Assembly: GCF_028290625.1 (NCBI RefSeq)
Contig: NZ_JAQGJM010000021.1
Location: 253 to 64,252 of the forward strand
Direction of reading: 5' to 3'
Source: Devosia sp.
Lineage (GTDB): Bacteria; Pseudomonadota; Alphaproteobacteria; Rhizobiales; Devosiaceae
DNA length: 64,000 nucleotides
The position numbers were made by a program, and so were the translations under genes. Every line of letters begins with the position of its first letter. Positions within the stretch are counted from its first letter, which is position 1. The notes under the pieces were generated by a model, which worked only from the letters and a program-made list of their open reading frames with translations, did no database searches and was not told where the DNA came from. Positions 1 to 64,000 of the stretch are shown in pieces.

Positions 1-535
1 TTATTCTTCAATTGCCTCCAGTTGCAACACAAGGCAGCCGAGCAAAGCCCGGTAAATCGGGCATTGTGACTTTCTTGTTGCCAATTGATGGCAAGACCCC
101 TAAAGCCTTTGAGTGAGACGTATTGTTTTTCATGTTCCCGATCTTCCTGGCCCATTGGCCAGTGAAAAGGGAACGAAGAGCAGCCGGTTCGAACAGCGGT
201 TTCGGTCGCGGCGATCTGGTACAAAAGCGGCATTTTCTACGTCTCTATGAAATTTCGGCTCCCTCGAGAGTCGGACGGCAACAAGCGAACTTAATGTGTG
301 ATCGCTCGGTGCCTAACAGGAAGAGGTCCTATGGCCCTAAGGCGGACAAAACGCGACGCAATCACATCGACCGATTGCGCTTTTGTCATGAACCTTACGT
401 CGGCCATGGCCTCCCAGGTTACCGGCGCATTTTGCGCCACCCCCCTCAAACCATTCGCCTCGCGGGGCGCCACGAGCGCGGGGCCGGCTTGCCGGTCCGA
501 CCTTGTTGGCGCGCGAAGGCGCGGAGTACAGTCTT
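1..535 (+). promoter_or_regulatory. Probable promoter plus long 5' leader of rne (no credible ORF)
   Basis: Only short, mutually overlapping ORFs in all frames upstream of the RNase E start. RNase E genes are known to carry long autoregulatory 5' UTRs. No specific structure was verified. Confidence 0.3.
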
Positions 536-3244
536 ATGGCTACAAAAAGAATGCTGGTGGATGACATCCACCCGGAAGAAACACGGATCGTTGTAACTAT
601 CGGCAATCGCCTCGAAGAATTCGATTTTGAATCTGCCCAGCGGCGTCAGCTCCGCGGCAACATCTATCTCGCCAAGGTAACGCGCGTCGAACCGTCGCTG
701 CAGGCCGCGTTCGTCGAATATGGCGGCAACCGCCATGGCTTCCTGGCTTTTTCCGAAATCCACCCCGACTATTACCAGATCCCGGTGGCCGACCGCGAAG
801 CGCTGCTGCGCGACGAGGAAGAGCAGGATCACGCCGAAGCGGCCGAGCCCGAACTCTCGATAAGCCTTCCCGTCGGTGTCGAAGAACCCGATGCCGAAGA
901 AGACACCCAGGACATGGAAGGCGCGCATAGCCACATCGAGCAGGCGCCCTCCTCCGGCGCCGATACGGTCGAAAGCCTTGGCGGCAGCGACACGATGGAA
1001 GAGGAAGCGCCCCAGCGCCGCCGCAACCACAAATACAAGATTCAGGAAGTCATCAAGCGTCGCCAGGTCATGCTGGTGCAGGTGGTCAAGGAAGAGCGCG
1101 GCAATAAGGGCGCGGCTCTCACCACTTATCTGTCGCTGGCCGGCCGCTATTCCGTGCTGATGCCCAATACCGCCCGTGGCGGCGGCATCTCGCGCAAGAT
1201 CACCAATGTGGCTGATCGCAAGCGCCTCAAGGAAATCACCAGCGATCTCGAAGTGCCCCAGGGCATGGGCGTGATTCTGCGCACTGCCGGTGCTTCGCGC
1301 ACCAAGGCTGAAGTGAAGCGCGATTTCGAATACCTGATGCGCCTGTGGGAAAACGTGCGCTCGCTGACCCTCAAGAGCCAGGCGCCCTGCCTGGTTTATG
1401 AGGAAGGCTCGCTGATCAAGCGGACCATTCGCGACCTGTACAACAAGGACATCGATGAAGTGTTCGTGGCGGGCGACGACGCCTACCGCGAGGCCAAGGA
1501 CTTCATGCGCATGATCATGCCGAGCCACGCCAAGAACGTGCAGCTCTACAAGGATGATCAGCCGCTGTTCTCCAAGTACGGCATCGAAACCCAGCTCGAT
1601 TCGATGTTCTCGCCGACGGTCACCCTGCCCTCGGGCGGCTACATCGTCATCAACCCGACCGAGGCTTTGGTTTCGATCGACGTGAACTCGGGCCGCTCCA
1701 CCAAGGAGCACAATATCGAGGACACCGCGCTCCAGACCAATCTGGAAGCATCGGACGAAGTAGCGCGCCAGTTGCGCCTGCGGGATCTCGCTGGCCTGAT
1801 CGTCATCGACTTCATCGACATGACGGAAAACCGCAGCAACCGTGCGGTGGAACGCCGCCTCAAGGACGCGCTCAAGGACGATCGCGCCCGCATCCAGGTT
1901 GGCCGCATTTCGCATTTCGGCCTGATGGAAATGAGCCGCCAGCGCATCCGCTTCGGCGTCGTCGAAAGCTCGACCCACAAGTGCCCGATCTGCGACGGCA
2001 CGGGTCTGGTGCGGTCCGTCGAGTCGCTGGCGCTGATGATCATGCGCCATATCGAGGATCATGTGCTGCGCCGCCAGGGCCAGTCGATCAATGTGCGCAT
2101 CCCGGTCGAGGTCGCGCTCTATATCCTCAACTTCAAGCGCGAAACGCTGACCGCTCTCGAAATCCGCAACCAGCTGTCCATCACCATCACCGCCGATGGC
2201 AAGATGACCGGCAGCCAGTTCGCCATCGAAAAGGGCGAAGCCCGCGTCATCGCGTTCGCCGATGCTGCTCTGACCTCCCACGTCCGCGTCGATAGCGCCG
2301 TCATCGATGACAGTGCTGACGACGACTATGTCGAGGAAGACGAGGAAGAGCAGGACGATAAGCCCGTCGCTTCCAACGTGACTTCAACGCCGGAGACCGG
2401 CGAGGAAGAAGGTGGCGAGCCGTCGCGTCGTCGCCGTCGTCGTCGCCGTCGTGGTGGCGAGCGCGGTGATGACAATGGTGGCCCGCGTCCGGCCCAGCAG
2501 CGTCCGCCGCAGTCGGTGCAGGCTGCGCCTGCCGAGGGCGATGAGTCCGAGGACGATGGCGACGAGGAAGAAAACTCCGCGCGTCCCACCGATGCCGCCG
2601 AGACTGCTGCTGAAGGCGAGCGCAAGCGTCGCCGTCGCGGTCGCCGTGGTGGCCGTCGCAATCGTCGCGACGAGCTGGATGGCGTCGAGAAGGCTCCCTC
2701 GCCGGCTGGCGAAACCGGTCTTGCGCCTGATCAGGCTGAGGCTGTCGCTGAAGTGCTGCTGGCCCAGGATGCCATCGTGGCCGAACAGCCCGAAGCTGCG
2801 GCTGCAGAGCCGGTAGTCGCCGAAAAGCCCAAGCGTTCGCGCCGCAAGAAGGTCGAGGAGACGGCCGAATCCGCCCCGGCGGAAACTGCCCCGGTAGAAG
2901 CCGTAGCGACAGAAGCTGCGACCGCCGAGGACGAAAAGCCCAAGCGCAAGCGGGCACCGCGCAAAGCCAAGGCCGAAGCCAGCGAGGCTGCTGCCGCCGA
3001 ATCGGTGACCGCGCCGGTCGCCAAGGCATCAGCCCCGGTTGAAGCGCCGGCTGCTGTTGTGGTCGAAGCTGCGGCTCCCGTTGTCGAAGCTGAAAAGCCG
3101 AAGCGCGCCCGCAAGGAACTGCCGCCCGAAGGGATCGTCGTGTCCTCGACTGTGGCCAAGCCGGAAACGGCGGCTGAAGAAACGGCCGAGCCCGACAAGA
3201 AGAAAAAGGGCGGCTGGTGGCAGCGCCGGCTTGGCCTCGGCTAA
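536..3244 (+). CDS. rne: Ribonuclease E
   Basis: ORF 503..3244. Conserved N-terminus MATKRMLVDDIHPEETRIVV, catalytic core DVNSGRSTKEHNIEDTALQTNLEA, Zn-link CPICDGTG, and a long Arg/Glu/Pro/Ala-rich C-terminal scaffold (RRRRRRRRGGERGDD). Start moved to ATG 536. Confidence 0.95.
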   Translation: MATKRMLVDDIHPEETRIVVTIGNRLEEFDFESAQRRQLRGNIYLAKVTRVEPSLQAAFVEYGGNRHGFLAFSEIHPDYYQIPVADREALLRDEEEQDHAEAAEPELSISLPVGVEEPDAEEDTQDMEGAHSHIEQAPSSGADTVESLGGSDTMEEEAPQRRRNHKYKIQEVIKRRQVMLVQVVKEERGNKGAALTTYLSLAGRYSVLMPNTARGGGISRKITNVADRKRLKEITSDLEVPQGMGVILRTAGASRTKAEVKRDFEYLMRLWENVRSLTLKSQAPCLVYEEGSLIKRTIRDLYNKDIDEVFVAGDDAYREAKDFMRMIMPSHAKNVQLYKDDQPLFSKYGIETQLDSMFSPTVTLPSGGYIVINPTEALVSIDVNSGRSTKEHNIEDTALQTNLEASDEVARQLRLRDLAGLIVIDFIDMTENRSNRAVERRLKDALKDDRARIQVGRISHFGLMEMSRQRIRFGVVESSTHKCPICDGTGLVRSVESLALMIMRHIEDHVLRRQGQSINVRIPVEVALYILNFKRETLTALEIRNQLSITITADGKMTGSQFAIEKGEARVIAFADAALTSHVRVDSAVIDDSADDDYVEEDEEEQDDKPVASNVTSTPETGEEEGGEPSRRRRRRRRRGGERGDDNGGPRPAQQRPPQSVQAAPAEGDESEDDGDEEENSARPTDAAETAAEGERKRRRRGRRGGRRNRRDELDGVEKAPSPAGETGLAPDQAEAVAEVLLAQDAIVAEQPEAAAAEPVVAEKPKRSRRKKVEETAESAPAETAPVEAVATEAATAEDEKPKRKRAPRKAKAEASEAAAAESVTAPVAKASAPVEAPAAVVVEAAAPVVEAEKPKRARKELPPEGIVVSSTVAKPETAAEETAEPDKKKKGGWWQRRLGLG

Positions 3245-3263
3245 GCGCGTTCCAAATCATTGA

Positions 3264-3296
3264 ATAGAAAAGGCGGCTTCGGCCGCCTTTTCTATT
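3264..3296 (+). terminator. Rho-independent terminator of rne
   Basis: Perfect hairpin aatagaaaaggcggc-ttcg-gccgccttttctatt immediately after the rne stop, followed by a T-rich tail. Confidence 0.8.
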
Positions 3297-3322
3297 GGCA
3301 GGCCCGGCTGCTATCGTCGCGT

Positions 3323-4012
3323 ATGTCCCGCACCGCCCGCCTGCTCGATCTGCTGCAATTGCTGCGCAACCGCACCCAGCCCGTCACCGGCCCGGACCTC
3401 GCGGCCGAGTTGGGCATCTCCATCCGCACGCTCTATCGCGACATCGTCACGCTGCAGGCGCAGGGCGCGGATATCCGGGGTGAGCCCGGCCTGGGGTACA
3501 TCCTCAATCCCGGTTTCACCCTGCCACCGTTGATGTTTACCACCGAGGAGATCGAGGCCATCGTGCTCGGCTCGCGCTGGGTGGCGGCTGGGCACGGCGA
3601 TGCCCGATTGAGCCAATCGGCCAGCCAGGCGCTGAGCAAGATCACCGCCGTGCTGCCTCCGGAGTTACGCGGCCGCGCCGAGGCTACCAATCTGCTGGTC
3701 GCCCGCAATCGCGACACCAGCGGGCCGGCCGATCCCGCCGAGATTCGCGGCGCCATTCGCAATGAGCAGAAGCTGGCCATCACCTACCGCGCGCTGGACG
3801 GTTCGGCCTCCAGGCGCGTGATCTGGCCGTTCCTGATCGGCTTTTTCGATCGCGTCCGCATTGTCGCCGGCTGGTGCGAGTTGCGGCAGGATTTTCGCAA
3901 TTTCCGCGTCGATCACATTACCAGCATGCAAGTGCTGGACGGCCGCTATCCCCGTCGTCGCGCGGTGATGCTCAAGGAATGGCGTGCCGCCCAGAACATT
4001 CCACCGAGCTGA
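3323..4012 (+). CDS. YafY-family transcriptional regulator (HTH + WYL-type domain)
   Basis: MSRTARLLDLLQLLRNRTQPVTGPDLAAELGISIRTLYRDI is an HTH_11-like motif. The C-terminal WPFLIGFFDRVRIVAGWCELRQDFRNFRVDHI is WYL-like. Start set at ATG 3323 because the ORF's upstream extension overlaps the rne terminator. Confidence 0.85.
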   Translation: MSRTARLLDLLQLLRNRTQPVTGPDLAAELGISIRTLYRDIVTLQAQGADIRGEPGLGYILNPGFTLPPLMFTTEEIEAIVLGSRWVAAGHGDARLSQSASQALSKITAVLPPELRGRAEATNLLVARNRDTSGPADPAEIRGAIRNEQKLAITYRALDGSASRRVIWPFLIGFFDRVRIVAGWCELRQDFRNFRVDHITSMQVLDGRYPRRRAVMLKEWRAAQNIPPS

Positions 4013-4077
4013 CAGGCACTGCCGGAAACTGACAGTTCGAGGGTCTAGTCTCCCTGCATCAACCAAGGAGACCCGTC

Positions 4078-4449
4078 ATGCGTACCCTCAATTATCTGCT
4101 GCTCGCCGTCGCCAATCCGGCCAAGAGTGCTGAGTTCTACACCAAGCTTCTGGGTATCGAGCCGGTGGAGAATTCACCCACATTCGTACTGTATGTGCTG
4201 CCGAATGGCATCAAGATCGGCCTCTGGATCACGAACGAAATCGAGCCCAAGCCTAAAGTGGCCGGCGGCGTCGAAATCTCGTTTACCGAGGATAGCAAGG
4301 ACGCCGTCCTCGCCACCTACGCGGCCTGGAAGACCCTCGCCAAGGTGGTGCAGGAACCCACTCAAATGGATTTCGGCTTTACCTTTGTGGTTGAGGACCT
4401 TGACGGACACCGCCTGCGTCCGTTTGTGCTGGCGGATCGGCCGCGCTGA
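4078..4449 (+). CDS. VOC (glyoxalase/bleomycin-resistance fold) family protein
   Basis: MRTLNYLLLAVANPAKSAEFYTKLLGIEP matches the typical VOC N-terminal beta-alpha-beta pattern. GGAGA RBS 6-8 nt upstream of the ATG. Confidence 0.75.
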   Translation: MRTLNYLLLAVANPAKSAEFYTKLLGIEPVENSPTFVLYVLPNGIKIGLWITNEIEPKPKVAGGVEISFTEDSKDAVLATYAAWKTLAKVVQEPTQMDFGFTFVVEDLDGHRLRPFVLADRPR

Positions 4450-4530
4450 ACGGCGCTGGCGGGGGCTTACATTGACCTTCAGATCTTGGTCAGCAGCAAA
4501 CACGATAGGTTTGCGTGTCCCCTTAGCATC

Positions 4531-4635
4531 CCACCCACCGTTCTTCCCGCGGACTTGATCCGCGGGCCACTATCAACACGGCACAAGCGGTGAGAGGCCC
4601 GCGGGTCAAGCCCGCGGGAAGGACAGTGGGTGGGG
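4531..4635. repeat. REP/MITE-like inverted-repeat element, family A (copy 1 of 3)
   Basis: ccacccaccg..ttcccgcggacttgatccgcgggcc ... ggcccgcgggtcaagcccgcgggaagg..gggtgggg. The same arms recur at 10122-10239 and 47971-48086. Confidence 0.75.
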
Positions 4636-4683
4636 ATGGATTGATGGTGGGTGGATGGTGGGTGGATGGATGGATGGATGGGT
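4636..4683. repeat. Short tandem repeat (ggtgggtggat x2 followed by ggat x3-4)
   Basis: Read directly: gatggtgggtggatggtgggtggatggatggatggatggg, abutting REP copy 1. Confidence 0.6.
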
Positions 4684-4713
4684 AAGATTTGGGGGCCTAG
4701 CGGCGACCAACCC

Positions 4714-5862
4714 TTACTTCAAAAACGCCCGCATCCGCTCCAGCGCGAGTTCAATCGTCTGGCGTGTCCCCGCATACGAAAACCGCACAAAGCTCCGCCC
4801 GTCGGCACGATCGAAATCGATCCCCGGCGCCGTGGCGACTCCGGCATCCTCCAACAGCGTCTGGCAGAATGCCATCGAGTCGTTGGAGAACGGCGCAATG
4901 CCCGCATAGACGTAGAAGGCCCCTTCCGAGAGATGGCCGACATCAAAACCAATCGCTTGCAGTCCCTCGGAGAGCAGCGTCCGGTTGGCCGCGTAGTGGG
5001 CCTTCTGCTCTTCGGAATAGTCCCGCTCGCCCAGTGCCGCCGTCGCCGCGATCTGGCTCAGTGTCGGGGCAGAGATGAAGAGGTTCTGCTGCAGGATTTC
5101 GGCCCGGCGCAGCAGGTGTTCGGGCATGACCATCCAGCCGATGCGCCAGCCAGTCATGCAGTAATATTTGGAAAAGCTGTTGATGACGATGGCGTCGCGG
5201 GTCAGCTCGAGCGCGCTCACCGAGGCGCCGCGATAATCCAGCCCGTGATAGATTTCGTCGGAAATGAGCTGCACGCCCAGCCGCTTGCAGGTGTCGATGA
5301 TATCCTGCATCCCGGCCCGGTCGACTGCCGCACCGGTCGGATTGGCCGGGCTGGCGAACAGCAGGCCGGCAAAAGGCTGCAGCCTGTACGCCGCTTCGAT
5401 GTCCGCCCCGCGCAATTGCCAGCCGCTCGCCGCCGAGAGCGGGATTTCGGCGATCTCGAAGCCCAGTCCTACCAGCGTATTCACATAGGCCGGATAACCG
5501 GGCCTCGTGATGGCGATCCGCGCGCCGGGCCGGAACGCGGTGTGGAACGCGATGATGAAGCCCGCGGACGAGCCCATCGTCGCCAGGATCGTATCGGGAT
5601 CGACGATCACGCCATGCTGTTCAGAATAATACGCAGCCAGCGCCTCTCGCAGTTGGATAAGGCCCTTGGCATTGGTATAACCCTGCGCCTGGGGCAGCGC
5701 CTTGGCCACCGCCTCGATGACGCGCGGCGCGGGCGGCGAGCCGGGCTCGCCCACTTCCAGATGGCAGATCACGCGGCCACCGGCTTCGAGCGATTTGGCT
5801 CGATTCAGAATTTCTAATGCATGGAACGGCATTAGATCGTAGTTGCGTGTTTCGTCTAACAT
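4714..5862 (-). CDS. Pyridoxal-phosphate-dependent aminotransferase (class I/II)
   Basis: 382 aa. ASPANPTG and SFSKYYCMTGWRIGW (PLP-lysine motif) are typical of the AspC/AlaT-like fold. Confidence 0.9.
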   Translation of the reverse strand: MLDETRNYDLMPFHALEILNRAKSLEAGGRVICHLEVGEPGSPPAPRVIEAVAKALPQAQGYTNAKGLIQLREALAAYYSEQHGVIVDPDTILATMGSSAGFIIAFHTAFRPGARIAITRPGYPAYVNTLVGLGFEIAEIPLSAASGWQLRGADIEAAYRLQPFAGLLFASPANPTGAAVDRAGMQDIIDTCKRLGVQLISDEIYHGLDYRGASVSALELTRDAIVINSFSKYYCMTGWRIGWMVMPEHLLRRAEILQQNLFISAPTLSQIAATAALGERDYSEEQKAHYAANRTLLSEGLQAIGFDVGHLSEGAFYVYAGIAPFSNDSMAFCQTLLEDAGVATAPGIDFDRADGRSFVRFSYAGTRQTIELALERMRAFLK

Positions 5863-6016
5863 AGAGATTCCTTTTGCGCATGCATGACATACAGCGAACA
5901 GTCTTTGCTCTCAACTACAATTGATACCGCGGCGCAGTCCGTCTTCACCATCACCTGCTATTGTGACATCCAAGGCTGCGGGAAATTGCGGCTATAGCGT
6001 TTATCCGGAGCCTTTC

Positions 6017-6892
6017 ATGCCGCGCGTCACACTCGCCCTCGTAGCCCTTGCGGGCATTCTCGCTGGGGCATTGGGCTTTTCCGTCCTGCATCAGAACGCC
6101 CCCCAGACCGACACCGCCGCCGTGCGCAGCATCGTCGAAGGCGTACTAGCCGATCACGACACCCGACTGGCCTCCGCTGCGCCAATCTATCGGGCGCCGC
6201 AAAATGTCGCTGGCCTCGATCCGAAGGTGCTCAACCCGATGATCGAAAGCTATCTCATGGGCGATCCCACTATCCTGCAGCGACTGTCCAGCGCGCTCGA
6301 TAGCAAGATGCAGGTCGCGGCGCGCGAAAAATCCACCCAGGTCATCGCCACCATGAAGGATGCGATTTTCAACGACCCCAACCAGGTTGTGCTGGGCAAT
6401 CCCAATGGCGACGTGACCCTGGTGGAACTGTTCGACTACAATTGCGGGTATTGCCGCAACGCCCTGCCCGATATGGCCTCACTGCTGGCCGACGATCCGA
6501 ACCTGCGCGTCGTGCTCAAGGAATTCCCGATCCTGTCCAACGAATCGATCGATGCGGCCCGCGTCGCCATCTTGGTCAACGAGTCCGATGCCGATTACTG
6601 GGCCTTCCACGAGGCCCTGTTCACCAGCCGCGGTCAGGTCGACAAGAAGGTGGCGCTCGCCGCCGCCGCCGATCTGGGTCTCAGCCCGGTCAATATCGAG
6701 CTGAAGATGGAAGAGCCGGAGGTGTCTAAGGCGATCCAGACCTCCTACGACATCGCCAAGGCGCTCAATATCACCGGCACGCCGACCTATATCATCGGCA
6801 ATGAGGTGATCCCCGGCGCCATCGGGCTCGACGAGCTCAAGGGCCGAATCGCCAATATGCGCGCCTGCGGGGAAACCGAATGCGCGAGCTAA
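6017..6892 (+). CDS. DsbA-family thiol:disulfide oxidoreductase (secreted/anchored)
   Basis: N-terminal signal/anchor MPRVTLALVALAGILAGALGFSVL and thioredoxin CxxC in FDYNCGYCRNALP. Start moved to ATG 6017. Confidence 0.85.
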   Translation: MPRVTLALVALAGILAGALGFSVLHQNAPQTDTAAVRSIVEGVLADHDTRLASAAPIYRAPQNVAGLDPKVLNPMIESYLMGDPTILQRLSSALDSKMQVAAREKSTQVIATMKDAIFNDPNQVVLGNPNGDVTLVELFDYNCGYCRNALPDMASLLADDPNLRVVLKEFPILSNESIDAARVAILVNESDADYWAFHEALFTSRGQVDKKVALAAAADLGLSPVNIELKMEEPEVSKAIQTSYDIAKALNITGTPTYIIGNEVIPGAIGLDELKGRIANMRACGETECAS

Positions 6893-6984
6893 CCAAGGTT
6901 TTGCCGCCGTTCTTTGCCTTTTCGGTGCATTTCGTATAGTCGAGCTTGCTCTGGCCTTAAGGGCTGGTGCAAAAGGCGAAAATC

Positions 6985-7422
6985 ATGGCAAAGCGCGTTC
7001 TCGTCCTCAACGGCCCGAACCTCAACATGCTCGGTACTCGCGAGCCCGAAATCTATGGCGCCCAGACCTTGGGCGACATCGAGAAGCTTTGCCAATCTAC
7101 TGGTCAAGCCCTTGGCCTCAAAGTGGATTTTCGCCAGTCCAATCACGAGGGTGAGCTGGTGACCTGGATTCAGGACGCCCGCAAGACGGCTGATGCGATC
7201 CTGATCAATCCTGCCGCCTATTCGCATACCTCGGTCGCCATTCACGACGCTCTCAAGGCTGCCGGCCTGCCGGTGGCCGAAGTTCATCTCAGCAATATCC
7301 ATCAGCGCGAGGCGTTTCGGCATCATTCCTATGTGTCGGCCGTCGCCTATGGCGTCATTTGCGGCTTTGGCGCACTTGGATATAGTCTGGCGCTGCAAGC
7401 CCTCTCCGAAAAACTCAAATAA
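6985..7422 (+). CDS. aroQ: Type II 3-dehydroquinate dehydratase
   Basis: [25 protein letters not shown] and [15 protein letters not shown] signatures. Lies upstream of accB-accC, a common arrangement. Confidence 0.95.
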
Positions 7423-7455
7423 CGATCGACGCGCAAGCGCGGGAGACCGACAAGA

Positions 7456-7944
7456 ATGACCAAGGCATCTCAAGTGGATCAGGACCTGATCCGGGCCATC
7501 GCCGAACTGCTCAACAAAGAAAATCTCGCTGAAATCGAGATCGAGCAGGATGATTTCCGGGTCCGGGTTACCCGCTCCTATGCCAATGAGGCTCCCGCCT
7601 ATGCGCCGCAATATCTGGCGCCGCAATATGCGCCCGCGCCGCAGTCGCTGACCCCTGCGGGTTCGGTTGCGCCGGCAGCGCCTGTCGCGGCCGAAGACCT
7701 TGCATCCAATCCCGGCACCCTGACCTCCCCGATGGTCGGCACCGCCTACCGCTCGCCCGAGCCGGGCAAGCCCGCGTTTGTCGAAGTGGGCGCCAAGGTC
7801 ACCGAAGGGCAGACCCTGCTCATCATCGAAGCGATGAAGACCATGAACCAGATCCCGGCGCATCGCTCGGGCACGGTCACCCGTATCCTCGTCGAAGACA
7901 GCCAGCCCGTCGAATATGGCGAACCGCTCGCCGTCATCGAATAG
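7456..7944 (+). CDS. accB: Acetyl-CoA carboxylase biotin carboxyl carrier protein
   Basis: Ala/Pro-rich linker followed by a biotinyl domain with the EAMKTMN motif. Confidence 0.95.
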
Positions 7945-7953
7945 GGGGCGGGC

Positions 7954-9300
7954 ATGTTCCAGAAGGTCCTCATCGCCAATCGCGGCGAAATCGCGCTGCG
8001 TATTTTGCGCGCCTGCAAAGAACTCGGCATTCAGACCGTTGCGGTGCATTCGACGGCCGACGCCAATGCAATGCATGTGCGTCTCGCCGATGAAAGCGTC
8101 TGCATCGGGCCGCCAGCCGCCAAGGACAGCTATCTCAATATCCCCTCGATCATGGCTGCCTGCGAGATCACCGGCGCCGATGCCGTGCATCCGGGCTATG
8201 GGTTTCTTTCCGAGAACGCCCGCTTCGCCAAGATTTTGACCGAGCACAACGTCACCTTCATCGGCCCGTCTGCCCATCACATCGAAATCATGGGCGACAA
8301 GATCACGGCCAAGAAGACCGCCGTGGAGCTGGGCATTCCGGTGGTTCCAGGCTCCGCTGGCGCCGTGGAATCCGACGAAGAGGCGATCAAGACCGCCAGG
8401 GAAATCGGTTATCCCGTGCTGATCAAGGCCACGGCCGGTGGCGGCGGACGCGGCATGAAGGTCGCGTTGACCGAAGCCGACGTGCTGATCGCCTGGTCGA
8501 CCGCCCGCTCCGAGGCCAAGGCCGCGTTCGGCAATGACTCGGTCTATATGGAAAAATACCTCGGCAAGCCGCGCCATATCGAAGTCCAGGTCATGGGCGA
8601 CGGCCAGGGCAACGCGGTGCATCTGGGCGTGCGCGACTGCTCGCTGCAGCGTCGCCACCAGAAGGTCTGGGAAGAAGCCGGCGGGCCGACCATTGCGCCC
8701 GAAGAACGCGACCGGATCGGCGAAATCTGCGCCGCCGCCATGCGCAAGCTCAGCTATTCGGGCGCCGGCACCATCGAGTTCCTCTACGAGAACGGCGAGT
8801 TTTATTTCATTGAAATGAACACCCGCCTGCAGGTCGAGCATCCGGTTACCGAGCGCATCACTGGCATCGATATCGTCTACGAACAGATCCGCGTCGCCTC
8901 GGGTGAAAAACTTTCAATGACGCAGGAGCAGGTGCAGTTCTACGGCCATGCCATCGAAGTGCGCATCAATGCCGAGGACCCGCAGACTTTTGCGCCCTCG
9001 CCCGGCACCATTACTTTCTATCACCCAGCCGGCGGCGTTGGCGTTCGTGTCGATTCGGCGGTTTATCAGGGCTACAAGATCCCGCCCTATTACGACTCGC
9101 TGATCGGCAAGCTGATCGTCTATGGCCGCACCCGCGACGAATGCCTGCATCGCCTGCGCCGCGCGGTCGACGAATTCGTCATCGATGGCATCAAGACCAC
9201 GTTGCCGCTGTTCCAGCGCCTGATCCGCGAGCCCGATATTCTGGCCGGAAATTACGACATCCACTGGCTGGAAAAGTACTTGGCCGAGAACAAGGTCTAG
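7954..9300 (+). CDS. accC: Acetyl-CoA carboxylase biotin carboxylase subunit
   Basis: MFQKVLIANRGEIALRILRACKELGI, ATP-grasp loop GGGGRGM, and EMNTRLQVEHPVTE. Confidence 0.97.
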   Translation: MFQKVLIANRGEIALRILRACKELGIQTVAVHSTADANAMHVRLADESVCIGPPAAKDSYLNIPSIMAACEITGADAVHPGYGFLSENARFAKILTEHNVTFIGPSAHHIEIMGDKITAKKTAVELGIPVVPGSAGAVESDEEAIKTAREIGYPVLIKATAGGGGRGMKVALTEADVLIAWSTARSEAKAAFGNDSVYMEKYLGKPRHIEVQVMGDGQGNAVHLGVRDCSLQRRHQKVWEEAGGPTIAPEERDRIGEICAAAMRKLSYSGAGTIEFLYENGEFYFIEMNTRLQVEHPVTERITGIDIVYEQIRVASGEKLSMTQEQVQFYGHAIEVRINAEDPQTFAPSPGTITFYHPAGGVGVRVDSAVYQGYKIPPYYDSLIGKLIVYGRTRDECLHRLRRAVDEFVIDGIKTTLPLFQRLIREPDILAGNYDIHWLEKYLAENKV

Positions 9301-9430
9301 ACGACTCTCTCCCTTCTCCCCTCGTGGGAGAAGGTGGCGCGCAGCGCCGGATGAGGGGGCTGCGATTGCTAGGAGAACCCCTCACCCGCCCTTCGGGCAC
9401 CCTCTCCCACAAGGGGAGAGGGGGAGCAGA
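9301..9430. repeat. REP-like palindromic intergenic element, family B
   Basis: Nested hairpins cttctccc-ctcg-tgggagaag and ccctctcc-cacaa-ggggagaggg, with ccggatgagggg / cccctcacccgcc between them. One copy in this window. Confidence 0.6.
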
Positions 9431-9438
9431 GGTAGCCT

Positions 9439-10083
9439 GTGGCCAGACGCAACGACCCCTTCGATATCGAGATCACGCCCGAGCTGATCGTGCGGGCCTA
9501 TCGGGCCGGCATTTTCCCAATGTCGGAAAGCGCCGGTTCGACCGACGTGTTCTGGGTCAGTCCGGAACAGCGCGGAGTCATCCCCCTAGATGGGCTGATC
9601 GTCTCCACCAGCCTGCGCAAGGCCATCCGCAAAAGCGTCTTCACGGTCCGCGTCGACACGGATTTCGAGGCGGTCATCGAGGCCTGTGCCACAGTGGGCG
9701 AGGACCGCGACGAGACGTGGATCAACGCCACGATACGCGGTGTCTATGGCGAACTGTTTCGCCGGGGCGTGGCCCATACCGTCGAAGTCTGGGACGGCGA
9801 GGAACTGGTCGGCGGGCTGTATGGCCTGGCTATCGGCGGCGCGTTCTTCGGCGAGTCGATGTTCCACCGCGCCACCAATGCCAGCAAGATCGCGCTGGCG
9901 CATCTCGTAGACCGCCTCAATGCCGGCGGCTTCATCTTGCTCGATACCCAGTTCATCACCGACCACTTGGCCTCGTTGGGCGGGATCGAAATTCCGCGCG
10001 CGGACTATGAGGAAATGCTGGCTGCGGCGTTGCTGCGTGAGGGTGATTGGGCCGCGTGGGATCGGCGCACAAGCGCTCAATAG
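9439..10083 (+). CDS. aat: Leucyl/phenylalanyl-tRNA--protein transferase
   Basis: YRAGIFPMSES, WVSPEQRGVIPLD, GLYGLAIGGAFFGESMFH and FILLDTQ motifs. GTG start. Confidence 0.93.
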   Translation: MARRNDPFDIEITPELIVRAYRAGIFPMSESAGSTDVFWVSPEQRGVIPLDGLIVSTSLRKAIRKSVFTVRVDTDFEAVIEACATVGEDRDETWINATIRGVYGELFRRGVAHTVEVWDGEELVGGLYGLAIGGAFFGESMFHRATNASKIALAHLVDRLNAGGFILLDTQFITDHLASLGGIEIPRADYEEMLAAALLREGDWAAWDRRTSAQ

Positions 10084-10121
10084 GCTGCGCATACCCATAG
10101 CGCGCTTGTGGCACGCTGCCT

Positions 10122-10239
10122 CCCAACCCACCGCCCTTCCCGCGGGCTTGACCCGCGGGCCGCTCACCGCGAACCCTGAATTCCGGGCATGCTGATGGAG
10201 GCCCGCGGGTCAAGCCCGCGGGAAGGACTTTGGGTGGGG
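10122..10239. repeat. REP/MITE-like inverted-repeat element, family A (copy 2 of 3)
   Basis: cccaacccaccgcccttcccgcgggcttgacccgcgggcc ... ggcccgcgggtcaagcccgcgggaaggactttgggtgggg. Confidence 0.75.
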
Positions 10240-10287
10240 ATGGGTCGTGATCCAAGAGGTGGCGACGGCTGCTGCGGAACAGATGCC

Positions 10288-10723
10288 TCAATCCGCCAAC
10301 CGGAACGCCACTTCCGTCACCGGATTGCCGGATGGGCTCTGGTCGGGGTCGTTCAGATAAATCTCCATCCGCGTCGCGCCCACGAACCGATCGCCTTCTG
10401 GCCGTCCATCAAGCTGGTGGCCAGCGTCCTTCGCCCAATCCATCAGCGTCATATTGGCCTGATGCAGCTCTTGGTACGGGCCGTCATGCACTAGGCTGGC
10501 ATAGCGCCCCCCGGGCAAGGTGCCGGTCCTCACTGTGTCGTCGCCGGCCATCACCGTGGCGGTCGGCATGCCGACCCACCGTCTCGCCGCCATGGGCATT
10601 GACCCAGGCGATGACGTCGCCGATCAGCGGCGGCGCCTTTTGCGAGATTTCAGGCTGCCGCAGCGTCAGCACGATAGCAGCGAAAGGCTGCGGCTTGCGG
10701 GTGGCGATCATGATCTGGGTCAT
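10288..10723 (-). pseudogene. GyrI-like small-molecule-binding protein, split by a frameshift
   Basis: The N-terminal 50 aa (MTQIMIATRKPQPFAAIVLTLRQPEISQKAPPLIGDVIAWVNAHGGETVG; GGAGA RBS upstream of ATG 10723) lie in one frame. The C-terminal 94 aa (MPTATVMAGDD..LPGGRYASLVHDGPYQEL..MEIYLNDP) lie in another. The frames meet near 10570-10580. A sequencing error is an alternative explanation. Confidence 0.6.
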
Positions 10724-10783
10724 CTGGGGTCTCCTCACGGCATGGTTCAAGCATAGGCAATTGTCGTTTGATTGAATGCGGCC

Positions 10784-11569
10784 TCAATCCACCTGGGCGC
10801 CGCCGGTTGCGTTGGCGACCGTCGCAGTCATGCCCGCGGCGAGATCAGACGACAGCAGCACCGCCGCGTCGGCCACCTGCGCCAGCGCCGTCACCTTGCG
10901 CAGCGGCGTATCCTTGCCGAACTCGCGCGCGATATCGTCGAAAGTGACGCCTTGCTCGTTGGCCCGCAATTGCCAGGCGTTGCGCACGCCCGGCGCGTCG
11001 GGCGAGCCCGGTGAGCGCACGAAGCACACGCGCACTCCATGCGGGCCGTTCTCGACCGCCAGCTGGCGCAGGAAGTGCTCGATCGCCGCGCAGGCCACGC
11101 CGAAGCCACCGACATGGCTATAGGCCTCGCGCGCCGCATTGGCGGTAATACCGACGATCGCGCCGCCGCCATTGGCCCCCATATGCCGCGCCATGGCGGT
11201 GCCGGTCACGAACCAGGTCTGCATGGAATTGCGGATCGGCCGCAGGAAGCGTTCGAAATCCATGTCGGTCAATTCGGCGCCCTGGGTGTCGCCCCAGTCG
11301 ATGGCGTTGAACATCAGCTTGACCGGCCCCGCACCCTTGGCAATATCGGCCAAATGCCGCTCGACGGCTTTCGCATCGAGGGCATCGACCGGGGCGACCT
11401 GCGCCCTGCCCCCGGCGGCCTCGATTTCGTCGGCCACGGCCTGCAGGCTGTCCGGCGTCCGCCCGGCCAGAAACACCAGCGCGCCCTCCCGTGCATAGGC
11501 TTTGGCGACGGCGCCGCCGACTGCACCGCCGGCGCCATAGACGATCGCCGTCTTCCCCTTGAGCAACAT
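10784..11569 (-). CDS. SDR-family oxidoreductase
   Basis: MLLKGKTAIVYGAGGAVGGAVAKAYAREGALVFLAGR has a Rossmann Gly-rich motif. Start moved to the MLLKGK Met. Confidence 0.85.
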   Translation of the reverse strand: MLLKGKTAIVYGAGGAVGGAVAKAYAREGALVFLAGRTPDSLQAVADEIEAAGGRAQVAPVDALDAKAVERHLADIAKGAGPVKLMFNAIDWGDTQGAELTDMDFERFLRPIRNSMQTWFVTGTAMARHMGANGGGAIVGITANAAREAYSHVGGFGVACAAIEHFLRQLAVENGPHGVRVCFVRSPGSPDAPGVRNAWQLRANEQGVTFDDIAREFGKDTPLRKVTALAQVADAAVLLSSDLAAGMTATVANATGGAQVD

Positions 11570-11667
11570 CCCATCCCTCCTGACGTGTTTCATCCTCATG
11601 CGGTCGCGACCCGCTCAAGACATAGACGAACGCGCATTGGGGAATGCGACATCAGCCTGGAGAAAAA

Positions 11668-12126
11668 TTATTGTGCCGGTGGTTCCGGCGTGGCCCGCGA
11701 CCCGGGCGGCGGCACGGTCGAGCTGGTCTTGCACTCGATCAGCCAGACGTCATAGACGGCGTGGTCGAGCGCGTTCAGGGCTGGGCTATCAGCAAACATC
11801 CACCCGGTGAAGATGCGCTTGGAATTGCCCTGCAGGCTGCGCTGGTCGACTTCGAGAAACGCCGAAATGCGCTGCGTTTCGGTTGGCGGCCGGCTGTAGC
11901 AGGCGCGCGGCGTCACTTCGAGCGCGCCGAACAGCACCGTCTCGTCGATATAGACGTCGAATTTGGTGATGCGGCCGGTGATCTTGTCGAGCCCGGCAAA
12001 GGTGGCGATCGGATTGGCGATCGGGCCTGCCACGGCAACTCCAGCCATAAACGCCGAAAGCGCCAGTGCCGCGATCGGCACCAGCGTCTTGCGAAGCATT
12101 GGCGTAAGAAACTCTGTCAGGCGCAA
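11668..12126 (-). CDS. DUF2155 domain-containing secreted protein
   Basis: Signal peptide (MLRKTLVPIAALALSAFMAGVAVAG; the true start may be Met 12099) followed by LDKITGRITKFDVYIDETVLFGALEVTPRACYSRPP. Conserved pairing with the NDUFA12-like gene next door. Confidence 0.8.
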   Translation of the reverse strand: MRLTEFLTPMLRKTLVPIAALALSAFMAGVAVAGPIANPIATFAGLDKITGRITKFDVYIDETVLFGALEVTPRACYSRPPTETQRISAFLEVDQRSLQGNSKRIFTGWMFADSPALNALDHAVYDVWLIECKTSSTVPPPGSRATPEPPAQ

Positions 12127-12139
12127 GGCGCCACTGTCC

Positions 12140-12523
12140 TTATTCAGGCGACCAGGCCTTGTAGTCGCCGGTCACGCGCGGGCGCTCGCCCTTGCTCAGC
12201 ATGCTGCCATCGGGACGATAGGCGGCGGCCGTGCCAGTCAGGTTCTGCTCGTGTGGCTTTTCCCAGGCGCGCGGCACATATTTGACATCGCTCGGCACCA
12301 CGTCGGTGCGGAAATGGATCCAGCCATGCCATTCGGCGGCGATCTTGGACGCATCGGCAACGCCATTATAGGTGACGTAGCGGCGGTTTTCCTTGCGGTC
12401 CTGGTAGTAGCTATTGCCCATCTCGTCGGTGCCGACCAGCTCGCCGCGGCGCCAGATCCACAGCCGGGTGCCCCAGGTCTGCCCGTGCCACCAGCGGAAA
12501 ATTTCGAGAAGGAAGTCTTTCAT
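12140..12523 (-). CDS. NADH:ubiquinone oxidoreductase subunit NDUFA12-family protein
   Basis: FRWWHGQTWGTRLWIWRRGELVGTDEMGNSYYQD..EWHGWIH is the B17.2/NDUFA12 pattern. Confidence 0.9.
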   Translation of the reverse strand: MKDFLLEIFRWWHGQTWGTRLWIWRRGELVGTDEMGNSYYQDRKENRRYVTYNGVADASKIAAEWHGWIHFRTDVVPSDVKYVPRAWEKPHEQNLTGTAAAYRPDGSMLSKGERPRVTGDYKAWSPE

Positions 12524-12794
12524 GTCGCGGCCTGCTTACGTCCGGGGGGATCGGATGGACAGGCTCTAGCATGAGCCGATGCCGCTTCGCCAGAGTTTGC
12601 TAAACACAAGAGCCCGATGGCGCCCATTTTCACAAAAAAGTCCGCTTGACACGAACTTGCCACATTCGGCCCCTGCCCAGCAGCGCCGAAAGAGTCTTGC
12701 AGCAAGCGGGTTTAGCCTGATTCCTGGCTCTCACAACTAAACTGCAGTGCCTTTATTAAGTCCTCATTAACCTTTGATGACACTTGTCGCTTAT

Positions 12795-12830
12795 CCCCAC
12801 TAATCCCATATCAGATACTAGATTTTGGGG
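12795..12830. promoter_or_regulatory. Imperfect 36-bp palindrome in the nrdJ leader (possible NrdR-type operator)
   Basis: ccccactaatcccatat-cag-atactagattttgggg in an AT-rich region about 160-200 nt upstream of the nrdJ ATG. The repressor assignment is only a guess. Confidence 0.3.
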
Positions 12831-12991
12831 TTATGATGGACCCTGACACAACGAGTGGTGTGAAGGCTGTGGGAAAAAAGTGAAAATGTTGGCCTCGACT
12901 CTGGCTCCCAAGCTGGCTCACAGTTAGCTCAACGCCAGTACCCGAGTCCTCCCGACCGCACCCGGCCACCACACATTCTGACCCAAGAGAT

Positions 12992-15900
12992 TTGCGAATG
13001 CGCATCGAACGCCGCTTTACGAACGCCGAGCAAGACCGCTACAGCGCCCTCGATTTCCGCTCGGCCACGAGCGAAATCCGCAATCCGGATGGCTCTGTCG
13101 TGTTCAAGCTGGAAAATATCGCCGTGCCGGCTCAATGGAGCCAGGTGGCGGCCGATATCATCGCGCAGAAGTATTTCCGCAAGGCCGGCGTCGCCAAGGC
13201 GCTGACGAAGGTGGAGGAGAATTCCGTCCCTTCCTGGCTGTGGCGCTCCGTCCCTGACGAAGCTGCGCTCGCCAAGCTGCCGGAAAATGAGCGCTACGGC
13301 TCGGAAATGGATTCTCGCCAGGTGTTCGATCGCCTGGCCGGCACCTGGACCTATTGGGGCTGGAAGGGCGGCTATTTCGATAGCGAGGACGACGCCAAGG
13401 CGTTCTTCGACGAACTCTGTTTCATGCTCGCCAGCCAGCGCGTGGCGCCCAATAGCCCGCAATGGTTCAATACCGGCCTGCATTGGGCCTATGGCATCGA
13501 TGGCCCCGGCCAGGGCCACTTCTACGTCGACCCGTTCACCCACAAGCTGGTGGCGTCCAAGAGCTCCTACGAGCATCCCCAGCCGCATGCCTGCTTCATC
13601 CAGTCGGTCAATGACGATCTGGTCAACGACAACGGCATCATGGACCTTTGGGTCCGCGAAGCCCGCCTGTTCAAGTACGGCTCGGGCACCGGCACCAACT
13701 TCTCCAAGCTGCGCGGCGGCGGTGAGAAGCTGAGCGGCGGCGGCCGTTCGTCGGGCCTGATGAGCTTCCTCAAGATCGGCGATCGCGCTGCGGGCGCTAT
13801 CAAGTCCGGCGGCACCACGCGTCGCGCCGCCAAGATGGTGGTCATCGATATCGATCACCCCGATATCGAGGAATATATCAACTGGAAGGTCAAGGAAGAG
13901 CAGAAGGTTGCGGCGCTGGTTACCGGCTCCAAGGTCGTCTCCAAGCACCTCAAGCTGATCATGAAGGCCGCCGTGAACTGCGAAGGTTCGGGCGACGATT
14001 GCTTCGACGTGCAGAAGAACCCTGCCCTCAAGCGCGAAGTGCGCGCTGCCAAAAAGGCGCTGGTGCCGGAGAACTACATCTACCGCGTCATCCAGTTCGC
14101 CAAGCAGGGCTATACCGACCTCGATTTCCCCATCTACGACACCGATTGGGATAGCGAAGCGTACCTGACCGTCTCGGGCCAGAACTCGAACAATTCCGTC
14201 CGCGTCACCGATGACTTCCTCAAGGCCGTCGAGACCGATGGCGACTGGAACCTGACCGCCCGCAAGGACGGCAAGGTCACCAAGACTCTCAAGGCGCGCG
14301 ACCTGTGGGAACAGATCGGTTACGCCGCCTGGGCCTCGGCCGATCCCGGGATCCAGTACCACACCACTATCAACGAGTGGCACACCAGCCCCGAGGCCGG
14401 TCCGATCAATGCATCGAACCCTTGCTCGGAATACATGTTCCTCGACGACACGGCCTGCAACCTGGCTTCGGTCAACCTGCTGCCTTACCGCAATGCGGAT
14501 TCGACCTTCGACACCGCCGCCTATGAGCACACAGTGCGCTTGTGGACTGTGGTTCTCGAAATCTCGGTGATGATGGCGCAGTTCCCGTCCAAGTCGATTG
14601 CCGAACGCTCGTTCGAATATCGCACGCTGGGCATCGGCTACGCCAATATCGGTGGCCTCTTGATGACCTCGGGCATTCCCTATGACTCGGTTGAGGGCCG
14701 CGCCATTGCCGGCGCCGTCACCGCCATCATGACCGGCGTCAGCTATGCCACGTCCGCCGAAATGGCCAAGGAACTTGGCCCCTTCAAGGACTACAAGCGC
14801 AACGCCAAGCACATGCTGCGCGTCATCCGCAATCATCGCAACGCCGCCCATGGCAACACCGCGGGCTATGAAGGCCTCTCCATCAACCCCGTCCCGCTCG
14901 ACCACGCCTCGCTGACCGACGCGGCGCTGTCCGAACGCGCCAAGCTGGCCTGGGACAATGCCCTGGCTCTCGGCGAACAGCACGGCTACCGCAATGCCCA
15001 GGTATCGGTGATTGCCCCGACCGGCACCATTGGCCTCGTCATGGATTGCGACACCACCGGCATCGAGCCCGATTTCGCGCTGGTCAAGTTCAAGAAGCTC
15101 GCCGGTGGCGGCTACTTCAAGATCATCAACCGCGCCGTGCCCCCGGCTTTGCGGACCCTGGGTTACTCCGAGTCCCAGATTGCCGAGATGGAGGCCTATG
15201 CGGTCGGCCACGGCAACCTGAACCAGGCGCCCGGCGTCAATCCGGCCACCCTGCGCACCAAGGGTTTCACCGACGACAAGATCGCCGCCCTCAATGCCGC
15301 GACCGAAAGCGCCTTCGATCTCAAGTTCATCTTCAACCAGTGGACGCTGGGCGTCGATTTCCTCAAGAGCCTGGGCGTCACCCAGGAGCAGATGAACGAC
15401 TTTTCGTTCGAGCTGCTGCCGTTCCTCGGCTTCTCCAAGAAGGATATCGAGCTCGCCAATATCCACGTCTGCGGCGCCATGACCCTCGAGGGTGCTCCGC
15501 ATCTGCGCGCCGAGCACCAGGCGGTGTTCGATTGCGCCACTCCGTGCGGCAAGATCGGCAAGCGCTCGCTGTCGGTGGATAGCCACATCCTGATGATGGC
15601 GGCCGCCCAGCCGTTCATCTCCGGCGCCATCTCCAAGACCATCAACATGCCCAATGATGCGACGGTCGAGGACGCCAAGGAAAGCTACATGACCAGCTGG
15701 CGCCTGGCGCTGAAGGCCAATGCGCTCTATCGCGACGGCTCCAAGCTCAGCCAGCCGCTGAACTCCTCCGTGCTCGCCGTCGAGGATGAGGACGAGGAAG
15801 ACGCGATGGAAGAACTGCTGATGCAGTCGCCTGCCGCCCGCGTACCCCAGGTGGCCGAACGCATCGTCGAGCGCATCATCGAGCAGGTGCGTAGCCGCGA

Positions 15901-16705
15901 AAAGATGCCGGATCGCCGCAAGGGCTATACCCAGAAGGCCGTCGTCGGCGGCCACAAGGTCTATCTGCGCACCGGCGAATATGACGATGGCCGCCTCGGC
16001 GAAATCTTCATCGACATGCACAAGGAAGGCGCCGCCTTCCGCGCCATGATGAACAATTTTGCCATCGCCATCTCGCTGGGCCTGCAATATGGCGTGCCGC
16101 TGGACGAATATGTGGAGGCCTTCACCTTCACCCGTTTCGAGCCCGCCGGCATGGTCATGGGCAATGACCGGATCAAGAACGCGACCTCGATCATGGACTA
16201 TGTGTTCCGCGAGCTGGCCGTGTCCTATCTCGACCGCGACGACCTGGCCCATGTGAACCCCGCCTCCCCGACCTCGCTGTCGGGCGGCGTTTCCGAAGAG
16301 CACGGCACCCGCTCGGCGCCGCAGTCCGCTCCCGCGCCGGTTCCGGCCGACAAGTTCGTCTCCCGCGGCATGACCCGCGGCCGCACCCAGAACGCGTCGC
16401 TGATGCTGGTCCCCACGTCAGAGGCCGCCCGCTACGCGCCCGTGGCCTCCTCGATTTCGACCGTCACGGCGCTGCGCAGCGCCACGGCCCTCAAGATCGA
16501 GCCCTCAGCCACGGTTCTCAACGCCGCCGAACTCACCCCCATCCCCTCCCCGCCGCCCTCGACCGACAAGCACCAACTCCGCGCCGAAGCCCAAATGAAG
16601 GGCTATACCGGCGACCAGTGCAGCAACTGCAACTCGATGCGGATGAAGGTGTCGGGCCACTGCATGGTTTGCGAGGATTGCGGGACGACGACTGGGTGTA
16701 GTTGA
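12992..16705 (+). CDS. nrdJ: Vitamin B12-dependent (class II) ribonucleotide reductase
   Basis: 1237 aa. Active-site region [21 protein letters not shown] and a long alphaproteobacterial-type architecture with a Cys-rich C-terminal tail [28 protein letters not shown]. Confidence 0.97.
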
Positions 16706-16947
16706 GTAAGAGCCACGTACGGCTGTGACGTGGGGAATAAAAGTTCCATGAATCCCCGATAGCCTTCCAGTATGCGGGGCATAAAGTTTCCACTGCCAGG
16801 CGAGGTGCCCGGGGTGGTGAAAAACGACGAAGGCGGCGGGGTTTCCTCGCCGCCAAGTAGCCAAGAGAACATTTAGTGAATCTGCGATTTGACAAAGATC
16901 TGACTTAGCGACCCGGCGACGGGTCACTCATTCAAAGGGCAATTTTG

Positions 16948-18327
16948 ATGAAGAGACTCGTTTTTTGCTTCGACGGCAGCTGGAACCGCATTGACGCAGC
17001 CAATCCAACGAACGTGCTGTTCACGGCCCAGAGCGTTCTCCCGCAGACAAAGGATGGCACGTCGCAGGTCATCTACTACGATGAAGGCGTCGGCACCGGC
17101 GACCACGACAAATTCCGAGGCGGCCTGTTTGGCGAAGGCTTGGTCAAGAACCTGTCGGACGCCTATCGCTTCTTGATTTTCAATCACATGCCAGGCGACG
17201 AGATCTACGTATTCGGGTTCTCGCGTGGCGCGTTCACCGCTCGGTCCTTTGTCGGCCTGATCGGTACGTGCGGCATTCTCCAGCGACCATCGGCCGGCAG
17301 GTCGAACGAGGCGGTCGGGCTCTATAAGAAGCGCGAGGACACTGACGCGTTTCGACAGAAGCTTCTCGAGTTCCGTCGCGATGTCGCGCCGCACATCAGC
17401 GTGTCCGACGCAGAGGATCAGTGGCGAGCGGCTAACGTGCCGGATTACCAGCTGGGCAAATCCCCGTTGCTGAAGATCACCTATCTCGGCGTATGGGATA
17501 CGGTGGGAGCTCTTGGCGTCCCCGACTACATTTGGAACGCGGAAGGCTTCAACAAGGACCACCGCTTCCACGACACCAACCTGAGTCCCATGGTGATGTC
17601 GGCCAGGCACGCCGTCGCGATCGACGAGAGCAAAGCGGACTTCAAGCCGACGCTCTGGGAAAACCTGCAAGAACTCAATGGCGGCCGCGGCAAAGATCCG
17701 AAGGCCGAGGATACTCCATACCAGCAGAAGTGGTTCCCTGGGGTGCATGGCGGCGTGGGTGGCGGCGGCCCGCGTCGAGGCCTTTCCGACCAGGCGTTGG
17801 AATGGATCTGGGATGGCGCCGGCAATGCCGGCCTAGTGTTGGATAGCTCCAAGGGCTCGCCGATCTACAGCCTGTCGCCATCCCACTTGGAATACCTCGA
17901 AAATTCCGAGGAGGAAGAGGGCTTCAGCATCATCGGCACCCTGATGAAGGTCATGCCCAAAACAGTCCGCCAGCCAGGCCCGCAAGGCCTGCACGAGGTC
18001 AGTGTAAGCGCCCAGCGTCGGTGGCACGAAAAGGGAGACAACCTTCCCGAAAAAACACCCTATCGCCCGAAGCCGTTGCAGCATGTCGAGTCGGAGCTTG
18101 ATGCTCTTGATGCCGTCACGTTGGGTATGGGCGAAGACGGCATTGAGTTGGCACCGGACAAGTTCACCGCACATATCGTCGAGCCCGGCGACTCCCTATC
18201 CAAGTTGGCCAAGCGCTATCTTGGCGATGCCCAGCGTTGGCCGGAAATAGCAGCCGCCAACCGGTACAAGATCACAAATCCGGACCTGATCTATGTTGGG
18301 CAATCCCTGCGAATACCCATCAGATGA
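16948..18327 (+). CDS. DUF2235 (Tle1-like alpha/beta hydrolase/phospholipase) protein with C-terminal LysM domain
   Basis: LVFCFDGSWN, YYDEGVGT and VFGFSRGAFTARS (GxSxG nucleophile elbow) are typical of DUF2235. The C-terminal HIVEPGDSLSKLAKRYLGDAQRWPEIAAANRYKITNPDLIYVGQSLRIP is a LysM motif. Confidence 0.85.
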   Translation: MKRLVFCFDGSWNRIDAANPTNVLFTAQSVLPQTKDGTSQVIYYDEGVGTGDHDKFRGGLFGEGLVKNLSDAYRFLIFNHMPGDEIYVFGFSRGAFTARSFVGLIGTCGILQRPSAGRSNEAVGLYKKREDTDAFRQKLLEFRRDVAPHISVSDAEDQWRAANVPDYQLGKSPLLKITYLGVWDTVGALGVPDYIWNAEGFNKDHRFHDTNLSPMVMSARHAVAIDESKADFKPTLWENLQELNGGRGKDPKAEDTPYQQKWFPGVHGGVGGGGPRRGLSDQALEWIWDGAGNAGLVLDSSKGSPIYSLSPSHLEYLENSEEEEGFSIIGTLMKVMPKTVRQPGPQGLHEVSVSAQRRWHEKGDNLPEKTPYRPKPLQHVESELDALDAVTLGMGEDGIELAPDKFTAHIVEPGDSLSKLAKRYLGDAQRWPEIAAANRYKITNPDLIYVGQSLRIPIR

Positions 18328-18431
18328 ATCGTTGATGCCGTAAGAAATTGCGACTGCAAGTAATTCACAGTCTTGCAGTTCTAAATGGATGCACCATTTC
18401 TTGGTAAACTAAGTGTGAACGGAGATTAAGC

Positions 18432-19448
18432 GTGCCGGTACCTCAGGCTCGTTTCGACGAATTGCTGAAAGATATTGAGCCTAGCCCAACCACCGTGAGT
18501 CGGGCATCTGGTGGTCATATCGGTGTTCGGAATCACTTGGCGACGCAGAAGGATTTTAAATCGAAGTTCCTTTATGCATTCTTGTCAGGAAGCTACGCAC
18601 GCGACACCGCTATCAGGCCTGGCACGGTCGATGGTGTTCAGGAAAAGCCAGATGTCGACATTATTGTCGTCACGAACTTCACCAGTCAGGACACGCCCGA
18701 CGCGGTGCTCAACTCAGTTTGCAGGGCACTTGAAGACGGGGGAAATGGCTATGCCGTAGAGCGCATTAATCGCCGGTCGGTGCGTCTGGAAACCTGGCAA
18801 GCCGATATGGACATCGTACCAGTATACGAGCTCGCCAGCGGTGGATACATGATCGCGGATCGCGAGAGTGGCACGTGGAAATTCACCAATCCACCGATGC
18901 ACAGCCAGTGGAGCGTTGAGCGCAACCAGACCTACGGCGACCGTTTCAAGCCCTTGGTCAAGATATTTAAGTGGTGGCGTCGGATCAACCCAAGCGGAAA
19001 GCGACCAAAGGGCTTCGTCCTCGAAGTACTGGTAGGGCGCCATGCGCCGCTTGGGGTAACCCACTATGGCGAAGCTTTCGCGCAGACTCTGGAGAACATT
19101 TACGCTACGCACGGACAAAACGCTGAGCTCGGGCTCAAACCCCAAATCTGGGATCCGGCCGACGGCTCCAACGATATCCTTTCGAAGGTGACCATCGCCC
19201 AATGGCAAGCGTTCGTCGAAAAGGTGCGCGTCTATGCGGGTATCGCGCGGCGCGCCCAGGAAGCAGACGATATGGAAGAGGCGTCACGCCAATGGCGCCG
19301 CGTGTTCGGAGACCGATTCAAGTGGACTGCGAACGCCGCCAAGACCACAGCTACGGGCGCATTCGCATCTGCACCGGCGGCCGCCGGTTACACCTTCCCC
19401 AACACCATGGCGGCGCCCGTCAGCAGTAAGCCCCGAGGTTTTGCTTGA
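18432..19448 (+). CDS. CBASS cGAS/DncV-like nucleotidyltransferase (CD-NTase/SMODS-type)
   Basis: Pol-beta NTase motifs LSGSYARDTAIRP...PDVDIIVV and a third acidic site QADMDIVPV. The gene lies directly upstream of cap2-cap3-cap4 and overlaps cap2 by 4 nt. GTG start. Confidence 0.85.
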   Translation: MPVPQARFDELLKDIEPSPTTVSRASGGHIGVRNHLATQKDFKSKFLYAFLSGSYARDTAIRPGTVDGVQEKPDVDIIVVTNFTSQDTPDAVLNSVCRALEDGGNGYAVERINRRSVRLETWQADMDIVPVYELASGGYMIADRESGTWKFTNPPMHSQWSVERNQTYGDRFKPLVKIFKWWRRINPSGKRPKGFVLEVLVGRHAPLGVTHYGEAFAQTLENIYATHGQNAELGLKPQIWDPADGSNDILSKVTIAQWQAFVEKVRVYAGIARRAQEADDMEEASRQWRRVFGDRFKWTANAAKTTATGAFASAPAAAGYTFPNTMAAPVSSKPRGFA

Positions 19449-21130
19449 GGTTCTGGTGGGTCGACGACACCAATCGTCTCGGCGAAGAGATGCGGAGCGT
19501 TACTGCTCTCGGGTCAAACGAGGCTTGGTTCACCTTGACTCGCTGGCGTTTCTTCGAGGGCATGCTCTGCGCCGAGGTCGTCGTCACGGCGCACGGACAT
19601 GATTACCCAGTACGCTTGATCTATCCCGACCAGTTTCCGGAGGTGCCGGCGTGGGTCGAGCCCCAAGAGAAAGTCCATTGGTCTAGCCATCAGTATGGTG
19701 AATCGGCACTGTGCCTTGAGCTTCGCCCCGACAACTGGCATCCCGCCGCAACCGGCGTGGATGTGCTGCGGAGCGCCCACGACCTTCTCCACATTGAAAA
19801 CCCTTTGGGCGGCGGCACTGTGCGGGCGGAAACGGCACACCAGCCCAATCAAGCCCAGGCATACACCTGGTGGGGGAACCCAGTGATGATTTCAGACGGC
19901 TGCGCCGCCAGAATTCATGCCGGCACGGCCTCTGGGCTGGTAGCTCTCAGGTTCCCGGTTGATGACAAGCTGTGGCCGATCGTCGTACACGACGAGATCG
20001 ACCGAGCTGGGCTGCAGCGGCCACCCACCGCGACCATCGAAAAATGGCAGATCGACGTGCCGGTCTTCGTCTCTACGTCGAGCCCACCCTCCGATGCCGA
20101 TAATCGCGCCGGCTTGGCGGTACTGTTCGATGCAGATCTGATGTTGCAGGTCTTGGCCTCAACAGCGGGAGTCACGCTTTTCGTCAAGGAGGGCGGTATC
20201 GACGCGTACAATCTGCTTCCCGATGGCGCCAGCGAGAAGCGTGTAGTCTACGTTCTGCCGGATGAATTCGGCGCCCGTAGCGGACGTTCCGGCGGCGCGG
20301 CCAGCGAGAGCGCGACCATAGTGGGATGCGGATCAGTCGGTTCCAAGGTGGCAGAATCGCTGCTTCGCTCGGGGATAACTTCGCTGACGCTGGTGGATGG
20401 CGACGTATTCCTCCCAGGTAATCTGGAACGTCATGTACTCGACTGGAACCAAGTTGGGCTCCGCAAAGTCGAAGCACTCAAAAATCGTCTGCTGTCCATT
20501 GTGCCTGGGGCAACGATCAAACCGATCGCCGACAACCTGAGTTGGCAGCGCTCTGCCGAGACTCACGCATGGCAGGTACAAGCCATCGCTGCTTCCAGCA
20601 TCATCATCGACGCGACGGGGGATCCGGCCACTTCCTTGTTCCTCGGAGCCGTAGCAGACGCCAACGAGAAGCCGTTTGTGTCGGTCGAGGTTTTCGAAGG
20701 TGGTATCGGCGCCCTGGTCGCCACCAGTCTTCCCGAACGGGACCCGCCATTCGTCGCGGGACGCGCCAGCTTCCTTGCTTGGTGTGAAGAGAGGGGCAAA
20801 AAGCCGCCGCAGAGCGGTCCACGCCGTTATGAGATGATTTCGGACGGCGTTCCGGTAGTCGCCGACGATGCAGCGATCGAGATTACCGCGGGCAATTGCG
20901 CCAGAGTGGTGCTGGATATCCTCGACGGCCGCCCACAACCTCGATCGGCGGCGTGGCTGCTACTCGGCTACAGCGATCAGTGGCTGTTCGATGGCCATGG
21001 CGACAATATCCGCCTCGATGTTGGCGGGCGATCGCACTCTGGGGAGAAGATGCCCCCCGACTTCGAAGCTCTCGATATCGCCGGCCAGCTTTTCAAGGAA
21101 TGGATAGATGCACTTGATACTGGCAGCTGA
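19445..21130 (+). CDS. cap2: CBASS Cap2 (E2-like + E1/ThiF-like fusion)
   Basis: N-terminal UBC-like domain with HQYGESALCLELRPDNW (E2 Cys). ThiF/E1 Rossmann IVGCGSVGSKVAESLLRSGITSLTLVDGDVFLPGNLERH. TTG start overlapping the CD-NTase stop. Confidence 0.9.
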   Translation: MRFWWVDDTNRLGEEMRSVTALGSNEAWFTLTRWRFFEGMLCAEVVVTAHGHDYPVRLIYPDQFPEVPAWVEPQEKVHWSSHQYGESALCLELRPDNWHPAATGVDVLRSAHDLLHIENPLGGGTVRAETAHQPNQAQAYTWWGNPVMISDGCAARIHAGTASGLVALRFPVDDKLWPIVVHDEIDRAGLQRPPTATIEKWQIDVPVFVSTSSPPSDADNRAGLAVLFDADLMLQVLASTAGVTLFVKEGGIDAYNLLPDGASEKRVVYVLPDEFGARSGRSGGAASESATIVGCGSVGSKVAESLLRSGITSLTLVDGDVFLPGNLERHVLDWNQVGLRKVEALKNRLLSIVPGATIKPIADNLSWQRSAETHAWQVQAIAASSIIIDATGDPATSLFLGAVADANEKPFVSVEVFEGGIGALVATSLPERDPPFVAGRASFLAWCEERGKKPPQSGPRRYEMISDGVPVVADDAAIEITAGNCARVVLDILDGRPQPRSAAWLLLGYSDQWLFDGHGDNIRLDVGGRSHSGEKMPPDFEALDIAGQLFKEWIDALDTGS

Positions 21131-21569
21131 CCAGAAGCACAGATTGGTGGAAGCCCTGACGCTGGCCGGTACCAAAGAGATCGGCGGTCAGTTGTTCGGC
21201 GAACTCCTCGAGCCATCGAAGTTCCTCATCACCGAACTGGTCGTGCAGGCGAGACCCGGATCCTTCGCCCGGTTCGTGGTCGATCTCTTCCAAGCCGCTC
21301 GAGAAGCAATGCGGTTCTTCGACCGCACGGCGCACCGATACGTCGCCTTCAACTATATCGGAGAATGGCATAGCCATCCGAGCTTCGCGGTCAGGCCCAG
21401 TTCGACCGATGTGCAGACGATGCGAGGTCTCGTTTTGGAGCCCGATTTCCCAGGAAATTTCGCGGTTCTGGTCATCGTTCGGCTCGACGTTGACGAATTG
21501 ACTGTTGGCAGCTGGGTATTCGATCCACAAGGCCGCGAGAGCGAAGCGACGTTCGAGGTGCGGACGTGA
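21108..21569 (+). CDS. cap3: CBASS Cap3 (JAB/JAMM isopeptidase)
   Basis: JAMM motif EWHSHPSFAVRPSSTDVQTM (HxHx10SxxD) plus an upstream Glu in KEIGGQLFGE. Overlaps the cap2 end. Confidence 0.9.
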   Translation: MHLILAADQKHRLVEALTLAGTKEIGGQLFGELLEPSKFLITELVVQARPGSFARFVVDLFQAAREAMRFFDRTAHRYVAFNYIGEWHSHPSFAVRPSSTDVQTMRGLVLEPDFPGNFAVLVIVRLDVDELTVGSWVFDPQGRESEATFEVRT

Positions 21570-22978
21570 ACGATACAAAAGGCCCCACTCTCATCGACGC
21601 TCGTGGCATGGGCGGCATCATCGCCATAGATGGCTTCGATTACCAGCTCTGGGACTGCTTGGCCCGTATTCCTTCTTGGGTATCTAACCCAGTCTTCGAA
21701 CAACTGATCTTCGAGGGCCTAGAGGATCATGAAGCCAAGTTCTTTTCACCGCATAGTCCTCACCGAGCGGTGCTCGATAGGTACCAGGCCAAGGCCAGCA
21801 CACTGCAGCCTGCTGGGGTGAAAGAGGTCTTCGAAAATTTCCAGACCTATGATGAGGCGCATCCCAGCACCGCCCGGGTGCACACGCTGGTGATGCCGTC
21901 GCTTCCAGCGACATTGTCGTGGTTCACGAGTGACAAGAACCGTGTCCGAAAAGCACGGCCGTTTTACGCGCCCTTCAACACCATCACGGCGGCCAACGAA
22001 GACGGACTTCGCTCCACGATCGTTTCGACCTATCCTGGACCTTTAGGTGAATTCGTTGCCGACACCGTCGAGGTGCACGAACGCAATATGCCCGATCTTG
22101 CGAATGCGATGGCAACCTTCACCACGCAATTCAATATTGTATTTCCGCAGCTCGACGTCTCGTCGCGCAAAGTGGAGGCGGCGTTCGACGCTCTGGCCAA
22201 GCTGGTCAGAAATTCTGTGGGCGCGCCCATCGGTCGGGCAATCCTGATCGAGACGTTGGAAACGGCCATTGGAACATCCCTGCCTTTGCCGATGGCATTT
22301 CCTCTCAATGTGAGATCGGACAGGAACGAACAGGACGAAGCCAGTCTGGAGATCGATGCATCAGGTTTTTCCGGCGGCGACGCCGGCTACCCAGCTCCAC
22401 CGGTTTGGACCACCGATCTGTTGACCCCTCTGAGCGCCACATCCCAATGGCTGCGTCGACATGACGTTGTACGCATCGCGCCTAGAGGATCGTATCGCTT
22501 GACCACCGCATTTGCACTTGGATGGTCGTTCAGGTCGGCAATCGGCTTTGAGATCGATATTCCTACGAGGGACAGTCTCTGGCCCACCGATGACAGGCCG
22601 GTCGAGGGTTCACTGCCCGATTGGTCCATTCGACCGGCCACTCGTTTGCATGGCGGCAGGCTGCAGATCGCCATCGGCGTCATCCGGGATCCAACTGCAA
22701 CCTTGGTTGCATCGACCGAGATACCCGAAGACGCGATCATGTCTTTACATTTGCCCAGCGCCATGATGTCGGCGAAAGCTTCACAGGCCTCAGTCGGCCA
22801 TATCAAGCACAAGATCGATCAGGCAGTGTCCAGTCTACGCCCCGTGGGCATCGACATGTACTTCGTTGGACCAGCTGCGTTCGCCGTTGCCCTTGGTCAT
22901 CGCTGGAATGCGTTCCCGCCAACGCAACTTCATGAGTTCGTCGCGAACAAATATTCACCGACCGCGATCCTCGATTGA
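21566..22978 (+). CDS. cap4: CBASS effector, Cap4-like (N-terminal PD-(D/E)xK nuclease of DUF4297 type + C-terminal SAVED-like sensor)
   Basis: N-terminal GGIIAIDGFDYQLWD, FEGLEDHEAKF and RYQAKAS (nuclease motifs). The C-terminal half is roughly 250 aa with SAVED-like alternating beta/alpha segments (IAPRGSYRLTTAFALGWSF). GTGA overlap with cap3. Confidence 0.75.
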   Translation: MNDTKGPTLIDARGMGGIIAIDGFDYQLWDCLARIPSWVSNPVFEQLIFEGLEDHEAKFFSPHSPHRAVLDRYQAKASTLQPAGVKEVFENFQTYDEAHPSTARVHTLVMPSLPATLSWFTSDKNRVRKARPFYAPFNTITAANEDGLRSTIVSTYPGPLGEFVADTVEVHERNMPDLANAMATFTTQFNIVFPQLDVSSRKVEAAFDALAKLVRNSVGAPIGRAILIETLETAIGTSLPLPMAFPLNVRSDRNEQDEASLEIDASGFSGGDAGYPAPPVWTTDLLTPLSATSQWLRRHDVVRIAPRGSYRLTTAFALGWSFRSAIGFEIDIPTRDSLWPTDDRPVEGSLPDWSIRPATRLHGGRLQIAIGVIRDPTATLVASTEIPEDAIMSLHLPSAMMSAKASQASVGHIKHKIDQAVSSLRPVGIDMYFVGPAAFAVALGHRWNAFPPTQLHEFVANKYSPTAILD

Positions 22979-23173
22979 GCGAGTGAGCGCTGCGACCGTC
23001 TTTACCGTTTTGGCACACGATGCGGCCCCATTGCATTCGTGCCATGGGTCCGTCTAAGTTGTTGGTAGGTCGAGCAGCTCTGGTCGTGGTGTCGGTATTT
23101 TCGCCCACTCAGCCCGAGAGTGGCGTAACTATTCACTGCCAGCGAAAGCTTCCCTCACGATCAAGGTGACTGC

Positions 23174-24409
23174 GTGGACTATGAAGAAGATTGTCCACCC
23201 GTAACCGGCAATCTGGCAAAGGTCGTCAAGATCGATCACGGAGCCGGTGTGATGCACGCCCGTCTGCTCGACGGGCGCACGGCGCAATGGACGGGCATGA
23301 CCGGAGACCTGCCAGAAGTCGGTGATGTTCTCCTCCTGACCGACAATCGTTGGCGGCAAGCCGACCCGGACGCCTGGACGACCTACAACTCCACCGCGAT
23401 CGTGAAGAACGTGATGGAGGACGGTACGGTGCTGCTCGATGACGGTTTTCGGATCGTGCCGATCGCAAACCCCTTGGACATCGAGGTCGCTCCGGAAAGC
23501 ACCGTTGAATACAACGACATTGACGGCATAGTGCGGTCGCTCTCGGACCAACCGATCAGAAGTGCCAGGGGTCAGCCGGAGATCGACTATTCGACCTCGG
23601 ATTTTCTGGTCGACAGCGCTGCCAGCGGATTGACGTTCGCGGACTTCGGTGGGTATCCGCACGTCATCGATCGTGCTCGCGAGCTCATCGAGACGCAGTT
23701 GAAGCGGCGAGACCTTCTCGACAGGATCGGCGCAAGGCCCGTGAAGGGGATCCTTTTCACCGGTCTGCCGGGAACGGGGAAAACCTTTCTGGCCAAGATC
23801 GTTGCGGCCGAGTCAGGTGCCGCTTTCTTTCTGGTGAGCGGGCCCTCGATAGTGAGCAAATGGGTCGGCGGCTCGGAAGGTACGCTACGCAGGATATTCG
23901 AGGACGCGGCAGATCATCCAAGCGAAAAGGCCATAATCTTTTTCGACGAGATCGACAGCATCGCGGAGCGGCGAACTGGGGACTCGCACGAGGCGTCGAA
24001 GCGACTCGTCGCGCAATTGCTGACGTTGATGGACGGCTTCGACGACAAAGGGCGCAACGTCGTGGTCATCGCTGCTACCAATCGCGTGGACTCTCTCGAC
24101 CCCGCATTGACCAGACCGGGACGTTTCGACTGGGAGATCGAATTCGGTCTGCCGACTCTGGAGGATAGGCTTCAGATCCTACTCGTCTCGGCAAGAACCC
24201 ACAGAATATCCGATGACCTTCATTTCGGCGAAATAGCCCGAGCCACTGAGGGATGGGCTGCTGCTAAACTCACCTCGCTGTGGAGTGAGGCCGCGCTGAT
24301 TGCGGCCGGAGATGGACGGGATTTCATTGCGGGGGAGGATATGGATCAGGCCTTCGAACGCGTGGCTTCTCGTCCCAGGCGAGGCGAAACCGCGGGAGAC
24401 ACCGCATGA
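23174..24409 (+). CDS. AAA+ ATPase (classic CDC48/FtsH-clade AAA domain) with ~180-aa N-terminal beta-rich domain
   Basis: Walker A GLPGTGKTFLAKIVAAE, Walker B AIIFFDEIDS, sensor-1/SRH VVVIAATNRVDSLDPALTRPGRFD. GTG start is uncertain. Confidence 0.85.
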   Translation: MDYEEDCPPVTGNLAKVVKIDHGAGVMHARLLDGRTAQWTGMTGDLPEVGDVLLLTDNRWRQADPDAWTTYNSTAIVKNVMEDGTVLLDDGFRIVPIANPLDIEVAPESTVEYNDIDGIVRSLSDQPIRSARGQPEIDYSTSDFLVDSAASGLTFADFGGYPHVIDRARELIETQLKRRDLLDRIGARPVKGILFTGLPGTGKTFLAKIVAAESGAAFFLVSGPSIVSKWVGGSEGTLRRIFEDAADHPSEKAIIFFDEIDSIAERRTGDSHEASKRLVAQLLTLMDGFDDKGRNVVVIAATNRVDSLDPALTRPGRFDWEIEFGLPTLEDRLQILLVSARTHRISDDLHFGEIARATEGWAAAKLTSLWSEAALIAAGDGRDFIAGEDMDQAFERVASRPRRGETAGDTA

Positions 24410-25749
24410 GGTTGCTGGAGCGGTTCAAGCGTTTATTCAACAAGAGGAAACCTACGCCTCCCCGTGTCGTTGTCGTGAATCGCAGTCTTTTGCGAGAGTT
24501 TGTCTATCTCGATGAGGTCAGCCTGCGAAGCCTGCTCTCTTCGCAGACTGGCGGGGTCACCGACAGCACTTCCGATGAAATTACGAGAGCGGCCGAAGCG
24601 GAGATAACCGGCGGCTTTGGGGCCACCTCGCCTGTGTTGAACGCTGAGGTCGGATCCAGATATCAGACCAGCAACAGCAGCACGCTTCAGACTTCGCGGA
24701 AGGCCACCGTGCAATCGTGGTTCCGCGAACTACTCGCCATCAGCGGCCTTCGCCTGATCGAAGTAGCGGAGGCGCCGCCGGATGTCGCAGAGTTGGACGA
24801 GGTGATTGCTGGCTCGCCTTCGCTAGGCGCAATAGGCGCCGCCCACCTGCGCCGTGGCGAATTGGTGGAATTTCGAGTGAAGCTCTCCGCGGACCCGGTG
24901 TTCCACATGAGCACAATGGTCACTGAATTCGCCGGTATGGCCGAGGACTTCCCAGGCAAACTGGCGCCTGATGCCGGCAAGGCGCTCGCTGAAGTGGAAC
25001 CATTGAACCGGATCCTGAGCAAACTCCTTGCCGGGCTCATTCCCATCCGCGGCGAGGCTGTTGACTACCGCGTGGCGACAGTGAGGGGACAGGACTGGCT
25101 GGTGCACAAGGCTATCGCTGAGAAGTTCGATCTTCCCAGCCGCCCTTTGATAATCGTAGGGGTCACCGAGCACTTGGCGTACTGGAAAGACATTCGGCGC
25201 GTATTGTTCTCCCAGGCCGAATTCACGATCCTCTGTCGAGTCTCCCGCAGCTTACTGCAGCCCACATGGACGCCGGTTAAGTTGGCGGACCTGTTCAAAA
25301 TGATCGCGCCCGATTTCGTCCAACAGATCAATGAAGCGAGCCTACTCTCGGTAAACCCCCAACAACGACCGAACGCTCAAGCTCCGGCGAACGCGGTCAT
25401 CCGCCCAGCTTTGAAGCACTACTCCACGAAACTGCTGAAGGTCGCGAAGTACAGCATCAGCAAGGAGCAGAAGGCCGTAGTGGGTGAACTGATCGAAAAC
25501 AGCTGCTCGGAGCAGTTGAACGCGGCGCAGGAGCGTCAGGCTTTCCGAATGATGAGGCAGTTGGTCGAGAGTTGGGTTCCGGTGGCAATCAGTCCGGAGC
25601 AAGACCTGGCTCTGAGGCAATCCGCCCGCAAGCAGGCAGAATCCAGACCAGCTTCGGCGGTCCGTTCTCGCAATATGGCGCGCTTGGAGCCCAGCATGGA
25701 GCCGCCTCCTGCTCTACTGGATGTAGAGGTGGTCGCCATATATTGGTGA
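24406..25749 (+). CDS. Uncharacterised 447-aa protein translationally coupled to the AAA+ ATPase (possibly DUF6414/DolA-like)
   Basis: ATGA overlap with the upstream gene. N-terminal LREFVYLDEVSLRSLLSSQTGGV followed by a Ser/Thr-rich segment and a helical C-terminus. No catalytic motif or TM segment recognised. Confidence 0.7.
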   Translation: MRLLERFKRLFNKRKPTPPRVVVVNRSLLREFVYLDEVSLRSLLSSQTGGVTDSTSDEITRAAEAEITGGFGATSPVLNAEVGSRYQTSNSSTLQTSRKATVQSWFRELLAISGLRLIEVAEAPPDVAELDEVIAGSPSLGAIGAAHLRRGELVEFRVKLSADPVFHMSTMVTEFAGMAEDFPGKLAPDAGKALAEVEPLNRILSKLLAGLIPIRGEAVDYRVATVRGQDWLVHKAIAEKFDLPSRPLIIVGVTEHLAYWKDIRRVLFSQAEFTILCRVSRSLLQPTWTPVKLADLFKMIAPDFVQQINEASLLSVNPQQRPNAQAPANAVIRPALKHYSTKLLKVAKYSISKEQKAVVGELIENSCSEQLNAAQERQAFRMMRQLVESWVPVAISPEQDLALRQSARKQAESRPASAVRSRNMARLEPSMEPPPALLDVEVVAIYW

Positions 25750-26150
25750 TATCGGACCGAGTGAAGCAGGACTCACGCCAACACCAGTATCGCGCGGCCC
25801 ACCCATACGCGATCGGACTATTGTTTCCGCCTGTCGCCGGGTCGCACGGCTGTCTGAGCGGCAAATCAGAGATCGTTGCCCAGGTAAAACGGGGGACATT
25901 GATCATCCCCACACATGAGTCAGGCCCTTGGTACGGAGTAGATATGACCAACGGGAGTACCGCATGTGTTCACAGCGAGTTTCTTGCGCAGCTCCGGTAA
26001 GTGTTCTCCACTCAAGTATGCGGACGCAGGGTGCCTACCCTGTTGTCCATCGATGCGTTCGTTGCGCGGATCTCGAACTTTGTGCGTGGCTGGCCGATGA
26101 AAATAGCCTAGTTGCAACTCTTAGGCATACAACGGTTATCTCTTCAAACT

Positions 26151-26180
26151 TGTCAGAAACTCGCCTATATGTATCTGACA
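26151..26180. promoter_or_regulatory. Inverted repeat upstream of abiEi (candidate autoregulatory operator)
   Basis: tgtcaga-N16-tctgaca, ending 15 nt before the abiEi ATG. AbiEi antitoxins are known to bind inverted repeats in their own promoters. Confidence 0.4.
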
Positions 26181-26194
26181 GAAAGGATTGCAAC

Positions 26195-26785
26195 ATGTCG
26201 GTAGTGGAAGAAGTGCGAGGGGCCATTAAAGGCAAGCGCAGCGGATCGGTGATCAGTGCCAGCATGTTTGCAAACATCGGCTCTCGCGAGGCGGTCGATC
26301 AAGCGCTCTCTCGTTTACGGAAGTCAGGAGAGTTGATGCGGGTTGCCCGCGGAATATATGTGCGGCCCGTCAATGGGAAGTTTGGCACTTATCCTCCGCA
26401 CTCCAGCGAAGTCGTGCGGTCGCTTAAGCACCATCAGCGAAAGCGGATCGTCGAGCATGGCCTGTCTGCGGCCAACCAGTTCGGCCTGACGACTCAGCAG
26501 CCACTTCGGCAAATCTATCTGACCAATGGTAGCAATCAGGTGCTCAAACTCGGCTCAAATCCGGTGATTCTGAGACATGCGCCAGAGTGGCAAACCATTT
26601 TCGCAAACCGGCCTGCTGGTGCCGCTTTGCGGGCGTTGTCGTATGTCGGCAGATCGGGCGCAGTGAATGCCGCACGGCAGATTAAAGCTCAGCTTCCTGA
26701 ACCGGAATGGGAAGTCTTGACGAAGGCGAAGAAACGATTTCCGGCTTGGGTAGCAAACGCAGTCGTGCAGGCTTCTAATGGCTGA
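26195..26785 (+). CDS. abiEi: Type IV toxin-antitoxin system AbiEi-family antitoxin
   Basis: SVISASMFANIGSREAVDQALSRLRKSGELMRVARGIYVRP is the AbiEi wHTH pattern. Start moved to ATG 26195. Overlaps abiEii by 8 nt. Confidence 0.85.
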   Translation: MSVVEEVRGAIKGKRSGSVISASMFANIGSREAVDQALSRLRKSGELMRVARGIYVRPVNGKFGTYPPHSSEVVRSLKHHQRKRIVEHGLSAANQFGLTTQQPLRQIYLTNGSNQVLKLGSNPVILRHAPEWQTIFANRPAGAALRALSYVGRSGAVNAARQIKAQLPEPEWEVLTKAKKRFPAWVANAVVQASNG

Positions 26786-27812
26786 CCCGTTTTTTCGCTT
26801 GAGCGAGCGGGACCGGATTGATGCCCTCGGTGCCGCAGGTGAACAATTAGGAAGACTCCCATTTATCCTTGAAAAGGACGTGATGGTTGTTTGGTGCCTC
26901 AGTGCTGTTTTTTCCTCGGCAGATGGATCCCACCTGTCTTTTAAAGGCGGTACTTCTCTGTCCAAAGTGTTTCGCCTGATCGATAGATTCTCAGAGGACA
27001 TCGACCTGACCTACGACATCAGGCGATTGATCGGCGATAAATTCGATATTCCTGTGAATGGGCTCCCTGCCACTAAGAGCGAGGGGCGCCGATGGACGGA
27101 TGAGGTGAGAGTTCGGCTTCCCGAATGGATCGAAGCGGAACTCATCCCAATTCTAAGCCGACAAGCGGAAATGGACGGGCTGAAACTGACGTTTCGCCAG
27201 ACCACCAAGGAAACTCTGAATGTCGACTATGCGCCTTTGCAAGCTTCCAGAGGGACCTACGTCAAACCCTCTGTTCTTCTGGAATTCGGCGCGCGTTCAA
27301 CCGGTGAGCCGGTTGAAGATCACTTAGTAGCATGCGATGCAGCCGAGCGTTTGCCTGGGATCTCGTTCCCTGAAGCTCGCGTAAGAGCCATGCAGGTTGG
27401 TCGAACATTTTGGGAAAAGGCGACGGCGGCCCACGTATACACATTGCAGGACACCCCAAAGGGTGACCGGTTTTCACGCCACTGGCATGACCTGCACTTT
27501 ATTGCCAAATCGGGATATTTCGATAGCGCCGTCACCAATCACGCTCTTGCCCAAACCGTGGCTGATCACAAGGCTCTTTTTTTTGCCGAGCGAGAGACGC
27601 CTGAAAAGTGGATCGACTACGGTGCTGCCGTAAACGGGGCGCTTAAGATCGTCCCGAGCGGACAGGCGCGTGATGCACTAGAGGCGGACTATGCCGAAAT
27701 GAAGGAGGCAGGGATTTTATCCCAGGACGCGCCAGACTTTAAGACAATCATGGACACTTGCTTGAACATAGAGCGCCGCGCCAACGAAATAGATTCCCCA
27801 TCACTGGAGTGA
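26778..27812 (+). CDS. abiEii: AbiEii/AbiGii-family nucleotidyltransferase toxin
   Basis: LSFKGGTSLSKVFRLIDRFSEDIDLTYD is the NTase GS..D.D motif typical of AbiEii. Confidence 0.9.
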   Translation: MADPFFRLSERDRIDALGAAGEQLGRLPFILEKDVMVVWCLSAVFSSADGSHLSFKGGTSLSKVFRLIDRFSEDIDLTYDIRRLIGDKFDIPVNGLPATKSEGRRWTDEVRVRLPEWIEAELIPILSRQAEMDGLKLTFRQTTKETLNVDYAPLQASRGTYVKPSVLLEFGARSTGEPVEDHLVACDAAERLPGISFPEARVRAMQVGRTFWEKATAAHVYTLQDTPKGDRFSRHWHDLHFIAKSGYFDSAVTNHALAQTVADHKALFFAERETPEKWIDYGAAVNGALKIVPSGQARDALEADYAEMKEAGILSQDAPDFKTIMDTCLNIERRANEIDSPSLE

Positions 27813-28108
27813 TCGTAGGCTTGGGCTGTCCTGACCGGTGGGCCGGCGCACTATCCACAAGCGGCGCTGGGGTTTGTGCGCTCGCGATGCGGGCTGAACG
27901 ACAGGTTCCGAGCCCATTTCGCCGGTCTGAGCATTCTCGCATGCCCGAAATCCACCGTTGGCTGTCGCAGGACGCCACGGCCACTGCCCCCTAATGGTCC
28001 AAGGTCGAGGCTCACGTCACTCTCCACACGCAAAGCTATTCTTCAATGGCTGCTGGGCCCAAGTGTTTTCGGAAGAGCTGCAGCGCTCCAGGTTTTAGTG
28101 CACTCAGG

Positions 28109-30946
28109 TCAACCGAACTCGTTTGGTCCTTTGATGATTAGTGTCCTGCGCTTTGCATGCACTCGCAGTTTCAGGCGAGAGAGCATCTCGAGAACAACAT
28201 CCACTGCGCGGTACGAAAAGAGGGGTGCGTCCGTTTTTTGATTATCGGACACGAGATCGGTGATCACACTGACGACGGCAATAGGCAATTCCTTGGAGAT
28301 TGCATTGGCCGCCTGAATAGCACCGGCTGCTCCTACGTCGAGAGCCGCCACGTTTCTGGCAACAGAGCTGATGACACTCGCGTCCACATATCCAAGCGCG
28401 GAACTGACTGATGCGAGCGATCCCACATGAAGGCGCCCGAAACGACCATCAATGGCCATGTCATGCCCCAGGCGCTGCAGGAGGAGCGGCGTCACAAGGA
28501 CTTGCGGCCGAATGTGATTGAGCTCATTTGACATGAACGTTGGTTCGAAGATTAGCACTTCCGACGAAATGACGACGTCGCCGATGCTCTGATTGGGCCT
28601 AAGTCCGCCACAGCGGCTTACGATGAAAACCCCGTCCGGGCGATTGTCGATCAGCATTGAGGTCATCGCAATCGCGGCGGCAACGCTGTTGGCTTCGCGA
28701 AGGATAGTGCACGTAACTCTAACTCCGTCGCGCGTTACGCCTCGGAAGTAGAGACGGCCGGACCGCGAGAACCGGCTGACGCGCAACAACCTCTCGAAGA
28801 ACGCGCTCGCCGCTTCATCGCCCTCAAGCAGAATTCCGATACGTGGTTGGCTGGAAACCTCGTCTATTGTCACGGGCTGAAGATCGTGCCGTTCCAACAC
28901 CCCGTTTGCGTCGACAGCGAGTGCGCTCCTCACTCCACCGTCCCTGACCACGGTGCCGATCACGATGCCGAGGACGTTGCCTTGCTGATCGGACACGACT
29001 GCTCCAGAGCCGCCCTCCTCAACCGGTGAATCGAGCGAGACCTCGAACACGTCGCGGTACCTTCGCTTGATCATGCCGGTGGATTGGATGTCCATGGTAA
29101 TCTCGACAGCGTCGATGCTGCCCTCGATCATCTTGGTAGGCATTTCAACGAACGCCCGCGCACCAGGTTGGCGAAAACCAAGTGCGCGCGGAGAAAATGA
29201 GAGTTCCCTTTCGACCCGGAGGATCGCCCAATCCGTGCTTCCCTCATGGATGTCAAGGGTGAGTGGGATGCGCCGCCCATCAACGACCATCTCGATGCTG
29301 TCTTGGAGAATGGTTGGAAACGCATGGGCGACGGTGACCGCGAATAGCTGGCCGGTGACGTCGGCTCCGAACAGGCCAACAGTCGCACGTCGCTCGCCAT
29401 TGACAAGGAGTTCGTGTCCGCTGGTGTAGTTCGCCGAAGTCAACTTGATTTCCTCAACTTCGCGCACGACCACCTCGAACCCTTCGATTTTGTGAGGGAG
29501 GTTCGGTTTTGCTCCCTTTTCCACCGTAACGACGATTGCCTGCTTGATTCCCACCCCGATAACACCCTGCTTCGTCATGAGCGCATCCCGTTCTGCATCG
29601 AGGACGTCATGGATCGTGGGGGCTGTATCAACCGGCTGTGCCGAACCTAGTGTGGCATCGTCATTTGGCGCGGCTTGGTGGGGCGAAGCCGGTGCCGATT
29701 TAACAACGGCTCGGTTCTGGTAGGCGGTCTCGACCACCTCGATCAAGGCGTTTGCGCCTGCCTCCCAAGAGCATTTTGATTCCAAATGGCCACGCAGACG
29801 CGGGTAGAAATATGAGTCGCCTGAGCCGTCGATAAGAAGGGGCAGCGTCGCGTCTGCGAACCGTTGCGCTGCCGCGTGCGCATCTCCTGAGGTATCGACG
29901 ACGCATGACCCAAAATCTTGACCTGCCTCGGCGCCGGTTTCAAGTATGAGTTCGGCTATTCCGCTCTGCCTCGAAACGACTATCGGAGCTCCAAACGACA
30001 TCGCCTCGCACGCGACTAAGCCATATCCTTCTTCGCGCGAAGGCATTAGAAACGCAGTGGCGCCGCGCAGGTCGGCGTTCAGGTTCTGCTTATCGGTAGT
30101 GTAAGGGCGCACCACAATCTCAGGATTGCCGCCTGCCTTCTCCGCGAGACGCACGAGCGCTTCCTGAAGCTTTTCGGGCTCGCTCTCTGCTCCCCGCACG
30201 ACGAAACGAGGTTTGAGTATTCTGGATCTAGTCTGTGCGCTCGTCGTCCATTCTTTATCGATGATGCCGGCCATAAGAGCGAATATGTCGAGGCCCTTTA
30301 CGCCGACGCTTTCAGTTCGTCCAAGGCAGACTACCGTGGGCTGCTCGGGCGCTGCGTTGCGGACGGGTTGCTCAGGCGAGAGCCCGCAGTCTATGCGATG
30401 GACCTTGTTGTGGTCGAGTTGATGCGCCTTGAAAGTGTCCTTGGTAACGCGCGTGAGACGCGGTCCCACACAAAAAACCAGGTCCGCACTTTTGGCCGCT
30501 TCAAGTTCGGCTCTTTGCTTCTCCTCGCGCTCGGAAACGTACCGGTCCTTCTTGCCCTCTTTCATGCCTTCCGTGCGCATCGGGTCCATGTGGATAAATT
30601 GGACGGTATTGGCTTGTTTGAAATAGGTGTTGCGAAGCAGAAGCGCCTGCTTGCCGGAGAAAGAGCTGTGGCCGACCACGGCCAAGACCGAACTCGGATC
30701 GATCCGTCGAACATCTTCGGATAGCATCACGCTTTCCCATTTGTCGGATTCCGCACCGTGTAGCAACGTGACGTTGTTGTTGTACGCCTGCTCGACCTCG
30801 CTCTTGTCGGCGAAGCTGACGACCGCAATGCAGTTGAGGTCGGGCCTTGTCTTGGCCAACGCTAATAGCAACTCGCGATTGACCGTCTGTATGCCGCCCT
30901 TGCTGCTGTCCCAGCGATTCATGACGAAGATGATGCTTTGCTTCAT
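28109..30946 (-). CDS. Triple-fusion protein: GT4-type glycosyltransferase + trypsin-like serine protease + PNP/MTAN-like nucleosidase domain (divergent)
   Basis: Residues 1-~420 are GT-B/GT4, with FLMPSREEGYGLVACEAMSFGAPIV (E-x7-E). Residues ~450-690 carry an S1 triad: AVTVAHAF (His), STDWAILRV (Asp), EEGGSGAVVSDQQGNVLGIVIG (Ser). Residues ~700-945 align by eye to E. coli MTAN: SVAAAIAMTSMLIDNRPDGVFIVSRCGGLRPNQSIGDVVIS and NVAALDVGAAGAIQAA..AVVSVITDLVSD. The VEME acidic motif is replaced by LDVG. Confidence 0.8.
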   Translation of the reverse strand: MKQSIIFVMNRWDSSKGGIQTVNRELLLALAKTRPDLNCIAVVSFADKSEVEQAYNNNVTLLHGAESDKWESVMLSEDVRRIDPSSVLAVVGHSSFSGKQALLLRNTYFKQANTVQFIHMDPMRTEGMKEGKKDRYVSEREEKQRAELEAAKSADLVFCVGPRLTRVTKDTFKAHQLDHNKVHRIDCGLSPEQPVRNAAPEQPTVVCLGRTESVGVKGLDIFALMAGIIDKEWTTSAQTRSRILKPRFVVRGAESEPEKLQEALVRLAEKAGGNPEIVVRPYTTDKQNLNADLRGATAFLMPSREEGYGLVACEAMSFGAPIVVSRQSGIAELILETGAEAGQDFGSCVVDTSGDAHAAAQRFADATLPLLIDGSGDSYFYPRLRGHLESKCSWEAGANALIEVVETAYQNRAVVKSAPASPHQAAPNDDATLGSAQPVDTAPTIHDVLDAERDALMTKQGVIGVGIKQAIVVTVEKGAKPNLPHKIEGFEVVVREVEEIKLTSANYTSGHELLVNGERRATVGLFGADVTGQLFAVTVAHAFPTILQDSIEMVVDGRRIPLTLDIHEGSTDWAILRVERELSFSPRALGFRQPGARAFVEMPTKMIEGSIDAVEITMDIQSTGMIKRRYRDVFEVSLDSPVEEGGSGAVVSDQQGNVLGIVIGTVVRDGGVRSALAVDANGVLERHDLQPVTIDEVSSQPRIGILLEGDEAASAFFERLLRVSRFSRSGRLYFRGVTRDGVRVTCTILREANSVAAAIAMTSMLIDNRPDGVFIVSRCGGLRPNQSIGDVVISSEVLIFEPTFMSNELNHIRPQVLVTPLLLQRLGHDMAIDGRFGRLHVGSLASVSSALGYVDASVISSVARNVAALDVGAAGAIQAANAISKELPIAVVSVITDLVSDNQKTDAPLFSYRAVDVVLEMLSRLKLRVHAKRRTLIIKGPNEFG

Positions 30947-31314
30947 GCTTACCGCTGCGCCCCCAAGATGCTCGGCGTTTCCCTGTTAACGCGTCCCCCC
31001 CGCTTTGTCCGTCTAAAAGTGCTGGATTGGCCGTATTTGGGTACAATCGAGGTGAGGCAGTTCTGCTACGATTTGCCGAACCGCTCGCAAATACATGCCC
31101 AAACCGCTTTGTCGCCTATGTATATAGGGCGCGTCGCAAGGGCCGCATGTTCCTCGACGATATTCGTATCGTTGTCGGCTCATGAGTGGAGGTGATTGAG
31201 AGTGCTAGTCAACATTTCTAAGCCCGACACAGCTGCTACATAGAAGGCAAAAATGCATTTGCGTCTCGAGCCGAGCTCTGGAAGAACAAATCCAGTCCGT
31301 TCGCAGAGAAAAAC

Positions 31315-34300
31315 ATGACCGAGTCGAAGTATTTTGACATTGTGGTTGTCGTGCCGCTTGAAGAGGAACTGCTTGAGGTCATCGAGCAGTTTCCGAGCAT
31401 TGAAGACCGAAGCTCCACCACGACGTGGTGTCATGTAGTCGATTCCGGGAAGCCTGGCATATCGATGCTCATCGTCCAGCAGCAGACGATGGGCAAAACC
31501 GCCGCTATAAATGCTGCGAATTTCGTTCTTTCAAAGTACGAAGCCGGCCTTATGGTCTGCCTAGGCATTGCTGGAAGTTTGAGCGGCGACGCCCGCCTGG
31601 CCAGCGTGTGCTATTCTGGCAGCATCATCGACGTCCTGGACAATGCGAAATTCGTCGACACCGACGACGGCGCCGCCGACACCGAACTTTCCCCGACCAA
31701 TTACGACACGCCGGACGAATTCACGCAGGCGTTCAATTATATCCGCACACAACCGGCCCTGTTCAAGTTTCACCAGGACTGGCAAGAACAGCGCGCTTTG
31801 GTCGCAAAAGAACTGGTTCCGCATGAAGTGCCCGCTCCTGGTGGTGGTACGGAACAAATTGGCAAGCCAACGTCCAAGGGCGGCGTGATCGTGTGCGGCT
31901 CGGTCAGTAAGAGCCACGTGTATAATGCCAAATTGCGAAAAATCGATCGCGCTTTGCTTGCGGTTGAAACGGAGTCCGGAGGGGTGTTCTCGCAAGCCCA
32001 TTTCCATGGCAGCGTTCCTGCTATCGCAGTGCGCGGCATTTCCGACTACGCCGACAAAGACAAAGGCCGGCTCGAGGATGCCAGCAAAGGTGGCGTGCGC
32101 CGGCTGGCTGCATCCAACGCGGCTTCGTTTCTTAAGCTCCAGATCGTCTGCAACACCTATTTTCATGCTGCGCTCGAAAGGCGCCGCACGGGCAGGCAAC
32201 AAGCTTTAGTCCTGGATAACCGGCCGGTAGTAGTTCAACCGCTCAGCGAACTGATGCTCGGGTTAGGTATTGCTGTGGATGCCGCACTGCGAAAACTCTC
32301 ACCCGAATACAAACTTCAGCCACAAGGCTATCATCTTCCTCTGCCGCGCATCCGTCGCCCAAACGCAACCAATGCGATCGGGACCAAGAGCGATAGCTCA
32401 CCCACCGATGTTCTCGACGCGCTGCAGGTTCAGGAAAAAATCCTCGTGAGCCTACCGCGCACATATCCGGACCACAGCCTCGCCTGGGTCATGGCCGACG
32501 ACTTGCTCACGCAGGAAATTGACGGACGACAGCCGGTACCGGTCGTGATTAACGGCGACGACATCCGGGGAAAGCGGTTCGGCTTTAACGACGTCGTCGA
32601 TATCGACCTGAACGCAATCGAGGCCATGGACGGCACTCAACTAGTTCTTATCGTTGATAACATTCCATTTGCTTCAAAGCACAGAATGGAACAGATCGTC
32701 GCCGAGATCGAGCGCTACAGCAGTGCAAAATTCATTTTTGTGACGAGGGCGGGAGACGCCGGCCTCCTCGATGAGTCAGACTTTCTAACACAGTCGGGCG
32801 CAGAGCACTTCCAGATCTGCGCTGTGTCTTTTTTCGAAATCGCGCATTTTATCCAGAAGAATTTTGGGATGACGGGCGCTGAAGCGGAGGTTGTCGCACT
32901 TCGACTTCGCGATACGTTTGAACGGTTTGATCTCGATGCTCATCCCACATACTTTGCTGGCATCCCGAAGGAAACCCTGACCGCGCTACTGCAGGCGAAC
33001 CGCCGGTCCGAACTCATTCAGCTAGCGGTCGATGGCTTCCTGACCTTCATAGTGGCTGGCGATCGCGCAGACGTCTCGCTCAGTCGGTCCACCAGGGCGC
33101 GTTTTCTGCGAAAACTTGTGGTGGAAATCAACGTCGAAAAGCGAGCCTTTGAAGAAGCCGATCTGGTTGCTTTCACGCGTGAGTTTGCAGAACTGCACGA
33201 TTTCGACATCGACCCACTGGCGTTTATCAATGGGTTCGTTGACCAAGGCATCATGCATTTTGAAGGCGGCAGGGCCCGTGTCTCGTTGCCGTTTGTGGAA
33301 TCGTATTTGCTTGCTTCGGAGTTGCACGCATCGTCAGACCTCGCACTGCGCTATTTTGATCCTGGCGACGATAACTTCGATACTGTCACTTTCGACCTTT
33401 ATGCAGAAATCGGTGCGTCGGCCGATCTCGTGCAGAGGATCGAAGCTGGACTCGAGCAGTGCATGATCGCCCTCAAGGAAAAGAACCCGGGCAAGCATAT
33501 ACTTCTCACTGACAGCATTTCCCCGGCAAATCTGCAAAAACCCGAACGAGCAGGAGCTTTGCGCAAGCGACTGCAAAAGGCTGCTGACGCAGTGCGGGAC
33601 GGAAAGGACGAGAGCCAGGAAAAGCAGCGCATGCTTGATCTGAGCGAAAAGATCCGGGAGGCCTCCGGCCGGCAGCAAAAAAGCCAGGATGGTGAAAGCG
33701 ATAAAGCTGGCGATATGGACAGAACGTTTGTGCCGCTCAACGATGCCGCGCGTCACTGGGTTATCGCCACTTTGCTCCTCGGTTCCGGCGCGGAGCACTT
33801 GAACGCCAGAACAAAACGCGCGCTAAGCACGTCGATTATCAGCAGCGCCGCTTTGATCATTGATGAATGGTGTCGCCAGCAGCAAAAAATCGACTTTGCT
33901 GCGATCAAGCGGAAAATGACCACTGACGAAGCCTTGGCTGACCTGCCTGGCGGGGAGGACATTGAAGAAAAGCGCAAGTTCATCGACGGGGGCGTCGATA
34001 TTCTGGAGTACACCGCGCTTGCCGAGCCGTTGCGACGCGTTTTGGGCTTCCTTTGCGAGCAAGCTAGACACCGCGTTCTCGCACCAAGCGTTGAGGCTGC
34101 CACAGTCGACGGCGCCATCGAAAAGATAATCCACGGCACCTGGCTAGCCGATATCGACACGGCCCGCGGCAAGGACAAACTCCGTCAGGCAATCATCGAT
34201 CTGCCGACAGCACAATTCTTTCGGGTTATCCTCGCCTCCCATTACCTGGCTCGGGTCTATTGGAATCACTGGCGTAAAGAGGATCGATTGCACCTGCTGA

Positions 34301-34431
34301 ACTCCGCTGAGGAGGTGATCAAGCCGCTTGAACTCAAGATCAACAAATCCGAGCTCAAACGGATGATCGAGACCGAAGCGGAAAAGGCGGCCAAAGAAAA
34401 AAGGCTGGAGACCGAAATCCGCAAAGGGTGA
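31315..34431 (+). CDS. PNP/MTAN-like nucleosidase fused to a STAND-like NTPase module with a degenerate P-loop and a long helical C-terminal region
   Basis: The N-terminal ~270 aa align to MTAN: DIVVVVPLEEELLEV, MGKTAAINAANFVLSKYEAGLMVCLGIAGSL, LLAVETESGGVF and AVRGISDYADKD, so the canonical acidic motifs are retained. The middle has STAND-like landmarks KILVSLPRTYPDHSL (no GK[ST]), QLVLIVDNIPF (Walker B-like), KFIFVTRAGD and ICAVSFFEIAHFIQKNFG. Confidence 0.75.
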   Translation: MTESKYFDIVVVVPLEEELLEVIEQFPSIEDRSSTTTWCHVVDSGKPGISMLIVQQQTMGKTAAINAANFVLSKYEAGLMVCLGIAGSLSGDARLASVCYSGSIIDVLDNAKFVDTDDGAADTELSPTNYDTPDEFTQAFNYIRTQPALFKFHQDWQEQRALVAKELVPHEVPAPGGGTEQIGKPTSKGGVIVCGSVSKSHVYNAKLRKIDRALLAVETESGGVFSQAHFHGSVPAIAVRGISDYADKDKGRLEDASKGGVRRLAASNAASFLKLQIVCNTYFHAALERRRTGRQQALVLDNRPVVVQPLSELMLGLGIAVDAALRKLSPEYKLQPQGYHLPLPRIRRPNATNAIGTKSDSSPTDVLDALQVQEKILVSLPRTYPDHSLAWVMADDLLTQEIDGRQPVPVVINGDDIRGKRFGFNDVVDIDLNAIEAMDGTQLVLIVDNIPFASKHRMEQIVAEIERYSSAKFIFVTRAGDAGLLDESDFLTQSGAEHFQICAVSFFEIAHFIQKNFGMTGAEAEVVALRLRDTFERFDLDAHPTYFAGIPKETLTALLQANRRSELIQLAVDGFLTFIVAGDRADVSLSRSTRARFLRKLVVEINVEKRAFEEADLVAFTREFAELHDFDIDPLAFINGFVDQGIMHFEGGRARVSLPFVESYLLASELHASSDLALRYFDPGDDNFDTVTFDLYAEIGASADLVQRIEAGLEQCMIALKEKNPGKHILLTDSISPANLQKPERAGALRKRLQKAADAVRDGKDESQEKQRMLDLSEKIREASGRQQKSQDGESDKAGDMDRTFVPLNDAARHWVIATLLLGSGAEHLNARTKRALSTSIISSAALIIDEWCRQQQKIDFAAIKRKMTTDEALADLPGGEDIEEKRKFIDGGVDILEYTALAEPLRRVLGFLCEQARHRVLAPSVEAATVDGAIEKIIHGTWLADIDTARGKDKLRQAIIDLPTAQFFRVILASHYLARVYWNHWRKEDRLHLLNSAEEVIKPLELKINKSELKRMIETEAEKAAKEKRLETEIRKG

Positions 34432-34566
34432 GTGTAACCCTTCCAGATTCAGAGTTTTGGCCTTCAATCCTTTTGGCTTTGAGCAAACCTTGGTTGAAGG
34501 CTCAGTCGTCCCGTCCGCAGGAGACCGAGCCTTCGTGGCTTCCCACAGACTTTAGCTGACAGCTAT

Positions 34567-34911
34567 TTAAGGTCCCTTCGGAACGCTTTTCGAGTTCAGA
34601 TACTCTTTGATTTCGCTCAGAAGGAATGAGGGATTGCTGATGTACTTTTCTAGAATTTCCTTTTTATCAGCAGCATAATCTCCATCTTTAACGGCTGTCT
34701 TCATATCGGTGATCAGCCCATTGAATTGCTCGTTCTGCATCAGTTCATCATTGAGCAAATCGTCCCTGACATCATCGTCCAGGGCCAAAGCCACATTGAT
34801 ATTGTGAACCTCACCGGTTGAGCCGTCTGCAAGCCTGATGCTTACGGACCCGTCGGAATGAATTCCTAGGGTGCCCTGGAACTTGTCGGGGTATTCGGGC
34901 TCATCGGCCAT
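34567..34911 (-). CDS. Small acidic hypothetical protein (114 aa)
   Basis: ORF in a visibly AT-richer segment, downstream of and co-oriented with the FtsH-like gene. No recognisable motif, and coding status is supported only by ORF length and context. Confidence 0.5.
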   Translation of the reverse strand: MADEPEYPDKFQGTLGIHSDGSVSIRLADGSTGEVHNINVALALDDDVRDDLLNDELMQNEQFNGLITDMKTAVKDGDYAADKKEILEKYISNPSFLLSEIKEYLNSKSVPKGP

Positions 34912-35225
34912 GGTGTGCGCTTCTTTCGTGTTTGAGGTGATGTCGAAGCGCGCTGCTCATCGCGCAAGGGGTGCCTGGGAGACCAAATGCCGATACGACA
35001 CCGCGCCAAGGCTGCTGAGCCTGCAAGGTGCAGACGGCTTCTCCATTCAATGGTCGTGTTGCGATGAATCCTTCGTTGATCGGAACGCTGGGGAAAAGTG
35101 GAACTTCCTCACCGGCCAGACATATTTTGCTCATGCTTCCAAGTTGCGCCCTTCGAGGTTGTGTCAGCGCGGCACGATGGGGATGGCCACCCCACTGCGG
35201 CCGAACCAGCCTCCTCTTCATCCAT

Positions 35226-37196
35226 TTAGTTGAGCACGCGCCGCGGCGGCTGCGGTGCTGCCAGTCCTGCTCCTCGAACCGTGGCTGCAACGATGGCTTC
35301 CATCTCCTCTCTTCGATCCAGCAAGATACCAGATGCTCGAGCAATTGCCGCGTCGAGACGACGACGCACGCTACCAACTATGGCGGCCGGGAGTATTGTC
35401 CGCAAGACGGGATCTTCGAGGTCGACCAACCCCGCCTCACCCAATCCAGATCTGGTCTCGATTTGCCGTGCCCATGCAGTAGCCAAGGCAAGATCAGAGT
35501 AATTTGAACCCACACCCAACAATGACGCGCCGCCGAACAGAATTTCTTCTGCCGCCCGGCCTGCCATCAGAACGGCGATCGCGTCATTATAGTCCTGCCC
35601 GGTTGGAACGTGGCCTGCCTCCAGCGTCCGGGAAAGGGTTCCGCTGAAATCCACGATCTCCTCCGCGGCAACATCCATCATGTCCAAGGCTTGGGCCACG
35701 ACGACTTGGCCAGCGCGATAAGTGGCAATACGACGCCGGACCTCTGGCGGCAGTTTCTCAAAAACGCCGGGGACTTGCTGGTGCAGAGCCGAAATCGAGA
35801 AGGGGCGCCCTGCCCGACGCGCGGTTGCCCTTGCCGCACGGACCAGCTTTTCGATGTCCGCTCCAGTCTTGCCTTGCAACTTTGGTGCCAGTGTCCGCAG
35901 CTCTTTCTTGGCGATGCTCGAACCTGCATAGTGGGCCAAGATCGCGGTGATCTCGTCGGAGCTTGGAAGCTTCATGATAATAGTATGGTCGAGCCGGCCA
36001 GACCGCGTGAGGGCAGGATCGATCCGCTCGACGTAGTTCGTCGCGCCAACCAGCACGAGACCTGGAGTGGTCGTTGCCTGCGTCACGAGCTCCAACATCA
36101 AATTGACGATCTGCGTCCAGTACTCAGCGTAGCGTCCAGAGATACTCTGCCGGCTTGATATGCCATCGAGCTCGTCGACGAGCAAAACGCAGGGCGCCTT
36201 CTCCATCGCCTCGTTGAACACCATCCGCATCTTTTTAAGTGTGCCCGAGAGATAGTCTTGCGTGTTCCATTCCGCGACGCTCGAGGCGATCAGGGGAACA
36301 TGCAGCGTACCCGCCAAGAGGCCGGCGAAGCTGGTCTTCCCCGTGCCAGGCGGGCCTGCCAGCAGCACGGAGCGGTGATCAACTTCCTCCCACGACAGTT
36401 GGCCACGCCGCCAGATCTCGAAGTCTTGAGCGAGCTCCAGACCCCAAACTCGTGCCTCCCCATAGCCGTGCTGGTCCTGCAATCTGGCGCGATCGACCTG
36501 CTTTACCGGCTCCTTCGGCATCAACGACTTGAGGCTGTCGACGCAGGCCTCTGGCGAGCGCCCGCGTCGGAAATGCAGGGCCAGATCACTTGCGGCCAGC
36601 TTACTTGGACTGCCCAGGTCTGAAAAGTTAGCTGGCATCCGGCCAAAAAATTCGACGAAGGCAGCTGCTAGCATGTCGCGTGTCAGTGTGGAGGCGTCGA
36701 CGATGACATCGGCGACTGTGGTGAACTGGGCAGGCGCACTCGCCTCAGGATCATAGAGCCAAACCACCGGCAGGCCACGTCTTCCGGCGTCGGCCGCCAG
36801 TCGTAGGCGCTCGTCAATTCTGGATCCGGAGCCAATGAAAATTGGGTATTTATCTTGGGCGCGCAGTTGATATTGAGGCTCAACGATAGCTCCTGAGGCC
36901 GACAGAACGACTTTGAGCACGCTGGCCATCAGCCCCGCATCCTCGGTAGTGCGAACCGTTATTGCGATGAATTGGGTGGTGGTGGCGAGCTCATTCAGGG
37001 ATTGAAAATGGGGCGCCAGGGCCAAGCCGATTAGGTGCGCGGCAAGAACGTGCTCGGCACCGTAGCCGGGCACGGAAATTGGTTCTGACAGGTCGTCGAC
37101 TTCTGACGACGGTTCGCTGGCGACGTTGGCGCGAAGCTGCTGAAGAATGAGTTCAGTAAGCGGATTTGATCCAGCGCTGGATTTAGAAGTGACCAC
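35226..37196 (-). CDS. Soluble FtsH-like AAA+ protein with an inactivated M41 peptidase domain
   Basis: Walker A LLAGPPGTGKTSF, Walker B VLLVDELDG, SRH LVGATNYVERIDPALTRSGRLD. The C-terminal region is collinear with FtsH M41 (MAGRAAEEILFG, SNYSDLALATAWARQ), but the HEAGH zinc motif reads YRAGQ (IATYRAGQVVVAQAL). No N-terminal TM helices. Confidence 0.8.
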   Translation of the reverse strand: MVTSKSSAGSNPLTELILQQLRANVASEPSSEVDDLSEPISVPGYGAEHVLAAHLIGLALAPHFQSLNELATTTQFIAITVRTTEDAGLMASVLKVVLSASGAIVEPQYQLRAQDKYPIFIGSGSRIDERLRLAADAGRRGLPVVWLYDPEASAPAQFTTVADVIVDASTLTRDMLAAAFVEFFGRMPANFSDLGSPSKLAASDLALHFRRGRSPEACVDSLKSLMPKEPVKQVDRARLQDQHGYGEARVWGLELAQDFEIWRRGQLSWEEVDHRSVLLAGPPGTGKTSFAGLLAGTLHVPLIASSVAEWNTQDYLSGTLKKMRMVFNEAMEKAPCVLLVDELDGISSRQSISGRYAEYWTQIVNLMLELVTQATTTPGLVLVGATNYVERIDPALTRSGRLDHTIIMKLPSSDEITAILAHYAGSSIAKKELRTLAPKLQGKTGADIEKLVRAARATARRAGRPFSISALHQQVPGVFEKLPPEVRRRIATYRAGQVVVAQALDMMDVAAEEIVDFSGTLSRTLEAGHVPTGQDYNDAIAVLMAGRAAEEILFGGASLLGVGSNYSDLALATAWARQIETRSGLGEAGLVDLEDPVLRTILPAAIVGSVRRRLDAAIARASGILLDRREEMEAIVAATVRGAGLAAPQPPRRVLN

Positions 37197-37318
37197 GATG
37201 TGCTCCTGACTACGGCCCTTTTGGCCGCGAGTTGTGTCAAGGAGTGCGGCTCAGGGTCACTGTCTGCAGGCGCTCCGCCGTTTCGGCATCGGCATACAAG
37301 AACGAAACAGGAACAATG

Positions 37319-37501
37319 TCAACCGAGTTTCTGGTCGAGCGATTTGGCTATGATTTCTTCGACGAGCTCGTAAGCATGGCGGCCCTCCTCGAGTGCTTTC
37401 ATCTTGATCGACTGAATGAGTCTAGGATCAAGGTACACAACGAATTTCTTGCGACCGTCTGGCCGTTGCACCGCGCCTGTCATTTTGCCTGGTTTCTCCA
37501 A
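37319..37501 (-). CDS. Ribbon-helix-helix (CopG/Arc/ParG-like) DNA-binding protein
   Basis: KKFVVYLDPRLIQSIKMKALEEGRHAYELVEEIIAKSL shows a beta-strand/helix/helix pattern. Palindromic operators lie upstream at 37606-37641. Confidence 0.7.
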   Translation of the reverse strand: MEKPGKMTGAVQRPDGRKKFVVYLDPRLIQSIKMKALEEGRHAYELVEEIIAKSLDQKLG

Positions 37502-37605
37502 AATCAGAGACTCTTAGTTTTTCGCAAACCTGTATACCGCGGCGCGGTTGCCAAAATCTGCGCGCACGCGACAGAAGTGCGCGTTTCTGATCAACAAAGT
37601 GTAAA

Positions 37606-37641
37606 CCTAGACGTCTAGACACCTAGGTGCCTAGACGTCTA
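37606..37641. promoter_or_regulatory. Two perfect 12-bp palindromes (ctagacgtctag) flanking a 10-bp palindrome (cacctaggtg): candidate operator array
   Basis: ctagacgtctag at 37606-37617 and 37630-37641, and cacctaggtg at 37619-37628. The array lies in the divergent intergenic region between the RHH gene (-) and the 208-aa ORF (+), and a TTGACT hexamer follows at 37645-37650. Confidence 0.6.
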
Positions 37642-37730
37642 GGTGTTGACTTTTCAGCATAGCGGCGCAGATTTGGCGAGACCCTGGGAATTCGGTCTCT
37701 TTTGGCAAAAACTCAATCAGGAGTACCAGA

Positions 37731-38357
37731 ATGAGCGCTGACGTTCTCTCTTTTCCCGGGCCAGTCCAGTCAACAGACACTGGCCGTGGTTTCAACTGCT
37801 TCAAAAGCGACGGGCCCATCCGCTATACTAGGCGCTGCTGTCGCGACGCGCTGATCCAGGCAACCCTCGATCCCGACATTGTTCGCATCTTCGAACCCGA
37901 CGTGGCCCGCACCACCCCCAAGGACACGTTTTTCAATTTCGGCGTCGAAATCGGCGAGCGGCGCTGTTTGCTCGCACTTTGCGACGAGACCAATGGAGAA
38001 ACATTCTCCGCGCCCTCAGGCTTTGACCTTGGAATCTGCTTCAACCGCGATGCAATCCTGGCTGAGCCTGCGCTGACGACCTCACGCACAGTTTGGTCCC
38101 GTCGTGATGTTCTGGTGCCGCCGGCATTTTCGGTGCGCGTGCTTCGCCGGCTTGCGACGGCGGATGTCGGGTTGGGGCTCGGCGAACTCGAGGACGAGTT
38201 GGTCGACGAGCCAAAAAGATGGGTCGACTACATCCTGTCGATGGTTTGTGCCGGCCTCGTGAGTTGCGACTGCCGCCACCCCATCACTGACGATACCAGG
38301 GTTGGTTTGGGTCCACCTTCTGGGCGGCGAGCAACTCAGAAGCATTGGCTCTACTGA
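37731..38357 (+). CDS. Hypothetical protein (208 aa)
   Basis: ORF with host-like codon bias immediately upstream of the Tn7-like module. Only a weak resemblance to the TnsA-N/endonuclease-fold pattern (RDALIQATLDPDIVRIFEPD), and the catalytic residues are absent. Confidence 0.5.
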   Translation: MSADVLSFPGPVQSTDTGRGFNCFKSDGPIRYTRRCCRDALIQATLDPDIVRIFEPDVARTTPKDTFFNFGVEIGERRCLLALCDETNGETFSAPSGFDLGICFNRDAILAEPALTTSRTVWSRRDVLVPPAFSVRVLRRLATADVGLGLGELEDELVDEPKRWVDYILSMVCAGLVSCDCRHPITDDTRVGLGPPSGRRATQKHWLY

Positions 38358-38752
38358 GCATATTTTTTGAGGTCAGGTCCGACCACCGGCCCGTTCGCTT
38401 GCGGAAAGCGAAAAAGATTCGACTCTCACATTTGCTGACAAGCCGTTGGATTCGCGTAAGGATTCAAGAGAGTGAATCAAGCCGCTGATTTGACTTACGT
38501 TTTTCGTTTTGAATTTTCACTCACTGCCCAGAAGTTGAAGTTAACGAAACCGATAGGAGCGAGACGAAAACCGGCAGATGAAAAAAGAACGGCCAGATCA
38601 GCGCAAGCCGACCCAGCCATCCCAATAACCAAGTTCCAGTTCGCTTATCCCCGCGAAGGCCGGCGGACTGGCACAGCATCACACCGTGTAAGTCCAGAAT
38701 CTTCGTTCGGCATGAAAATGTCAAGCGGGCCTGGCCACGGCATGGAGAAACC

Positions 38753-39424
38753 ATGCTTGATTCTACATCCTTCACCCCTACCCTGCACAGCCGCGCCTCG
38801 CGGCACATCGCCCTTCGAGCAAAGGGGCACTTTTCCGGCGCCTGCGTCATATACAAGGGCGGGACGCGCCAACTCGTCGTCTTTGAATCGCGGTGTGAAC
38901 TCGTGACCAGCTACCGCTGGTCCACCCGTCCCGACGTCGTCGACCTCATCGATCAGTATCCACTCGATCCCTACGTCGATGACGACGGGTCTGAGCACCG
39001 CCACGTGCTGGACTTCCTTGCGATCATGGACGACGGCCGACGGATCGGCCTCTCGGTGAAGCCCGAGGGTTCAGCGCAGCGCCGCGACTTCCGCCGCACC
39101 CTGCAGCTGATCTTGGCCCAAAACGCGGACCACCTGGACGAACTGCGCCTTGTGACTGAGAAGTCATTCACTCGGGCAGAAGCCGAAAACGCGGAACTGA
39201 TCCATTTCGTCGGCTCCGAAATCGACGACGAAGCGGATCGCCTGGTCGCAGATGTGATCGCCAGCCTCGCTGGAACGACCACGATCGAGAGCATCGTCAA
39301 CGCCACAGGCCTCGAAGGCCGCGCCTTCCGCGCCGTCATTCGCATGGTGGGTCGACGGGTCTGTTTCCAGGTCGATGAAGGTCGGCTGCGCTATCCCACA
39401 CTCGTACGCAGGAATGCAGCATGA
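38753..39424 (+). CDS. tnsA: TnsA-like endonuclease (Tn7-type transposition protein A)
   Basis: Restriction-endonuclease-fold motifs in order: VVFESRCE, HVLDFLAIMDDGRRIGLSVKPEGS (E...D...xK). Confidence 0.75.
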   Translation: MLDSTSFTPTLHSRASRHIALRAKGHFSGACVIYKGGTRQLVVFESRCELVTSYRWSTRPDVVDLIDQYPLDPYVDDDGSEHRHVLDFLAIMDDGRRIGLSVKPEGSAQRRDFRRTLQLILAQNADHLDELRLVTEKSFTRAEAENAELIHFVGSEIDDEADRLVADVIASLAGTTTIESIVNATGLEGRAFRAVIRMVGRRVCFQVDEGRLRYPTLVRRNAA

Positions 39425-39660
39425 ACCCGTTCCGTTTTTCCGCTGCCGACACCGTCAAGATCGCCGGAACCGTGTTTCAGCTCTGCGACGTGCGGCTGGA
39501 TGGCTATCTCCTTCGCCGCGCCCCCGACAATGCTGCCGAGTTCCACAGCAACGCCCAACTGATGGACATGTGGGTCCACGGCCTCGTTGACCCGCAGTTT
39601 GCTAACCCTGGTCCTTACTGGCAGGGGAAGATGCCAGACGCAGACGGTGCTGCGAAATGA
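39421..39660 (+). CDS. Small protein (79 aa) coupled between tnsA and tnsB
   Basis: ATGA overlaps at both ends (39421-39424 and 39657-39660). Weak similarity to the first ~50 aa of the downstream TnsB. Confidence 0.5.
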   Translation: MNPFRFSAADTVKIAGTVFQLCDVRLDGYLLRRAPDNAAEFHSNAQLMDMWVHGLVDPQFANPGPYWQGKMPDADGAAK

Positions 39661-41804
39661 CCCGGCTCCGTCTCGCCACTGTCGACAGACTTACCATCCA
39701 CTCCACCTTCTATCGCCCCATTGAAGACAATGAGGAGGGCGTTCTGTTGGAACGCCCCGACGGGCTGAAGGAGTCCTTCACCCATGAACAGCTGGAGGCC
39801 CTCTGGGGCAGCAACAGTTTGACGTTCGAGCCGGGCTATTACAGCGAGGCCAGGGCACGCATTCGCCTTCATACTGATGAAGAGCTTCTCAGCAACCTCT
39901 CCCCGGCCGAGCGGGAAGCATGCCTGTGGCGTCAGGCATATTGCGACCTGTTCCTGAAGTCGCGGGCCACCGACCCCAAGAAGTACAAGCGCACCAATGA
40001 CAGCGCATCGGCTGCCGCCTTGGATTTTGCGCCCATCATCGAGAAGTTGGGGCTCAAGGCTCCCGACAGCGTCGGGACACAGGCAAAAAGCCCGAAACGG
40101 AAGACGCGTGCCAAACCGAAGCTGACGGTCCAGCCCCCAGAAAAAGTCGGCGTTCCTTCGGGTCGCGCACTGCTGGGCTGGGTGCGGCTGTACGAGCGCA
40201 ATGGATGCTACGCCATAAGCCTGCGCGACAACCGCAGATTTTCGGGTAACTTCAATCCGCGTTTTGTCGCCGAAGTGCTGCACCTTCTCGCGCTCGTGGT
40301 GAAGCGCTTCGCCTCGGCGGAGCGGCCCACGAAAACTGAAGTCCACGCCAATCTCGAACGAGCGATCAAGAAGGCCAACAGGGCCCGCAAGCTCGAGAAC
40401 CTCGATCCCTTGCCCACACCCGGACGTGACATGACGGATGAGGCGATCGATCGCCTCCCGAAGTACGCCACGATGGTAGCCCGGTACAACAAAGAATACG
40501 CCGACAAGCACATGCCCTGGGTTGGTGCTGGCCTGCAGGTCGATATTCCGGGCCTCCGCATCGAAATCGATGAGCACGAAATCGATCTCATGACGCTGTG
40601 TTGCGTCGCGGGGATATGGGATCAGTTGACCGAAGAGGAACGCGCCAACATCGAGCGCGCTCGTCGCCTGGTCATCATTGCGATCTGCGTGGCCACCAAG
40701 GTCATCCTCGCCCTTCGGATCATCGACCGTGCCACGCCCATGGCGCAGCTGAAGGCGCTGGAGATGATCTCGCAGGACAAAACTCGATATGCACTGGCCG
40801 CTTCCGCCAAGTCCACCTGGCATCAGAGATGTGGCCTGAGCGGCGTGGTGACGGATTGGAATTTCCTGTCCCACGAGGTGCGCACGGCCGTGGCGGACTC
40901 CGGCGGCACGCTGGAATTTCCAGGCGCCGGCGACGCCCCGGCTCGTGGCACGGTCGAGCACGTTTTCTATACTGCCAGCCTGGGTCCAATTGCCCGTCTG
41001 CCGGGCCGGACGTTTTCCAATCCCGTCGTCAAGGCCGATCACGATTCCCAGGGGCGTGCGGGTGTCACCGACGATGAACTGGCCGACGTTCTCGTCAACT
41101 GGGCCGTCGACAACTACCACAACACCGCACACGACTCCCTCCATGGGGCGACGCCGGCTAACACTTGGGAGCACGCGGTCCGGCGCTATGGAATCAAGCC
41201 GCCGCCAGACCAGCGAACCCTGCGGGCCATCCACGGCATAAAGCTCAAGCGCACGATCAGCAGCCGCGGCATCCGCGTCATGTCGAACTATTACCGGACG
41301 GAAAGCGGGCCATTGGGCGAACACTTCCGCGATAGCAACGACCTTGAGGTCGAGATCCGCGTAAACACCGACAATCTGGGGGCCATATCGGTACGCCTGC
41401 CCACCGGAAAGCTGATTGAGGTGCCTTGCCGTGAGGCCTCGATGGAGGGGGTCACTGCGCAGTGGTGGATCGCTGCCACCACGCACCTGCGAACTCAAAA
41501 TCGGCATGAAAGCAATTTGTCGCGCGAGGTGGCTCTTGAGTCCCTCGACTATGTCGACAACCTCGCTCAACGCGCCCACAGCCGGGCCAATGTGAGGGCC
41601 TACCTGTATTCCCCCGAGGAGATCGACCAGGCCGAGGTCGCGTATTTCTACCACCTCGAATTCGCCGACCAACGCCGTCCCGCCGCGGACGACGGCTATG
41701 GCGAAGTAATTTCGGCGGAAAGCCCGGCGTCGAAACCGGTTGACCAGCCCGAAACCCCGCCTTCTCCCCTCCCCTCGCCTGCAAAGAACTGGAGCCTGGA
41801 CTGA
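39657..41804 (+). CDS. tnsB: TnsB-like DDE transposase (Mu/Tn7 family, rve-type catalytic core)
   Basis: 715 aa. Catalytic-core stretch LRIEIDEHEIDLMTL, GTVEHVFYT and NYHNTAHDSLHGATPANTWE (typical integrase-core end), plus a C-terminal acidic/Pro-rich tail. Confidence 0.85.
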   Translation: MTRLRLATVDRLTIHSTFYRPIEDNEEGVLLERPDGLKESFTHEQLEALWGSNSLTFEPGYYSEARARIRLHTDEELLSNLSPAEREACLWRQAYCDLFLKSRATDPKKYKRTNDSASAAALDFAPIIEKLGLKAPDSVGTQAKSPKRKTRAKPKLTVQPPEKVGVPSGRALLGWVRLYERNGCYAISLRDNRRFSGNFNPRFVAEVLHLLALVVKRFASAERPTKTEVHANLERAIKKANRARKLENLDPLPTPGRDMTDEAIDRLPKYATMVARYNKEYADKHMPWVGAGLQVDIPGLRIEIDEHEIDLMTLCCVAGIWDQLTEEERANIERARRLVIIAICVATKVILALRIIDRATPMAQLKALEMISQDKTRYALAASAKSTWHQRCGLSGVVTDWNFLSHEVRTAVADSGGTLEFPGAGDAPARGTVEHVFYTASLGPIARLPGRTFSNPVVKADHDSQGRAGVTDDELADVLVNWAVDNYHNTAHDSLHGATPANTWEHAVRRYGIKPPPDQRTLRAIHGIKLKRTISSRGIRVMSNYYRTESGPLGEHFRDSNDLEVEIRVNTDNLGAISVRLPTGKLIEVPCREASMEGVTAQWWIAATTHLRTQNRHESNLSREVALESLDYVDNLAQRAHSRANVRAYLYSPEEIDQAEVAYFYHLEFADQRRPAADDGYGEVISAESPASKPVDQPETPPSPLPSPAKNWSLD

Positions 41805-41806
41805 GC

Positions 41807-42817
41807 ATGGAACACTTTCCCCTTCCGCCTAGCTTCGATCGGCTGACGGCCTTGCGCTCAAAGTACGTCACGACCTCGCGTGACCAGAAGGTCAGCACCA
41901 TCATCGACACCATCCTGACAAACCGCGAAATCGCCCATCGCATCTCTCAGCCGCTTTCGCGCGTGGGCATGATCGTCACTGCCGGCTCCGGGGCCGGCAA
42001 AACAACCACACTGATCCGGGGAATTCAACGCCATCCAGCTCTTCAACCAACAAGCGACGACGACTTGCCGGCCGTTTGCTTCAAGGTCGAAAGCCCTGTC
42101 ACATTGAAAGCCCTCGCCCTGCAGATGCTCCGCCAGCTCGGCTACCCCGTCAACGGAAAGGGTACCCGCGCGAACTATTGGGAGGACGTCCGCCAGCATC
42201 TGATGCTTCGGAATACAAAGCTGATCTGGCTGGACGAAAGCCAGGATGTCTTTGCTGGACGCAATGCCCGCGACGCCGGCGAAGTGCTCAGCACACTGAA
42301 GGGGCTCATGAGCGGACCCGATTGGCCCGTAGCCCTCGTTCTGTCGGGTGTTCCGGATCTGCTCGATCAATGCGCTCACGATCGACAACTCCTGCGAAGG
42401 ACCTTTCCGGTGGCGCTGGAACCGATATCCGCCGCCGCCGATGGCGAGGCGCTTCGGAGCATCATCGCCGAGTATTGTGCCGTTGCCGGTGTCAGCCACA
42501 CCCTGCCCGATGACTTGGTCGCCCGTCTGATCCACGCTACGGGCGGGATGCTCGGGACCTCTCTCGAACTGATCGTGGATGCGCTGCAAGACTTGCTTCT
42601 AGCGAACGGCCATGTCCTGACCATCGATAACTTCGTGCGCGCCTACCAGCAGCACAACGACCGCCCGACGCCGCTCAACATCTTTCTCGTGGCTGGTTGG
42701 CAGTCGATCAGCACCAACGCAACCCAAACCAGTGCGGCGGCCACGCCGGCTGCTGCCAGTCTCAAAAGCGATGCAAAGCGGAGAAAATCGATCGATCGGA
42801 GCCAAGGACCATGGTGA
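41807..42817 (+). CDS. tnsC: TnsC/TniB-like AAA+ transposition ATPase
   Basis: Walker A MIVTAGSGAGKTTTLIRG and Walker B KLIWLDESQDVF. Positioned between the transposase and tniQ. Confidence 0.88.
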   Translation: MEHFPLPPSFDRLTALRSKYVTTSRDQKVSTIIDTILTNREIAHRISQPLSRVGMIVTAGSGAGKTTTLIRGIQRHPALQPTSDDDLPAVCFKVESPVTLKALALQMLRQLGYPVNGKGTRANYWEDVRQHLMLRNTKLIWLDESQDVFAGRNARDAGEVLSTLKGLMSGPDWPVALVLSGVPDLLDQCAHDRQLLRRTFPVALEPISAAADGEALRSIIAEYCAVAGVSHTLPDDLVARLIHATGGMLGTSLELIVDALQDLLLANGHVLTIDNFVRAYQQHNDRPTPLNIFLVAGWQSISTNATQTSAAATPAAASLKSDAKRRKSIDRSQGPW

Positions 42818-44628
42818 AACTGGCTCTGACTGTGCCCTCGATAACCCATGAAACGCCCTTGTCGCTGGCGTTTCGACTGGCGTCCCGCAACGCCCGTGCT
42901 TCAGCACGAAGATTCTGCTCTGACATGGCGCTGTCTTTCGAAAAGCTGTTTGACGGTGACGTCGAGCTTACGGCCTCGCTCGCAGAGTTGGCGGGGATTG
43001 TCGAAGAGGAGCTGGCGTCCTCATCTATTCGCCGCGTCGGCGTGAAGATGTACATGTTGGGCCACGAGCCTCTGCATCCGAGCATCTTGCGCCGAGAAGC
43101 GGTTCGGGTGTGTCCCGCCTGCGTCCTTCACGATCGTCTCATGACAAATTTGCCGCCGGGCGCTTCCATGGCCGGCCGCGTGGCTTGGCAGCTGCGTCCC
43201 GCCCGCACCTGTATCGAGCACCATTTGCCCCTACTGACCTTTCCAATAAACGGAACGAATGACCATCACGACTTCGGCTTTTGGCTCGACAGAGTGCCGG
43301 TGCGCGATTTGCTCCGGGCGGCCCAAACAGAATGCCGCTCGCCGAGTGGGTTGGAGGAATACCTTGATCGGCGCCTCTTTCACGCGGCACGAACGGGATC
43401 CTGGCTGGACGATATCCCCATCGGCGCCCTCTCCCGGTGCTGTGAAATCGTGGGAGCCATGATCGATCATGGCCGTGATGTTCGTCTCGACTCGCTCGGC
43501 GAGGACGCCCTGCACAAAGCTGGTGGCGTGGGGTTCGCCATCTTGGTAACCGGCCCGCGTCACCTACGCGATTTCCTGGCTACGCTCCAAGAACGGTCGG
43601 GTCTTGCCGGCCCCGCTGGCGCACAGCAAATGTTTGGGGCGCTGTATAAGTGGCTGGCGTTTTCGGCATCCGGCTCTGACGCCGATGCCATACGTCAGGT
43701 CGTGCGGACCCACATTGTCGAAACCCTGCCTGTCGGCCCCAAAGACAATGTCCTCGGCTTGCCCGTCGAGAAACGGGTGATCCATTCAGTGTCAACGGCG
43801 GCCGCCGAGTACGGCCTCCACATCAAGACACTTCGAAACAACCTGGTTTCCGCAGGTATTGTCACCGCCGACGAAACCGTGGTGCACGCGCAAGCAGTGT
43901 TCAAAGCCGACGAGAACGAATCCCTGCTCGATCGCCTGCGGCGAGGCATGCCAGCGATCGCCCTGCGCAAGTACATGCACATCGATCGAGTGCCACTGAC
44001 CATCATTACGACCAACCGGATCCTGTCGCCAATAGTGTCCGGCAACAATGTCGAACAACTGTTCGACTCAAGGGATGCGGATCAAATACTGGCCGATCTG
44101 GGCCGTGGTGCAGTGAGCGTGGTCGAGCCTGCCGGAAACCAAGTCAGCGTCTCTATGGCTACCCGGCGCGCGAACTGCTCCCTCCTTGAAACACTTAGGC
44201 TGATGCTGGCTGGCGAACTCACCTGGGTAGGCCTTCTCGATCGCGAGGAAGGGTATCGCGCCTTGCTAATCGATCACCAAGAACTTCGTCAAAAGGTGGC
44301 CTTGCCGCCGTTAGAAGGCTTGATCCCGAGCGCAATCATCAGGAAACTTGGCATCAGGGGGGATGCCGTTCAGAAAATAATTTCATCGGGGCACTTGAGT
44401 ACCCTTGCCGGGATCAATCCGACGAAGCGCTGTCCTCAGCGCGTCGTGCCGTTCGAGGCGTTTGACAGGTTTAACGCCACCTATATTTCGTTGCGGGATG
44501 TCGCCCGCCAGATGAACCAGGCCTCGGCGCGAAAGGCGCTGGCGCTCCTCGCCAACGACGACATCTTTCCGGTACGCGAGTTTCAGAGTTATGGCGCCTA
44601 CTTGTTTTTGAGATCCAGCCTGAAATAG
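42811..44628 (+). CDS. tniQ: TniQ/TnsD-family target-selection protein
   Basis: N-terminal TniQ pattern ETPLSLAFRLASRNARASARRFC and a Cys cluster VRVCPACVLHD..CIEHH. ATGGTGA overlap with tnsC. Start moved to ATG 42811. Confidence 0.85.
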   Translation: MVKLALTVPSITHETPLSLAFRLASRNARASARRFCSDMALSFEKLFDGDVELTASLAELAGIVEEELASSSIRRVGVKMYMLGHEPLHPSILRREAVRVCPACVLHDRLMTNLPPGASMAGRVAWQLRPARTCIEHHLPLLTFPINGTNDHHDFGFWLDRVPVRDLLRAAQTECRSPSGLEEYLDRRLFHAARTGSWLDDIPIGALSRCCEIVGAMIDHGRDVRLDSLGEDALHKAGGVGFAILVTGPRHLRDFLATLQERSGLAGPAGAQQMFGALYKWLAFSASGSDADAIRQVVRTHIVETLPVGPKDNVLGLPVEKRVIHSVSTAAAEYGLHIKTLRNNLVSAGIVTADETVVHAQAVFKADENESLLDRLRRGMPAIALRKYMHIDRVPLTIITTNRILSPIVSGNNVEQLFDSRDADQILADLGRGAVSVVEPAGNQVSVSMATRRANCSLLETLRLMLAGELTWVGLLDREEGYRALLIDHQELRQKVALPPLEGLIPSAIIRKLGIRGDAVQKIISSGHLSTLAGINPTKRCPQRVVPFEAFDRFNATYISLRDVARQMNQASARKALALLANDDIFPVREFQSYGAYLFLRSSLK

Positions 44629-44651
44629 CTCACGCTCGGCGGCCATTTTCG

Positions 44652-44676
44652 AACCCAGCCGAGAGGCTGGGTTTTC
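44652..44676 (+). terminator. Rho-independent terminator after tniQ
   Basis: aacccagcc-gaga-ggctgggtt followed by ttc/t-rich sequence, 24 nt after the tniQ stop. Confidence 0.6.
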
Positions 44677-44782
44677 TGTCTCTGCGAAAATGTGGAGAAA
44701 ACCCGAAGGCGCTGCTTTGTCCGCACCGCTGGCAGCCTTATGGTCGAGGACAGGCAGACTAGGCGATATCGGACGGTTTTCA

Positions 44783-44805
44783 AGCCCCGGATTCCGGGCT
44801 TTTTA
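44783..44805 (+). terminator. Second terminator-like hairpin between tniQ and the hipA-like gene
   Basis: agccccgg-att-ccgggct followed by ttttt. One bulged base in the stem. Confidence 0.45.
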
Positions 44806-44889
44806 GCGTGCCTCAGTGGCAGTTCTATCCTCGGCGTCACAACGGCGGCGGCGCGTAGATGTGAACGTGCGGCAAGGTGAGTACCCTCA

Positions 44890-45657
44890 ATGGCAACGCA
44901 GCTTGATCTGATCCCGCTGACTATTGTCGAATACCAACCCTTTCCCGGTAAACCGGGAAAGGGTAGAGCCGTTTCTGATACTGGCGTGGCTTACTTCGTC
45001 AAGTCAGACAACGACATTCACTGTTGTGCAACCGAATGGGTAAGCAATCACGTCGCTGAGGCGTTGAATTTGCCCGTCACTCAGACAAAAGTTCTGCAGT
45101 TTCCTGATGGCAAGCTGGTGGTTGGCAGCGAACTGATGACCAACAGGCTTCCGGATTATCAGGTAGGCGCCCTCCTTTTGCGTGGAGAGCGACCAAATGA
45201 TCTATATCTGCCCGCACTGAACGAGCTGCTGTCGCAAATTTACGCCCTCGACTTGGCATTGGGCAATCACGATCGGCATGAGGAAAACTATTTGGTGTCT
45301 ATCGAAACGTCGGACGACGGTCGGCGAACGGGCAATCTTCGTCCCTTTGACTTTGAGTCCGCTGACATATTAAGGCGCACCGAAATACGCCTGCCAATGA
45401 ACCCGACGTCAAACACAATGCGCAAGTCGAAAGTTATCCTCGATATCCACGGTTTCAGCGCAGGCCCTGCTGACCAATTGCTGACTCGCTTTCGCCAGGG
45501 TCGTGAGTTTATTATGGATGGCGCAATCCGCGGCTTGCCCAAGGAATGGCTACCGGTTAGCCAACGAGACGCCTTCATGGCGCGAGTCGCTTCGAAGCAA
45601 TTCGGAGACGAGATCCTCAAACTTCAGCAGGGACTTAAAGATGGGACGTATCGCTGA
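44890..45657 (+). CDS. HipA-like serine/threonine kinase (kinase core only, 255 aa)
   Basis: Catalytic loop LALGNHDRHEENYLV (HipA-type GNxDxHxxN) and a DFE Mg-binding-like motif in LRPFDFESAD. Confidence 0.75.
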   Translation: MATQLDLIPLTIVEYQPFPGKPGKGRAVSDTGVAYFVKSDNDIHCCATEWVSNHVAEALNLPVTQTKVLQFPDGKLVVGSELMTNRLPDYQVGALLLRGERPNDLYLPALNELLSQIYALDLALGNHDRHEENYLVSIETSDDGRRTGNLRPFDFESADILRRTEIRLPMNPTSNTMRKSKVILDIHGFSAGPADQLLTRFRQGREFIMDGAIRGLPKEWLPVSQRDAFMARVASKQFGDEILKLQQGLKDGTYR

Positions 45658-46474
45658 ATACGCCATTTTGCGTTTCGTCCCAGAGGCACATCGCGGTGAG
45701 CTAATAAACGTTGGCTTGGTTGTGTTTCGGGATTCTCGATTGGACGTCCGGCTTTTCTTGCACGCCGCGGTTTTCAAGGCCATTGGGGTAAGTCCGACTT
45801 CCTTGGATTGGGTTTCGGCTTATCTAAGAGAGATAGATGATCCTAGCGCTGAGCCTAACCAGCGCTGGGAACGGCTATCGAAAATCCCCAGTATTGTCCT
45901 ATCCGAACCTGGCTGGCTTATGGCCGACTCTGACGAGCAATACGAGATACGCATCCAGCGGATACGAGAAGATTACATCGATCGACCGAAGTTGCCAATG
46001 AAGCGGAAGAAATCATCAAGTCTCGTCCGTGAGCTGCGGACAGTTTTTCGCGAATACCATGTCATGGGTAAAGATACGAGCGATTTACTCGATCATAAGG
46101 TGGTGCCAAATGTGCCAGTTGGTCCATCAGGTAAATTGCAAATTGACTTTGTGGTAAAAAATGGAATCTATCACGCGACTGAAACGGCAGATTTTCGATC
46201 TGCGCATGACGTAGGCACAGCCGAACTAAAAGAGGCGGCGCTAGCTGCTATCACCTTACAATGCGCACGAGAGCAGTTGGGCCATTATGGTGTCCAGTGT
46301 TACTTCGTATATTCGGCATCGGTGATTATAGAGACTGCAATTAATCCTGCGCTTCAAATCGCCGAACGCTCAGTCGATAGGATGTTCAACATCGAAAGTG
46401 GGGATCAACGCAGGGATTATTTCGATCTCATGCTCTCTGCGACGGGCTCGCCTTCTTTATTCAATTCCAATTAG
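45641..46474 (+). CDS. DUF3037 domain-containing protein
   Basis: N-terminal AEYAILRFVPEAHRGELINVGLVVF is the hallmark DUF3037 opening. Overlaps the hipA-like gene by 17 nt. Start moved to ATG 45641. Confidence 0.75.
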   Translation: MGRIAEYAILRFVPEAHRGELINVGLVVFRDSRLDVRLFLHAAVFKAIGVSPTSLDWVSAYLREIDDPSAEPNQRWERLSKIPSIVLSEPGWLMADSDEQYEIRIQRIREDYIDRPKLPMKRKKSSSLVRELRTVFREYHVMGKDTSDLLDHKVVPNVPVGPSGKLQIDFVVKNGIYHATETADFRSAHDVGTAELKEAALAAITLQCAREQLGHYGVQCYFVYSASVIIETAINPALQIAERSVDRMFNIESGDQRRDYFDLMLSATGSPSLFNSN

Positions 46475-46502
46475 ATAACGGGTTAAGCGCCAGCAACTAA
46501 AA

Positions 46503-46638
46503 GCCCTCATGGTGAGGTGCGAGCGCTTGCGAGCCTCGAACCACGAGGGCGGGCGCGTTGAACTGTGAGAGCCACCAAAAAATCTTGCCACGACCTCGTG
46601 GTTCGAGGGTCGCTGCGCTCCCGCCTCACCATGAGGAC
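46503..46638. repeat. Inverted-repeat (MITE/REP-like) element, family C, copy 1
   Basis: Arms gccctcatggtgaggtgcgagcgcttgcgagcctcgaaccacgagggc / gccacgacctcgtggttcgagggtcgctgcgctcccgcctcaccatgaggac. Near-identical copy at 46750-46884. Confidence 0.8.
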
Positions 46639-46749
46639 TGCTGTGGGGTTCATCCCTCAATCATTCAGACCGGCGGAGCGAACGCTTCTGGGCACCCATG
46701 CCCTCGGTCCCGCACTTCCGATCTCCTGGAAAGCGAAAGCACTCCCCAA

Positions 46750-46884
46750 GCCCTCATGGTGAGGTGCGAGCGCTTGCGAGCCTCGAACCACGAGGGCGAG
46801 CACACCGAACTGTGGGAGCCACCAAAAATCTTGCCACGTCCTCGTGGTTCGAGGGTCGCTGCGCTCCCGCCTCACCATGAGGAC
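46750..46884. repeat. Inverted-repeat element, family C, copy 2
   Basis: Same arms and central gccaccaaaaatcttgccacg as copy 1. Confidence 0.8.
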
Positions 46885-46961
46885 TACTGCGCAAATGAGG
46901 ACTACTGGGCCTCCTAGTGAGGCCTACTGAACCTAATCAGGACTGGGCCGAGTTGGATTGC

Positions 46962-47264
46962 TCAGGGAACGATTGGTTTGCGCTTTGGCCGGCTAGCAAG
47001 CTCAGGCAGGGCCTCATAGTCATAGGCGATCAGCGCCTCCTTCTTGCGGCGTGACCATTTCTTGATCTGCTGCTCGCGTTCGATCGCGTCGACGATCCGC
47101 TCATAGGTCTCGACGAACACCAGTTTGACCGGGGTGCGCGTCGCGGTGTAGCCGCGCACAAGCCGCTGGTTGTGTTCCCACTCGCGCGCCTCGGGTTCCT
47201 TGCGGGTCAGGCCGACATAGTAGGAGCCATCGGCGCAAAGCAGGATGTAGACGCTGACTTCCAT
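46962..47264 (-). CDS. GIY-YIG nuclease family protein (UPF0213-like)
   Basis: VYILLCADGSYYVGLTRKEPEAREWEHN..YTATRTPVKLVF..REQQIKKWSRRKK shows the GIY-YIG pattern. Confidence 0.88.
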   Translation of the reverse strand: MEVSVYILLCADGSYYVGLTRKEPEAREWEHNQRLVRGYTATRTPVKLVFVETYERIVDAIEREQQIKKWSRRKKEALIAYDYEALPELASRPKRKPIVP

Positions 47265-47309
47265 GATCTGCTCCGCGATAGTGGCATCCTGATGGGCCAG
47301 GGTGGGGTT

Positions 47310-47371
47310 GGCAAGATGGTGCCACGCCCTCGTGGTTCGAGGCTCGCGAGGGCTCGCGCCTCACCATGGGG
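47310..47371. repeat. Family C repeat, solo arm (copy 3)
   Basis: ggcaagatggtgccacgccctcgtggttcgaggctcgcgagggctcgcgcctcaccatggggg matches the right arm of copies 1 and 2. Confidence 0.65.
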
Positions 47372-47513
47372 GCCGATGTGAGATGGTCGCGCGCTGGTTG
47401 CTCGGACGGGCCGATCGCGATGCGCGTCACTCCTCGCCCGCTGCCCGCAATTGCCATGTCAGCGTCGCTCGTCGTACCCATTTCCGACGTTTGATCTTCG
47501 AAGGAGCGACGCC

Positions 47514-47906
47514 ATGGACAGTTTCACCGGCGGATGCCTCTGCGGCGACGTCCGCATCGCGGCGACGGGCCGCCCGTACCGGGTTGGCCTGTGTCACTGT
47601 CTCGATTGCCGCAAGCATCATGGGGCGCTGTTTCATGCGTCGGCGATTTTCCCGCAGGATGCGGTGACGATCACGGGCGAAACTCGCGACTATGAGGGGC
47701 GATTTTTCTGTCCGCGCTGCGGCTCGTCGGTTTTTTCGCGCAGCGCCGACGAAATCGAGGTGAACCTGGGCTCGCTGGATGAACCTAACCAGTTCATGCC
47801 CACCTATGAACTCTGGACCGTGCGTCGCGAGGCCTGGTTGCCGCCGTTTCCGCTTGCGCATCACTATGAGCGGAACCGTGACGGCACGGGGCGTTTTGAG
47901 GACTAG
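47514..47906 (+). CDS. GFA-family (glutathione-dependent formaldehyde-activating/CENP-V-like) protein
   Basis: MDSFTGGCLCGDVRIAATGRPYRVGLCHCLDCRKHHGA and FFCPRCGSSVF are the Zn-binding Cys motifs. Start moved to ATG 47514. Confidence 0.88.
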   Translation: MDSFTGGCLCGDVRIAATGRPYRVGLCHCLDCRKHHGALFHASAIFPQDAVTITGETRDYEGRFFCPRCGSSVFSRSADEIEVNLGSLDEPNQFMPTYELWTVRREAWLPPFPLAHHYERNRDGTGRFED

Positions 47907-47970
47907 GTCACCGTTTGGCCCAGCACAACGACTGAGGCGTTACCGCCCTTCCAGCCAGCCACAATCTCTC

Positions 47971-48086
47971 CCCACCCACCGCCTTCCCGCGGGCTTGACC
48001 CGCCGGCCTCTCGCCACACCGCCGCCGTCATGTGGCCGCCCGCAATGACCCGCGGGTCAAGCCCGCGGGAAGTCCGGTGGTGGGGG
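47971..48086. repeat. REP/MITE-like inverted-repeat element, family A (copy 3 of 3)
   Basis: ccccacccaccgccttcccgcgggcttgacccgccggcc ... gacccgcgggtcaagcccgcgggaagtccggtggtggggg. Confidence 0.75.
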
Positions 48087-48508
48087 AACTCGTGGTGATC
48101 AACCGCAGTCTTACCCCTTTTATCCCCATCCCAAGTTCCTCCCTCATAATCGCCCTCGATATCTCCACAATGGCTGCGGGCTCGCGACGAACGGCCGTGG
48201 AGAGTTTGGTGGGAGGGGAACGCGGTCGCGCGATCCCTGGGCCAGCGCGACGTTCGTTTTCCCAAATTAAGGGAAGGCCACGTTCGGGCGGCCAGAAAAC
48301 CCATCGCATGCGGCGAGATATGTCTCGCTTATCTAAAAAACCATGAGGCACGTCTCGCCGCATGCCGCAGTCTTCCAACCGTCGGCACCAGCCGGGCGGC
48401 GCTTTGGCGTGGCCGCCGTGGACCCCGCCAAAAATGTTACTCCCGCGCTGTCGATTTCCCCGTCTACCGTTCGTCTATAGTGTGCAAACACGTTGAGGAG
48501 CGGGCAAA

Positions 48509-49735
48509 ATGGAAAACCGGTACGGCTGGGTTATCGTGGCGGCGGGGGCGCTGATCACCTGCGTGGCGATGGGGGCGATGTTCGCCCTGCCCGTCTATCT
48601 GCAACCCATGTCGGACGATACCGGCTGGGGCCATGCGGGCATTTCGCTGGCGATGACCTTCGCGTTCATCGTCATGGGCGTGGCCGGCTTCGGCTGGGGC
48701 GCGGTGACCGACCGGATCGGGCCGCGGCCCGTGGTGCTGATCGGCTCGGTCATGCTCGGCGTCGGGCTGTTCGTCGCCAGCCGCGCGCCGAACTTGCTGG
48801 TGTTCCAGATTGCCTATGGCGGGTTGTGCGGCGCCTCGGTGGGCGCGTTTTTCGCCCCGATCATGGCCACCACCCTGGCCTGGTTCGACAAGCACCGCAG
48901 CCTCGCCGTCTCGCTGGTGTCGATCGGCGGCGGCGTCGCCCCGATGGTGGTCACGCCGCTCGCCAGCGTGCTGATCTCCGCCTATGGCTGGCGCAGCGCC
49001 ATGCTGATCGTCGCCATCGGCGTCTGGGCCATTCTGATCCCCGCCACCTTCCTGATCCGCCGCGCACCGATCGCAATGGCGGCGCCCGTTCCCGCTCCGG
49101 CTGTCGTTTCCGGCGGCCCTGCCCCACGCTCCGTGCTGTCGACGACCTTGCGCTCGCCCCAGTTCATCGTCCTCGCGGCAGTGTTCTGCCTGTGCTGCGC
49201 CGCCCATTCGGGGCCGATTTTCCACACCGTCAGCTATGCCATGCTGTGCGGTGCCTCGTCGCTGGCCGCCGCGAGCATCTACAGCGTCGAAGGCGTTGCG
49301 GGGCTGTTCGGCCGGCTGCTGTTCGGGCTCGCGGGCGATCGGCTAGGCGTCAAACGCGTCATCATCGCCGGGCTCCTGCTGCAGGCGGCGGGCATTTACA
49401 CTTACATCTATGTCAGCGAACTGAGCCATTTCTACATGCTGGCCAGCGTACTCGGCATGGCCTATGGCGGCGTCATGCCACTCTATGCGGTGCTGGCACG
49501 CGACTATTTCAAGCCCCAGGTCATGGGCACGGTGCTGGGCGGCATCACCATGATGTCGAGTATCGGCATGGCCATCGGCCCAATCGGCGGCGGCTGGATT
49601 TTCGATACGTTTGGCGATTACCACTGGCTCTATATCGCCTCCGCAGCCATCGGGCTGGGTGCCGCTGCCGTGGCGCTGACCTTCCCAAAGCCCTCGGCGC
49701 CGACCGAGCCGGAGGGCCAACTGGTACCGGCATGA
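48509..49735 (+). CDS. MFS transporter
   Basis: 408 aa with about 12 hydrophobic segments and an MFS loop motif GAVTDRIGPRPVVL. The competing frame 48493..49779 is Arg/Gly/Pro-rich nonsense. Confidence 0.88.
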   Translation: MENRYGWVIVAAGALITCVAMGAMFALPVYLQPMSDDTGWGHAGISLAMTFAFIVMGVAGFGWGAVTDRIGPRPVVLIGSVMLGVGLFVASRAPNLLVFQIAYGGLCGASVGAFFAPIMATTLAWFDKHRSLAVSLVSIGGGVAPMVVTPLASVLISAYGWRSAMLIVAIGVWAILIPATFLIRRAPIAMAAPVPAPAVVSGGPAPRSVLSTTLRSPQFIVLAAVFCLCCAAHSGPIFHTVSYAMLCGASSLAAASIYSVEGVAGLFGRLLFGLAGDRLGVKRVIIAGLLLQAAGIYTYIYVSELSHFYMLASVLGMAYGGVMPLYAVLARDYFKPQVMGTVLGGITMMSSIGMAIGPIGGGWIFDTFGDYHWLYIASAAIGLGAAAVALTFPKPSAPTEPEGQLVPA

Positions 49736-49827
49736 TCAAATCCGCTCAGCCATGCGCAAGACTTGCGCATGGCAAGTAGACTCGGCCCCACGGTCATGCT
49801 TGATGAGGCAAACCACTGGAGTCCGCC

Positions 49828-50205
49828 ATGAAACGTCTTGCCAGCGCCCTGCTCGCCGCCTCAGCCCTCATCGCCTGTGCTGCGCCCGCATTCGCGCAGG
49901 CCGATCCGGTCGAAAGTTATTGCGCCACGCTGGGCGAAGCCGATCATTTTGCTTCGGACGGCTATCCACTGGACAATGCCGCAGCCATCATCCGGCAGGA
50001 TCGCGCCAATTTTCACCAGTTCGGCGTCCGCGATCCGAGCGACGAAAACGACTCGATCTTTGGCCGCAAGGCCAATCGCGCGCGCCTTGAGCAGATGCTG
50101 CGCAACGGCGATATCTCGCGCAGTGCCGAGCGCGCCATCGTCCGCGGCACGCCCGATATCTGCGTCGATGTCTATGACGACTTCATCAACGTGACCCTGC
50201 TCTAG
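49828..50205 (+). CDS. Hypothetical secreted protein
   Basis: Sec signal MKRLASALLAASALIACAAPAFAQA. No family recognised. Confidence 0.6.
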   Translation: MKRLASALLAASALIACAAPAFAQADPVESYCATLGEADHFASDGYPLDNAAAIIRQDRANFHQFGVRDPSDENDSIFGRKANRARLEQMLRNGDISRSAERAIVRGTPDICVDVYDDFINVTLL

Positions 50206-50334
50206 ATACGACGGCAAGTCGCAGAGACGCCCGGCTGGCGGTGAGCTGCCAGCCTCAAGGAAAGGTTGTCCTAAGCCGCTCGATGGGCTAAGGCACCGCG
50301 TCTCACGCACTGCACGAACAGGAACGAACGCATA

Positions 50335-50694
50335 ATGAAGCAGCCCAAGGAAGCCGGTTTCGCCGAACGCCGGAACAATTCCCTCGAGGCCAAGAAGCTG
50401 TTGCTGGAAAAATTCAAGGCGGCGCCCAAGCTCGACGACCCCGAAGTGGCCGCAAAGCGCGCCGAGCGCGAAGCGCTGGCTGCTGCTCGTGAGGCCCGTC
50501 GCGCCGAGCGTGATCGCGCCAATGCCGAAGCCAAGGCCGCCAAGATCCTGGCCGATGCCGCCGATCGTGAAGCCAAGGCCGCCGAAGCCGAGGCCCAGAA
50601 GATCGCCGAAGAGCTGCGCCTGAACATGAGCGAAGAAGAGCGCAAGGCCGAACGCGATCGCCGCTACGCCGCCCGCAAGGCCCGCAAGCGCTAA
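50335..50694 (+). CDS. Conserved hypothetical Lys/Ala/Glu-rich coiled-coil protein
   Basis: MKQPKEAGFAERRNNSLEAKKLLLEKFK followed by charged helical repeats. Family not assigned with certainty. Confidence 0.6.
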   Translation: MKQPKEAGFAERRNNSLEAKKLLLEKFKAAPKLDDPEVAAKRAEREALAAAREARRAERDRANAEAKAAKILADAADREAKAAEAEAQKIAEELRLNMSEEERKAERDRRYAARKARKR

Positions 50695-50714
50695 TAAGCA
50701 AGCAGGAGGTCGCC

Positions 50715-51041
50715 TTGGACAATGCCACTGCCGACCGCCTGCGCAACCTGCTCGATGGCGACCCCCGTATCACCGAAAAGAAGATGTTCGGCGGCATCAC
50801 CTTCCTGATGAATGGCCACATGCTGATCTCGGCCAAGAAGAATGGCCAGATCATGGTCCATGTCGGCGAGGACGATAATGACGAGGCCCTGTCGCGTCCC
50901 GGCGCCAGCCAGATGGTGCATGGCGACAAGATCATGCGCGGCTTCATCTGGGTCGATGCCGACGAGACCGAGGACGACGACACCCTGCGCGGCTGGATCG
51001 CGCTGGCGGAAAAATACGTGCGCACGCAGAAGCCGAAGTAG
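50715..51041 (+). CDS. TfoX/Sxy N-terminal domain protein
   Basis: ITEKKMFGGITFLMNGHMLI and GFIWVD match the TfoX_N pattern. Confidence 0.8.
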   Translation: MDNATADRLRNLLDGDPRITEKKMFGGITFLMNGHMLISAKKNGQIMVHVGEDDNDEALSRPGASQMVHGDKIMRGFIWVDADETEDDDTLRGWIALAEKYVRTQKPK

Positions 51042-51109
51042 AACGCGCTTGACCCGGCCCCTGGGGCTGCCCCGATAAGGCTGACGATCAACCAGCATCG
51101 AGGTGAGTC

Positions 51110-52147
51110 GTGAGCTCTTCTAATCAGTTCCTGAACCCCGCCACCGCCGCGCAGCAGCTTGGCGTTTCCGCCAAGGCCCTGCGGCTTTACGAACAGCGCG
51201 GCCTTGTCACCCCCAGCCGCACGGCTGCGGGATATCGGGCCTATGGCCCCGACGAGATGGCCCGCGCCAGCGAAATCGTGGCCCTCCGTGCGCTCGGCCT
51301 CAGCCTCGCCCAGGTGGCCCGCGTGCTGGCCGGCGATCCGCAAGGCCTCGAGCCGGCGTTGGCGATGCATCAGGCGGCACTCGAAAGCCGCATCCGCGAT
51401 CTGGCCGGAACCGCCGAAAGCGTCCGGCAGCTGCGCGCCGATCTCGCCCAAGGCAAGTCCCCTGCCGCTGGAGAGCTGGCGCGCCTATTGGCCCCGGAGA
51501 GCGAACTTGCCGTTGCCTTCGATCTGCCTTGGCCGTGGGGCGGCGAACGCTTCGAGCTGCGCGATATCCGGCCGCTGAACTACATTATCGGCCCCTTGGG
51601 TAGCGGCAAGACGCGGCTGGCCATGGCGCTGGCTGAGGCCCTGCCCGGTGCCGCTTTCCTGGGTCTCGATCGGCTGGAGCATGGCGGCGCGACGGCACGG
51701 GCGCAATTGCACGCTGATCCTGCCCTCAAGACCCGAGTCGATCAAAGCCTGGCCTGGCTGGTGGACGATGGTGCCACGCGCTCGGATGCCTTGATCGCCC
51801 TGCTGGCCGGCTTGGAATCCGAAAATGCCACTGTCGTAGTGGTCGATACTGTGGAGCAGGGCTTGGATCACGCCACCCAGGAAGCGCTGATCACCCACTT
51901 GCGCAATCGCGCGTCGACCAGTCGGCCGCTGTTCCTGATGACGCGATCCAGTGCGATCCTGGATTTGCCTGCGATAAGCGCCGACGAGGCGGTTATCCTC
52001 TGCCCCGCCAATCACAGCCCGCCGACCCGCGTCGCACCCTATCCCGGCGCGCCCGGCTATGAGGCGGTCGCCACGTGCCTCGCTACTCCCGAAGTGCGTG
52101 CTCGCACTGAGGGCGTCATTGCATGGCGGCCACCACAGGTCGCTTGA
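51110..52147 (+). CDS. MerR-family HTH regulator fused to a P-loop ATPase-like domain
   Basis: MerR HTH AAQQLGVSAKALRLYEQRGLVTPSRTAAGYRAYG. C-terminal Walker A IIGPLGSGKTRLAMA and Walker B-like ATVVVVDTVEQGLD. GTG start. Confidence 0.75.
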   Translation: MSSSNQFLNPATAAQQLGVSAKALRLYEQRGLVTPSRTAAGYRAYGPDEMARASEIVALRALGLSLAQVARVLAGDPQGLEPALAMHQAALESRIRDLAGTAESVRQLRADLAQGKSPAAGELARLLAPESELAVAFDLPWPWGGERFELRDIRPLNYIIGPLGSGKTRLAMALAEALPGAAFLGLDRLEHGGATARAQLHADPALKTRVDQSLAWLVDDGATRSDALIALLAGLESENATVVVVDTVEQGLDHATQEALITHLRNRASTSRPLFLMTRSSAILDLPAISADEAVILCPANHSPPTRVAPYPGAPGYEAVATCLATPEVRARTEGVIAWRPPQVA

Positions 52148-52156
52148 TAGTCGCAG

Positions 52157-52669
52157 TCAACGCCATTCGGACAATTGGCGCCAGATAGACCATTCCCGCC
52201 GCGCATCGTCGACCGCGCGGTGAGCTACCGGGAGCGCGTTGGCCCGCTCGCGCGCCGCGGCGATGCGCTCCGTCACAAGCTTCGCCCCGGCATGCTGGCT
52301 CGCTGTAGCAACGAACGCCTCCTCGGTATCCTTGAGCCGCAACAGATGGCGCGGCCGGCCTGCGGCGCGCAACAGCATGCTGAGCCAATGGCCGTCCCAG
52401 GATGGGGCGCTGGCGTAGACCACATTGCCCGCGAACACCTGGACCAGCCGGGCGCAGACCACATCATGCTCCTCGCCGTCCTGCTCCAATTGCTCGCGCG
52501 AAATGCCATGCACGGCCTGGGCCGTATCGTCCCAATCTGTCCAGTTGGGCGCCGGCCGGATCAAATGCCCTTCTTCCGTACCGTCCTCCAAGACCCAGCC
52601 GACCTCGATCGGATAGCTCTGCTTGTTCAGCGATGAGGCTTCGAAATCGAGGAAGACGTGCATGGTCAC
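52157..52669 (-). CDS. DEDD-family 3'-5' exonuclease
   Basis: Exo I FLDFEAS, Exo II-like WDDTAQAVHGI and Exo III HRAVDDAR motifs. Confidence 0.8.
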   Translation of the reverse strand: MTMHVFLDFEASSLNKQSYPIEVGWVLEDGTEEGHLIRPAPNWTDWDDTAQAVHGISREQLEQDGEEHDVVCARLVQVFAGNVVYASAPSWDGHWLSMLLRAAGRPRHLLRLKDTEEAFVATASQHAGAKLVTERIAAARERANALPVAHRAVDDARREWSIWRQLSEWR

Positions 52670-52703
52670 ACCTTAGCGCTCACCAAACGCGCCGACTACC
52701 CGA

Positions 52704-54203
52704 TCAGCGCTTGACCGGCCGCGACAGCGTGCTCTGTACCGCCTCGTGCCAGCCTGCCAGCTTCTTCTGTCGCGTCTGGTCTGACATTGCGGGCCAATAC
52801 TGCCGCCCGATTTCCCGCCGGCTGGCAAAGCCCTCGGCGTCGGGCCAAACCCCGGCCTTCCAACCCGCAAGCCAGGCTGCACCACGCGCCGTGATTTCCA
52901 GATCGATCGGCCGGTCGACCCCGACCTCGACCACATCGGCGATGAACTGCATGGTCCAGTCCGATGCCACCATGCCGCCGTCGACCCGCAACACGATGTC
53001 CTTGGCGCCACTCCAATCCTTGCGCATGGCGTCCACCAAGTCGCGCGTCTGGTAACCAACCGCCTCCAGGGCCGCCCGGACCAGTTCTGGCCTTCGTGTC
53101 CCGCGTGTCAGCCCATAGATCGCGCCGCGGGCATCATTGTCCCACCAGGGCGCGCCCAGCCCGCTGAAGGCCGGTACCAGATAGATGGGCTGTTCGGGGT
53201 CGGAGGCAATCGCCATGGCATCGCTTTGGCTGGATTGCTCAATAATCCCCAGATCGTCCCGCAGCCATTGCACGGCGCCGCCAACGATAAAGATCACACC
53301 CTCCAAAGCATAGGTTGTGCGGCCGTTGAGCCGATAGGCGATAGTGGACAGCATCCGGCTTTTTGAGCGCACCAGATCGGTTCCGGTATTGAGCAAGGCA
53401 AAGCAGGAAGTTCCATAGGTAGACTTCATCATGCCCGGCAAGAAGCACGCCTGCCCGATCAGCGAGGCCTGCTGGTCGCCAATCACGCCATGGATCGGAA
53501 TGGCCGCGCCCAGCACGCCCGGATCGGTGCTGCCATAGTCGTCGGCGCTATCCTTGACGGTCGGCAGGATATTGGCGGGTATCTCGAAGAGATCCAGCAG
53601 ATCGGCGTCCCACTGATTGGTCTCGATATTGAAGAGCGCAGTCCGACTGGCATTGGTCGCGTCGGTCGCATGCACCCTGCCCCCGGTCAACCGGTAGATC
53701 AGAAAACTGTCGACGGTGCCGAAGGCCAACTCACCGTTCTGGGCCCGCTCGCGTGCGCCTTCGACATTGTCGAGTATCCATTGGGCTTTTGGCCCTGAGA
53801 AATATGGATCGAGGAGCAGGCCAGTCCTACGCGCAAGCATTTCTTCTTTGCCGGACTCACGCAATTTTTCACAGGCGGCTGCGGTGCGACGATCCTGCCA
53901 AACGATGGCGTTGTAGATAGCCTTGCCGGTCGCGCGGTCCCAGATTACCGTGGTTTCGCGCTGGTTGGTGATGCCGATCGCCGCAATATCCTTGGCGGTG
54001 ATCCCCGCCTTGCGCAGCGCCGTTTTGCATGCCCACAGGCAGGTAGCCCAGATTTCCTCGGGAATATGCTCGACCCAGCCGGGCGCGGGATAGTGTTGGG
54101 TGAACTCCATCTTGCCGAGGCCGACGATGGCCTGATCGGTGTCGAAAACGATGGCTCGACTCGAAGTCGTGCCCTGGTCGATGACCAGAATATAGGGTCC
54201 CAT
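52704..54203 (-). CDS. glpK: Glycerol kinase
   Basis: [34 protein letters not shown] and [15 protein letters not shown]. Start moved to Met 54203. Confidence 0.95.
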
Positions 54204-54369
54204 CGGCGCTGCCCCGTCTTCGATTTGACATTGCACTATTGTTTACTGGCATCACTACCAAAGAATCGTAGTAATGACCGCAAAATGGCATCTGCGGCAA
54301 TGACTTGGCTCTCGTCGTCGCGCAAATGCAATGCTATCACTCCCCTGCATCCAGAAGACCCAGCGTTAA

Positions 54370-56136
54370 ATGGCCAAATCCGAACGGCGGTTGGTCCCGA
54401 TCGTCTCAATTGACGTGGTTGGATTCTCCCGTCTTGTGCAGCACAGCGAATTGCAGACCGTGCGCCTGGTGCGGCGGCTCTACGAGCATTTCGCCGTCGG
54501 CCGGATCGAGGCCATGGGCGGCAAAGTGTTTAAGACGATGGGCGATGGCCTCCTGGCCGAGTTCAACAGTGTCATCGCCGCGGTCGATTGGGTCGCCGCG
54601 GTCCAGAAGGAATTGAACAGCCGCCAGGTGCAGGCGCCGGGCGGGGAAATCCTGCAGGTGCGCGCCGGCATCGTGATGGCCGATGTGCTGGTGCATGGCG
54701 ACGATCTGTTCGGCAATGGCGTCAACCTGGCGGTCCGGGTCCAGGGCGTGTCCCCGCCCGGCGGCATGGCCGTGACCAAGTGGATGTATGAATACCTGAT
54801 CGGCCAGTCCGACCTGCAGTTCAGCGATATGGGCCCCACCATCCTCAAGAATATTCCCAAGACGGTGCGCATTTTCGTCTGGCACCCGCAGGGTACGAAG
54901 GCGGCCGAAGCCGCGGCCCCGGTGGCGATTCCGTTGCCGGCCTCCAAGCGTCCATCCTTGGTCGTCATGCCGTTCGACAATATGTCCGGCGAGGCCGACC
55001 AGGGCTATTTTGCCGATGCAGTGGTTGAGGAAATCACCGCAACTCTTGCACGGATCAAGGACTTCTTCGTCATCGCCCGCAATTCGGCCTTTGCCTATAA
55101 GGGCCGTTCAGTGGATGTGCGCCAAGTCGGGCGAGAGCTGGGCGTCCGCTATGTGGTCGAAGGCAGCGTCCGCCGGGTTGGGGAGCGCGTGCGCATCACC
55201 GCGCAGTTGGTCGAGACCGAGACCGGCAACCACATCTGGTCCGATAAGGTCGATGGCACGGTGCACGAACTGTTCGATCTGCAGGACACCATGGCCGCGC
55301 TGGTGGCCAGCGCCATCTCGCCCTCGATCCGTCAGGCCGAGATTGACCTGGCCCGCTCCAAGCGCCCCGATACCCTGGCGGCCTATGACCTGGTGATGCG
55401 CGCCATGCCGCACCTGTGGTCGCACCTGCCGCATGAGAACCGCGAGGCGATCACCTTGCTCGATCAGGCGCTGGCGCTGGAGCCGAGCTATGGTCTCGCG
55501 GCAGCGCTGGCCGCCTGGGCCCATGGCCAGCAGGTGGCCTATAACTGGACCAGCGATATCGCCGCCGAACGCCTTGAGGCCAAGCGGCTGATCGAGCTGG
55601 CGGCAACCACCGTCGCCGGCGATCCCACCGCGATGACGGCCCTCGCCTCGGCGATGATGCAGACCGGCGGTGACGTCGCCCAGGCCACGGCTCTGGCCGA
55701 CCGGGCGCTGGCGCTCGACCCCAACCATGCCTGGGCCTGGATGCGCCGTGGCTTCGGCCAGGTTTATCTGGGTAATCCCGAGGACGGGCTGACCGCCTTC
55801 GAGCGGTCGGCACGGTTGAGCCCGCTCGATCCGTTCTCGTTCAACATGTATCTGGGGATGGCCCTGGCCCATTTTGGCGCCGGACGGCCGCAGCAAAGCG
55901 TCGCCTTCGCGCAAAGGGCCCTGGCTGAGCGCCCTGGACTGATCTGGCCCTATCGGGACCTCGCCACTTATTATGCCAATTGGGGTGAGACTGCCGCAGC
56001 GCGCGATGCACTGGAAAAATTCCGCGACGGCCGTACCAATCTGACGCTAGCCTCGGTCAGCGATAGCCTGCGCTTCATGCACCCGGCGCTGCTCAGCCGC
56101 TATATCGGCGGGCTGAAACTGGCTGGGCTGGAGTAG
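54370..56136 (+). CDS. Class III adenylate/guanylate cyclase domain protein with TolB-like and TPR regions
   Basis: IVSIDVVGFSRL..FKTMGDGLLAEF..GIVMADVL..GNGVNLAVRV is a cyclase core. A C-terminal TPR-like helical repeat region follows. Confidence 0.88.
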   Translation: MAKSERRLVPIVSIDVVGFSRLVQHSELQTVRLVRRLYEHFAVGRIEAMGGKVFKTMGDGLLAEFNSVIAAVDWVAAVQKELNSRQVQAPGGEILQVRAGIVMADVLVHGDDLFGNGVNLAVRVQGVSPPGGMAVTKWMYEYLIGQSDLQFSDMGPTILKNIPKTVRIFVWHPQGTKAAEAAAPVAIPLPASKRPSLVVMPFDNMSGEADQGYFADAVVEEITATLARIKDFFVIARNSAFAYKGRSVDVRQVGRELGVRYVVEGSVRRVGERVRITAQLVETETGNHIWSDKVDGTVHELFDLQDTMAALVASAISPSIRQAEIDLARSKRPDTLAAYDLVMRAMPHLWSHLPHENREAITLLDQALALEPSYGLAAALAAWAHGQQVAYNWTSDIAAERLEAKRLIELAATTVAGDPTAMTALASAMMQTGGDVAQATALADRALALDPNHAWAWMRRGFGQVYLGNPEDGLTAFERSARLSPLDPFSFNMYLGMALAHFGAGRPQQSVAFAQRALAERPGLIWPYRDLATYYANWGETAAARDALEKFRDGRTNLTLASVSDSLRFMHPALLSRYIGGLKLAGLE

Positions 56137-56142
56137 ACCTTT

Positions 56143-56754
56143 CTACCGATCCGTGAATGCCAGCTTGGCGCCGAGCAGCACGAAGGCGCCCGCGAAGCTG
56201 CGCCGCAGCCACTTCATGATCGAGGGGCGCGAGGTGACGTGATCCCGCACGGCAGCGGCGAACAACCCATAGATGACGAACACCATGAACGTCGCCAGCA
56301 TGAATACGACGCTCAATTCCAGCATTTGCGGCAGCGCATTGGAGGCGTTGGCCGGTACGAATTGCGGCAGGAAGGCAAAGAAGAAGATCGACAGCTTGGG
56401 ATTGAGAATATTGATCAGAATGCCCGAGACGATGACCTGAAACGCCGAACGCGGCGCCGCGTCCGTGTTGACGCTCAGTGCGCCTGTTTCGCGCAGTGTG
56501 TTCCAGGCCATATAGAGCAGATAGGCGACGCCGAGATATTTGATGATGTCGAAGGCCAGCGCGCTGGTGTGCAACACCGCGGCCAAGCCAGTGATAGCGG
56601 CTGCCATATGAGGCAGCGTTCCCAGTGTGCAGCCCAATGCGGCAACGAAACTGGCCTTGGCGCCGCGCGACAGGCCGGCCGCCAACACATAAAGCACACC
56701 GGTGCCTGGCGAGGCGACGACGATCAGTGTCGTCAGCAGGAATTCAATGCTCAT
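56143..56754 (-). CDS. LysE/RhtB-family amino-acid efflux translocator
   Basis: 203 aa with 5-6 TM segments. N-terminal LLTTLIVVASPGTGVLYVLAAGLSRG and NILNPKLSIFFFAFLPQF motifs. Confidence 0.88.
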   Translation of the reverse strand: MSIEFLLTTLIVVASPGTGVLYVLAAGLSRGAKASFVAALGCTLGTLPHMAAAITGLAAVLHTSALAFDIIKYLGVAYLLYMAWNTLRETGALSVNTDAAPRSAFQVIVSGILINILNPKLSIFFFAFLPQFVPANASNALPQMLELSVVFMLATFMVFVIYGLFAAAVRDHVTSRPSIMKWLRRSFAGAFVLLGAKLAFTDR

Positions 56755-56820
56755 CTGGCCCTCGGCGCTGCTTGCCGGACGAGCCTATGCGGCCGTCTGG
56801 AGCGCCGCAAGTGGAACCGG

Positions 56821-57105
56821 CTATTCTCGCCAGCAGGTGGGCCAATACAGGTCGTCGGCGAAGTCCGCGGGGATTGGCGATAGCTTGCAGATGGCGCGCG
56901 AGGCGAAGGTGATCTGCAGTTCGAGATATTTGACATCTGGCGGCATAGGATGGCCCGTGACGAATTCGCGAACCCGCCATTCGTTGACCTTGCCCTCGCG
57001 CATCCGCCGCGCGGCCTCAGCCTCTACATCTTCCGGCCGGACCGGCTCGGTGCCGTCCCGCCCCTGGGTATAAAATAGCCCGCCTTCGATAACCGACAAC
57101 CGCAC
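56821..57105 (-). CDS. Hypothetical protein (94 aa)
   Basis: ORF with host-like composition. No motif recognised. Confidence 0.45.
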   Translation of the reverse strand: MRLSVIEGGLFYTQGRDGTEPVRPEDVEAEAARRMREGKVNEWRVREFVTGHPMPPDVKYLELQITFASRAICKLSPIPADFADDLYWPTCWRE

Positions 57106-57218
57106 CTGACAACCCCGAGCATTCGGCGCGGGCTTCTGTCCGCAGCCTATGACTTAAAACTGTCATAAACTGGTTACGCATTTGCAAAGGCTAAATTCAC
57201 GGCTTCGGCATCGGAGGC

Positions 57219-57527
57219 CTATTTGCGGCGCGAGCGGCGCCACAGAGTCCATTTGCGGGTGCCACGCAGGATGGCGGAATTGACCGGCCCCTGCAGGAAC
57301 GCAAAATCCAGCGCCAGCAGCAGCAGGCCGAGCGGCAGCATCCATATGCCGAGGACCGGCAGGAAGCTAAATATGCCGCCCAGGATCAGCAGCAGCCCAA
57401 GGGGAATGCGGATCAACCGCGCCTGCGGCCGGCGCAGCCAGGACAGCGCGCCCGAAGCAGCGTTGGGGATGCGGCGTTCGATACGATCGAACTGGCGGTG
57501 CAGGCGGGCGTGGCTCTTGGGCGGCAT
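57219..57527 (-). CDS. Small membrane protein (two TM helices)
   Basis: IPLGLLLILGGIFSFLPVLGIWMLPLGLLLLALDFAFL is a hydrophobic hairpin. Confidence 0.6.
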   Translation of the reverse strand: MPPKSHARLHRQFDRIERRIPNAASGALSWLRRPQARLIRIPLGLLLILGGIFSFLPVLGIWMLPLGLLLLALDFAFLQGPVNSAILRGTRKWTLWRRSRRK

Positions 57528-57669
57528 GAATATTGTCCCCTGGTGACGCGGTAGTCCTCTTTAAGTGGGAAGCGATGCCGGCATATCCAATAGCGCTGCA
57601 CCAAATCGCCGCAGGAACCATTGCCCCCAAAGCGGAGTTTATCCCGAAACATCAAAGCGGAGCGTCATC

Positions 57670-58029
57670 ATGGCCACGGCAGCAAAACGAGCTATCAAGC
57701 GGATCGAAGATAGCGGTGACGACATCGGCGAGAGTCTGGCCGCGCAGATCGCATCGCTGCGCGAGGAGATTGCCTCGATTTCCGACAGCGTCAGAAAATA
57801 CGGCAACGGCCATTTCAAAGATGCACAGCACAGCTTGAGTGATGTGCAACACAACGCCGTGGCGGTCGTCGACCAGGTTCGCCATCAGGGCGCAGTTGCG
57901 GCCCGCCAGATCTCGCGGCAAGCCAATGTCGCCGGCAAGGCGGTGCAGGAAAATCCGATTCCGGTGATCGTTGCATTGGGCACGATAGCGCTGATTTCGG
58001 CCCTGATCTTCACGGCAAACGACCGTTAG
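57670..58029 (+). CDS. DUF883/ElaB-like C-tail-anchored protein
   Basis: Helical N-terminus and a single C-terminal TM segment (NPIPVIVALGTIALISALIF). Start moved to ATG 57670. Confidence 0.65.
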   Translation: MATAAKRAIKRIEDSGDDIGESLAAQIASLREEIASISDSVRKYGNGHFKDAQHSLSDVQHNAVAVVDQVRHQGAVAARQISRQANVAGKAVQENPIPVIVALGTIALISALIFTANDR

Positions 58030-58124
58030 TTTCTTAAAGGTTTAATTAACCTTCCGGGTCAGACCTTCCTTAAGCCTGTTGGGTCATCTTCGATTAGGCA
58101 CGCCACGCGCGTGCGTGATCTAGG

Positions 58125-58598
58125 ATGGCCTTTATGCTTGACCTGTCGAAAACTCTTCTGCGCGGTGCTGCGGTCGCCGTGGCGATCACCAGCCTGGGCG
58201 GCTGCAGTTTTTTTGGCATGAATTTCGGCATGGCGCAGCTCAGTCCGAAAGAATGCCTGATGCGGGCAATGTACTTCGAATCCAACCGTTCCAGCGCCGA
58301 GGGCATGCTGGCGGTCGGCACCGTGGTGATGAACCGCGTCAACGACCAGCGCTACCCACACAGCATTTGCGGCGTAGTGGGCCAGCCCAACCAGTTCGCC
58401 TCGGGCGTACTATCCAAGAAAATGACCGATAGCGGCGCGGTACTGGCGTCGCAGGTTGCCGACCAGGTCATGCGCGGCGAGCGCCATCCCGGCGTGCAGA
58501 ATGCCATGCATTTCCACACCGCCGGCATGCGTTTCCCCTATAACAACATGCACTACGTGCTGATGGCGGGCGGCAACGAGTTCTACGAAAAATACTGA
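58125..58598 (+). CDS. SleB-like cell-wall hydrolase (lipoprotein)
   Basis: Lipobox ITSLGGCS. Hydrolase_2 motifs CLMRAMYFESNRSS..GMLAVGTVVMNRV..YPHSICGVVGQPNQF. Confidence 0.88.
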   Translation: MAFMLDLSKTLLRGAAVAVAITSLGGCSFFGMNFGMAQLSPKECLMRAMYFESNRSSAEGMLAVGTVVMNRVNDQRYPHSICGVVGQPNQFASGVLSKKMTDSGAVLASQVADQVMRGERHPGVQNAMHFHTAGMRFPYNNMHYVLMAGGNEFYEKY

Positions 58599-59078
58599 TT
58601 ATTTGACCTGGATGAGCGCGCGGCTGACGAAAAAGCCGTGGCCGTCTTCGCGGGCGCAGGTCAGGCCGCGCCGCTCGGACAGGCACTGGAACGGCCCCAA
58701 TTCGACAGTTTTGCCATATTGAATGGTCTGCTCAATGGAGCAGCAGCTTGCATCGCCCACATCGTTGATGCGGTACGCGGCGCCGGCGTCACCCAAAATC
58801 GTGCGCACATAGCTGGGCTCGACCCGGTCGCACTGGATTTCAGCGCCGCCGTTGGCGGTCTCGTAAACCGGCGTGCCGCCTGCAGGTATGTAGACACAAC
58901 CGATATTGCCCGAGGGCGCATTGAACTCGACCTGGCCGTACTGGCCGACATCGAGTTGCTGGAACTGGCCGGCCTGCGCCGGAACGCCCAACACAATGGC
59001 GATGCTGGCGATCGCAGCGATGATCAGCGCGGTCTTGACGGCACTACGATGTTGGCGGCGGACGATGATCATGGCCAA
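58599..59078 (-). CDS. Hypothetical secreted/anchored Cys-containing protein
   Basis: N-terminal anchor AVKTALIIAAIASIAIVLGVPAQA and six Cys in the mature part. No family recognised. Confidence 0.6.
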   Translation of the reverse strand: MAMIIVRRQHRSAVKTALIIAAIASIAIVLGVPAQAGQFQQLDVGQYGQVEFNAPSGNIGCVYIPAGGTPVYETANGGAEIQCDRVEPSYVRTILGDAGAAYRINDVGDASCCSIEQTIQYGKTVELGPFQCLSERRGLTCAREDGHGFFVSRALIQVK

Positions 59079-59163
59079 AGCCCCTCATTGGCGTTGCGTT
59101 GAGGGATATTCGGCCAGATCGGCTGAACCGGTGCTGGTGCGCCGGTTCAGCTGGCGTTTATCT

Positions 59164-59760
59164 TCAGAAGTCGCCGCCCACGTCGAAGTCGTCACCGCCG
59201 CCGGAGTCGAAATCGTCGTTCTGCTGGTCGTCGGCAGCGGGTTCGTCGGCTGGCTGGTCTGCCGGCTGATCGGCGTTGTATTCGCCCGCATTGGCTTGCC
59301 CGGACAGCATGCCGGCAATGGCTGAGCCGAGCAGCACGCCGGTGGTCACGCCCAAAGCTGTCTGTGCAGCTCCCGCGAGGAAGCCACCACCGCCGCCGCC
59401 ACGCTGGCGATTGTCATAGCCTTCGTCGCGATCGCCCCAGGGGCCACGGGCAGTCCGCGCCGGCTGCTGGTTTCGTTGCGGTTCGTTGTCGCCGCCGCCG
59501 AACAGGCCACCGAGAAAGCCGCCAGCGGGCCTGCGGTCCGCGTCGGCTTCGAGCTCGGCTATCCGCCGCTCGGCCAGTTGCAGGGCATGCTCCTGCACCA
59601 GGATGGTTTGGGCCATGTAGTAAGGCGCAGCCGACGCCTGCTGCAGGCGCTGGCGGATTAATGCCTCCGCGTCGGCATCGCGCGGTCCGCTCTTGGCGAC
59701 GACGGTCTCGATGCGGTCGAACAGGCCTTCAATGGCGTCGCGGTCTTCAGGTTTCAGCAC
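59164..59760 (-). CDS. DUF2076 domain-containing protein
   Basis: MLKPEDRDAIEGLFDRI..APYYMAQTILVQEHAL..AELE followed by a Gly-rich and acidic tail, as is typical of DUF2076. Confidence 0.8.
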   Translation of the reverse strand: MLKPEDRDAIEGLFDRIETVVAKSGPRDADAEALIRQRLQQASAAPYYMAQTILVQEHALQLAERRIAELEADADRRPAGGFLGGLFGGGDNEPQRNQQPARTARGPWGDRDEGYDNRQRGGGGGGFLAGAAQTALGVTTGVLLGSAIAGMLSGQANAGEYNADQPADQPADEPAADDQQNDDFDSGGGDDFDVGGDF

Positions 59761-59828
59761 GGTCCCACTCCTTCGGGGTTGAACAGATGTGAAATGGGAT
59801 GGCAGGCCAGACGTTGCAATGCCCGAGG

Positions 59829-60098
59829 CTATTTCGTGCCGAGGCGCAGAACAAAGCCGATGACCACGGCGATGGATTCGTAAAGCTCGATCGGGATGGT
59901 GTCGTCGATTTCGACGCCGCTCAGCGCTTCGGCCAGCGAGGAATTGGACTCGATGACGACGCCGTTCTCCTCCGCCAGGGCCACAATCCGCTCGGCGACA
60001 AGACCCCTGCCCTTGGCCGTCACGCGCGGCGCCTCGCGACTGCCCTTCTGATACTGCAGCGCAACAGCCAGTGCGCGCTCCTTGGGCGTATCGCTCAT
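59829..60098 (-). CDS. FlhB C-terminal-like (EscU/YscU/HrcU family) protein
   Basis: AVALQYQKGSREAPRVTAKGRGLVAERIVALAEENGVVIESNSSLAEAL, immediately downstream of fliK with a 4-nt overlap. Confidence 0.85.
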   Translation of the reverse strand: MSDTPKERALAVALQYQKGSREAPRVTAKGRGLVAERIVALAEENGVVIESNSSLAEALSGVEIDDTIPIELYESIAVVIGFVLRLGTK

Positions 60099-61816
60099 GT
60101 CAGGGAATCCACGAAATGGCCTGTTGCCGTCGGAGCCTGCACCGGCTCGTCGGCGCGGACGGTGATGATGCCAGGCCGCAGCCCGGCGGCTGCCAGCGAC
60201 AGGTTCAGTTCGGGCACAGCCTGTTCCAGCCGCGCCGCGGTGACACCATTAGTGGCCCAGAGACGCACCGAGGTGACGCCGCCGCGCAAGCCGACCTGGG
60301 CGCCGACCTCGCCCAGCTTGGGCAGGTCCATGGCGAAATGGATCTGCCAGCCGCGCTCGGATGTCGCTTGCTCGGGCCCAGCCGCATCGCGGTGAATCTG
60401 CAATTGCATCACGGTCTGGTAGGTGCCGATCAGCACCGGAATATCGGTCGACCAATCGGCTTGGGCGCCAGCCGTGATGGTTTCAGGCAGCGACGCATGC
60501 TGATGCAGCCGCAGCCGCGCCAGCGAGCCCTCGGCCCGGCCCAACATGACCTTGCCGACCTCGATGGGCGTTTCGGGGATATCGATCGGGCCGGTATTGG
60601 CCGACCTTGCCCTTGGCAAGGCACCGCGCACCGGTGGCGGCAGTGGCCCGGGCGGTACAACGGGAGTCGCCGTTTGTCCCAACCAGGTCACCAGCGTACC
60701 GCGCAGGGTCAACAGCGCGGTTTTGAGGTCGCCCTTGGCCAGTTGCGGCGCGCCCTGCGCTAGCACGGCCTCCTGGAAAATGCCCGAACTGGCGATCGCC
60801 CTCTGCATGGCCGCGCCGTCCAGCGCCGGTCCGAGCGGGAGGCCGGCCGCCAGGACTTGTTGAGCCGCCTGCAATACCGGCGGCGGCAGCGCCACCTTGC
60901 CCACCACGGCGGCCAGGACGGTATTGAGGTTGCCGACACTATCCTGTCGCTGCACTGCGCTCTGCACCATCTGCGTCAAGGCCGCTTGAGCCGAGCCGGT
61001 CGGCGGCAGAGCGGGCGTCGGGAGCGGTGCTGAGGGTTGAGCCTGCGGAGCTGCCACTTGCGCCACCGGACCGCCCGAAGGCTGCGGGGCGGCTGCGCCG
61101 GGCGCTTGCGGTGGGGCGCCCGCATTCACCGGTGGTTGAGGCGATGGAGCCGCCGGATTTGCCGAAGCCTGCGGGACAGTGCTCTGCGCCTGAGGCTGCG
61201 GCAAGAGCACCAGTCTTTGCTGCGCCCCGCTGCCCTCGACCAGGAGCGGCAAGGTCGTGCCCGGCGGCAAGGGCGTCGGCAATGCAACCTCGATGGTCTG
61301 CCGCCCGATCTGCACCTGCGTCATGCCGTTTGGCGCCGGACCCAGCACGCGGGCTTCGACCTGCTGGCCGGGCTGCAGCGCCAGCGTCTGCAACGCCCCA
61401 GGACGCGTAGGAACCGGCACCGGCGGTAATGGCGGAGCGGAATTGGCGTTCGGCGGCAAATTAGGTATGGCCGTTTGCTGCGGGGCCGGAATGCTTGGCT
61501 GACTGACGGTGACCACACTTGCCTGTGTCGGTGGCGACATGGTCGGCGTTGGCGACGGTTGTGGCAACAGCACCAGCTTTTGCTGTGCGCCGCTACCCTG
61601 CGCTTGCAGGTTCAGCGCCGATCCGGCCGCCAGCAGCACCGGCAGGGTCAGGTTGAGAATCTGCTTGCCGATCTGCACTTGGGTCGTGCCATTCGGCCCG
61701 GCGCCAAGCACCGTGCCTTCCAGCACCTGCCCGGCCTGCAAGACAAGCGTCTGCAATGCTGTTGAGCGGATGGGGGTCGGAAGCTGCGTGGGAATCGCCA
61801 TCGATTGCCTGCCCAT
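60095..61816 (-). CDS. fliK: Flagellar hook-length control protein FliK
   Basis: Pro/Ala/Gln-rich central region and a C-terminal Flg_hook-like domain (VMQLQIHRD..GWQIHFAMDLPKLGEVGAQVGLRGGVTSVRLWA). The alternative start Met 61801 is possible. Confidence 0.85.
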   Translation of the reverse strand: MGRQSMAIPTQLPTPIRSTALQTLVLQAGQVLEGTVLGAGPNGTTQVQIGKQILNLTLPVLLAAGSALNLQAQGSGAQQKLVLLPQPSPTPTMSPPTQASVVTVSQPSIPAPQQTAIPNLPPNANSAPPLPPVPVPTRPGALQTLALQPGQQVEARVLGPAPNGMTQVQIGRQTIEVALPTPLPPGTTLPLLVEGSGAQQRLVLLPQPQAQSTVPQASANPAAPSPQPPVNAGAPPQAPGAAAPQPSGGPVAQVAAPQAQPSAPLPTPALPPTGSAQAALTQMVQSAVQRQDSVGNLNTVLAAVVGKVALPPPVLQAAQQVLAAGLPLGPALDGAAMQRAIASSGIFQEAVLAQGAPQLAKGDLKTALLTLRGTLVTWLGQTATPVVPPGPLPPPVRGALPRARSANTGPIDIPETPIEVGKVMLGRAEGSLARLRLHQHASLPETITAGAQADWSTDIPVLIGTYQTVMQLQIHRDAAGPEQATSERGWQIHFAMDLPKLGEVGAQVGLRGGVTSVRLWATNGVTAARLEQAVPELNLSLAAAGLRPGIITVRADEPVQAPTATGHFVDSLT

Positions 61817-61872
61817 GCCGCACCATGCGGCCGGACAAGCTTAGCTTATCGGAGGTTACTGAACAGTCCCGA

Positions 61873-62616
61873 TCAATCGGGCCGGATGTCGGTGTAGTCC
61901 TTGGTGGCCGGCTTGCCGCGGAAGGTGACCCAGAAGAAGTTGAGCGTATAGGTGCCCGCGGTCTTGAACACACCCTCTTTTTCCAGCCGGCGGCCCGAGG
62001 TCATCATCTTGAACGCGAAGGTCCATTTGACCGCACCCACCTTGGACAGACGAACCGCCACGTCGGTGTCTTCGCCGAAGAACTGGATGGAGCGGTCATA
62101 GCCGCCAACAGCGGCCCAGGAGGCGCGCTTGAACACGAAATTGCCGCCCTGCACCACCGAGCCGACGCGCAGGATGAAGCGGTTGAGGATATAGATCAGG
62201 TAAGTCAGGCCGTAAAAGGCGTTCACCAGGAACCGGCTCCAGGTGCTCATGTCGTAATAGACATAGGGGCCGCTGAGGCAGACCAGCTTGGGGTCGCGGT
62301 CGAACTCGCGGAAGCAGGTATCCAGCCAGCCGGGCGGCACGATGGTGTCGCTGTCGATATTGGCGACCAGCTCGGCGCCTTCGGAGGCGGCAAAGCCGGC
62401 GTCACGGGCATTGACCAGGCCTTTTTTTGGCTCGTCGACCACGCGAACGCTAGGGAAGCTGCGCGCGATCTCGCCGGTGCGGTCGGTCGAGGCATTATTG
62501 ACCACGATGATCTGGGCATCGGCCTTGCTGCGCGCGATTTCGGCTATCACCGATTCCAGGCACTTGCCGATCAGGGCTTCCTCGTTATAGGCGGGAATGA
62601 CGAATGCCAGTTTCAT
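61873..62616 (-). CDS. Family 2 glycosyltransferase
   Basis: MKLAFVIPAYNEEALIGKCLESV..IIVVNNASTDRT..NIDSDT shows the GT2 DxD pattern. Start moved to ATG 62616. Confidence 0.85.
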   Translation of the reverse strand: MKLAFVIPAYNEEALIGKCLESVIAEIARSKADAQIIVVNNASTDRTGEIARSFPSVRVVDEPKKGLVNARDAGFAASEGAELVANIDSDTIVPPGWLDTCFREFDRDPKLVCLSGPYVYYDMSTWSRFLVNAFYGLTYLIYILNRFILRVGSVVQGGNFVFKRASWAAVGGYDRSIQFFGEDTDVAVRLSKVGAVKWTFAFKMMTSGRRLEKEGVFKTAGTYTLNFFWVTFRGKPATKDYTDIRPD

Positions 62617-62763
62617 GCTTGCCTCTATTGGCGCCCCAAACCATGGGCTTGCGCCGTGTGCCAATAGCTTGTGTGACAGTCTTGAGCAACCGGATGGCAT
62701 GCTTTTCTGTTGCACTCGGGCACAGGTGCGGCCACCCTTGGGCCGCGACCAGGGAGTACGACA

Positions 62764-63417
62764 ATGCCCGACGAGCTGCCCGAAGACTCCAAACTGACCC
62801 GCACCAAGCAGCGCTGGGCCGAGCAAGGCCGCTTCATCACCGGCCGTACCAGCCGGCCCGGGGAAGATCGGCTGCCACCAGGTCAGCACCTGGTCAAGAA
62901 CTGGCCGGTGCTCGATTTGGGCATTGAGCCCGCCATCGCGCTATCGAGTTGGCGGCTGGATATCGGCGGCGAAGTGGACACGCCCATGGCTCTCAACTGG
63001 GACGCGTTTATCGCGTTGCCTCAGGTCGAGCACACATCGGATATCCACTGCGTGACCTCGTGGTCCCGCTACGACAATCGCTGGAATGGCGTGTCGACAC
63101 AGGAACTCGCCGCCCATGCGGGAATCCGCCCAGAGGCGCAATTCGCCATCCTGACCAGCCACGACGGCTACACTACCAATCTCGCTTTGGCCGATTTCCT
63201 CGCCGAGGATGCCTTGCTGGCTCACAGTTGGGAAGGCGCGCCGCTGACCGCCGAGCATGGTGGTCCTATGCGCCTCGTGGTGCCGCACCTCTATTTCTGG
63301 AAAAGCCCGAAATGGCTGCGGCGGATCGAGTTCGCAACCGCCGATCATCCGGGGTTCTGGGAAGTCCGCGGCTATCATAATCACGGTGATCCGTGGCGCG
63401 AGCAGCGCTATTCCTGA
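62764..63417 (+). CDS. Sulfite-oxidase-like molybdopterin-dependent oxidoreductase
   Basis: LPPGQHLVKNWPVLDLG, SDIHCVTSWSRYDNRWNGV and GGPMRLVVPHLYFWKSPKWL motifs. Start moved to ATG 62764. Confidence 0.85.
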   Translation: MPDELPEDSKLTRTKQRWAEQGRFITGRTSRPGEDRLPPGQHLVKNWPVLDLGIEPAIALSSWRLDIGGEVDTPMALNWDAFIALPQVEHTSDIHCVTSWSRYDNRWNGVSTQELAAHAGIRPEAQFAILTSHDGYTTNLALADFLAEDALLAHSWEGAPLTAEHGGPMRLVVPHLYFWKSPKWLRRIEFATADHPGFWEVRGYHNHGDPWREQRYS

Positions 63418-63517
63418 GCCGGTTTTGGGGAATTCAATAAGTCATTAATATATGCCATTGTGGCGTCGAGGTATTGCTGTTCATCGCTGGTTCAGCCAAA
63501 TCGCGCAACTACACAGG

Positions 63518-64000
63518 CATGATGATGAAAAATCTGCTCTTGGCTGGTATCGCTGTTGCTGTTGGCTCGCTCGTCATGCCGGCCTTTGCCGACAATGAAG
63601 GTACGGCGGTGGGCGTCAATCCCGACGCTATCGCGCGGATCAATACCGGCGACCGCGTACTGATCGCCGGAGCCGGCATCTCGGTGGGCGAAACGCTGGT
63701 GACCGGCCCGCGCGGGCAGGTCCAGATCATCTTCGCCGACGACACCCACATGGTGGTCGGCCCGAACAGCGCGCTGCGGATCGAAACCTATCTGATGCGC
63801 AATAATGGCACGGCCGAAAAATTGGCCGTCAACGCGCTGGCCGGCAGCTTCCGTTTCATCACCGGACGCAGCCCCAAGCCGGCCTATCAGATCAATACGC
63901 CCACAGCGGCGATCGCCGTGCGCGGCACAGAGTTCGATATCCTCGTCACCCCCACCGACACGCGCGTCATGCTCTATGAGGGTGCGCTACAATTGTGCGC
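63518..64000 (+). CDS. FecR-domain secreted protein (3'-truncated by the window end)
   Basis: My own translation gives MMMKNLLLAGIAVAVGSLVMPAFADNEG (signal peptide), then GQVQIIFADDTHMVVGPNSALRIE and TPTAAIAVRGTEFDI (FecR pattern). The frame stays open to position 64000. Confidence 0.75.

Follow-up and report, generated by a model that had tools for sequence, protein, structure and literature searches.

A mobile two-gene cassette of a classic-clade AAA+ ATPase and a long DUF6414 protein, a probable variant of Dodola-like systems

A stretch of 64,000 nucleotides from Devosia sp. (the window) contains an autonomous, horizontally mobile two-gene unit at positions 23016–25749. The first gene encodes a classic-clade AAA+ ATPase and the second a long-form DUF6414 protein. 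The pair is not canonical Dodola, but it is probably a variant of a Dodola-like system, not yet described, that uses a non-orthologous unfoldase. We infer a role in defence, and put at about 0.6 the probability that the cassette is a Dodola-type module, directed against phage or acting by abortive infection, in a distinct configuration and working through the full mechanism proposed below.

The ATPase gene (23174–24409, + strand) encodes 411 residues with a single AAA+ module of the Cdc48/PAN/FtsH-like type and begins with a GTG codon, a start that is agreed by an independent gene caller. The DUF6414 gene (24406–25749, + strand) begins with ATG and encodes 447 residues. The two genes overlap in an ATGA (24406–24409, + strand) where the ATG of the second shares bases with the TGA of the first, an arrangement indicating translational coupling. 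Both reading frames and their overlap lie where a preliminary description of the locus had placed them. A Shine-Dalgarno-like AAGGTGA (23163–23169, + strand) precedes the GTG start, and the region 5' of the ATPase gene (23016–23173, + strand) is presumed to hold the promoter and 5' untranslated region of the cassette; a scan of this leader for the sigma-70 consensus found no convincing + strand promoter.

The cassette is flanked upstream by a type II CBASS operon (18432–22978) and downstream by AbiEi/AbiEii (26198–27812), so its placement between CBASS and AbiE in the preliminary description was correct. The Cap4 gene stops at 22978 and the ATPase gene starts 196 nucleotides further downstream on the same strand, and PADLOC TRIP13 models match the ATPase weakly (46 bits), both of which would suit a CBASS accessory in which the ATPase is a TRIP13/Cap6-like regulator and the DUF6414 protein a second CBASS effector. 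The local CBASS, however, is of type II, with a Cap2 E1/E2 and a Cap3 JAB protein, rather than the HORMA/TRIP13 type III, and a HORMA gene is absent. Nearly all other loci carry the pair without CBASS, with only one to a few of 112 flanking genes matching cyclase models, and the homology to a second Devosia copy starts at 23016, past the CBASS operon. These synteny data effectively refute the accessory reading, which we reject as barely credible.

The pair was compared across 83 loci, 79 of them in genomes and 4 on plasmids. The ATPase gene precedes the DUF6414 gene in every one of them, and chance pairing is far too weak an account of this. The 4-nucleotide NTGA overlap is present in 48 of the 83 homologous pairs, while most of the others have a gap or overlap within 14 nucleotides. 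The two proteins also co-diverge (r = 0.87), with none of 1000 permutations in a Mantel test giving a correlation as high. The preliminary description had tied a functional module to the pair being kept in other genomes, and on this evidence the ATPase and DUF6414 genes are a real two-gene module. The range of the pair extends over at least six bacterial lineages plus haloarchaea, and it is found in Alphaproteobacteria, Actinomycetota, Chloroflexota, Acidobacteriota and haloarchaea. No conserved third gene was found among the genes flanking homologous loci.

The boundaries of the mobile unit are given by a Devosia metagenome-assembled genome (locus L001), in which nucleotide homology of 94.8% covers window positions 23016–25749 only and the flanks differ. 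Because this copy, about 95% identical, matches the window over exactly that interval, the pair moves as a cassette. Nearest neighbours from different phyla are found at equal identity, which therefore indicates horizontal transfer, and the pair is also carried on plasmids.

The preliminary description had noticed a resemblance of the 447-residue protein to DUF6414 proteins, and the Pfam profile bears this out. The protein matches DUF6414 (PF19952) with E = 2.7e-58 and 198.4 bits, where the cut-off is 25, covering profile positions 1–283 of 283 over residues 29–446. It has 703 homologues of about 450 residues, and at 50% identity the family makes up 725 clusters in a set of 1.84 billion representatives. 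The AF2 model is of moderate confidence (mean pLDDT 72.3, pTM 0.57). The sequence has no match in the PDB and the model has no fold match in the PDB or BFVD. As the preliminary description had it, no transmembrane-like segment is present (maximum 19-residue Kyte-Doolittle mean 0.99) and no catalytic or membrane-active motif was recognised.

Conservation is distributed unevenly along the DUF6414 protein. Residues 1–28 (24406–24489, + strand) form a strongly basic, variable tail of low pLDDT with 18% mean identity, 30% arginine plus lysine and a median net charge of +6 across the family. This is followed by the hallmark motif LREFVYLDEVSLRSLLSSQTG at residues 29–49 (24490–24552, + strand), predicted as a beta-strand plus helix, which retains 77% mean pairwise identity over the 83 loci, haloarchaea included, and is the sole part of the protein that can be aligned with verified DolA, where it reads VYFDESS. 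A flexible loop rich in alanine, serine, glycine and threonine (residues 50–83) precedes a conserved segment rich in serine, threonine and glutamine at residues 84–106 (24655–24723, + strand; 44% mean identity), where alignment A1 shows no variation at T88, N90, S91, Q95, T96, K99, Q103, S104 or F106; the pLDDT is below 50 for residues 50–94. The conserved alpha/beta core spans residues 148–298 (24847–25299, + strand), with YWKDIRRVLF at 259–268 and W-T-P-V-K at 288–292. It contains invariant residues, and AF2 predicts strands and helices over residues 141–290 with block pLDDT values of 70–92.

Residues 299–432 (25300–25701, + strand) form a variable region, mostly helical in the AF2 model, with 20% mean identity. 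This region of approximately 130 residues is largely missing in the 256-residue DolA, and in tblastn comparisons with several archaeal and Corynebacterium plasmid copies only residues 29 to about 305 of the DUF6414 protein align. Conservation returns in a C-terminal strand (25702–25749, + strand) that ends in A-I-Y-W directly before the stop codon. Strand 436–446 is a confident AF2 prediction, A1 shows no variation at D439, A444, Y446 or W447, and the [AV][IV]YW terminus is kept from Alphaproteobacteria to Haloarcula and Salinigranum.

The ATPase has the features of classic-clade AAA+ proteins, with the motifs kept in about 80 of 81 family members. It matches Pfam AAA (PF00004) with E = 1.5e-42 and 145.6 bits, while AAA_2 (PF07724) scores only 16.5 bits. 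AAA_lid_3 reaches 26.5 bits, slightly under the Pfam cut-off of 27.2, and the lid helices are visible in the AF2 model. NCBIfam CDC48, PAN and FtsH models give about 190–229 bits, all under the model cut-offs; those for PAN give 187–224 bits against cut-offs of 500–750 (for example 224 against 500), and the Pan1 alignment begins at residue 75. The best sequence matches in the PDB are VAT, Cdc48 and p97.

The motifs quoted in the preliminary description are all present. Walker A, GLPGTGKT, occupies residues 197–204 (23762–23785, + strand), with G200, G202, K203 and T204 unchanged in all 81 family members, and Walker B, IIFFDEID, residues 254–261 (23933–23956, + strand), with D258 and E259 in 80 of 81. 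Sensor 1 and the second region of homology with its two arginine fingers (AATNR...RPGRFD) lie at residues 300–319 (24071–24130, + strand), where N303, R314 and R317 are each kept in 80 of 81. To these can be added the inter-subunit signalling motif DGF at residues 287–289 (24032–24040, + strand; D287 in 80, G288 in 76 and F289 in 74 of 81) and pore loop 1, S-K-W-V-G, an aromatic-hydrophobic-glycine loop at residues 228–232 (23855–23869, + strand), in which K229 is conserved in 77, W230 in 74 (otherwise phenylalanine or tyrosine) and G232 in 79 of the 81. The aromatic pore loop 1 of classic-clade AAA+ translocases is the loop that threads the substrate, and by analogy the loop here may do the same. 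Judged by its motifs, the ATPase is predicted to be a catalytically competent classic-clade protein translocase, which is presumably hexameric.

N-terminal to the ATPase module, the preliminary description had proposed a unique domain of about 180 residues. The AF2 model (mean pLDDT 82.8) instead has an all-beta domain of approximately 112 residues (13–124; 23210–23545, + strand) followed by a linker, and this domain is kept throughout the family with about 30% mean identity among homologues. It consists of two small beta-barrel-like subdomains, residues 13–62 and 73–124, with block pLDDT values of 78–90. No Pfam or PADLOC model matches this domain. In Foldseek the top matches of the whole ATPase model are the Rpt subunits of the 26S proteasome, with alignments that span 340–410 of 411 columns and extend into the N-domain, although the global rmsd is high. 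In these models the N-domain appears to align at fold level with the N-terminal part of proteasomal ATPases. The proposed build, which would resemble that of proteasomal ATPases, is an OB-like all-beta N-ring above a single AAA+ ring.

The window ATPase belongs to the same AAA+ clade as the proteasomal ATPases (PAN, Rpt1–6 and the actinobacterial Mpa/ARC) and Cdc48/VAT. In common with these proteins it has Walker A and B, the double arginine finger, DGF, the aromatic pore loop 1 and AAA_lid_3, and a predicted all-beta N-domain ahead of the ATPase ring. It differs in having no N-terminal coiled coil, with no helix before residue 141 in the AF2 model, and no C-terminal HbYX tail, the sequence ending in ...RRGETAGDTA. 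A protease domain is likewise absent. Cdc48 has two AAA+ rings and the window ATPase one, and the partner is a DUF6414 protein with no associated peptidase.

Likeness in sequence and fold to the quality-control unfoldases Cdc48, VAT, PAN and Rpt, together with the housekeeping genes among some neighbours, could mean that the pair serves housekeeping or stress proteostasis, being a specialised unfoldase together with its own adaptor or substrate, and only hitch-hikes in variable regions. We consider this improbable. The distribution is patchy and rare, at 725 clusters in 1.84 billion representatives, and the cross-phylum transfer, cassette-exact mobility and plasmid carriage described above also argue against it. 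In addition the genomic location varies, a protease partner is absent, and the helical region of the DUF6414 protein is hypervariable in a way typical of conflict genes.

The verified Dodola system of Bacillus cereus FM1 (Millman et al. 2022) consists of a DUF6414 protein and an AAA+ ATPase and gives B. subtilis protection (Table S2 of 10.1101/2022.05.11.491447; PMC11514479); Dodola also protects S. thermophilus against phage (10.1101/2024.10.22.618286). We found no mechanistic paper on Dodola in the literature. Dodola and the window pair are alike in having adjacent genes for a DUF6414 protein and a single-module AAA+ ATPase of approximately 360–410 residues, and each ATPase has an aromatic loop and an additional domain at its N-terminus. 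DolA and the window DUF6414 protein have an N-terminal VY[LF]DE.S motif in common and, within the first 100 residues or so, a segment rich in glycine, serine and threonine followed by a helix. Both pairs occur in defence contexts.

These likenesses would be explained if the pair were plain Dodola, with orthologues of DolA and DolB too diverged for current HMMs, but the differences leave this reading only a slight chance. The PADLOC models match the positive controls (verified DolA with 256 bits against PDLC03837 and verified DolB with 412 bits against PDLC03838) and match neither window protein even at E <= 10. Against Pfam DUF6414, verified DolA scores 78 and 103 bits, lower than the 198.4 of the window protein, and a profile of the long DUF6414 family does not detect DolA (about 1 bit). 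For verified DolB the AAA_2 model scores 72 bits and PF00004 38.9, whereas the window ATPase scores 16.5 and 145.6; because the scores are reversed, the two belong to different AAA+ clades, AAA_2/ClpB-D2-type for DolB and the classic Rpt/PAN/Cdc48-like clade of PF00004 for the window ATPase. The two ATPases have 23% identity, confined to the P-loop core. In B. cereus FM1 the genes lie on the minus strand, with DolA as gene 2625022794 and DolB as 2625022793, so that dolA comes first, while in the window pair and all 83 loci the ATPase gene leads. A difference from Dodola in gene order and in ATPase clade had both been raised as possibilities in the preliminary description. Finally, the window DUF6414 protein is about 190 residues longer than DolA (447 against 256–260), contains a helical region of variable sequence and ends strictly in ..IYW. 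The original Dodola census is dominated by Firmicutes; Alphaproteobacteria and Euryarchaeota are absent from it, as are genomes in which the pair is known to occur.

The earlier heading of "Dodola-like or new two-gene module" therefore stands in that a DUF6414 protein lies beside an AAA+ ATPase, but with the Dodola-specific PADLOC models unmatched the pair is a variant of the Dodola kind and not the Dodola system. Since the DolA and DolB models, the long-family profile and ATPase orthology are all negative, the broad Pfam DUF6414 family is the single bridge by which function can be transferred from Dodola. In Dodola the short DUF6414 protein is partnered by an AAA+ ATPase of the unrelated ClpB-D2 type. 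This suggests that the system is defined by its DUF6414 component, which would require generic unfoldase activity, and that in the window pair this activity has been supplied by non-orthologous displacement. The strict pairing across bacteria and haloarchaea likewise points to an ATP-driven unfoldase with DUF6414 as what the system needs.

For the favoured reading, a variant of the Dodola kind, we propose the following mechanism. The ATPase and DUF6414 protein would form a stoichiometric complex, in which the ATPase could dock on or engage the near-invariant N-terminal LREFVYLDE segment, the flexible basic tail or serine/threonine-rich loop and the strict C-terminal ..IYW of the DUF6414 protein. 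A phage-derived cue may be recognised by the hypervariable helices of residues 299–432, upon which the ATPase would carry out ATP-driven remodelling or unfolding. This could activate the DUF6414 protein as a toxic or oligomeric effector, or could unfold a phage or host protein that the DUF6414 protein presents; in either case phage propagation would be blocked. The assignment of sensor and effector roles to the two proteins, like the outcome for phage and cell, is part of this proposal.

A wider version, which we hold tentatively and at a little under even odds, is that DUF6414 proteins stand at the centre of a wider, so far unrecognised superfamily of immune modules that depend on an unfoldase. 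In its bacterial and haloarchaeal branch, a proteasomal-ATPase-like AAA+ protein with an OB-like N-ring would have displaced DolB, with the N-terminal motif, serine/threonine-rich loop and ..IYW as docking elements. The pair would then be a distinct defence system missed by the PADLOC Dodola models. Approximately 700 sequence clusters are missed both by these models and by the original census. If validated, the DUF6414/ATPase family belongs in catalogues of defence systems, and would be another immune module of bacteria and archaea built on a proteasome-type ATPase.

The flanking genes of homologous pairs vary, but are often defence or mobility genes. One pair adjoins SIR2 and another is co-oriented with a type I restriction-modification/AAA_13 operon, and matches in the flanks include GajB, type II, III and IV restriction endonucleases, MADS, CBASS cyclases, AbiTii, AriA and PycTIR as well as integrases, recombinases and transposases. 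This defence enrichment is semi-quantitative, being based on approximate ORF calls without a genome-wide background, and many neighbours are housekeeping genes.

Carriage of a compact, translationally coupled cassette on plasmids, in variable islands and near integrases, recombinases and transposases would also suit an addiction or toxin-antitoxin module serving to stabilise mobile elements, in which a DUF6414 toxin is restrained by continuous ATPase remodelling (or the reverse) and which has no dedicated anti-phage role. AbiE-type toxin-antitoxin modules adjoin the pair in the window, and the ATPase core resembles models of IetA (110 bits) from IetAS, which was reportedly first described as an addiction-type module. 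Nevertheless, profile searches gave neither protein any likeness to known toxins or antitoxins, both are large and so atypical of toxin-antitoxin pairs, and association with restriction-modification, CBASS and Gabija is the defining pattern of defence islands. We consider an addiction module unlikely, although it deserves some weight. Toxin-antitoxin-like and abortive-infection functions can coexist.

IetAS is said to be a defence system (Gao et al., in 2020) of an AAA+ ATPase, IetA, and a subtilisin-like protease, IetS. Like the window pair it is built of two genes on a classic-clade AAA+ ATPase, and the IetA models are the best PADLOC matches of the window ATPase, over the ATPase core only (residues 170–374). 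We rejected it as an identity for the pair: the window ATPase reaches 95.5 bits with the NCBIfam IteA equivalog, whose cut-off is 510, and there is no adjacent protease gene. The partner is a serine protease in IetAS and a DUF6414 protein here, and the window N-domain is unrelated to the IetA model. In SIR2-HerA and DUF4297-HerA a hexameric ATPase is encoded beside a dedicated effector and forms a complex with it, and the window pair may be compared with these systems by analogy in this logic of an ATPase beside its partner. HerA, however, belongs to the FtsK/HerA-type ASCE ATPases and works on DNA, and its effectors are recognisable NADases or nucleases, whereas the window pair joins a predicted classic AAA+ protein translocase to a DUF6414 protein with no recognisable catalytic fold.

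The AAA+ ATPase and the DUF6414 protein encoded side by side in the window form a real, conserved and mobile two-gene cassette, whose parts, conservation and context can be read directly from the data. Both genes lie on the forward strand, exactly where the preliminary description had placed them. The ATPase gene (23174–24409, 411 amino acids) begins with GTG and the DUF6414 gene (24406–25749, 447 amino acids) with an ATG that overlaps the TGA of the ATPase gene as ATGA. A Shine-Dalgarno-like AAGGTGA can be read 5′ of the GTG, and an independent gene caller agrees on this start in the same metagenomic contig. A scan for promoter and terminator consensus sequences gave nothing better than shuffled sequence, and the sequence runs containing the cassette are DNA metagenomes only.

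One genome per species was scanned for relatives of the window DUF6414 protein, giving 79 distinct loci at 28–93% identity in Alphaproteobacteria, Actinomycetota, Chloroflexota, Acidobacteriota, Ignavibacteria and one betaproteobacterium. At every locus a homologue of the window ATPase immediately precedes the DUF6414 gene in the same orientation, full-length including the N-terminal domain wherever the contig permits, and the same arrangement is annotated on a Corynebacterium plasmid and on plasmids of the haloarchaea Halobacterium PHS3, Haloarcula and Salinigranum. The pair proposed earlier as a possible new two-gene module is therefore kept in other genomes, at every locus examined. The start and stop codons overlap by 4 nt (NTGA) in 48 of 83 pairs and most of the others lie within 14 nt, as a gap or an overlap. 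Across 75 loci, pairwise identity in one protein correlates strongly with that in the other (r = 0.87), a value reached by none of 1000 label permutations. In an Acidimicrobiales MAG (L078) the N-domain part (3584–3943) and AAA-core part (5283–5867) of the ATPase gene lie approximately 1.3 kb apart, which suggests an insertion or disruption, and at another locus (L072, 5915–6500) the ATPase and DUF6414 genes do not overlap but are separated by 583 nt. Both may be decaying copies.

Among the relatives closest to the window pair, Alphaproteobacteria are mixed with Actinomycetota and the two reach equal identity, which indicates that the pair has been transferred horizontally. In a Devosia MAG (L001) a 95% identical copy is homologous to the window only over 23016–25749, that is a 158-nt leader and both genes, stopping at the DUF6414 stop codon; the flanks are unrelated, so the pair is a self-contained cassette. 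Among 112 immediate flanking genes no family was seen more than two or three times, and the cassette has no third component. The gene caller predicts an 84-amino acid ORF at 25746–26000 (+), whose GTG overlaps the DUF6414 stop as GTGA, but it is conserved in none of the 83 loci, L001 included, and was rejected as a third gene; it is probably spurious. Apart from this ORF the approximately 450 nt ahead of AbiEi (25750–26197) are unannotated.

The suspected resemblance of the second protein to DUF6414 proved to be unambiguous family membership: the protein scores 198 bits with PF19952, for which the cut-off is 25, and all 283 profile positions are covered across residues 29–446. No match was found in PADLOC at E ≤ 10 or in NCBIfam, a PDB sequence search found no relative, and the protein has no transmembrane-like segment. 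AlphaFold2 predicts its structure with moderate confidence (pLDDT 72, pTM 0.57), and this model gave no fold match in the PDB or BFVD (best E = 0.28–0.35, TM about 0.1). An exhaustive profile search of 1.84 billion representatives returned 725 clusters of the long form at 50% identity, 467 of them at E ≤ 1e-30; nearly all are 440–465 amino acids long and the best 150 contain no domain fusions. A search of phage genomes gave no match, and nothing therefore points to an origin in phages or to a copy carried by one.

Conservation is strikingly uneven along the DUF6414 protein, measured as mean pairwise identity. A basic variable tail (residues 1–28, median net charge +6, 18%) precedes the motif LREFVYLDEVSLRSLLSSQTG (residues 29–49), which at 77% exceeds even the ATPase core. 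A flexible A/S/G/T-rich loop (50–83, 26%) leads to a conserved S/T/Q-rich segment (84–106; 44% over 84–112) that falls partly inside a low-confidence stretch of the model (50–94). There follow a conserved alpha/beta core with YWKDIRRVLF and WTPVK (148–298, 26–53% by block), a variable helical region (299–432, 20%) and a final strand (433–447, 57%) with the exact end [AV][IV]YW-COOH in both bacteria and haloarchaea. We considered whether this ..IYW end could be a proteasome-style HbYX docking tail and rejected it, as AlphaFold2 places it confidently in a buried beta-strand; to our knowledge most of the host lineages, for example Alphaproteobacteria, also lack a 20S proteasome.

The ATPase is a single-module AAA+ protein of the classic clade, matching PF00004 (E = 1.5e-42) and AAA_lid_3. 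It scores 190–229 bits with the NCBIfam models for CDC48, PAN and FtsH, all far below the family cut-offs, and among PDB sequences VAT, Cdc48 and p97 match it best. The Walker A, Walker B and sensor/arginine finger strings noted at first reading are all present. Across 81 family members Walker A (G-x-P-G-T-G-K-T), Walker B (hhhhDE), the DGF inter-subunit signalling motif, sensor-1 N303, arginine fingers R314 and R317 and the aromatic pore loop K-W-[VYL]-G are essentially invariant, a set that in classic-clade AAA+ machines marks active hexamers that translocate polypeptides. The AlphaFold2 model (pLDDT 82.8) has an all-beta N-domain of two small barrel-like subdomains (residues 13–124), a disordered linker, and then the AAA+ alpha/beta and lid subdomains, with no coiled coil. 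In Foldseek it comes closest to 26S proteasome Rpt subunits, and since 340–410 of 411 columns align the match reaches into the N-domain; the NCBIfam Pan1 alignment likewise does so, starting at residue 75. The N-domain has no PADLOC match at E ≤ 10 and is much less conserved than the core, with mean identities of 30% and 59% respectively. The protein carries neither an HbYX terminus nor a protease domain.

The preliminary description had suggested that the pair could be Dodola-like. What stands is a DUF6414 protein beside an AAA+ ATPase; on three tested features the pair departs from the DolA/DolB definition. The verified Bacillus cereus FM1 system encodes DolA (256 amino acids) and then DolB (362 amino acids) (Millman et al., Table S2, 10.1101/2022.05.11.491447), while in the window the ATPase gene comes first and the DUF6414 protein has 447 amino acids rather than 256–260. 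With the Pfam DUF6414 model DolA scores 78 bits and a B. thuringiensis copy 103, compared with 198 for the window protein. The best Pfam match of DolB is AAA_2 (72 bits; PF00004 38.9), whereas that of the window ATPase is PF00004 (145.6 bits; AAA_2 16.5). The PADLOC DolA and DolB models score the verified proteins at 256 and 412 bits and do not match the window proteins. BLASTP and hhalign align only the N-terminal VY[LF]DE.S segment of the DUF6414 protein to DolA (31% over 49 residues, of marginal significance), and a local HMM built from 83 long-form sequences gives DolA approximately 1 bit. Because only this motif of about 50 residues aligns, the extra 190 or so amino acids cannot be mapped per residue onto DolA. 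The ATPase is 23% identical to DolB, in the P-loop core only. Common to both architectures are a DUF6414 protein and an AAA+ protein bearing an N-domain and an aromatic loop.

The distributions differ too. The Dodola census is dominated by Firmicutes (623 mentions), with 51 mentions of Actinobacteria in roughly 25 rows and no Alphaproteobacteria or Euryarchaeota (Table S21, 10.1101/2022.05.11.491447). Missing from it are three carriers of the long-form pair that the study lists in its other tables, namely Saccharomonospora halophila 8, Brevundimonas bacteroides DSM 4726 and Corynebacterium marinum DSM 44953, and the long-form motif is absent from all of the study's tested constructs (10.1101/2022.05.11.491447). 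We found no description of this pairing in the literature on DUF6414, the Dodola mechanism or AAA+ unfoldases in anti-phage defence. A divergent but orthologous Dodola is disfavoured by the difference in ATPase clade, and the best classification of the cassette is as a Dodola-type variant whose AAA+ partner is non-orthologous and of proteasomal type and whose DUF6414 protein is the long form. Given the shared architecture, it is reasonable to suppose that it works like Dodola.

In the window the cassette sits between a type II CBASS operon (18432–22978; CD-NTase, Cap2, Cap3 and SAVED-endonuclease) and AbiEi/AbiEii (26198–27812). Synteny across the loci effectively excludes the idea that the pair is an accessory of CBASS. 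Elsewhere it adjoins a SIR2-like gene (L001), lies beside a DDE transposase (L088, Rhizobium sp. YS-1r) or closes a co-oriented type I RM/AAA_13 operon (L085). Flanking genes at other loci match GajB, type II, III and IV restriction enzymes, MADS components, CBASS cyclases, AbiTii, AriA, PycTIR, several PADLOC candidate systems and integrases or recombinases, and also housekeeping genes. The pattern is that of a defence-island passenger, the enrichment being only semi-quantitative. We predict that the cassette likely functions in defence, with a probability of about 0.6–0.7. A housekeeping proteostasis pair is disfavoured by the mobility, rarity and hypervariability of the cassette. A pure addiction or toxin-antitoxin module is plausible, and is compatible with an abortive-infection role.

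How a defence cassette of this kind would act is speculative. Two unrelated AAA+ clades have been recruited beside DUF6414, which is an argument for DUF6414 as the defining part of such systems and for its need of a partner that supplies generic remodelling or unfolding driven by ATP. Because of this apparent need we propose that the two proteins would form a complex, the ATPase engaging the DUF6414 protein through its invariant N-motif, its flexible basic tail or loop, or its C-terminus. As trigger and outcome we infer that the variable helical region could give specificity for a phage cue, and that unfoldase action might then either turn the DUF6414 protein into an active effector or bring about the destruction of a protein presented by it.

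Several neighbouring genes deserve mention. At the loci L085, L086 and L087 (1–9365; NCBI labels the DUF6414 protein Mycobacteroides abscessus) HsdS, AAA_13, HsdR, SMC/AAA_13, the AAA+ ATPase and DUF6414 are all co-oriented and abut or overlap at stop and start codons, which suggests co-transcription of the pair with the type I restriction system. The window AbiEi antitoxin (26198–26785, +) belongs to the DUF6088 type (93 bits), and its match to AbiEi_4 is no more than short; its start is uncertain, as the gene caller gives 196 amino acids and the ORF listing reaches upstream to a TTG at 25928. A gene at 16945–18327 (+) directly precedes the CBASS operon and follows a class II ribonucleotide reductase (12992–16705); in its product the catalytic domain of a Tle1-like T6SS phospholipase (242 bits) is fused to a C-terminal LysM domain, and no T6SS genes were seen in the vicinity. 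At two other loci, too, the AAA+/DUF6414 pair is flanked by a gene for a ribonucleotide reductase large subunit.

A 656-amino acid protein (35226–37196, −) has an N-terminal region of approximately 270 amino acids with no assigned domain, a PF00004 AAA module with an IetA-like core (87 bits, PADLOC) and a fragmentary FtsH-type Peptidase_M41 match. In Rhizobium sp. YS-1r (L088, 2771–4693, −) a similar AAA+M41 protein of 640 amino acids is encoded approximately 2 kb upstream of the pair; such a protein may act in conflict as a soluble protease resembling FtsH, or the co-occurrence may be chance. Two giant genes in divergent orientation are likely uncharacterised conflict-system genes, both with weak matches to a CBASS ‘PN-superfamily’ effector model. 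The first (28109–30946, −; 945 amino acids) has a GT4-conflict domain (PF20706, 282 bits) and a phosphorylase/nucleosidase domain of the PNP_UDP_1 family, together with a weak match to trypsin-like peptidases, and the second (31315–34431, +; 1038 amino acids) has an N-terminal PNP_UDP_1 domain and approximately 750 unassigned amino acids. Further downstream, a Tn7/Tn5053-like transposition module (39657–44628, +) encodes a weak TnsB-like protein, TniB (PF05621) and TniQ (PF06527), followed by a weakly HipA_2-like gene (44890–45657) and a DUF3037 gene (45503–46474).

Follow-up and report, generated by a model that had tools for sequence, protein, structure and literature searches.

Domain architecture of the predicted protein

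The locus described here raises the question of what a bacterial cell might do with a glycosyltransferase, a trypsin-like protease and a nucleosidase-like domain on a single polypeptide chain, and whether such a protein represents a new kind of system. The window, i.e. the whole stretch of 64,000 nucleotides of Devosia sp. DNA that was analysed, contains this gene as an uninterrupted frame (Table 1). Pfam and profile searches as well as AF2 models compared by means of Foldseek supported all three domains of the original prediction, and every motif quoted there was found in the translation at the residues given below. The fusion of three enzymes within 945 residues is genuine: about 45 sequence clusters possess the full-length GT4-protease-PNP architecture, which excludes an assembly chimera. 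The AF2 model of the complete chain reached a pLDDT of 83 and a pTM of 0.68. In this model its domains fill the whole chain, and no sensor domain is recognisable; a STAND NTPase module was detected neither by Pfam nor in the model. A signal peptide and transmembrane segments are absent from the 945 residues, the Kyte-Doolittle maximum being 1.36.

Table 1. Positions in the window of the gene, of the segments it encodes and of the divergent neighbour
Feature	Position	Residues	Strand	Basis or remark
Whole gene (GT4 / serine protease / PNP-fold)	28109..30946	1-945	(-)	ORF listing, translation; 945 codons + stop; ATG at 30946, stop codon 28109-28111
GT4-conflict glycosyltransferase, GT-B fold	29696..30946	1-417	(-)	Pfam PF20706, Foldseek, conserved residues
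Disordered, fast-evolving linker, GT4 to protease module	29624..29695	418-441	(-)	pLDDT <50
Pre-protease alpha/beta domain	29438..29623	442-503	(-)	AF2 secondary structure
Serine protease, chymotrypsin fold	28853..29437	504-698	(-)	Profile search, Foldseek, invariant triad
Triad codon His541	29324-29326	541	(-)	Checked
Triad codon Asp572	29231-29233	572	(-)	Checked
Triad codon Ser647	29006-29008	647	(-)	Checked
MTAN-fold PNP domain, decayed active site	28178..28852	699-923	(-)	Pfam PNP_UDP_1, MTAN alignment, Foldseek
C-terminal basic beta-hairpin tail	28112..28177	924-945	(-)	Motif LKV..R.KRR.L.I
PNP-nSTAND4 protein (NLR-like), 1038 aa	31315-34431			Divergent from the GT4 gene, 368-bp gap

Glycosyltransferase and protease modules

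Pfam places the N-terminal domain in a dedicated family, PF20706 ("GT4 in conflict systems"). The match to residues 7-401 spans model positions 2-385 of 385 and scores 281.8 bits (cut-off 26, E 1.1e-83), whereas the generic GT1 models of Pfam reach only 46-55 bits. Immune proteins of bacteria and invertebrates carry GT4-conflict domains, which are predicted to act as effectors and whose genes have undergone a very large expansion in corals; no experimental work on any GT4-conflict protein was found in the literature searched. Residues 303-319, SREEGYGLVACEAMSFG, contain the motif E306-x7-E314 noted originally. Both glutamates are invariant in 29 homologues, as are Arg210, Lys217 and His119, and these five residues are intact in 13 of 13 members of the clade to which the window protein belongs; together with G18-G19, they make up a complete set of donor-binding and catalytic residues. 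In Foldseek the N-terminal part of the full-length model matched the GT-B enzymes GlgM and glycogen synthase, and the E-x7-E and GxKG motifs align with those of the glycogen synthase of P. abyssi. Judged by these residues, the site is apparently that of a competent retaining GT-B glycosyltransferase. Within the clade the domain is 71% identical; the corresponding value for the linker that follows is 28%, and this segment is a candidate flexible tether or cleavage region.

Next on the chain is a small domain which the AF2 models build from one helix and beta strands; its identity of 79% among clade members is the highest of any segment of the chain. When a model comprising this domain and the protease was compared with known structures, NAL1 of rice ranked first (PDB 8PMM, 8HAU, 7Y77; E 3e-10, query TM 0.64). 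As its query coverage was above that of protease-only structures, the NAL1 match probably includes the pre-protease domain. Both proteins carry a small alpha/beta module directly N-terminal to two beta-barrels; they differ in that sequence identity is only 14% and NAL1 is a plant developmental protease. The module of NAL1 binds ATP and forms the trimer interface, and its protease requires assembly into a hexamer for activity, ATP binding and hexamer dependence being known for NAL1 only (PMC12012508). From the model comparison we infer that the pre-protease domain may be the equivalent of this module.

For the protease itself, the Pfam call from the single sequence is weak: Trypsin_2 matched residues 536-661 with 21.8 bits, below the cut-off of 27.6. 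The cut-off is passed by three relatives (P0181, P0182 and P0186, 28.4-35.4 bits) and missed by three others (P0014, P0029 and P0032). The call is rescued by several lines of evidence. A 22-sequence profile run against PDB sequences retrieved HtrA/Deg/Rv3671c proteases (E 6e-11), whose His, Asp and Ser line up with those of the family. The AF2 model of the protease module (pLDDT 88) is a double beta-barrel, for which Foldseek listed NAL1, streptogrisin B (target TM 0.76) and alpha-lytic protease. Finally, the intact S1-type triad proposed in the original prediction was borne out: His541 lies in AVTVAHAF (residues 536-543), Asp572 in STDWAILRV (570-578) and Ser647 in EEGGSGAVV (643-651), and no variation was seen at His541, Asp572 or Gly645-x-Ser647-Gly648 among 29 homologues. 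The triad is intact in all 13 clade members, among which the protease domain is 59% identical.

A nucleosidase fold with a decayed active site

PNP_UDP_1 of Pfam matched residues 703-908 with 38.6 bits (cut-off 25.1), and Foldseek related the full-length model to MTAN (E 4e-16, target TM 0.75-0.83), the mutant structures 1Z5N and 1Z5O being among the matches. PNP/MTAN-fold enzymes are obligate oligomers, and Glu174 and Asp197 are essential in MTAN. An alignment with the S. aureus enzyme (E 2e-5) reproduced what had been aligned by eye, namely that VEME reads LDVG (residues 869-872) and SD reads TD (T896-D897). Met-Glu is replaced by Val871-Gly872, Arg by Ser893 and Gly-Glu-Lys by Val847-Ser848-Ser849. 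In MTAN terms, the equivalents of Glu174 and Arg193 are Gly872 and Ser893, and the equivalent of Asp197 is Asp897, which the window copy keeps.

The decay characterizes the whole subclade. In all 13 members the ribose-binding Glu is a Gly and the Arg is a Ser or Gly; the position of the catalytic Asp897 is occupied by Asp in seven, Glu in four, and Asn and Thr in one member each. In the 23 more distant relatives Glu and Asp are kept throughout, and Arg in all or nearly all. Profile scores follow the same trend: the PADLOC model for CBASS PNP effectors (PDLC00759) matched only residues 737-807 of the window protein (6e-5, 19.7 bits), compared with 6e-12 to 3e-33 in relatives keeping the Glu. 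Pfam and PADLOC scores were 60-113 bits in five of six relatives scanned, as against 38.6 and 19.7 here; the closest outgroup (P0014) has a PADLOC score of 42.9. By these sequence criteria, the PNP domain of the wider family is of the immune type and resembles CBASS PNP effectors; the window lineage is of this type and its copy has diverged from it. The loss of MTAN-type residues in the subclade argues for a loss of the ancestral reaction and leaves room for new chemistry. The window copy probably does not cleave ATP, and the role of an ATP-nucleosidase effector implied originally is unlikely for it because key catalytic residues are gone.

The chain ends with a hairpin whose strands comprise residues 925-930 and 933-938 in the AF2 model. 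According to the alignment, this tail is present in the window clade and missing from more distant relatives; its motif is clear in about 10 of the 13 members and divergent in P0011 and P0013.

Distribution and genomic context

The family is rare and its distribution sporadic. An exhaustive phmmer search with residues 442-945 against 1.84 billion representatives gave only 26 matches at E <= 1e-10, mostly proteins of 920-990 residues with the module at about residues 430-940; no homologue was found among 72,556 plasmids, nor in IMG/VR viral contigs. The homologues are single genes, and one from Mesorhizobium is 62% identical. In two relatives of about 1400 residues (P0027, P0029) the GT4-trypsin-PNP unit is followed by a C-terminal NACHT or NACHT-like (NPHP3_N) region, which suggests that the triple module is an effector cassette; in P0186 the domain order is PNP+trypsin+PNP. 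Beyond the family, the most similar GT4 domains (about 41-44% identity) occur in fusions with STAND-type modules (PF00931, PF13191, PF13401, PF20703).

Seven of ten annotated family loci lie in defence-island or mobile-element settings. In the window, CBASS and AbiE are nearby, in line with the island proposed originally, and the adjacent CBASS operon has a SAVED-endonuclease effector of its own. The other six contain a PIN-TPR-GreABC system (L011), an integrative element plus SRA-HNH (L014), type I-C CRISPR-Cas and toxin-antitoxin genes (L015), IS66 elements (L016), RusA, Dam methylase and RelA_SpoT (L020), and a serine recombinase, a weak SduA_C match and HerA (L003). Two loci (L018, L019) look like ordinary chromosomal settings with metabolic genes; L012 is ambiguous, as the gene has a giant DEAD/YjiV_N helicase on one side and a housekeeping operon for a transporter on the other. 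A polysaccharide, LPS or cell-envelope gene cluster was present at none of the loci examined; neither was a conserved neighbour gene or signalling partner. GC3 was 0.57-0.66 in five sampled island genes versus 0.78-0.86 in flanking housekeeping genes, and 0.75 in a Tn7-like tnsB gene.

Comparison with known systems

The statement that no described system combines these domains does not hold. The string GT4+Trypsin+PNPase is contained in Figure 6-source data 1 of Kaur, Iyer, Burroughs and Aravind (eLife 2021, PMC8195603), exemplified by RWH25252.1 of Mesorhizobium sp. (961 aa). Domain order and size match the window protein, the GT4 subfamily is the same, and the counter-invader effector role predicted there for GT4 is common to both. 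The architecture is therefore already known computationally, and the window protein is a further member. In that computational study the combination is listed in the source data and not discussed in the passages considered here. The same passages and source data mention neither the decay of the PNP active site in the window's subclade, nor an NAL1-like pre-protease module, nor the rarity of the family; strings of the type PNPase+NACHT or PNPase+Trypsin, corresponding to the NACHT-fused and PNP+trypsin+PNP variants, do not occur in these source data.

With Cap17 of CBASS and DtcC of Detocs, which are PNP-domain ATP nucleosidases (Rousset et al. 2023, bioRxiv 10.1101/2023.01.24.525353), the window protein has the PNP_UDP_1/MTAN fold in common. 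The exchanges D472A in Cap17 and D353A in DtcC abolish activity (same reference), and family members keeping the Glu also retain this essential Asp and match the PADLOC model. In contrast, the window copy has lost Glu and Arg of the site, and the protein lacks a cyclic-nucleotide sensor, a receiver domain and a conserved signalling partner. Cassettes of a trypsin-like protease and a pro-effector, in which proteolytic licensing of the effector has been demonstrated, are known from Hachiman, Argonaute and AVAST contexts (bioRxiv 10.1101/2025.09.03.673762; PMC12799240). There too, a chymotrypsin-fold serine protease stands beside a toxic enzyme in an immune module; however, protease and MBL-nuclease substrate are separate proteins under a helicase/NTPase sensor, whereas the window protein unites protease, GT4 and PNP on one chain and has neither nuclease nor sensor NTPase. 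The NLR-like STAND/NACHT proteins of bacteria are linked to the family by P0027 and P0029, in which the unit is N-terminal to the NACHT(-like) region, and by the STAND proteins bearing the closest outside GT4 domains; an NTPase or repeat sensor, as in those proteins, is missing here.

Proposed function and alternative explanations

On balance we favour, as the reading with somewhat better than even prospects, that the family constitutes an effector cassette, predicted to act against invaders (phages or mobile elements) and residing in horizontally acquired islands, that the window protein is a stand-alone, cytoplasmic member of this GT4-conflict / serine protease / PNP family, and that its gene acts alone, the adjacent PNP-nSTAND4 gene being a separate system. 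This assessment is based on context and domain logic. The protein would be kept inactive as a monomer or closed oligomer, and assembly driven by infection would turn the enzymes on; such assembly is proposed because MTAN/PNP-fold enzymes act as oligomers and the NAL1 protease requires the hexamer. The protease might then cleave itself, for example in the disordered linker, or a target, and GT4 would use an NDP-sugar to glycosylate a macromolecule of the host or of the invader, such that phage production stops. In relatives with an intact site the PNP domain may additionally cleave ATP or other nucleotides, like Cap17 and DtcC, whereas in the window copy it would serve as a scaffold or oligomerisation module only. 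The combination is not a new kind of system. It allows one to ask whether glycosyltransferases can serve as immune effectors, which molecules they modify, and how a protease on the same chain licenses them. Loss of the nucleosidase site in this clade amounts to a natural separation-of-function experiment, and a compact single-gene GT4-conflict representative with a "PNP-dead" variant beside PNP-intact relatives offers a convenient entry point.

Does the PNP domain of the clade still catalyze a reaction? If it acted on an altered substrate or by altered chemistry (e.g. as a phosphorylase or on a different nucleotide), three active enzymes would attack the cell or phage. The well-predicted MTAN-like fold, the Asp897 kept in the window copy and seven of 13 clade members, and a PNP identity of 56% within the clade, indicating constraint, fit this idea; we nevertheless regard it as unlikely, given that Glu and Arg are lost throughout the clade, that the substitutions of Asp in six of 13 members do not resemble a conserved new active site, that the profile scores have dropped, and that the Glu174 and Asp197 equivalents are essential in MTAN. 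The same losses could be the first sign of a gene heading for pseudogenisation, as might a relative split over three reading frames (L006). This explanation is very improbable: in the 13 clade clusters the frames are full-length and the GT4 and protease residues do not vary, conservation of the pre-protease domain is high, a conserved C-terminal tail was gained, and the breaks in L006 may stem from sequencing indels and not from true mutations. We give hardly any credence to a housekeeping or cell-envelope glycosyltransferase fused incidentally to a protease and a salvage nucleosidase. The two loci among metabolic genes would agree with it, but the window protein lacks a signal peptide and transmembrane segments, no polysaccharide or LPS cluster was present at any locus, the GT4 match is conflict-specific, and the sporadic occurrence, the mobile or defence contexts with atypical GC3 and the NACHT-fused relatives all oppose it.

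A rather unlikely reading, which would yield the first glycosyltransferase-based abortive-infection effector, assigns the subclade PNP the part of a non-catalytic regulator (ligand sensor or homotypic adaptor). Protease and GT4 would be gated by it jointly with the basic hairpin of the clade and with the pre-protease domain, which is NAL1-like and may bind nucleotides; the result would be a self-contained sensor-effector that kills or blocks by glycosylation of proteins or nucleic acids, perhaps also connected to immune PNP proteins encoded nearby via PNP-PNP contacts. A quite improbable alternative is a two-gene system, in which the dead PNP docks as a homotypic adaptor on the canonical PNP of the divergent neighbour, similar to the coupling by effector-associated or Death-like domains, and the STAND sensor controls GT4 and protease as effectors. 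Of the pairing proposed originally, the adjacency, the divergent orientation and the PNP content of the second protein stood, and its motifs ETE and RGISD are canonical, in keeping with such docking of obligate oligomers; a functional unit or conserved co-occurrence did not emerge. By tblastn, a homologue of the neighbour was found beside no other family member at the loci compared (all but L021; downstream sequence at P0002 limited to about 0.5 kb), including the clade members P0008 and P0012, and the other window neighbours likewise had no homologues beside the family members examined. Pairwise BLASTP detected no similarity between the PNP domains of the two proteins (E = 1.7), and the PNP-nSTAND4 family is large and independent (>140 clusters). 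In favour of the two-gene idea, immune-type PNP proteins of other architectures occur near family members at three of nine informative loci (the window, L020 and L003); against it, six have none and the partner differs at every locus: next to the gene in L020 is a divergent PNP+PEP-utilizers+PPDK_N protein, and near that in L003 a 580-aa PNP protein. The family PNP HMM scored these neighbours at 107 (L020) and 98 bits (L003), and the one in the window at 49.5 bits; simple clustering of defence genes can account for their presence. Finally, a relative of the neighbour from Devosia crocina (83% identical) is preceded by an integrase and a DUF927 gene and lacks a GT4 gene within 10 kb on either side.

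Domain architecture and active sites

The target gene comprises 945 codons without interruption, from an ATG at 30946 to a stop codon at 28109-28111, and every motif quoted in the original prediction was found in its place. No hydrophobic stretch compatible with a signal peptide or a membrane helix was detected in the product, which is therefore predicted to be a soluble, cytoplasmic protein. Scans for promoters and terminators around the gene gave no signal above shuffled expectation. The full-length protein was modeled with AlphaFold2, based on a 29-sequence alignment of full-length homologues (pLDDT 83, pTM 0.68); the resulting domains are listed in the table. In combination, Pfam, AlphaFold2 with Foldseek, and a protease profile established that all three enzyme modules of the proposed fusion are real.

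The Pfam model PF20706 ('GT4-conflict') matched the N-terminal domain over the full length of the model (aa 7-401, E = 1e-83), and a Foldseek search of the PDB returned GlgM and glycogen synthase. The E-x7-E and GxKG motifs align to archaeal glycogen synthase; residues His119, Arg210, Lys217, Glu306, and Glu314 are invariant across the family of proteins with GT4-trypsin-PNP architecture. For the protease, Pfam Trypsin_2 remained sub-threshold (aa 536-661, 21.8 bits, cut-off 27.6), and a PDB search with the single sequence of this region was marginal (E = 0.01), so that the assignment depended on a family profile and a structure model. When a 22-sequence profile of aa 442-698 was used instead, HtrA/Deg/Rv3671c proteases were matched (E = 6e-11), and His, Asp, and Ser were in register. 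Modeled on its own (pLDDT 88), the region resembles rice NAL1, which is the best structural match, and streptogrisin/alpha-lytic proteases. His541, Asp572, and Gly645-x-Ser647-Gly648 are unchanged throughout the family. Judged by these residues, the GT4 and protease sites look catalytically competent.

A decayed PNP site in one clade

Pfam PNP_UDP_1 matched aa 703-908 above its cut-off (38.6 bits), and the best Foldseek hits of the C-terminal domain in the PDB were MTA/SAH nucleosidases (MTAN; E = 4e-16, target TM about 0.8). An alignment by eye had suggested that VEME reads LDVG and SD reads TD in this domain; the comparison with S. aureus MTAN gave the same exchanges. The degeneracy of the site, as originally proposed, can be defined more sharply by comparing the family. 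Among 23 more distant relatives, [DE]-M-E-x-AG is kept in all, R-G-I-x-D in most, and S-G-E-K in 20. In contrast, all 13 clusters of the clade to which the window copy belongs (at least 53% identity) carry Glu → Gly and Arg → Ser/Gly exchanges, and the position of the general-acid Asp is variable (D in seven, E in four, N and T in one each), whereas the GT4 and protease residues are untouched in all 13.

Profile scores are lower for the window copy. Five of six scanned relatives reached 60-109 bits with PNP_UDP_1 and 63-113 bits with the PADLOC model of CBASS PNP effectors; the closest outgroup (cluster P0014) scored 84 and 43 bits, the window copy 38.6 and 19.7 bits, respectively. Within the clade, the PNP domain is 56% identical, similar to the protease (59%). 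The simplest reading of these sequences is that the PNP domain of this clade is a pseudo-enzyme, which may be retained for a structural or regulatory role. A basic C-terminal beta-hairpin (motif LKV..R.KRR.L.I) was gained and is largely conserved in the clade; it is missing from relatives with an intact PNP site.

Distribution and variants of the family

A word-indexed search returned 58 relatives of the target from Mesorhizobium, Acetobacter, Bosea, Planctomycetota, Phycisphaerae, and others; about 45 full-length clusters have the complete architecture, which rules out an assembly chimera as the origin of the reading frame. An exhaustive phmmer search with aa 442-945 against 1.84 billion representatives gave only 26 matches at E <= 1e-10, and the protease-PNP unit is thus rare. 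Most of the matched proteins have 920-990 residues, with the module spanning about aa 430-940. In near-full-length matches, a GT4-sized N-terminal region precedes the unit almost always; several shorter matches exist.

Two metagenomic relatives of about 1400 aa (P0027, P0029) extend GT4, trypsin, and PNP by a NACHT or NACHT-like region at the C-terminus, a third (P0186, 826 aa) is arranged PNP+trypsin+PNP, and P0181 has an N-terminal extension. Beyond the family, the most similar GT4 domains, at about 41-44% identity, are carried on STAND-type proteins. Together with the NACHT-fused variants, these domains place the GT4-trypsin-PNP unit where NLR-like immune proteins have their 'effector'.

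In the other loci, the family member is a single gene without a shared neighbour. Thirteen neighbours from the window were compared by tblastn with a set of homologue loci; none was conserved, and conserved partner genes were rejected for this set. Family members adjoin a PIN-TPR-GreABC system, lie beside an SRA-HNH enzyme in an integrative element, alongside type I-C CRISPR-Cas and toxin-antitoxin genes, among IS elements, or (P0023, locus L020) in a RusA/Dam/RelA_SpoT region. Two loci have a plain chromosomal context and one is ambiguous. Among 72,556 plasmids no full-length member was found, only GT4-domain matches, e.g. in Rhizobium tumorigenes, and no copy was found in IMG/VR; on these searches, plasmid or phage carriage was rejected. 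In one member from an uncultured alphaproteobacterial MAG (locus L006), the coding sequence is distributed over three reading frames, which marks a pseudogene or else reflects sequencing indels.

Features of the target protein, the window, and homologue loci (locus coordinates refer to the respective locus)
Feature	Position	Strand	Remark
GT-B glycosyltransferase	aa 1-417		AlphaFold2 model
Disordered linker	aa 418-441		AlphaFold2 model
Small alpha/beta domain	aa 445-502		AlphaFold2 model
Two beta-barrels (protease)	aa 512-690		AlphaFold2 model
Alpha/beta PNP domain	aa 702-923		AlphaFold2 model
Beta-hairpin tail	aa 925-938		AlphaFold2 model
Tle1-like T6SS phospholipase catalytic domain fused to LysM	16945-18327	+	island left edge
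Type II CBASS operon	18432-22978	+	complete: cyclase/CD-NTase, E1-E2, JAB, SAVED-endonuclease effector
IetA-like AAA ATPase (411 aa), DUF6414 protein (447 aa)	23174-25749	+	4-bp overlap
AbiEi/AbiEii pair	25928-27812	+	
Target gene	28109-30946	-	945 aa
Basic C-terminal hairpin	28112-28177	-	aa 924-945
Neighbour, 1038-aa protein	31315-34431	+	N-terminal PNP domain with canonical motifs
656-aa AAA+ ATPase	35226-37196	-	weak C-terminal Peptidase_M41 (FtsH-like) match
Tn7-like set, then HipA_2-like kinase and DUF3037	38753-46474	+	TnsA-like, Mu-type TnsB, TniB/TnsC, TniQ
L003 (Planctomycetota MAG)	4327-20040		large serine recombinase, weak SduA_C match, radical SAM enzyme, HerA-like ATPase
L003, 580-aa immune-type PNP protein	15034-16776	-	two genes from family member
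L006, split family member	10001-12780		
L020, 1286-aa PNP + PEP-utilizers + PPDK_N protein	3430-7290	-	divergent from P0023

Relation to earlier work and a possible mechanism

The original prediction knew of no described system combining these domains; however, the source data of Kaur et al. 2021 (PMC8195603) list 'GT4+Trypsin+PNPase' for a 961-aa Mesorhizobium protein, and the authors suggested that GT4 domains act as effectors of conflict systems. Theirs, a computational study, was the only paper on GT4 domains of conflict systems or PF20706 retrieved, and our literature searches found no experimental study of such proteins. The target gene is thus of a computationally known, experimentally untested kind and not a new class of system; as a tractable candidate, it may allow a glycosyltransferase immune effector to be functionally tested for the first time. 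Added here are the clade-specific inactivation of the PNP site with the other two sites retained, a predicted NAL1-like module preceding the protease, the rarity of the family, the independence demonstrated for the neighbouring PNP-STAND gene, and two kinds of variants, NACHT-fused and PNP+trypsin+PNP, for which no architecture string occurs in those source data.

A mechanism can start from what the analysis established: three folds, GT4 and protease sites that are intact, a PNP site that has decayed, mobility as a single gene, and homology to effector positions. The protein would be held inactive until infection drives its assembly. PNP/MTAN-fold enzymes work as oligomers. NAL1 is active only as a hexamer, which is assembled via an ATP-binding module ahead of the protease (PMC12012508). 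After assembly, the protease might cleave the target protein itself, with the linker (aa 418-441) as the foremost candidate site, or another target; trypsin-like domains licensing immune effectors by proteolysis are a direct precedent (bioRxiv 10.1101/2025.09.03.673762). The GT4 domain could attach a sugar to a molecule of the host or the invader. Where relatives have kept an intact PNP site, ATP may additionally be depleted by the nucleosidase, by analogy with Cap17 and DtcC, for which ATP depletion was shown (bioRxiv 10.1101/2023.01.24.525353).

The island and the adjacent PNP protein

The island is bounded by a class II ribonucleotide reductase and an MFS transporter; no tRNA gene marks it. 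GC3 of five sampled island genes is 0.57-0.66, compared with 0.78-0.86 for the flanking housekeeping genes and 0.75 for the Tn7-like tnsB. The proposed defence-island setting holds, as CBASS, AbiEi/AbiEii, and other defence-type genes share the island. None of the known defence systems modeled in PADLOC covers the target beyond weak PNP and protease matches. The CBASS components were assigned by PADLOC with E-values of 9e-134 (CD-NTase), 2e-146 (E1-E2), 1e-51 (JAB), and 8e-204 (SAVED-endonuclease). The DUF6414 protein (Pfam 3e-58) has no PADLOC match; with the IetA-like ATPase it possibly constitutes an uncharacterised two-gene defence module. No T6SS genes are visible within the 64-kb window that contains the Tle1-like gene. 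The AbiEi frame has about 90 extra N-terminal residues with a weak RNHCP (zinc-ribbon) match, and in its ATPase part, the 656-aa AAA+ protein is similar to IetA from the IetAS defence system (PADLOC 4e-25); no partner gene was recognised for it. Judged by gene order, the target appears to lie outside the Tn7-like element, on its tnsA side; the HipA_2-like kinase and the DUF3037 protein could be cargo of this element.

The divergent neighbour is a member of a separate, large family, which comprises more than 140 clusters and is found mostly in Alphaproteobacteria. Its homologue P0139 matches Pfam nSTAND_NTPase4 with 26.9 bits, narrowly missing the cut-off (27), and the same annotation is precomputed for many others; the family thus appears NLR-like, with PNP as the effector. 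The original prediction had pointed out the divergent pairing; as a functional unit, the pair was not borne out: no homologue of the neighbour adjoins any other family member examined, a Devosia crocina relative of the neighbour (83% identical), preceded by an integrase and a DUF927 gene, has no GT4 gene in its 10-kb flanks, and BLASTP of the two PNP domains (E = 1.7) argues against paralogy. As the pairing is absent from the other family members examined and the PNP domains are not detectably similar, the best explanation is that independent defence genes are packed together here. A coupling of the target with nearby immune PNP proteins via their PNP domains has a low probability. In its favour, three of nine informative loci have an immune-type PNP protein near the family member, each of a different architecture, which, judged from these loci, seems above expectation. 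The unusually built protein in L020 has an immune-type PNP domain scoring 107 bits with a profile of the family's PNP domain. A 299-aa PNP gene beside a Mesorhizobium homologue was rejected as a fourth case and treated as housekeeping, because it lacks a match to this profile and adjoins an ABC-transporter operon. The neighbour itself shows weak PADLOC matches to the candidate systems PDC-M60C and PDC-S60.

Follow-up and report, generated by a model that had tools for sequence, protein, structure and literature searches.

A PNP/MTAN-type domain joined to a STAND-like module with a substituted P-loop in a conserved, almost wholly alphaproteobacterial protein family

The ORF 31315..34431 (+) of the window, that is the whole stretch of 64,000 nucleotides of Devosia sp. 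DNA that was analysed, starts with ATG and encodes an intact protein of 1038 aa, in which a predicted nucleosidase of the PNP/MTAN type is followed by a STAND-like module and by an all-helical C-terminal domain. The Walker A motif is absent from this family and another motif is conserved at its place. The protein probably combines an immune sensor and its effector in one polypeptide, as Avs/NLR proteins do, and acts on its own by abortive infection. It is an unusual version of a known kind of immune protein and not a new kind.

The gene and its N-terminal domain

The ORF is a real, conserved single gene, far beyond chance. Its full-length homologues (43-82% identity) form more than 200 clusters at 90% identity, and a profile of aa 290-720 matched 257 representatives at 50% identity, nearly all from Alphaproteobacteria. 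These 257 clusters agree in length and architecture, and the PNP domain is present in every length variant tested; the architecture is fixed and the effector never varies. The gene is sporadically distributed, being carried by 37 of 185,579 species genomes, and no homologue of the 1038-aa protein was found in 50,697 phage records. In the closest relative, Devosia crocina, the DNA similarity is confined to positions 31328-34385 of the window, and this ORF is the only one common to both. The following features were delimited in the gene:

31315..34431, + strand: whole gene, 1038-aa protein with PNP domain, pseudo-STAND module and helical C-terminal domain (ORF list, translation)
31339..32136, + strand: PNP/MTAN-type nucleosidase domain, predicted effector, aa 9-274 (Pfam PNP_UDP_1)
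32275..32829, + strand: nucleotide-binding-domain-like alpha/beta core, five strands alternating with helices, aa about 321-505 (AF2, Foldseek)
32455..32487, + strand: pseudo-P-loop P-R-T-Y-P-D-H-S-L-A-W at the Walker A position, aa 381-391 (AF2 model, column counts)
32641..32667, + strand: Walker-B-like strand LVLIVDNIP, aa 443-451 (end of strand 3 in AF2, column counts)
32728..32748, + strand: sensor-1-like strand KFIFVTR, aa 472-478 (strand 4 in AF2, column counts)
32830..33132, + strand: helical lid domain HD1 with the most conserved stretch of the family, aa 506-606 (AF2 helices)
33133..33384, + strand: winged-helix domain, aa about 607-690 (AF2 helix-helix-hairpin: helices 325-339 and 345-354, strands 358-361 and 364-367 in model numbering)
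33385..34428, + strand: all-alpha C-terminal domain, predicted sensor/regulatory region, aa 691-1038 (AF2 model)

The motifs quoted in the sequence-only reading were located in the translation where it had placed them: PLEEELL (aa 14-20), MGKTAAINAANFVL (aa 59-72), CLGIAGSL (aa 82-89), AVETESGG (aa 216-223), RGISDYADKD (aa 240-249), KILVSLPRTYPDHSL (aa 375-389), QLVLIVDNIPF (aa 442-452) and KFIFVTRAGD (aa 472-481).

The Pfam model PNP_UDP_1 (PF01048) matches aa 9-274 with an E-value of 1e-12 (48.4 bits for a cut-off of 25.1), and the catalytic motifs of this domain are PLEEE (aa 14-18), ETES (aa 218-221) and RGISDYAD (aa 240-247). In the alignment to MTANs of solved structure, PLEEE falls on AMEEE, AVETES on AVEMEA and RGISDYAD on RAISDVAD. 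The equivalents of the catalytic acidic MTAN residues Glu12, Glu174 and Asp197 are found in PLEEE, ETES and SDYAD. The residues T219, E220, G222, R240 to D244, A246 and D247 are conserved at 90% or more in 28 relatives. The profile match and the aligned motifs confirm that the PNP/MTAN landmarks are retained and, judged from the sequence, this domain belongs to the nucleosidases of the PNP/MTAN type and has its catalytic motifs unimpaired.

The PADLOC model of the CBASS 'PN-superfamily' effector matches the window protein with an E-value of 5e-9 and 27 of the 28 relatives (best 6.9e-15). The best match to a housekeeping MTAN equivalog is comparable, yet it reaches 36 bits for a cut-off of 169, and the domain scores far below all the cut-offs of these NCBIfam equivalogs. 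The same PNP superfamily effector is found in Cap17 (CBASS) and DtcC (Detocs), which are ATP nucleosidases; their activation differs in that it depends on phosphotransfer or on a sensor domain for cyclic nucleotides, and not on a STAND-like module. By analogy, the nucleosidase of the window protein is probably ATP-destroying.

The central module and the C-terminal domain

The AF2 model of aa 290-720 (pLDDT 82.7, pTM 0.78; 289 is added to the model numbering to obtain protein positions) displays an AAA+/STAND fold with nucleotide-binding, helical lid and winged-helix domains. The core is predicted to contain strands at aa 375-380, 405-413, 441-448, 472-478 and 497-501 and helices at aa 389-397, 455-467 and 483-494. 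In the PDB, Foldseek detected Avs4 (8dgf), PAB2304 (2qen), NOD2 (5irm), RuvB, clamp loaders, ORC/Cdc6, MalT and RPP1, with E-values from 1.6e-6 to 1e-4. Avs4 (1.6e-6) and NOD2 (2.4e-6) represent the longest and best matches, with 436-501 aligned columns, while MalT and RPP1 gave 3.2e-5 and 6.6e-5, respectively. The E-values of ORC/Cdc6, RuvB and the clamp loaders are nearly equal to those of the STAND proteins, so that the choice of STAND over another AAA+ clade is less secure than the fold. The model supports a P-loop-NTPase (AAA+/STAND) fold for the central region and, together with the helical C-terminal domain, an NLR/Avs-like architecture. The earlier assignment of this region to the STAND type agrees with the matches to Avs4, PAB2304 and NOD2 (E-values about 2e-6). 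The definition of STAND NTPases reportedly comes from Leipe, Koonin and Aravind in 2004.

In the model, KILVSL forms strand 1 (aa 375-380) and PRTYPDHS the loop into helix 1 (aa 389-397), exactly at the Walker A position. The family motif of this loop is P-R-T-Y-P-D-x-S-L-x-W, with column counts, in about 238 relatives, of P 177, R 158 or K 32, T 117, N 51 or S 38, Y 226, P 233, D 210, S 187, L 209 and W 223. The motif GxxxxGK[ST] is present at this site in none of these aligned relatives, as the sequence-only reading had noted for the window protein. With its eight residues this loop is as long as a P-loop, and its [ST] position is still occupied by Ser; the loop contains neither a lysine nor a glycine-rich turn, and an Asp is placed where the backbone-NH phosphate cradle is needed. 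Because the substitute motif is conserved family-wide and GxxxxGK[ST] occurs in no aligned relative, the P-loop was replaced and fixed, and not recently broken. From the alignment, this replacement is an old, selected state, and to call the P-loop 'destroyed' was misleading for a motif that ranks among the most conserved of the protein, as the counts for Y, P, D and W illustrate.

QLVLIVD and KFIFVTR form strands 3 and 4 of the model, at the Walker B and sensor-1 positions, respectively. The first acidic column of Walker B contains D 106, E 82 and N 18 of 248 sequences (D/E in 188), and the next column N 122, E 45, G 40 and D 27, thus acidic in 72 of 248 and mostly N or G. The terminal residue of the sensor-1 strand is R 171 or K 35 of 251 (R/K in 206). 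The most conserved stretch of the family is AHPTYFAGIP...LLQANRRSELIQLAVDGFL (aa 542-576), with the invariant motif AHPTYFAGIP...ANRRSE. Conservation peaks in the helical lid (aa 528-583, column entropy 0.48) and in the pseudo-P-loop (1.11), above the enzyme domain (1.48). Though invariant, the lid stretch is modelled less confidently (pLDDT 58-75 at model residues 250-300).

The segment ICAVSFFEIAHFIQKNFG, previously described as winged-helix-like, corresponds to strand 5 and the first lid helix, and AF2 places the winged helix at about aa 614-680. The Pfam model nSTAND_NTPase4 (PF24406) matches 17 of 22 aligned relatives over the winged-helix stretch (aa about 607-661, best E-value 1.9e-9), several of them above the gathering score of 27 bits. 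The window protein has no match to this 58-position model even at E<=10; the family is nevertheless related to nSTAND_NTPase4, since 17 of 22 relatives match. No other Pfam match was found in aa 290-720 of the relatives. The PADLOC defence candidate PDC-S60 matches 15 of 28 members over aa about 436-649 (best 1.6e-8), the window protein being weak (E=0.0026).

The AF2 model of the C-terminal domain (about 350 aa, pLDDT 84.5, pTM 0.82) consists of 16 helices and no strand, with a charged helical hairpin at aa about 743-791. The domain is moderately conserved across the family. It has no Pfam match, and Foldseek detected nothing in the PDB below E=0.02, just designed or generic helical repeats and 14-3-3.

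Genomic context and possible modes of action

CBASS-like, AbiE, AAA+/DUF6414 and GT4-conflict genes are found in the neighbourhood of the gene in the window. Two neighbours were considered as partners:

28109-30946: GT4-trypsin-PNP protein gene, adjacent to the 31315-34431 ORF
35226-37196, minus strand: FtsH-like AAA+ ATPase, matching anti-phage IetA/IteA-type models

The contexts of 37 related loci were compared, with 3-4 flanking genes scanned per locus and family tables comprising the 25 commonest families. The flanks hold resolvases, integrases, IS elements, type I R-M and DUF4062 genes, and a plasmid-borne split copy was found amid toxin-antitoxin, R-M and IS genes. Ribonucleotide reductase and resolvase are the commonest flanking families, and none of the families listed recurs in more than 4 of the 126 flanking proteins from 35 loci. 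In the same 126 proteins, no conserved MoxR AAA+ and vWA genes adjoining family members were found. In four loci the gene lies next downstream of nrdJ, which encodes a ribonucleotide reductase; in the window, nrdJ is located 14.6 kb upstream of the ORF.

For a stand-alone Avs/NLR-type protein, we infer an immune role in which the PNP domain would be the effector: like Cap17, DtcC and the PNP-NLRs, it would cleave ATP/dATP, or a related adenine nucleotide, at the N-glycosidic bond, and the infected cell would cease to grow. The central STAND-derived scaffold, whose P-loop was presumably lost in the common ancestor of the family while the fold stayed, would serve as a conformational and oligomerisation switch that needs neither the binding nor the hydrolysis of NTP in the canonical way. 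Until a trigger, probably a phage protein, is bound, the all-helical C-terminal domain would keep the protein in the off state; opening and multimerisation would then bring the PNP domains together. The active sites of PNP/MTAN enzymes are formed at subunit interfaces, and multimerisation would for this reason switch the enzyme on. This mechanism is consistent with the PNP catalytic motifs, the Avs4/NOD2 fold, the matches of relatives to nSTAND_NTPase4 and PDC-S60 and the conserved substitute for Walker A, and likewise with the fixed architecture, the mobile and defence contexts, the sporadic distribution and the restriction of similarity with the closest relative to this ORF, no neighbour being conserved. 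Against it, PADLOC returned only the PN-effector, PDC-M60C and PDC-S60 models and no Avs or NLR model, and the window protein misses nSTAND_NTPase4. In typical Avs families the N-terminal effectors are swapped and the sensors evolve fast. The invariant effector and the moderately conserved C-terminal domain of the present family do not fit this pattern.

The conservation of the lid and the pseudo-P-loop hints at a specific site for a ligand or a partner, beyond a simple scaffold. The nucleotide pocket (Y384, P385, D386, S388 and W391 with AHPTYFAGIP...ANRRSE) might be repurposed for another small ligand, such as a nucleoside, a base, a nucleotide-derived signal or a phage metabolite, or for ATP/ADP bound non-canonically, the nucleotide-binding domain then being a sensor or an allosteric site; we regard this as possible, though doubtful. 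These elements are better conserved than the catalytic domain, the P-loop length and the Ser are kept, and the lower model confidence of an invariant lid is what would be expected of a site completed by a ligand or a partner. However, the lysine and the glycine-rich turn are lacking, an Asp occupies the phosphate cradle, the second acidic residue of Walker B is mostly missing, and an interface within the protein or between the subunits of an oligomer would explain the conservation just as well. It can be proposed, tentatively, that the STAND pocket was rebuilt as a new conserved site which either binds a non-nucleotide or non-canonical ligand or locks an ATP-independent switch. With such a switch, an ATP-destroying effector would not shut off its own activator as ATP falls, and the protein would be a natural NLR-type immune protein with activation uncoupled from cellular ATP.

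A multi-gene system, in which the AAA+ ATPase supplies the energy that a dead P-loop cannot and the GT4-trypsin-PNP protein may also take part, is highly improbable, and the contexts have refuted it for the most part. In the window the three genes lie side by side, the ATPase resembles anti-phage proteins, and in published ternary systems inactive STAND modules work with a separate AAA+ of the MoxR type (PMC7159879). However, an AAA+ match within 10 kb was found in a single one of the 37 loci (L017, about 3.4 kb upstream), where the 34% identity covers the generic AAA domain and a second AAA+ of the window is matched as well. The GT4-trypsin-PNP gene was found in none of the 37 loci, and its homologues stand alone, with neither an AAA+ nor a PNP-pseudo-STAND gene alongside. 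Both candidates were rejected: 36 of the 37 loci have neither, no neighbour recurs among the flanking genes scanned, and the similarity with the closest relative ends at the ORF; the AAA+ gene is moreover convergent and not co-oriented. The sequence-only reading was right about the presence of a separate AAA+ protein nearby and wrong about its pairing, which is not conserved. That the protein is a nucleoside-salvage enzyme (an MTA/SAH nucleosidase or a purine nucleosidase), housekeeping or regulatory in role and extended by a large regulatory tail, would accord with the names 'nucleoside phosphorylase' and 'MTA/SAH nucleosidase family' given to relatives and with the positions of nrdJ. It is very unlikely in view of the missed equivalog cut-offs, the few genomes concerned, the variable contexts rich in mobile elements or defence genes, and the ORF being all that is common to the closest relative; we know of no precedent for a STAND-like architecture in salvage enzymes. 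The missing Walker A and the absence of an nSTAND_NTPase4 match in the window protein could also mean that an active PNP-STAND protein has here a relative that is in decay or acts as a decoy, and that nothing but a regulatory function, or none at all, is left. The chance of this is next to negligible, since the ORF is intact, 257 clusters share its length and architecture, the catalytic motifs, pseudo-P-loop and lid are under strong purifying selection, and the alignments show the opposite of a dN/dS near 1 or of frequent frameshifts.

Relation to known systems

With the PNP proteins of the Avs/bacterial NLR-like type and the fungal PNP-NLRs, the window protein shares an N-terminal PNP domain, a central STAND fold and a helical C-terminus in one chain. 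This effector-STAND-sensor chain in a defence context (R-M, DUF4062, integrases, IS elements) is the tripartite arrangement of Avs/AVAST proteins, and both the defence-island setting and the best structural match (Avs4) point to the same group. It differs from Avs proteins by a family-wide lack of Walker A, the absence of a match to a PADLOC Avs model, an invariant effector and a C-terminal domain in which neither a TPR nor any other fold can be recognised. According to Rousset et al. 2023 (bioRxiv 10.1101/2023.01.24.525353), the PNP domains carried by Avs/NLR proteins act as ATP nucleosidases. KpAvs8, of the Avs8/PD-lambda-4 family, has degenerate Walker A and B motifs and still responds to its trigger, according to the legend of Extended Data Fig. 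11 in PMC13581612. As described in that legend, it is likewise a stand-alone Avs-type protein with degenerate NTPase motifs, which implies activation without ATP hydrolysis; the degeneration is reported there for KpAvs8, its motifs being shown beside those of EcAvs8, whereas the present family combines an ancestral loss with a conserved new motif. The effector and the sensor of KpAvs8 also differ, and the likeness concerns the motifs reported in the legend.

Inactive modules named iSTAND, iSTAND2 and inactive nSTAND2 were described by Kaur, Burroughs, Iyer and Aravind (PMC7159879, PMC8195603), and a BrxB-type iSTAND is known from BREX (PMC12839542). They too are STAND-derived with eroded NTP-binding motifs, frequently carry a signalling or effector domain at the N-terminus and have been proposed as sensors. 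They belong, however, to multi-gene systems (the MoxR-vWA ternary type, a pairing with an active paralogue, or BREX), rapid evolution is ascribed to them, and the BrxB types have no C-terminal helical bundle, unlike the window protein. The present family has no conserved partners and retains the lid and the winged helix in a highly conserved region. To describe it as mechanistically new was thus an overstatement, given the published inactive STAND modules, PNP-Avs fusions and KpAvs8. The value of the family is moderate, PNP effectors, inactive STAND modules and, from the legend cited above, one Avs with degenerate motifs being already published, and the family itself being known from sequences and models.

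For Rhizobiales, Sphingomonadales and Acetobacteraceae, groups in which, to our knowledge, few defence systems have been tested, the protein adds a candidate system of one gene that has so far gone unannotated. Nucleotide binding or exchange is generally thought to be needed for switching on NLR/STAND receptors. The family keeps the whole STAND scaffold over the long term with a different conserved motif replacing the P-loop, and it offers a clean natural test of the contribution of the nucleotide to NLR activation and of the coupling between an ATP-depleting effector and its sensor.

The gene, its family and the N-terminal PNP domain

The open reading frame at 31315-34431 (+ strand) is real according to the ORF list and the translation, and it encodes a product of 1038 amino acids, hereafter the PNP-pseudo-STAND protein (PNP/MTAN-type N-terminus, STAND-like centre and helical C-terminal domain). 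All the motifs quoted in the sequence-only reading were located where expected in this translation. With aa 280-1038 as the query, more than 200 clusters were recovered (43-82% identity); nearly all their members are about 1020-1040 aa long, and every one contains the PNP domain. Relatives with a named source come from Devosia, Sphingomonas, Novosphingobium, Rhizobium, Bradyrhizobium, Acetobacter and further Alphaproteobacteria. When 1.84 billion representatives were searched exhaustively with a profile, only 257 proteins were recovered (234 at E<=1e-10), which shows a compact and isolated family; its sequences indicate that the gene is clearly under selection. No homologue was detected in the phage collection, and the promoter/terminator scan of 30800-35300 yielded none exceeding the shuffled expectation.

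PNP_UDP_1 is the single Pfam domain of the protein (aa 9-274, E=1e-12). In the comparison with solved MTA/SAH nucleosidases, PLEEE aligns with AMEEE, AVETES with AVEMEA and RGISDYAD with RAISDVAD, positions that we take, from established MTAN enzymology, to be the catalytic residues Glu12, Glu174 and Asp197. Among 28 relatives, the residues of ETES and SDYAD are conserved to at least 90%; the glutamates of PLEEE are the majority state but are absent from the near-invariant list. The PADLOC model of the CBASS 'PN-superfamily' effector also matches the domain (E=5e-9, and down to 6.9e-15 in relatives). The PNP domains of Cap17, DtcC and NLR-like proteins convert ATP/dATP to adenine, and N-terminal domains of this type have been described in Avs proteins (bioRxiv 10.1101/2023.01.24.525353). 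Because the catalytic motifs are kept, the PADLOC model is matched and these characterized domains cleave ATP/dATP, the competent nucleosidase effector proposed in the sequence-only reading is plausible; by analogy, its substrate would be ATP/dATP.

The central STAND-like region, the replaced P-loop and the C-terminal domain

Modelling of aa 290-720 with AlphaFold2 from 22 relatives gave a confident structure (pLDDT 82.7, pTM 0.78).

Secondary structure elements of the AlphaFold2 model
aa 375-380: strand, then loop
aa 389-397: helix
aa 405-413: strand
aa 441-448: strand
aa 455-467: helix
aa 472-478: strand
aa 483-494: helix
aa 497-501: strand, then helical bundle
about aa 614-656: winged helix (helix-helix-hairpin), after the helical bundle

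Comparison of this model with the PDB by Foldseek gave 144 matches at E<=0.001, and all of the 50 matches listed are P-loop AAA+/STAND proteins. The top three are Avs4 (8dgf, E 1.6e-6), PAB2304 (2qen, E 2.0e-6) and NOD2 (5irm, E 2.4e-6), followed by RuvB, clamp loaders, ORC/Cdc6, MalT and the plant NLR RPP1. The longest alignments are those with Avs4 and NOD2 (436-501 columns), a length that fits a STAND-type nucleotide-binding/lid/winged-helix arrangement. The profile of aa 290-720 had no match at E<=10 among all PDB sequences, and the AAA+/STAND relationship in the PDB is revealed solely by fold comparison. Pfam gave nothing for aa 271-1038 of the window protein even at E<=10. The Pfam family nSTAND_NTPase4 is matched over the winged-helix stretch by 17 of 22 relatives, a link reached solely via the relatives and not via the window protein; the PADLOC defence candidate PDC-S60 is matched by 15 of 28. 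Since the model, Foldseek and these independent sequence matches agree, the idea that the region has no P-loop NTPase fold at all is not borne out. The modelling supports an AAA+/STAND fold for aa 290-720, and the assignment to STAND over other AAA+ clades is likely but less secure than the fold.

At the Walker A position, strand 1 is joined to helix 1 by a loop that reads PRTYPDHS(LAW), called here the pseudo-P-loop. We aligned 259 collected proteins to the profile, about 238 of which span this site. GxxxxGK[ST] occurs at the site in none of these ~238 relatives, in agreement with the absence of Walker A noticed earlier, and the regular expression finds one chance match elsewhere in the 259 proteins (P0035, aa 409). 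The consensus at the site is h-h-h-h-x-h-P-[RK]-[TNS]-Y-P-D-x-S-L-[PA]-W; of the 238 sequences, 226 have the Y, 233 the P, 210 the D and 223 the W. In the Walker B strand the first position is D/E in 188/248 sequences and the second acidic residue is mostly replaced by N or G; R or K occupies the sensor-1 position in 206/251 relatives. The lowest column entropy of the whole protein (0.48) is that of the helical lid (aa 528-583, with the motif AHPTYFAGIP...LLQANRRSELIQLAVDGFL), and the pseudo-P-loop comes next (1.11), so that the PNP domain (1.48) is less conserved than both. As GxxxxGK[ST] is missing in ~238 relatives and a conserved substitute of low entropy stands in its place, the P-loop, which had been described as destroyed, is replaced and not recently lost. 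The alignment indicates that this replacement dates back to the base of the family, with strong purifying selection acting on the new state. The profile matches were also examined for relatives that keep the P-loop; the 150 listed of the 257 all belong to the same family, share its architecture and do not connect it to any active STAND clade.

The invariant lid (window 32896-33063, aa 528-583; AHPTYFAGIP...ANRRSELIQLAVDGFL) has the lowest model confidence in the structured core (pLDDT 58-75), as could be the case for a site that a ligand, the PNP domain or another protomer completes.

The AlphaFold2 model of aa 690-1038 comprises 16 helices (pLDDT 84.5). Foldseek found no significant match for it in the PDB (best E 0.02; designed helical repeats, then 14-3-3 and other generic helical proteins), and Pfam found none for the C-terminal domain. 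Its variability is moderate (entropy 1.6-2.0), with the conserved motifs LLGSGAEHL, CEQARHRVL, WL.DID..RG and RVYWNHW.

The defence island and the related loci

The PNP-pseudo-STAND gene is set in a dense defence island of the window, bordered by a Tn7-like transposition module (38753-44628).

Genes of the island, in order
12992-16705, +: nrdJ, class II ribonucleotide reductase, 14.6 kb upstream of the PNP-pseudo-STAND gene
16945-18327, +: Tle1-like T6SS phospholipase catalytic domain with C-terminal LysM, between nrdJ and the CBASS-like genes
18432-19448, +: SMODS nucleotidyltransferase (CBASS-like set)
19445-21130, +: ThiF/E1-like protein (CBASS-like set)
21566-22978, +: SAVED-domain Cap4-like effector (CBASS-like set)
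23174-25749, +: CDC48/FtsH-type AAA+ ATPase (411 aa) overlapping a DUF6414 protein (447 aa, E=3e-58)
25928-27812, +: AbiEi/AbiEii toxin-antitoxin, abortive infection (PADLOC 1e-55, 2e-92)
28109-30946, -: GT4-trypsin-PNP protein, 945 aa; GT4-conflict aa 7-401 (E=1e-83), trypsin-like peptidase aa 536-661 (weak), divergent PNP aa 703-908
31315-34431, +: PNP-pseudo-STAND gene
35226-37196, -: FtsH-like AAA+ protein, 656 aa; AAA aa 277-408, Peptidase_M41 aa 532-596 (weak)
38753-39424, +: TnsA-like, weak match (Tn7-like module)
39657-41804, +: Mu/TnsB-like transposase (Tn7-like module)
41807-42817, +: TniB ATPase (Tn7-like module)
42697-44628, +: TniQ (Tn7-like module)
44890-46474: HipA_2-like and DUF3037 genes, after the Tn7-like module

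The overlapping AAA+/DUF6414 pair has the look of a defence candidate made up of two genes. The AbiEi ORF was called with an N-terminal extension of ~90 aa that weakly matches RNHCP, and its true start may therefore lie further downstream. The GT4-trypsin-PNP architecture is common to ~45 clusters; recent paralogy between its PNP domain and that of the PNP-pseudo-STAND protein was rejected, BLASTP giving no significant similarity. The FtsH-like AAA+ protein has a 270-aa N-terminus without domain assignment and matches models of the anti-phage ATPases IetA/IteA (PADLOC 4e-25; NCBIfam 1.4e-24, below cut-off).

Thirty-seven related loci from species-representative genomes were searched by tblastn with 11 window neighbours. 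The GT4-trypsin-PNP gene is absent from all 37, and an AAA+ match was found in one alone (L017; 34% identity, generic AAA domain). All-versus-all clustering of 1261 flanking ORFs revealed no family in more than 4 loci, and scanning 126 flanking proteins with Pfam and PADLOC showed no recurrent partner; these flanks contain resolvases, integrases, IS elements, type I R-M, DUF4062, helicases and nrdJ. In the closest relative, from Devosia crocina (82% amino acid identity), DNA similarity spans 31328-34385, which lies inside the ORF and takes up almost its full length. A conserved operon was thus rejected, as was a separate system of GT4-trypsin-PNP and AAA+: the three GT4-trypsin-PNP homologues looked up have variable or mobile flanks without AAA+. 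Because no partner is shared among the 37 loci and the GT4 homologues stand alone, the pairing with the nearby AAA+ gene suggested beforehand is unsupported, and the three adjacent genes are independent modules of the island.

In four loci (L014, L022, L024 and L037; ~5.4-9.8 kb), the PNP-pseudo-STAND gene lies directly downstream of nrdJ, at 200-300 bp and on the same strand, and their NrdJ is 67-78% identical to that of the window over the main aligned segments. In the window, other defence genes intervene between the two. In these Alphaproteobacteria, the stretch following nrdJ may be a site at which defence genes have inserted repeatedly.

Proposed mode of action, known systems and a split copy

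With the domain map, the fold, the loss of the Walker motif and the absence of a partner observed, the best-supported reading is that of a stand-alone Avs/NLR-like abortive-infection protein, with a putative immune role, trigger, oligomerisation and substrate. The helical C-terminal domain would be the sensor of the trigger, the STAND-derived scaffold would allow switching and multimerisation without canonical NTP binding, and the PNP effector would be turned on by induced proximity. The active sites of PNP/MTAN enzymes form at subunit interfaces.

The main rival is that the pseudo-P-loop and the lid motif, both highly conserved, constitute a repurposed ligand site, to which we give a small but real chance. 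A housekeeping role is unlikely, and the PNP domain scores far under every housekeeping equivalog cut-off (e.g. 36 bits vs 169 for MTAN). It is also unlikely that the gene is part of a multi-gene system, as its AAA+ and GT4 neighbours might suggest, no such neighbour recurring in the related loci, or that it is a decaying remnant, the missing Walker A being offset by a conserved substitute.

PNP effectors on Avs/NLR proteins are already published (10.1101/2023.01.24.525353). Catalytically inactive STAND modules fused to signalling/effector domains are also described, namely iSTAND, iSTAND2 and an inactive nSTAND2 paralogue (PMC7159879, PMC8195603), together with the BrxB-type iSTAND of BREX (PMC12839542); all act within multi-gene systems and are described as evolving rapidly (PMC7159879, PMC8195603, PMC12839542). 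In contrast, the PNP-pseudo-STAND family is a single gene of fixed architecture, its loss of Walker A is ancestral, and its replacement motif and lid are more conserved than its enzyme. The family lacks the Walker A that defines STAND NTPases, its loci lack the context of the iSTAND ternary systems, and the protein matches no Avs profile. By analogy, it probably works like the STAND, iSTAND and Avs families, whereas it is a demonstrable member of none of them. According to a 2026 survey of defence STANDs, the Walker A/B motifs of KpAvs8 are degenerate and 589 clades are catalogued (PMC13581612). The PNP-pseudo-STAND clade may already be catalogued without comment.

A distant copy (30% identity) is split on the mobilizable plasmid NZ_CP011122 of Acetobacter oryzifermentans (L038, 8081-11136), where it is surrounded by R-M, toxin-antitoxin and IS genes. 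Its PNP part is a 284-aa protein in which ETESGG and RGISDMAD are intact; 170 bp further on comes a 676-aa pseudo-STAND and helical protein with IPRTFSGNNLGW at the P-loop site despite the low identity. The effector and the switch therefore need not be joined in one polypeptide.
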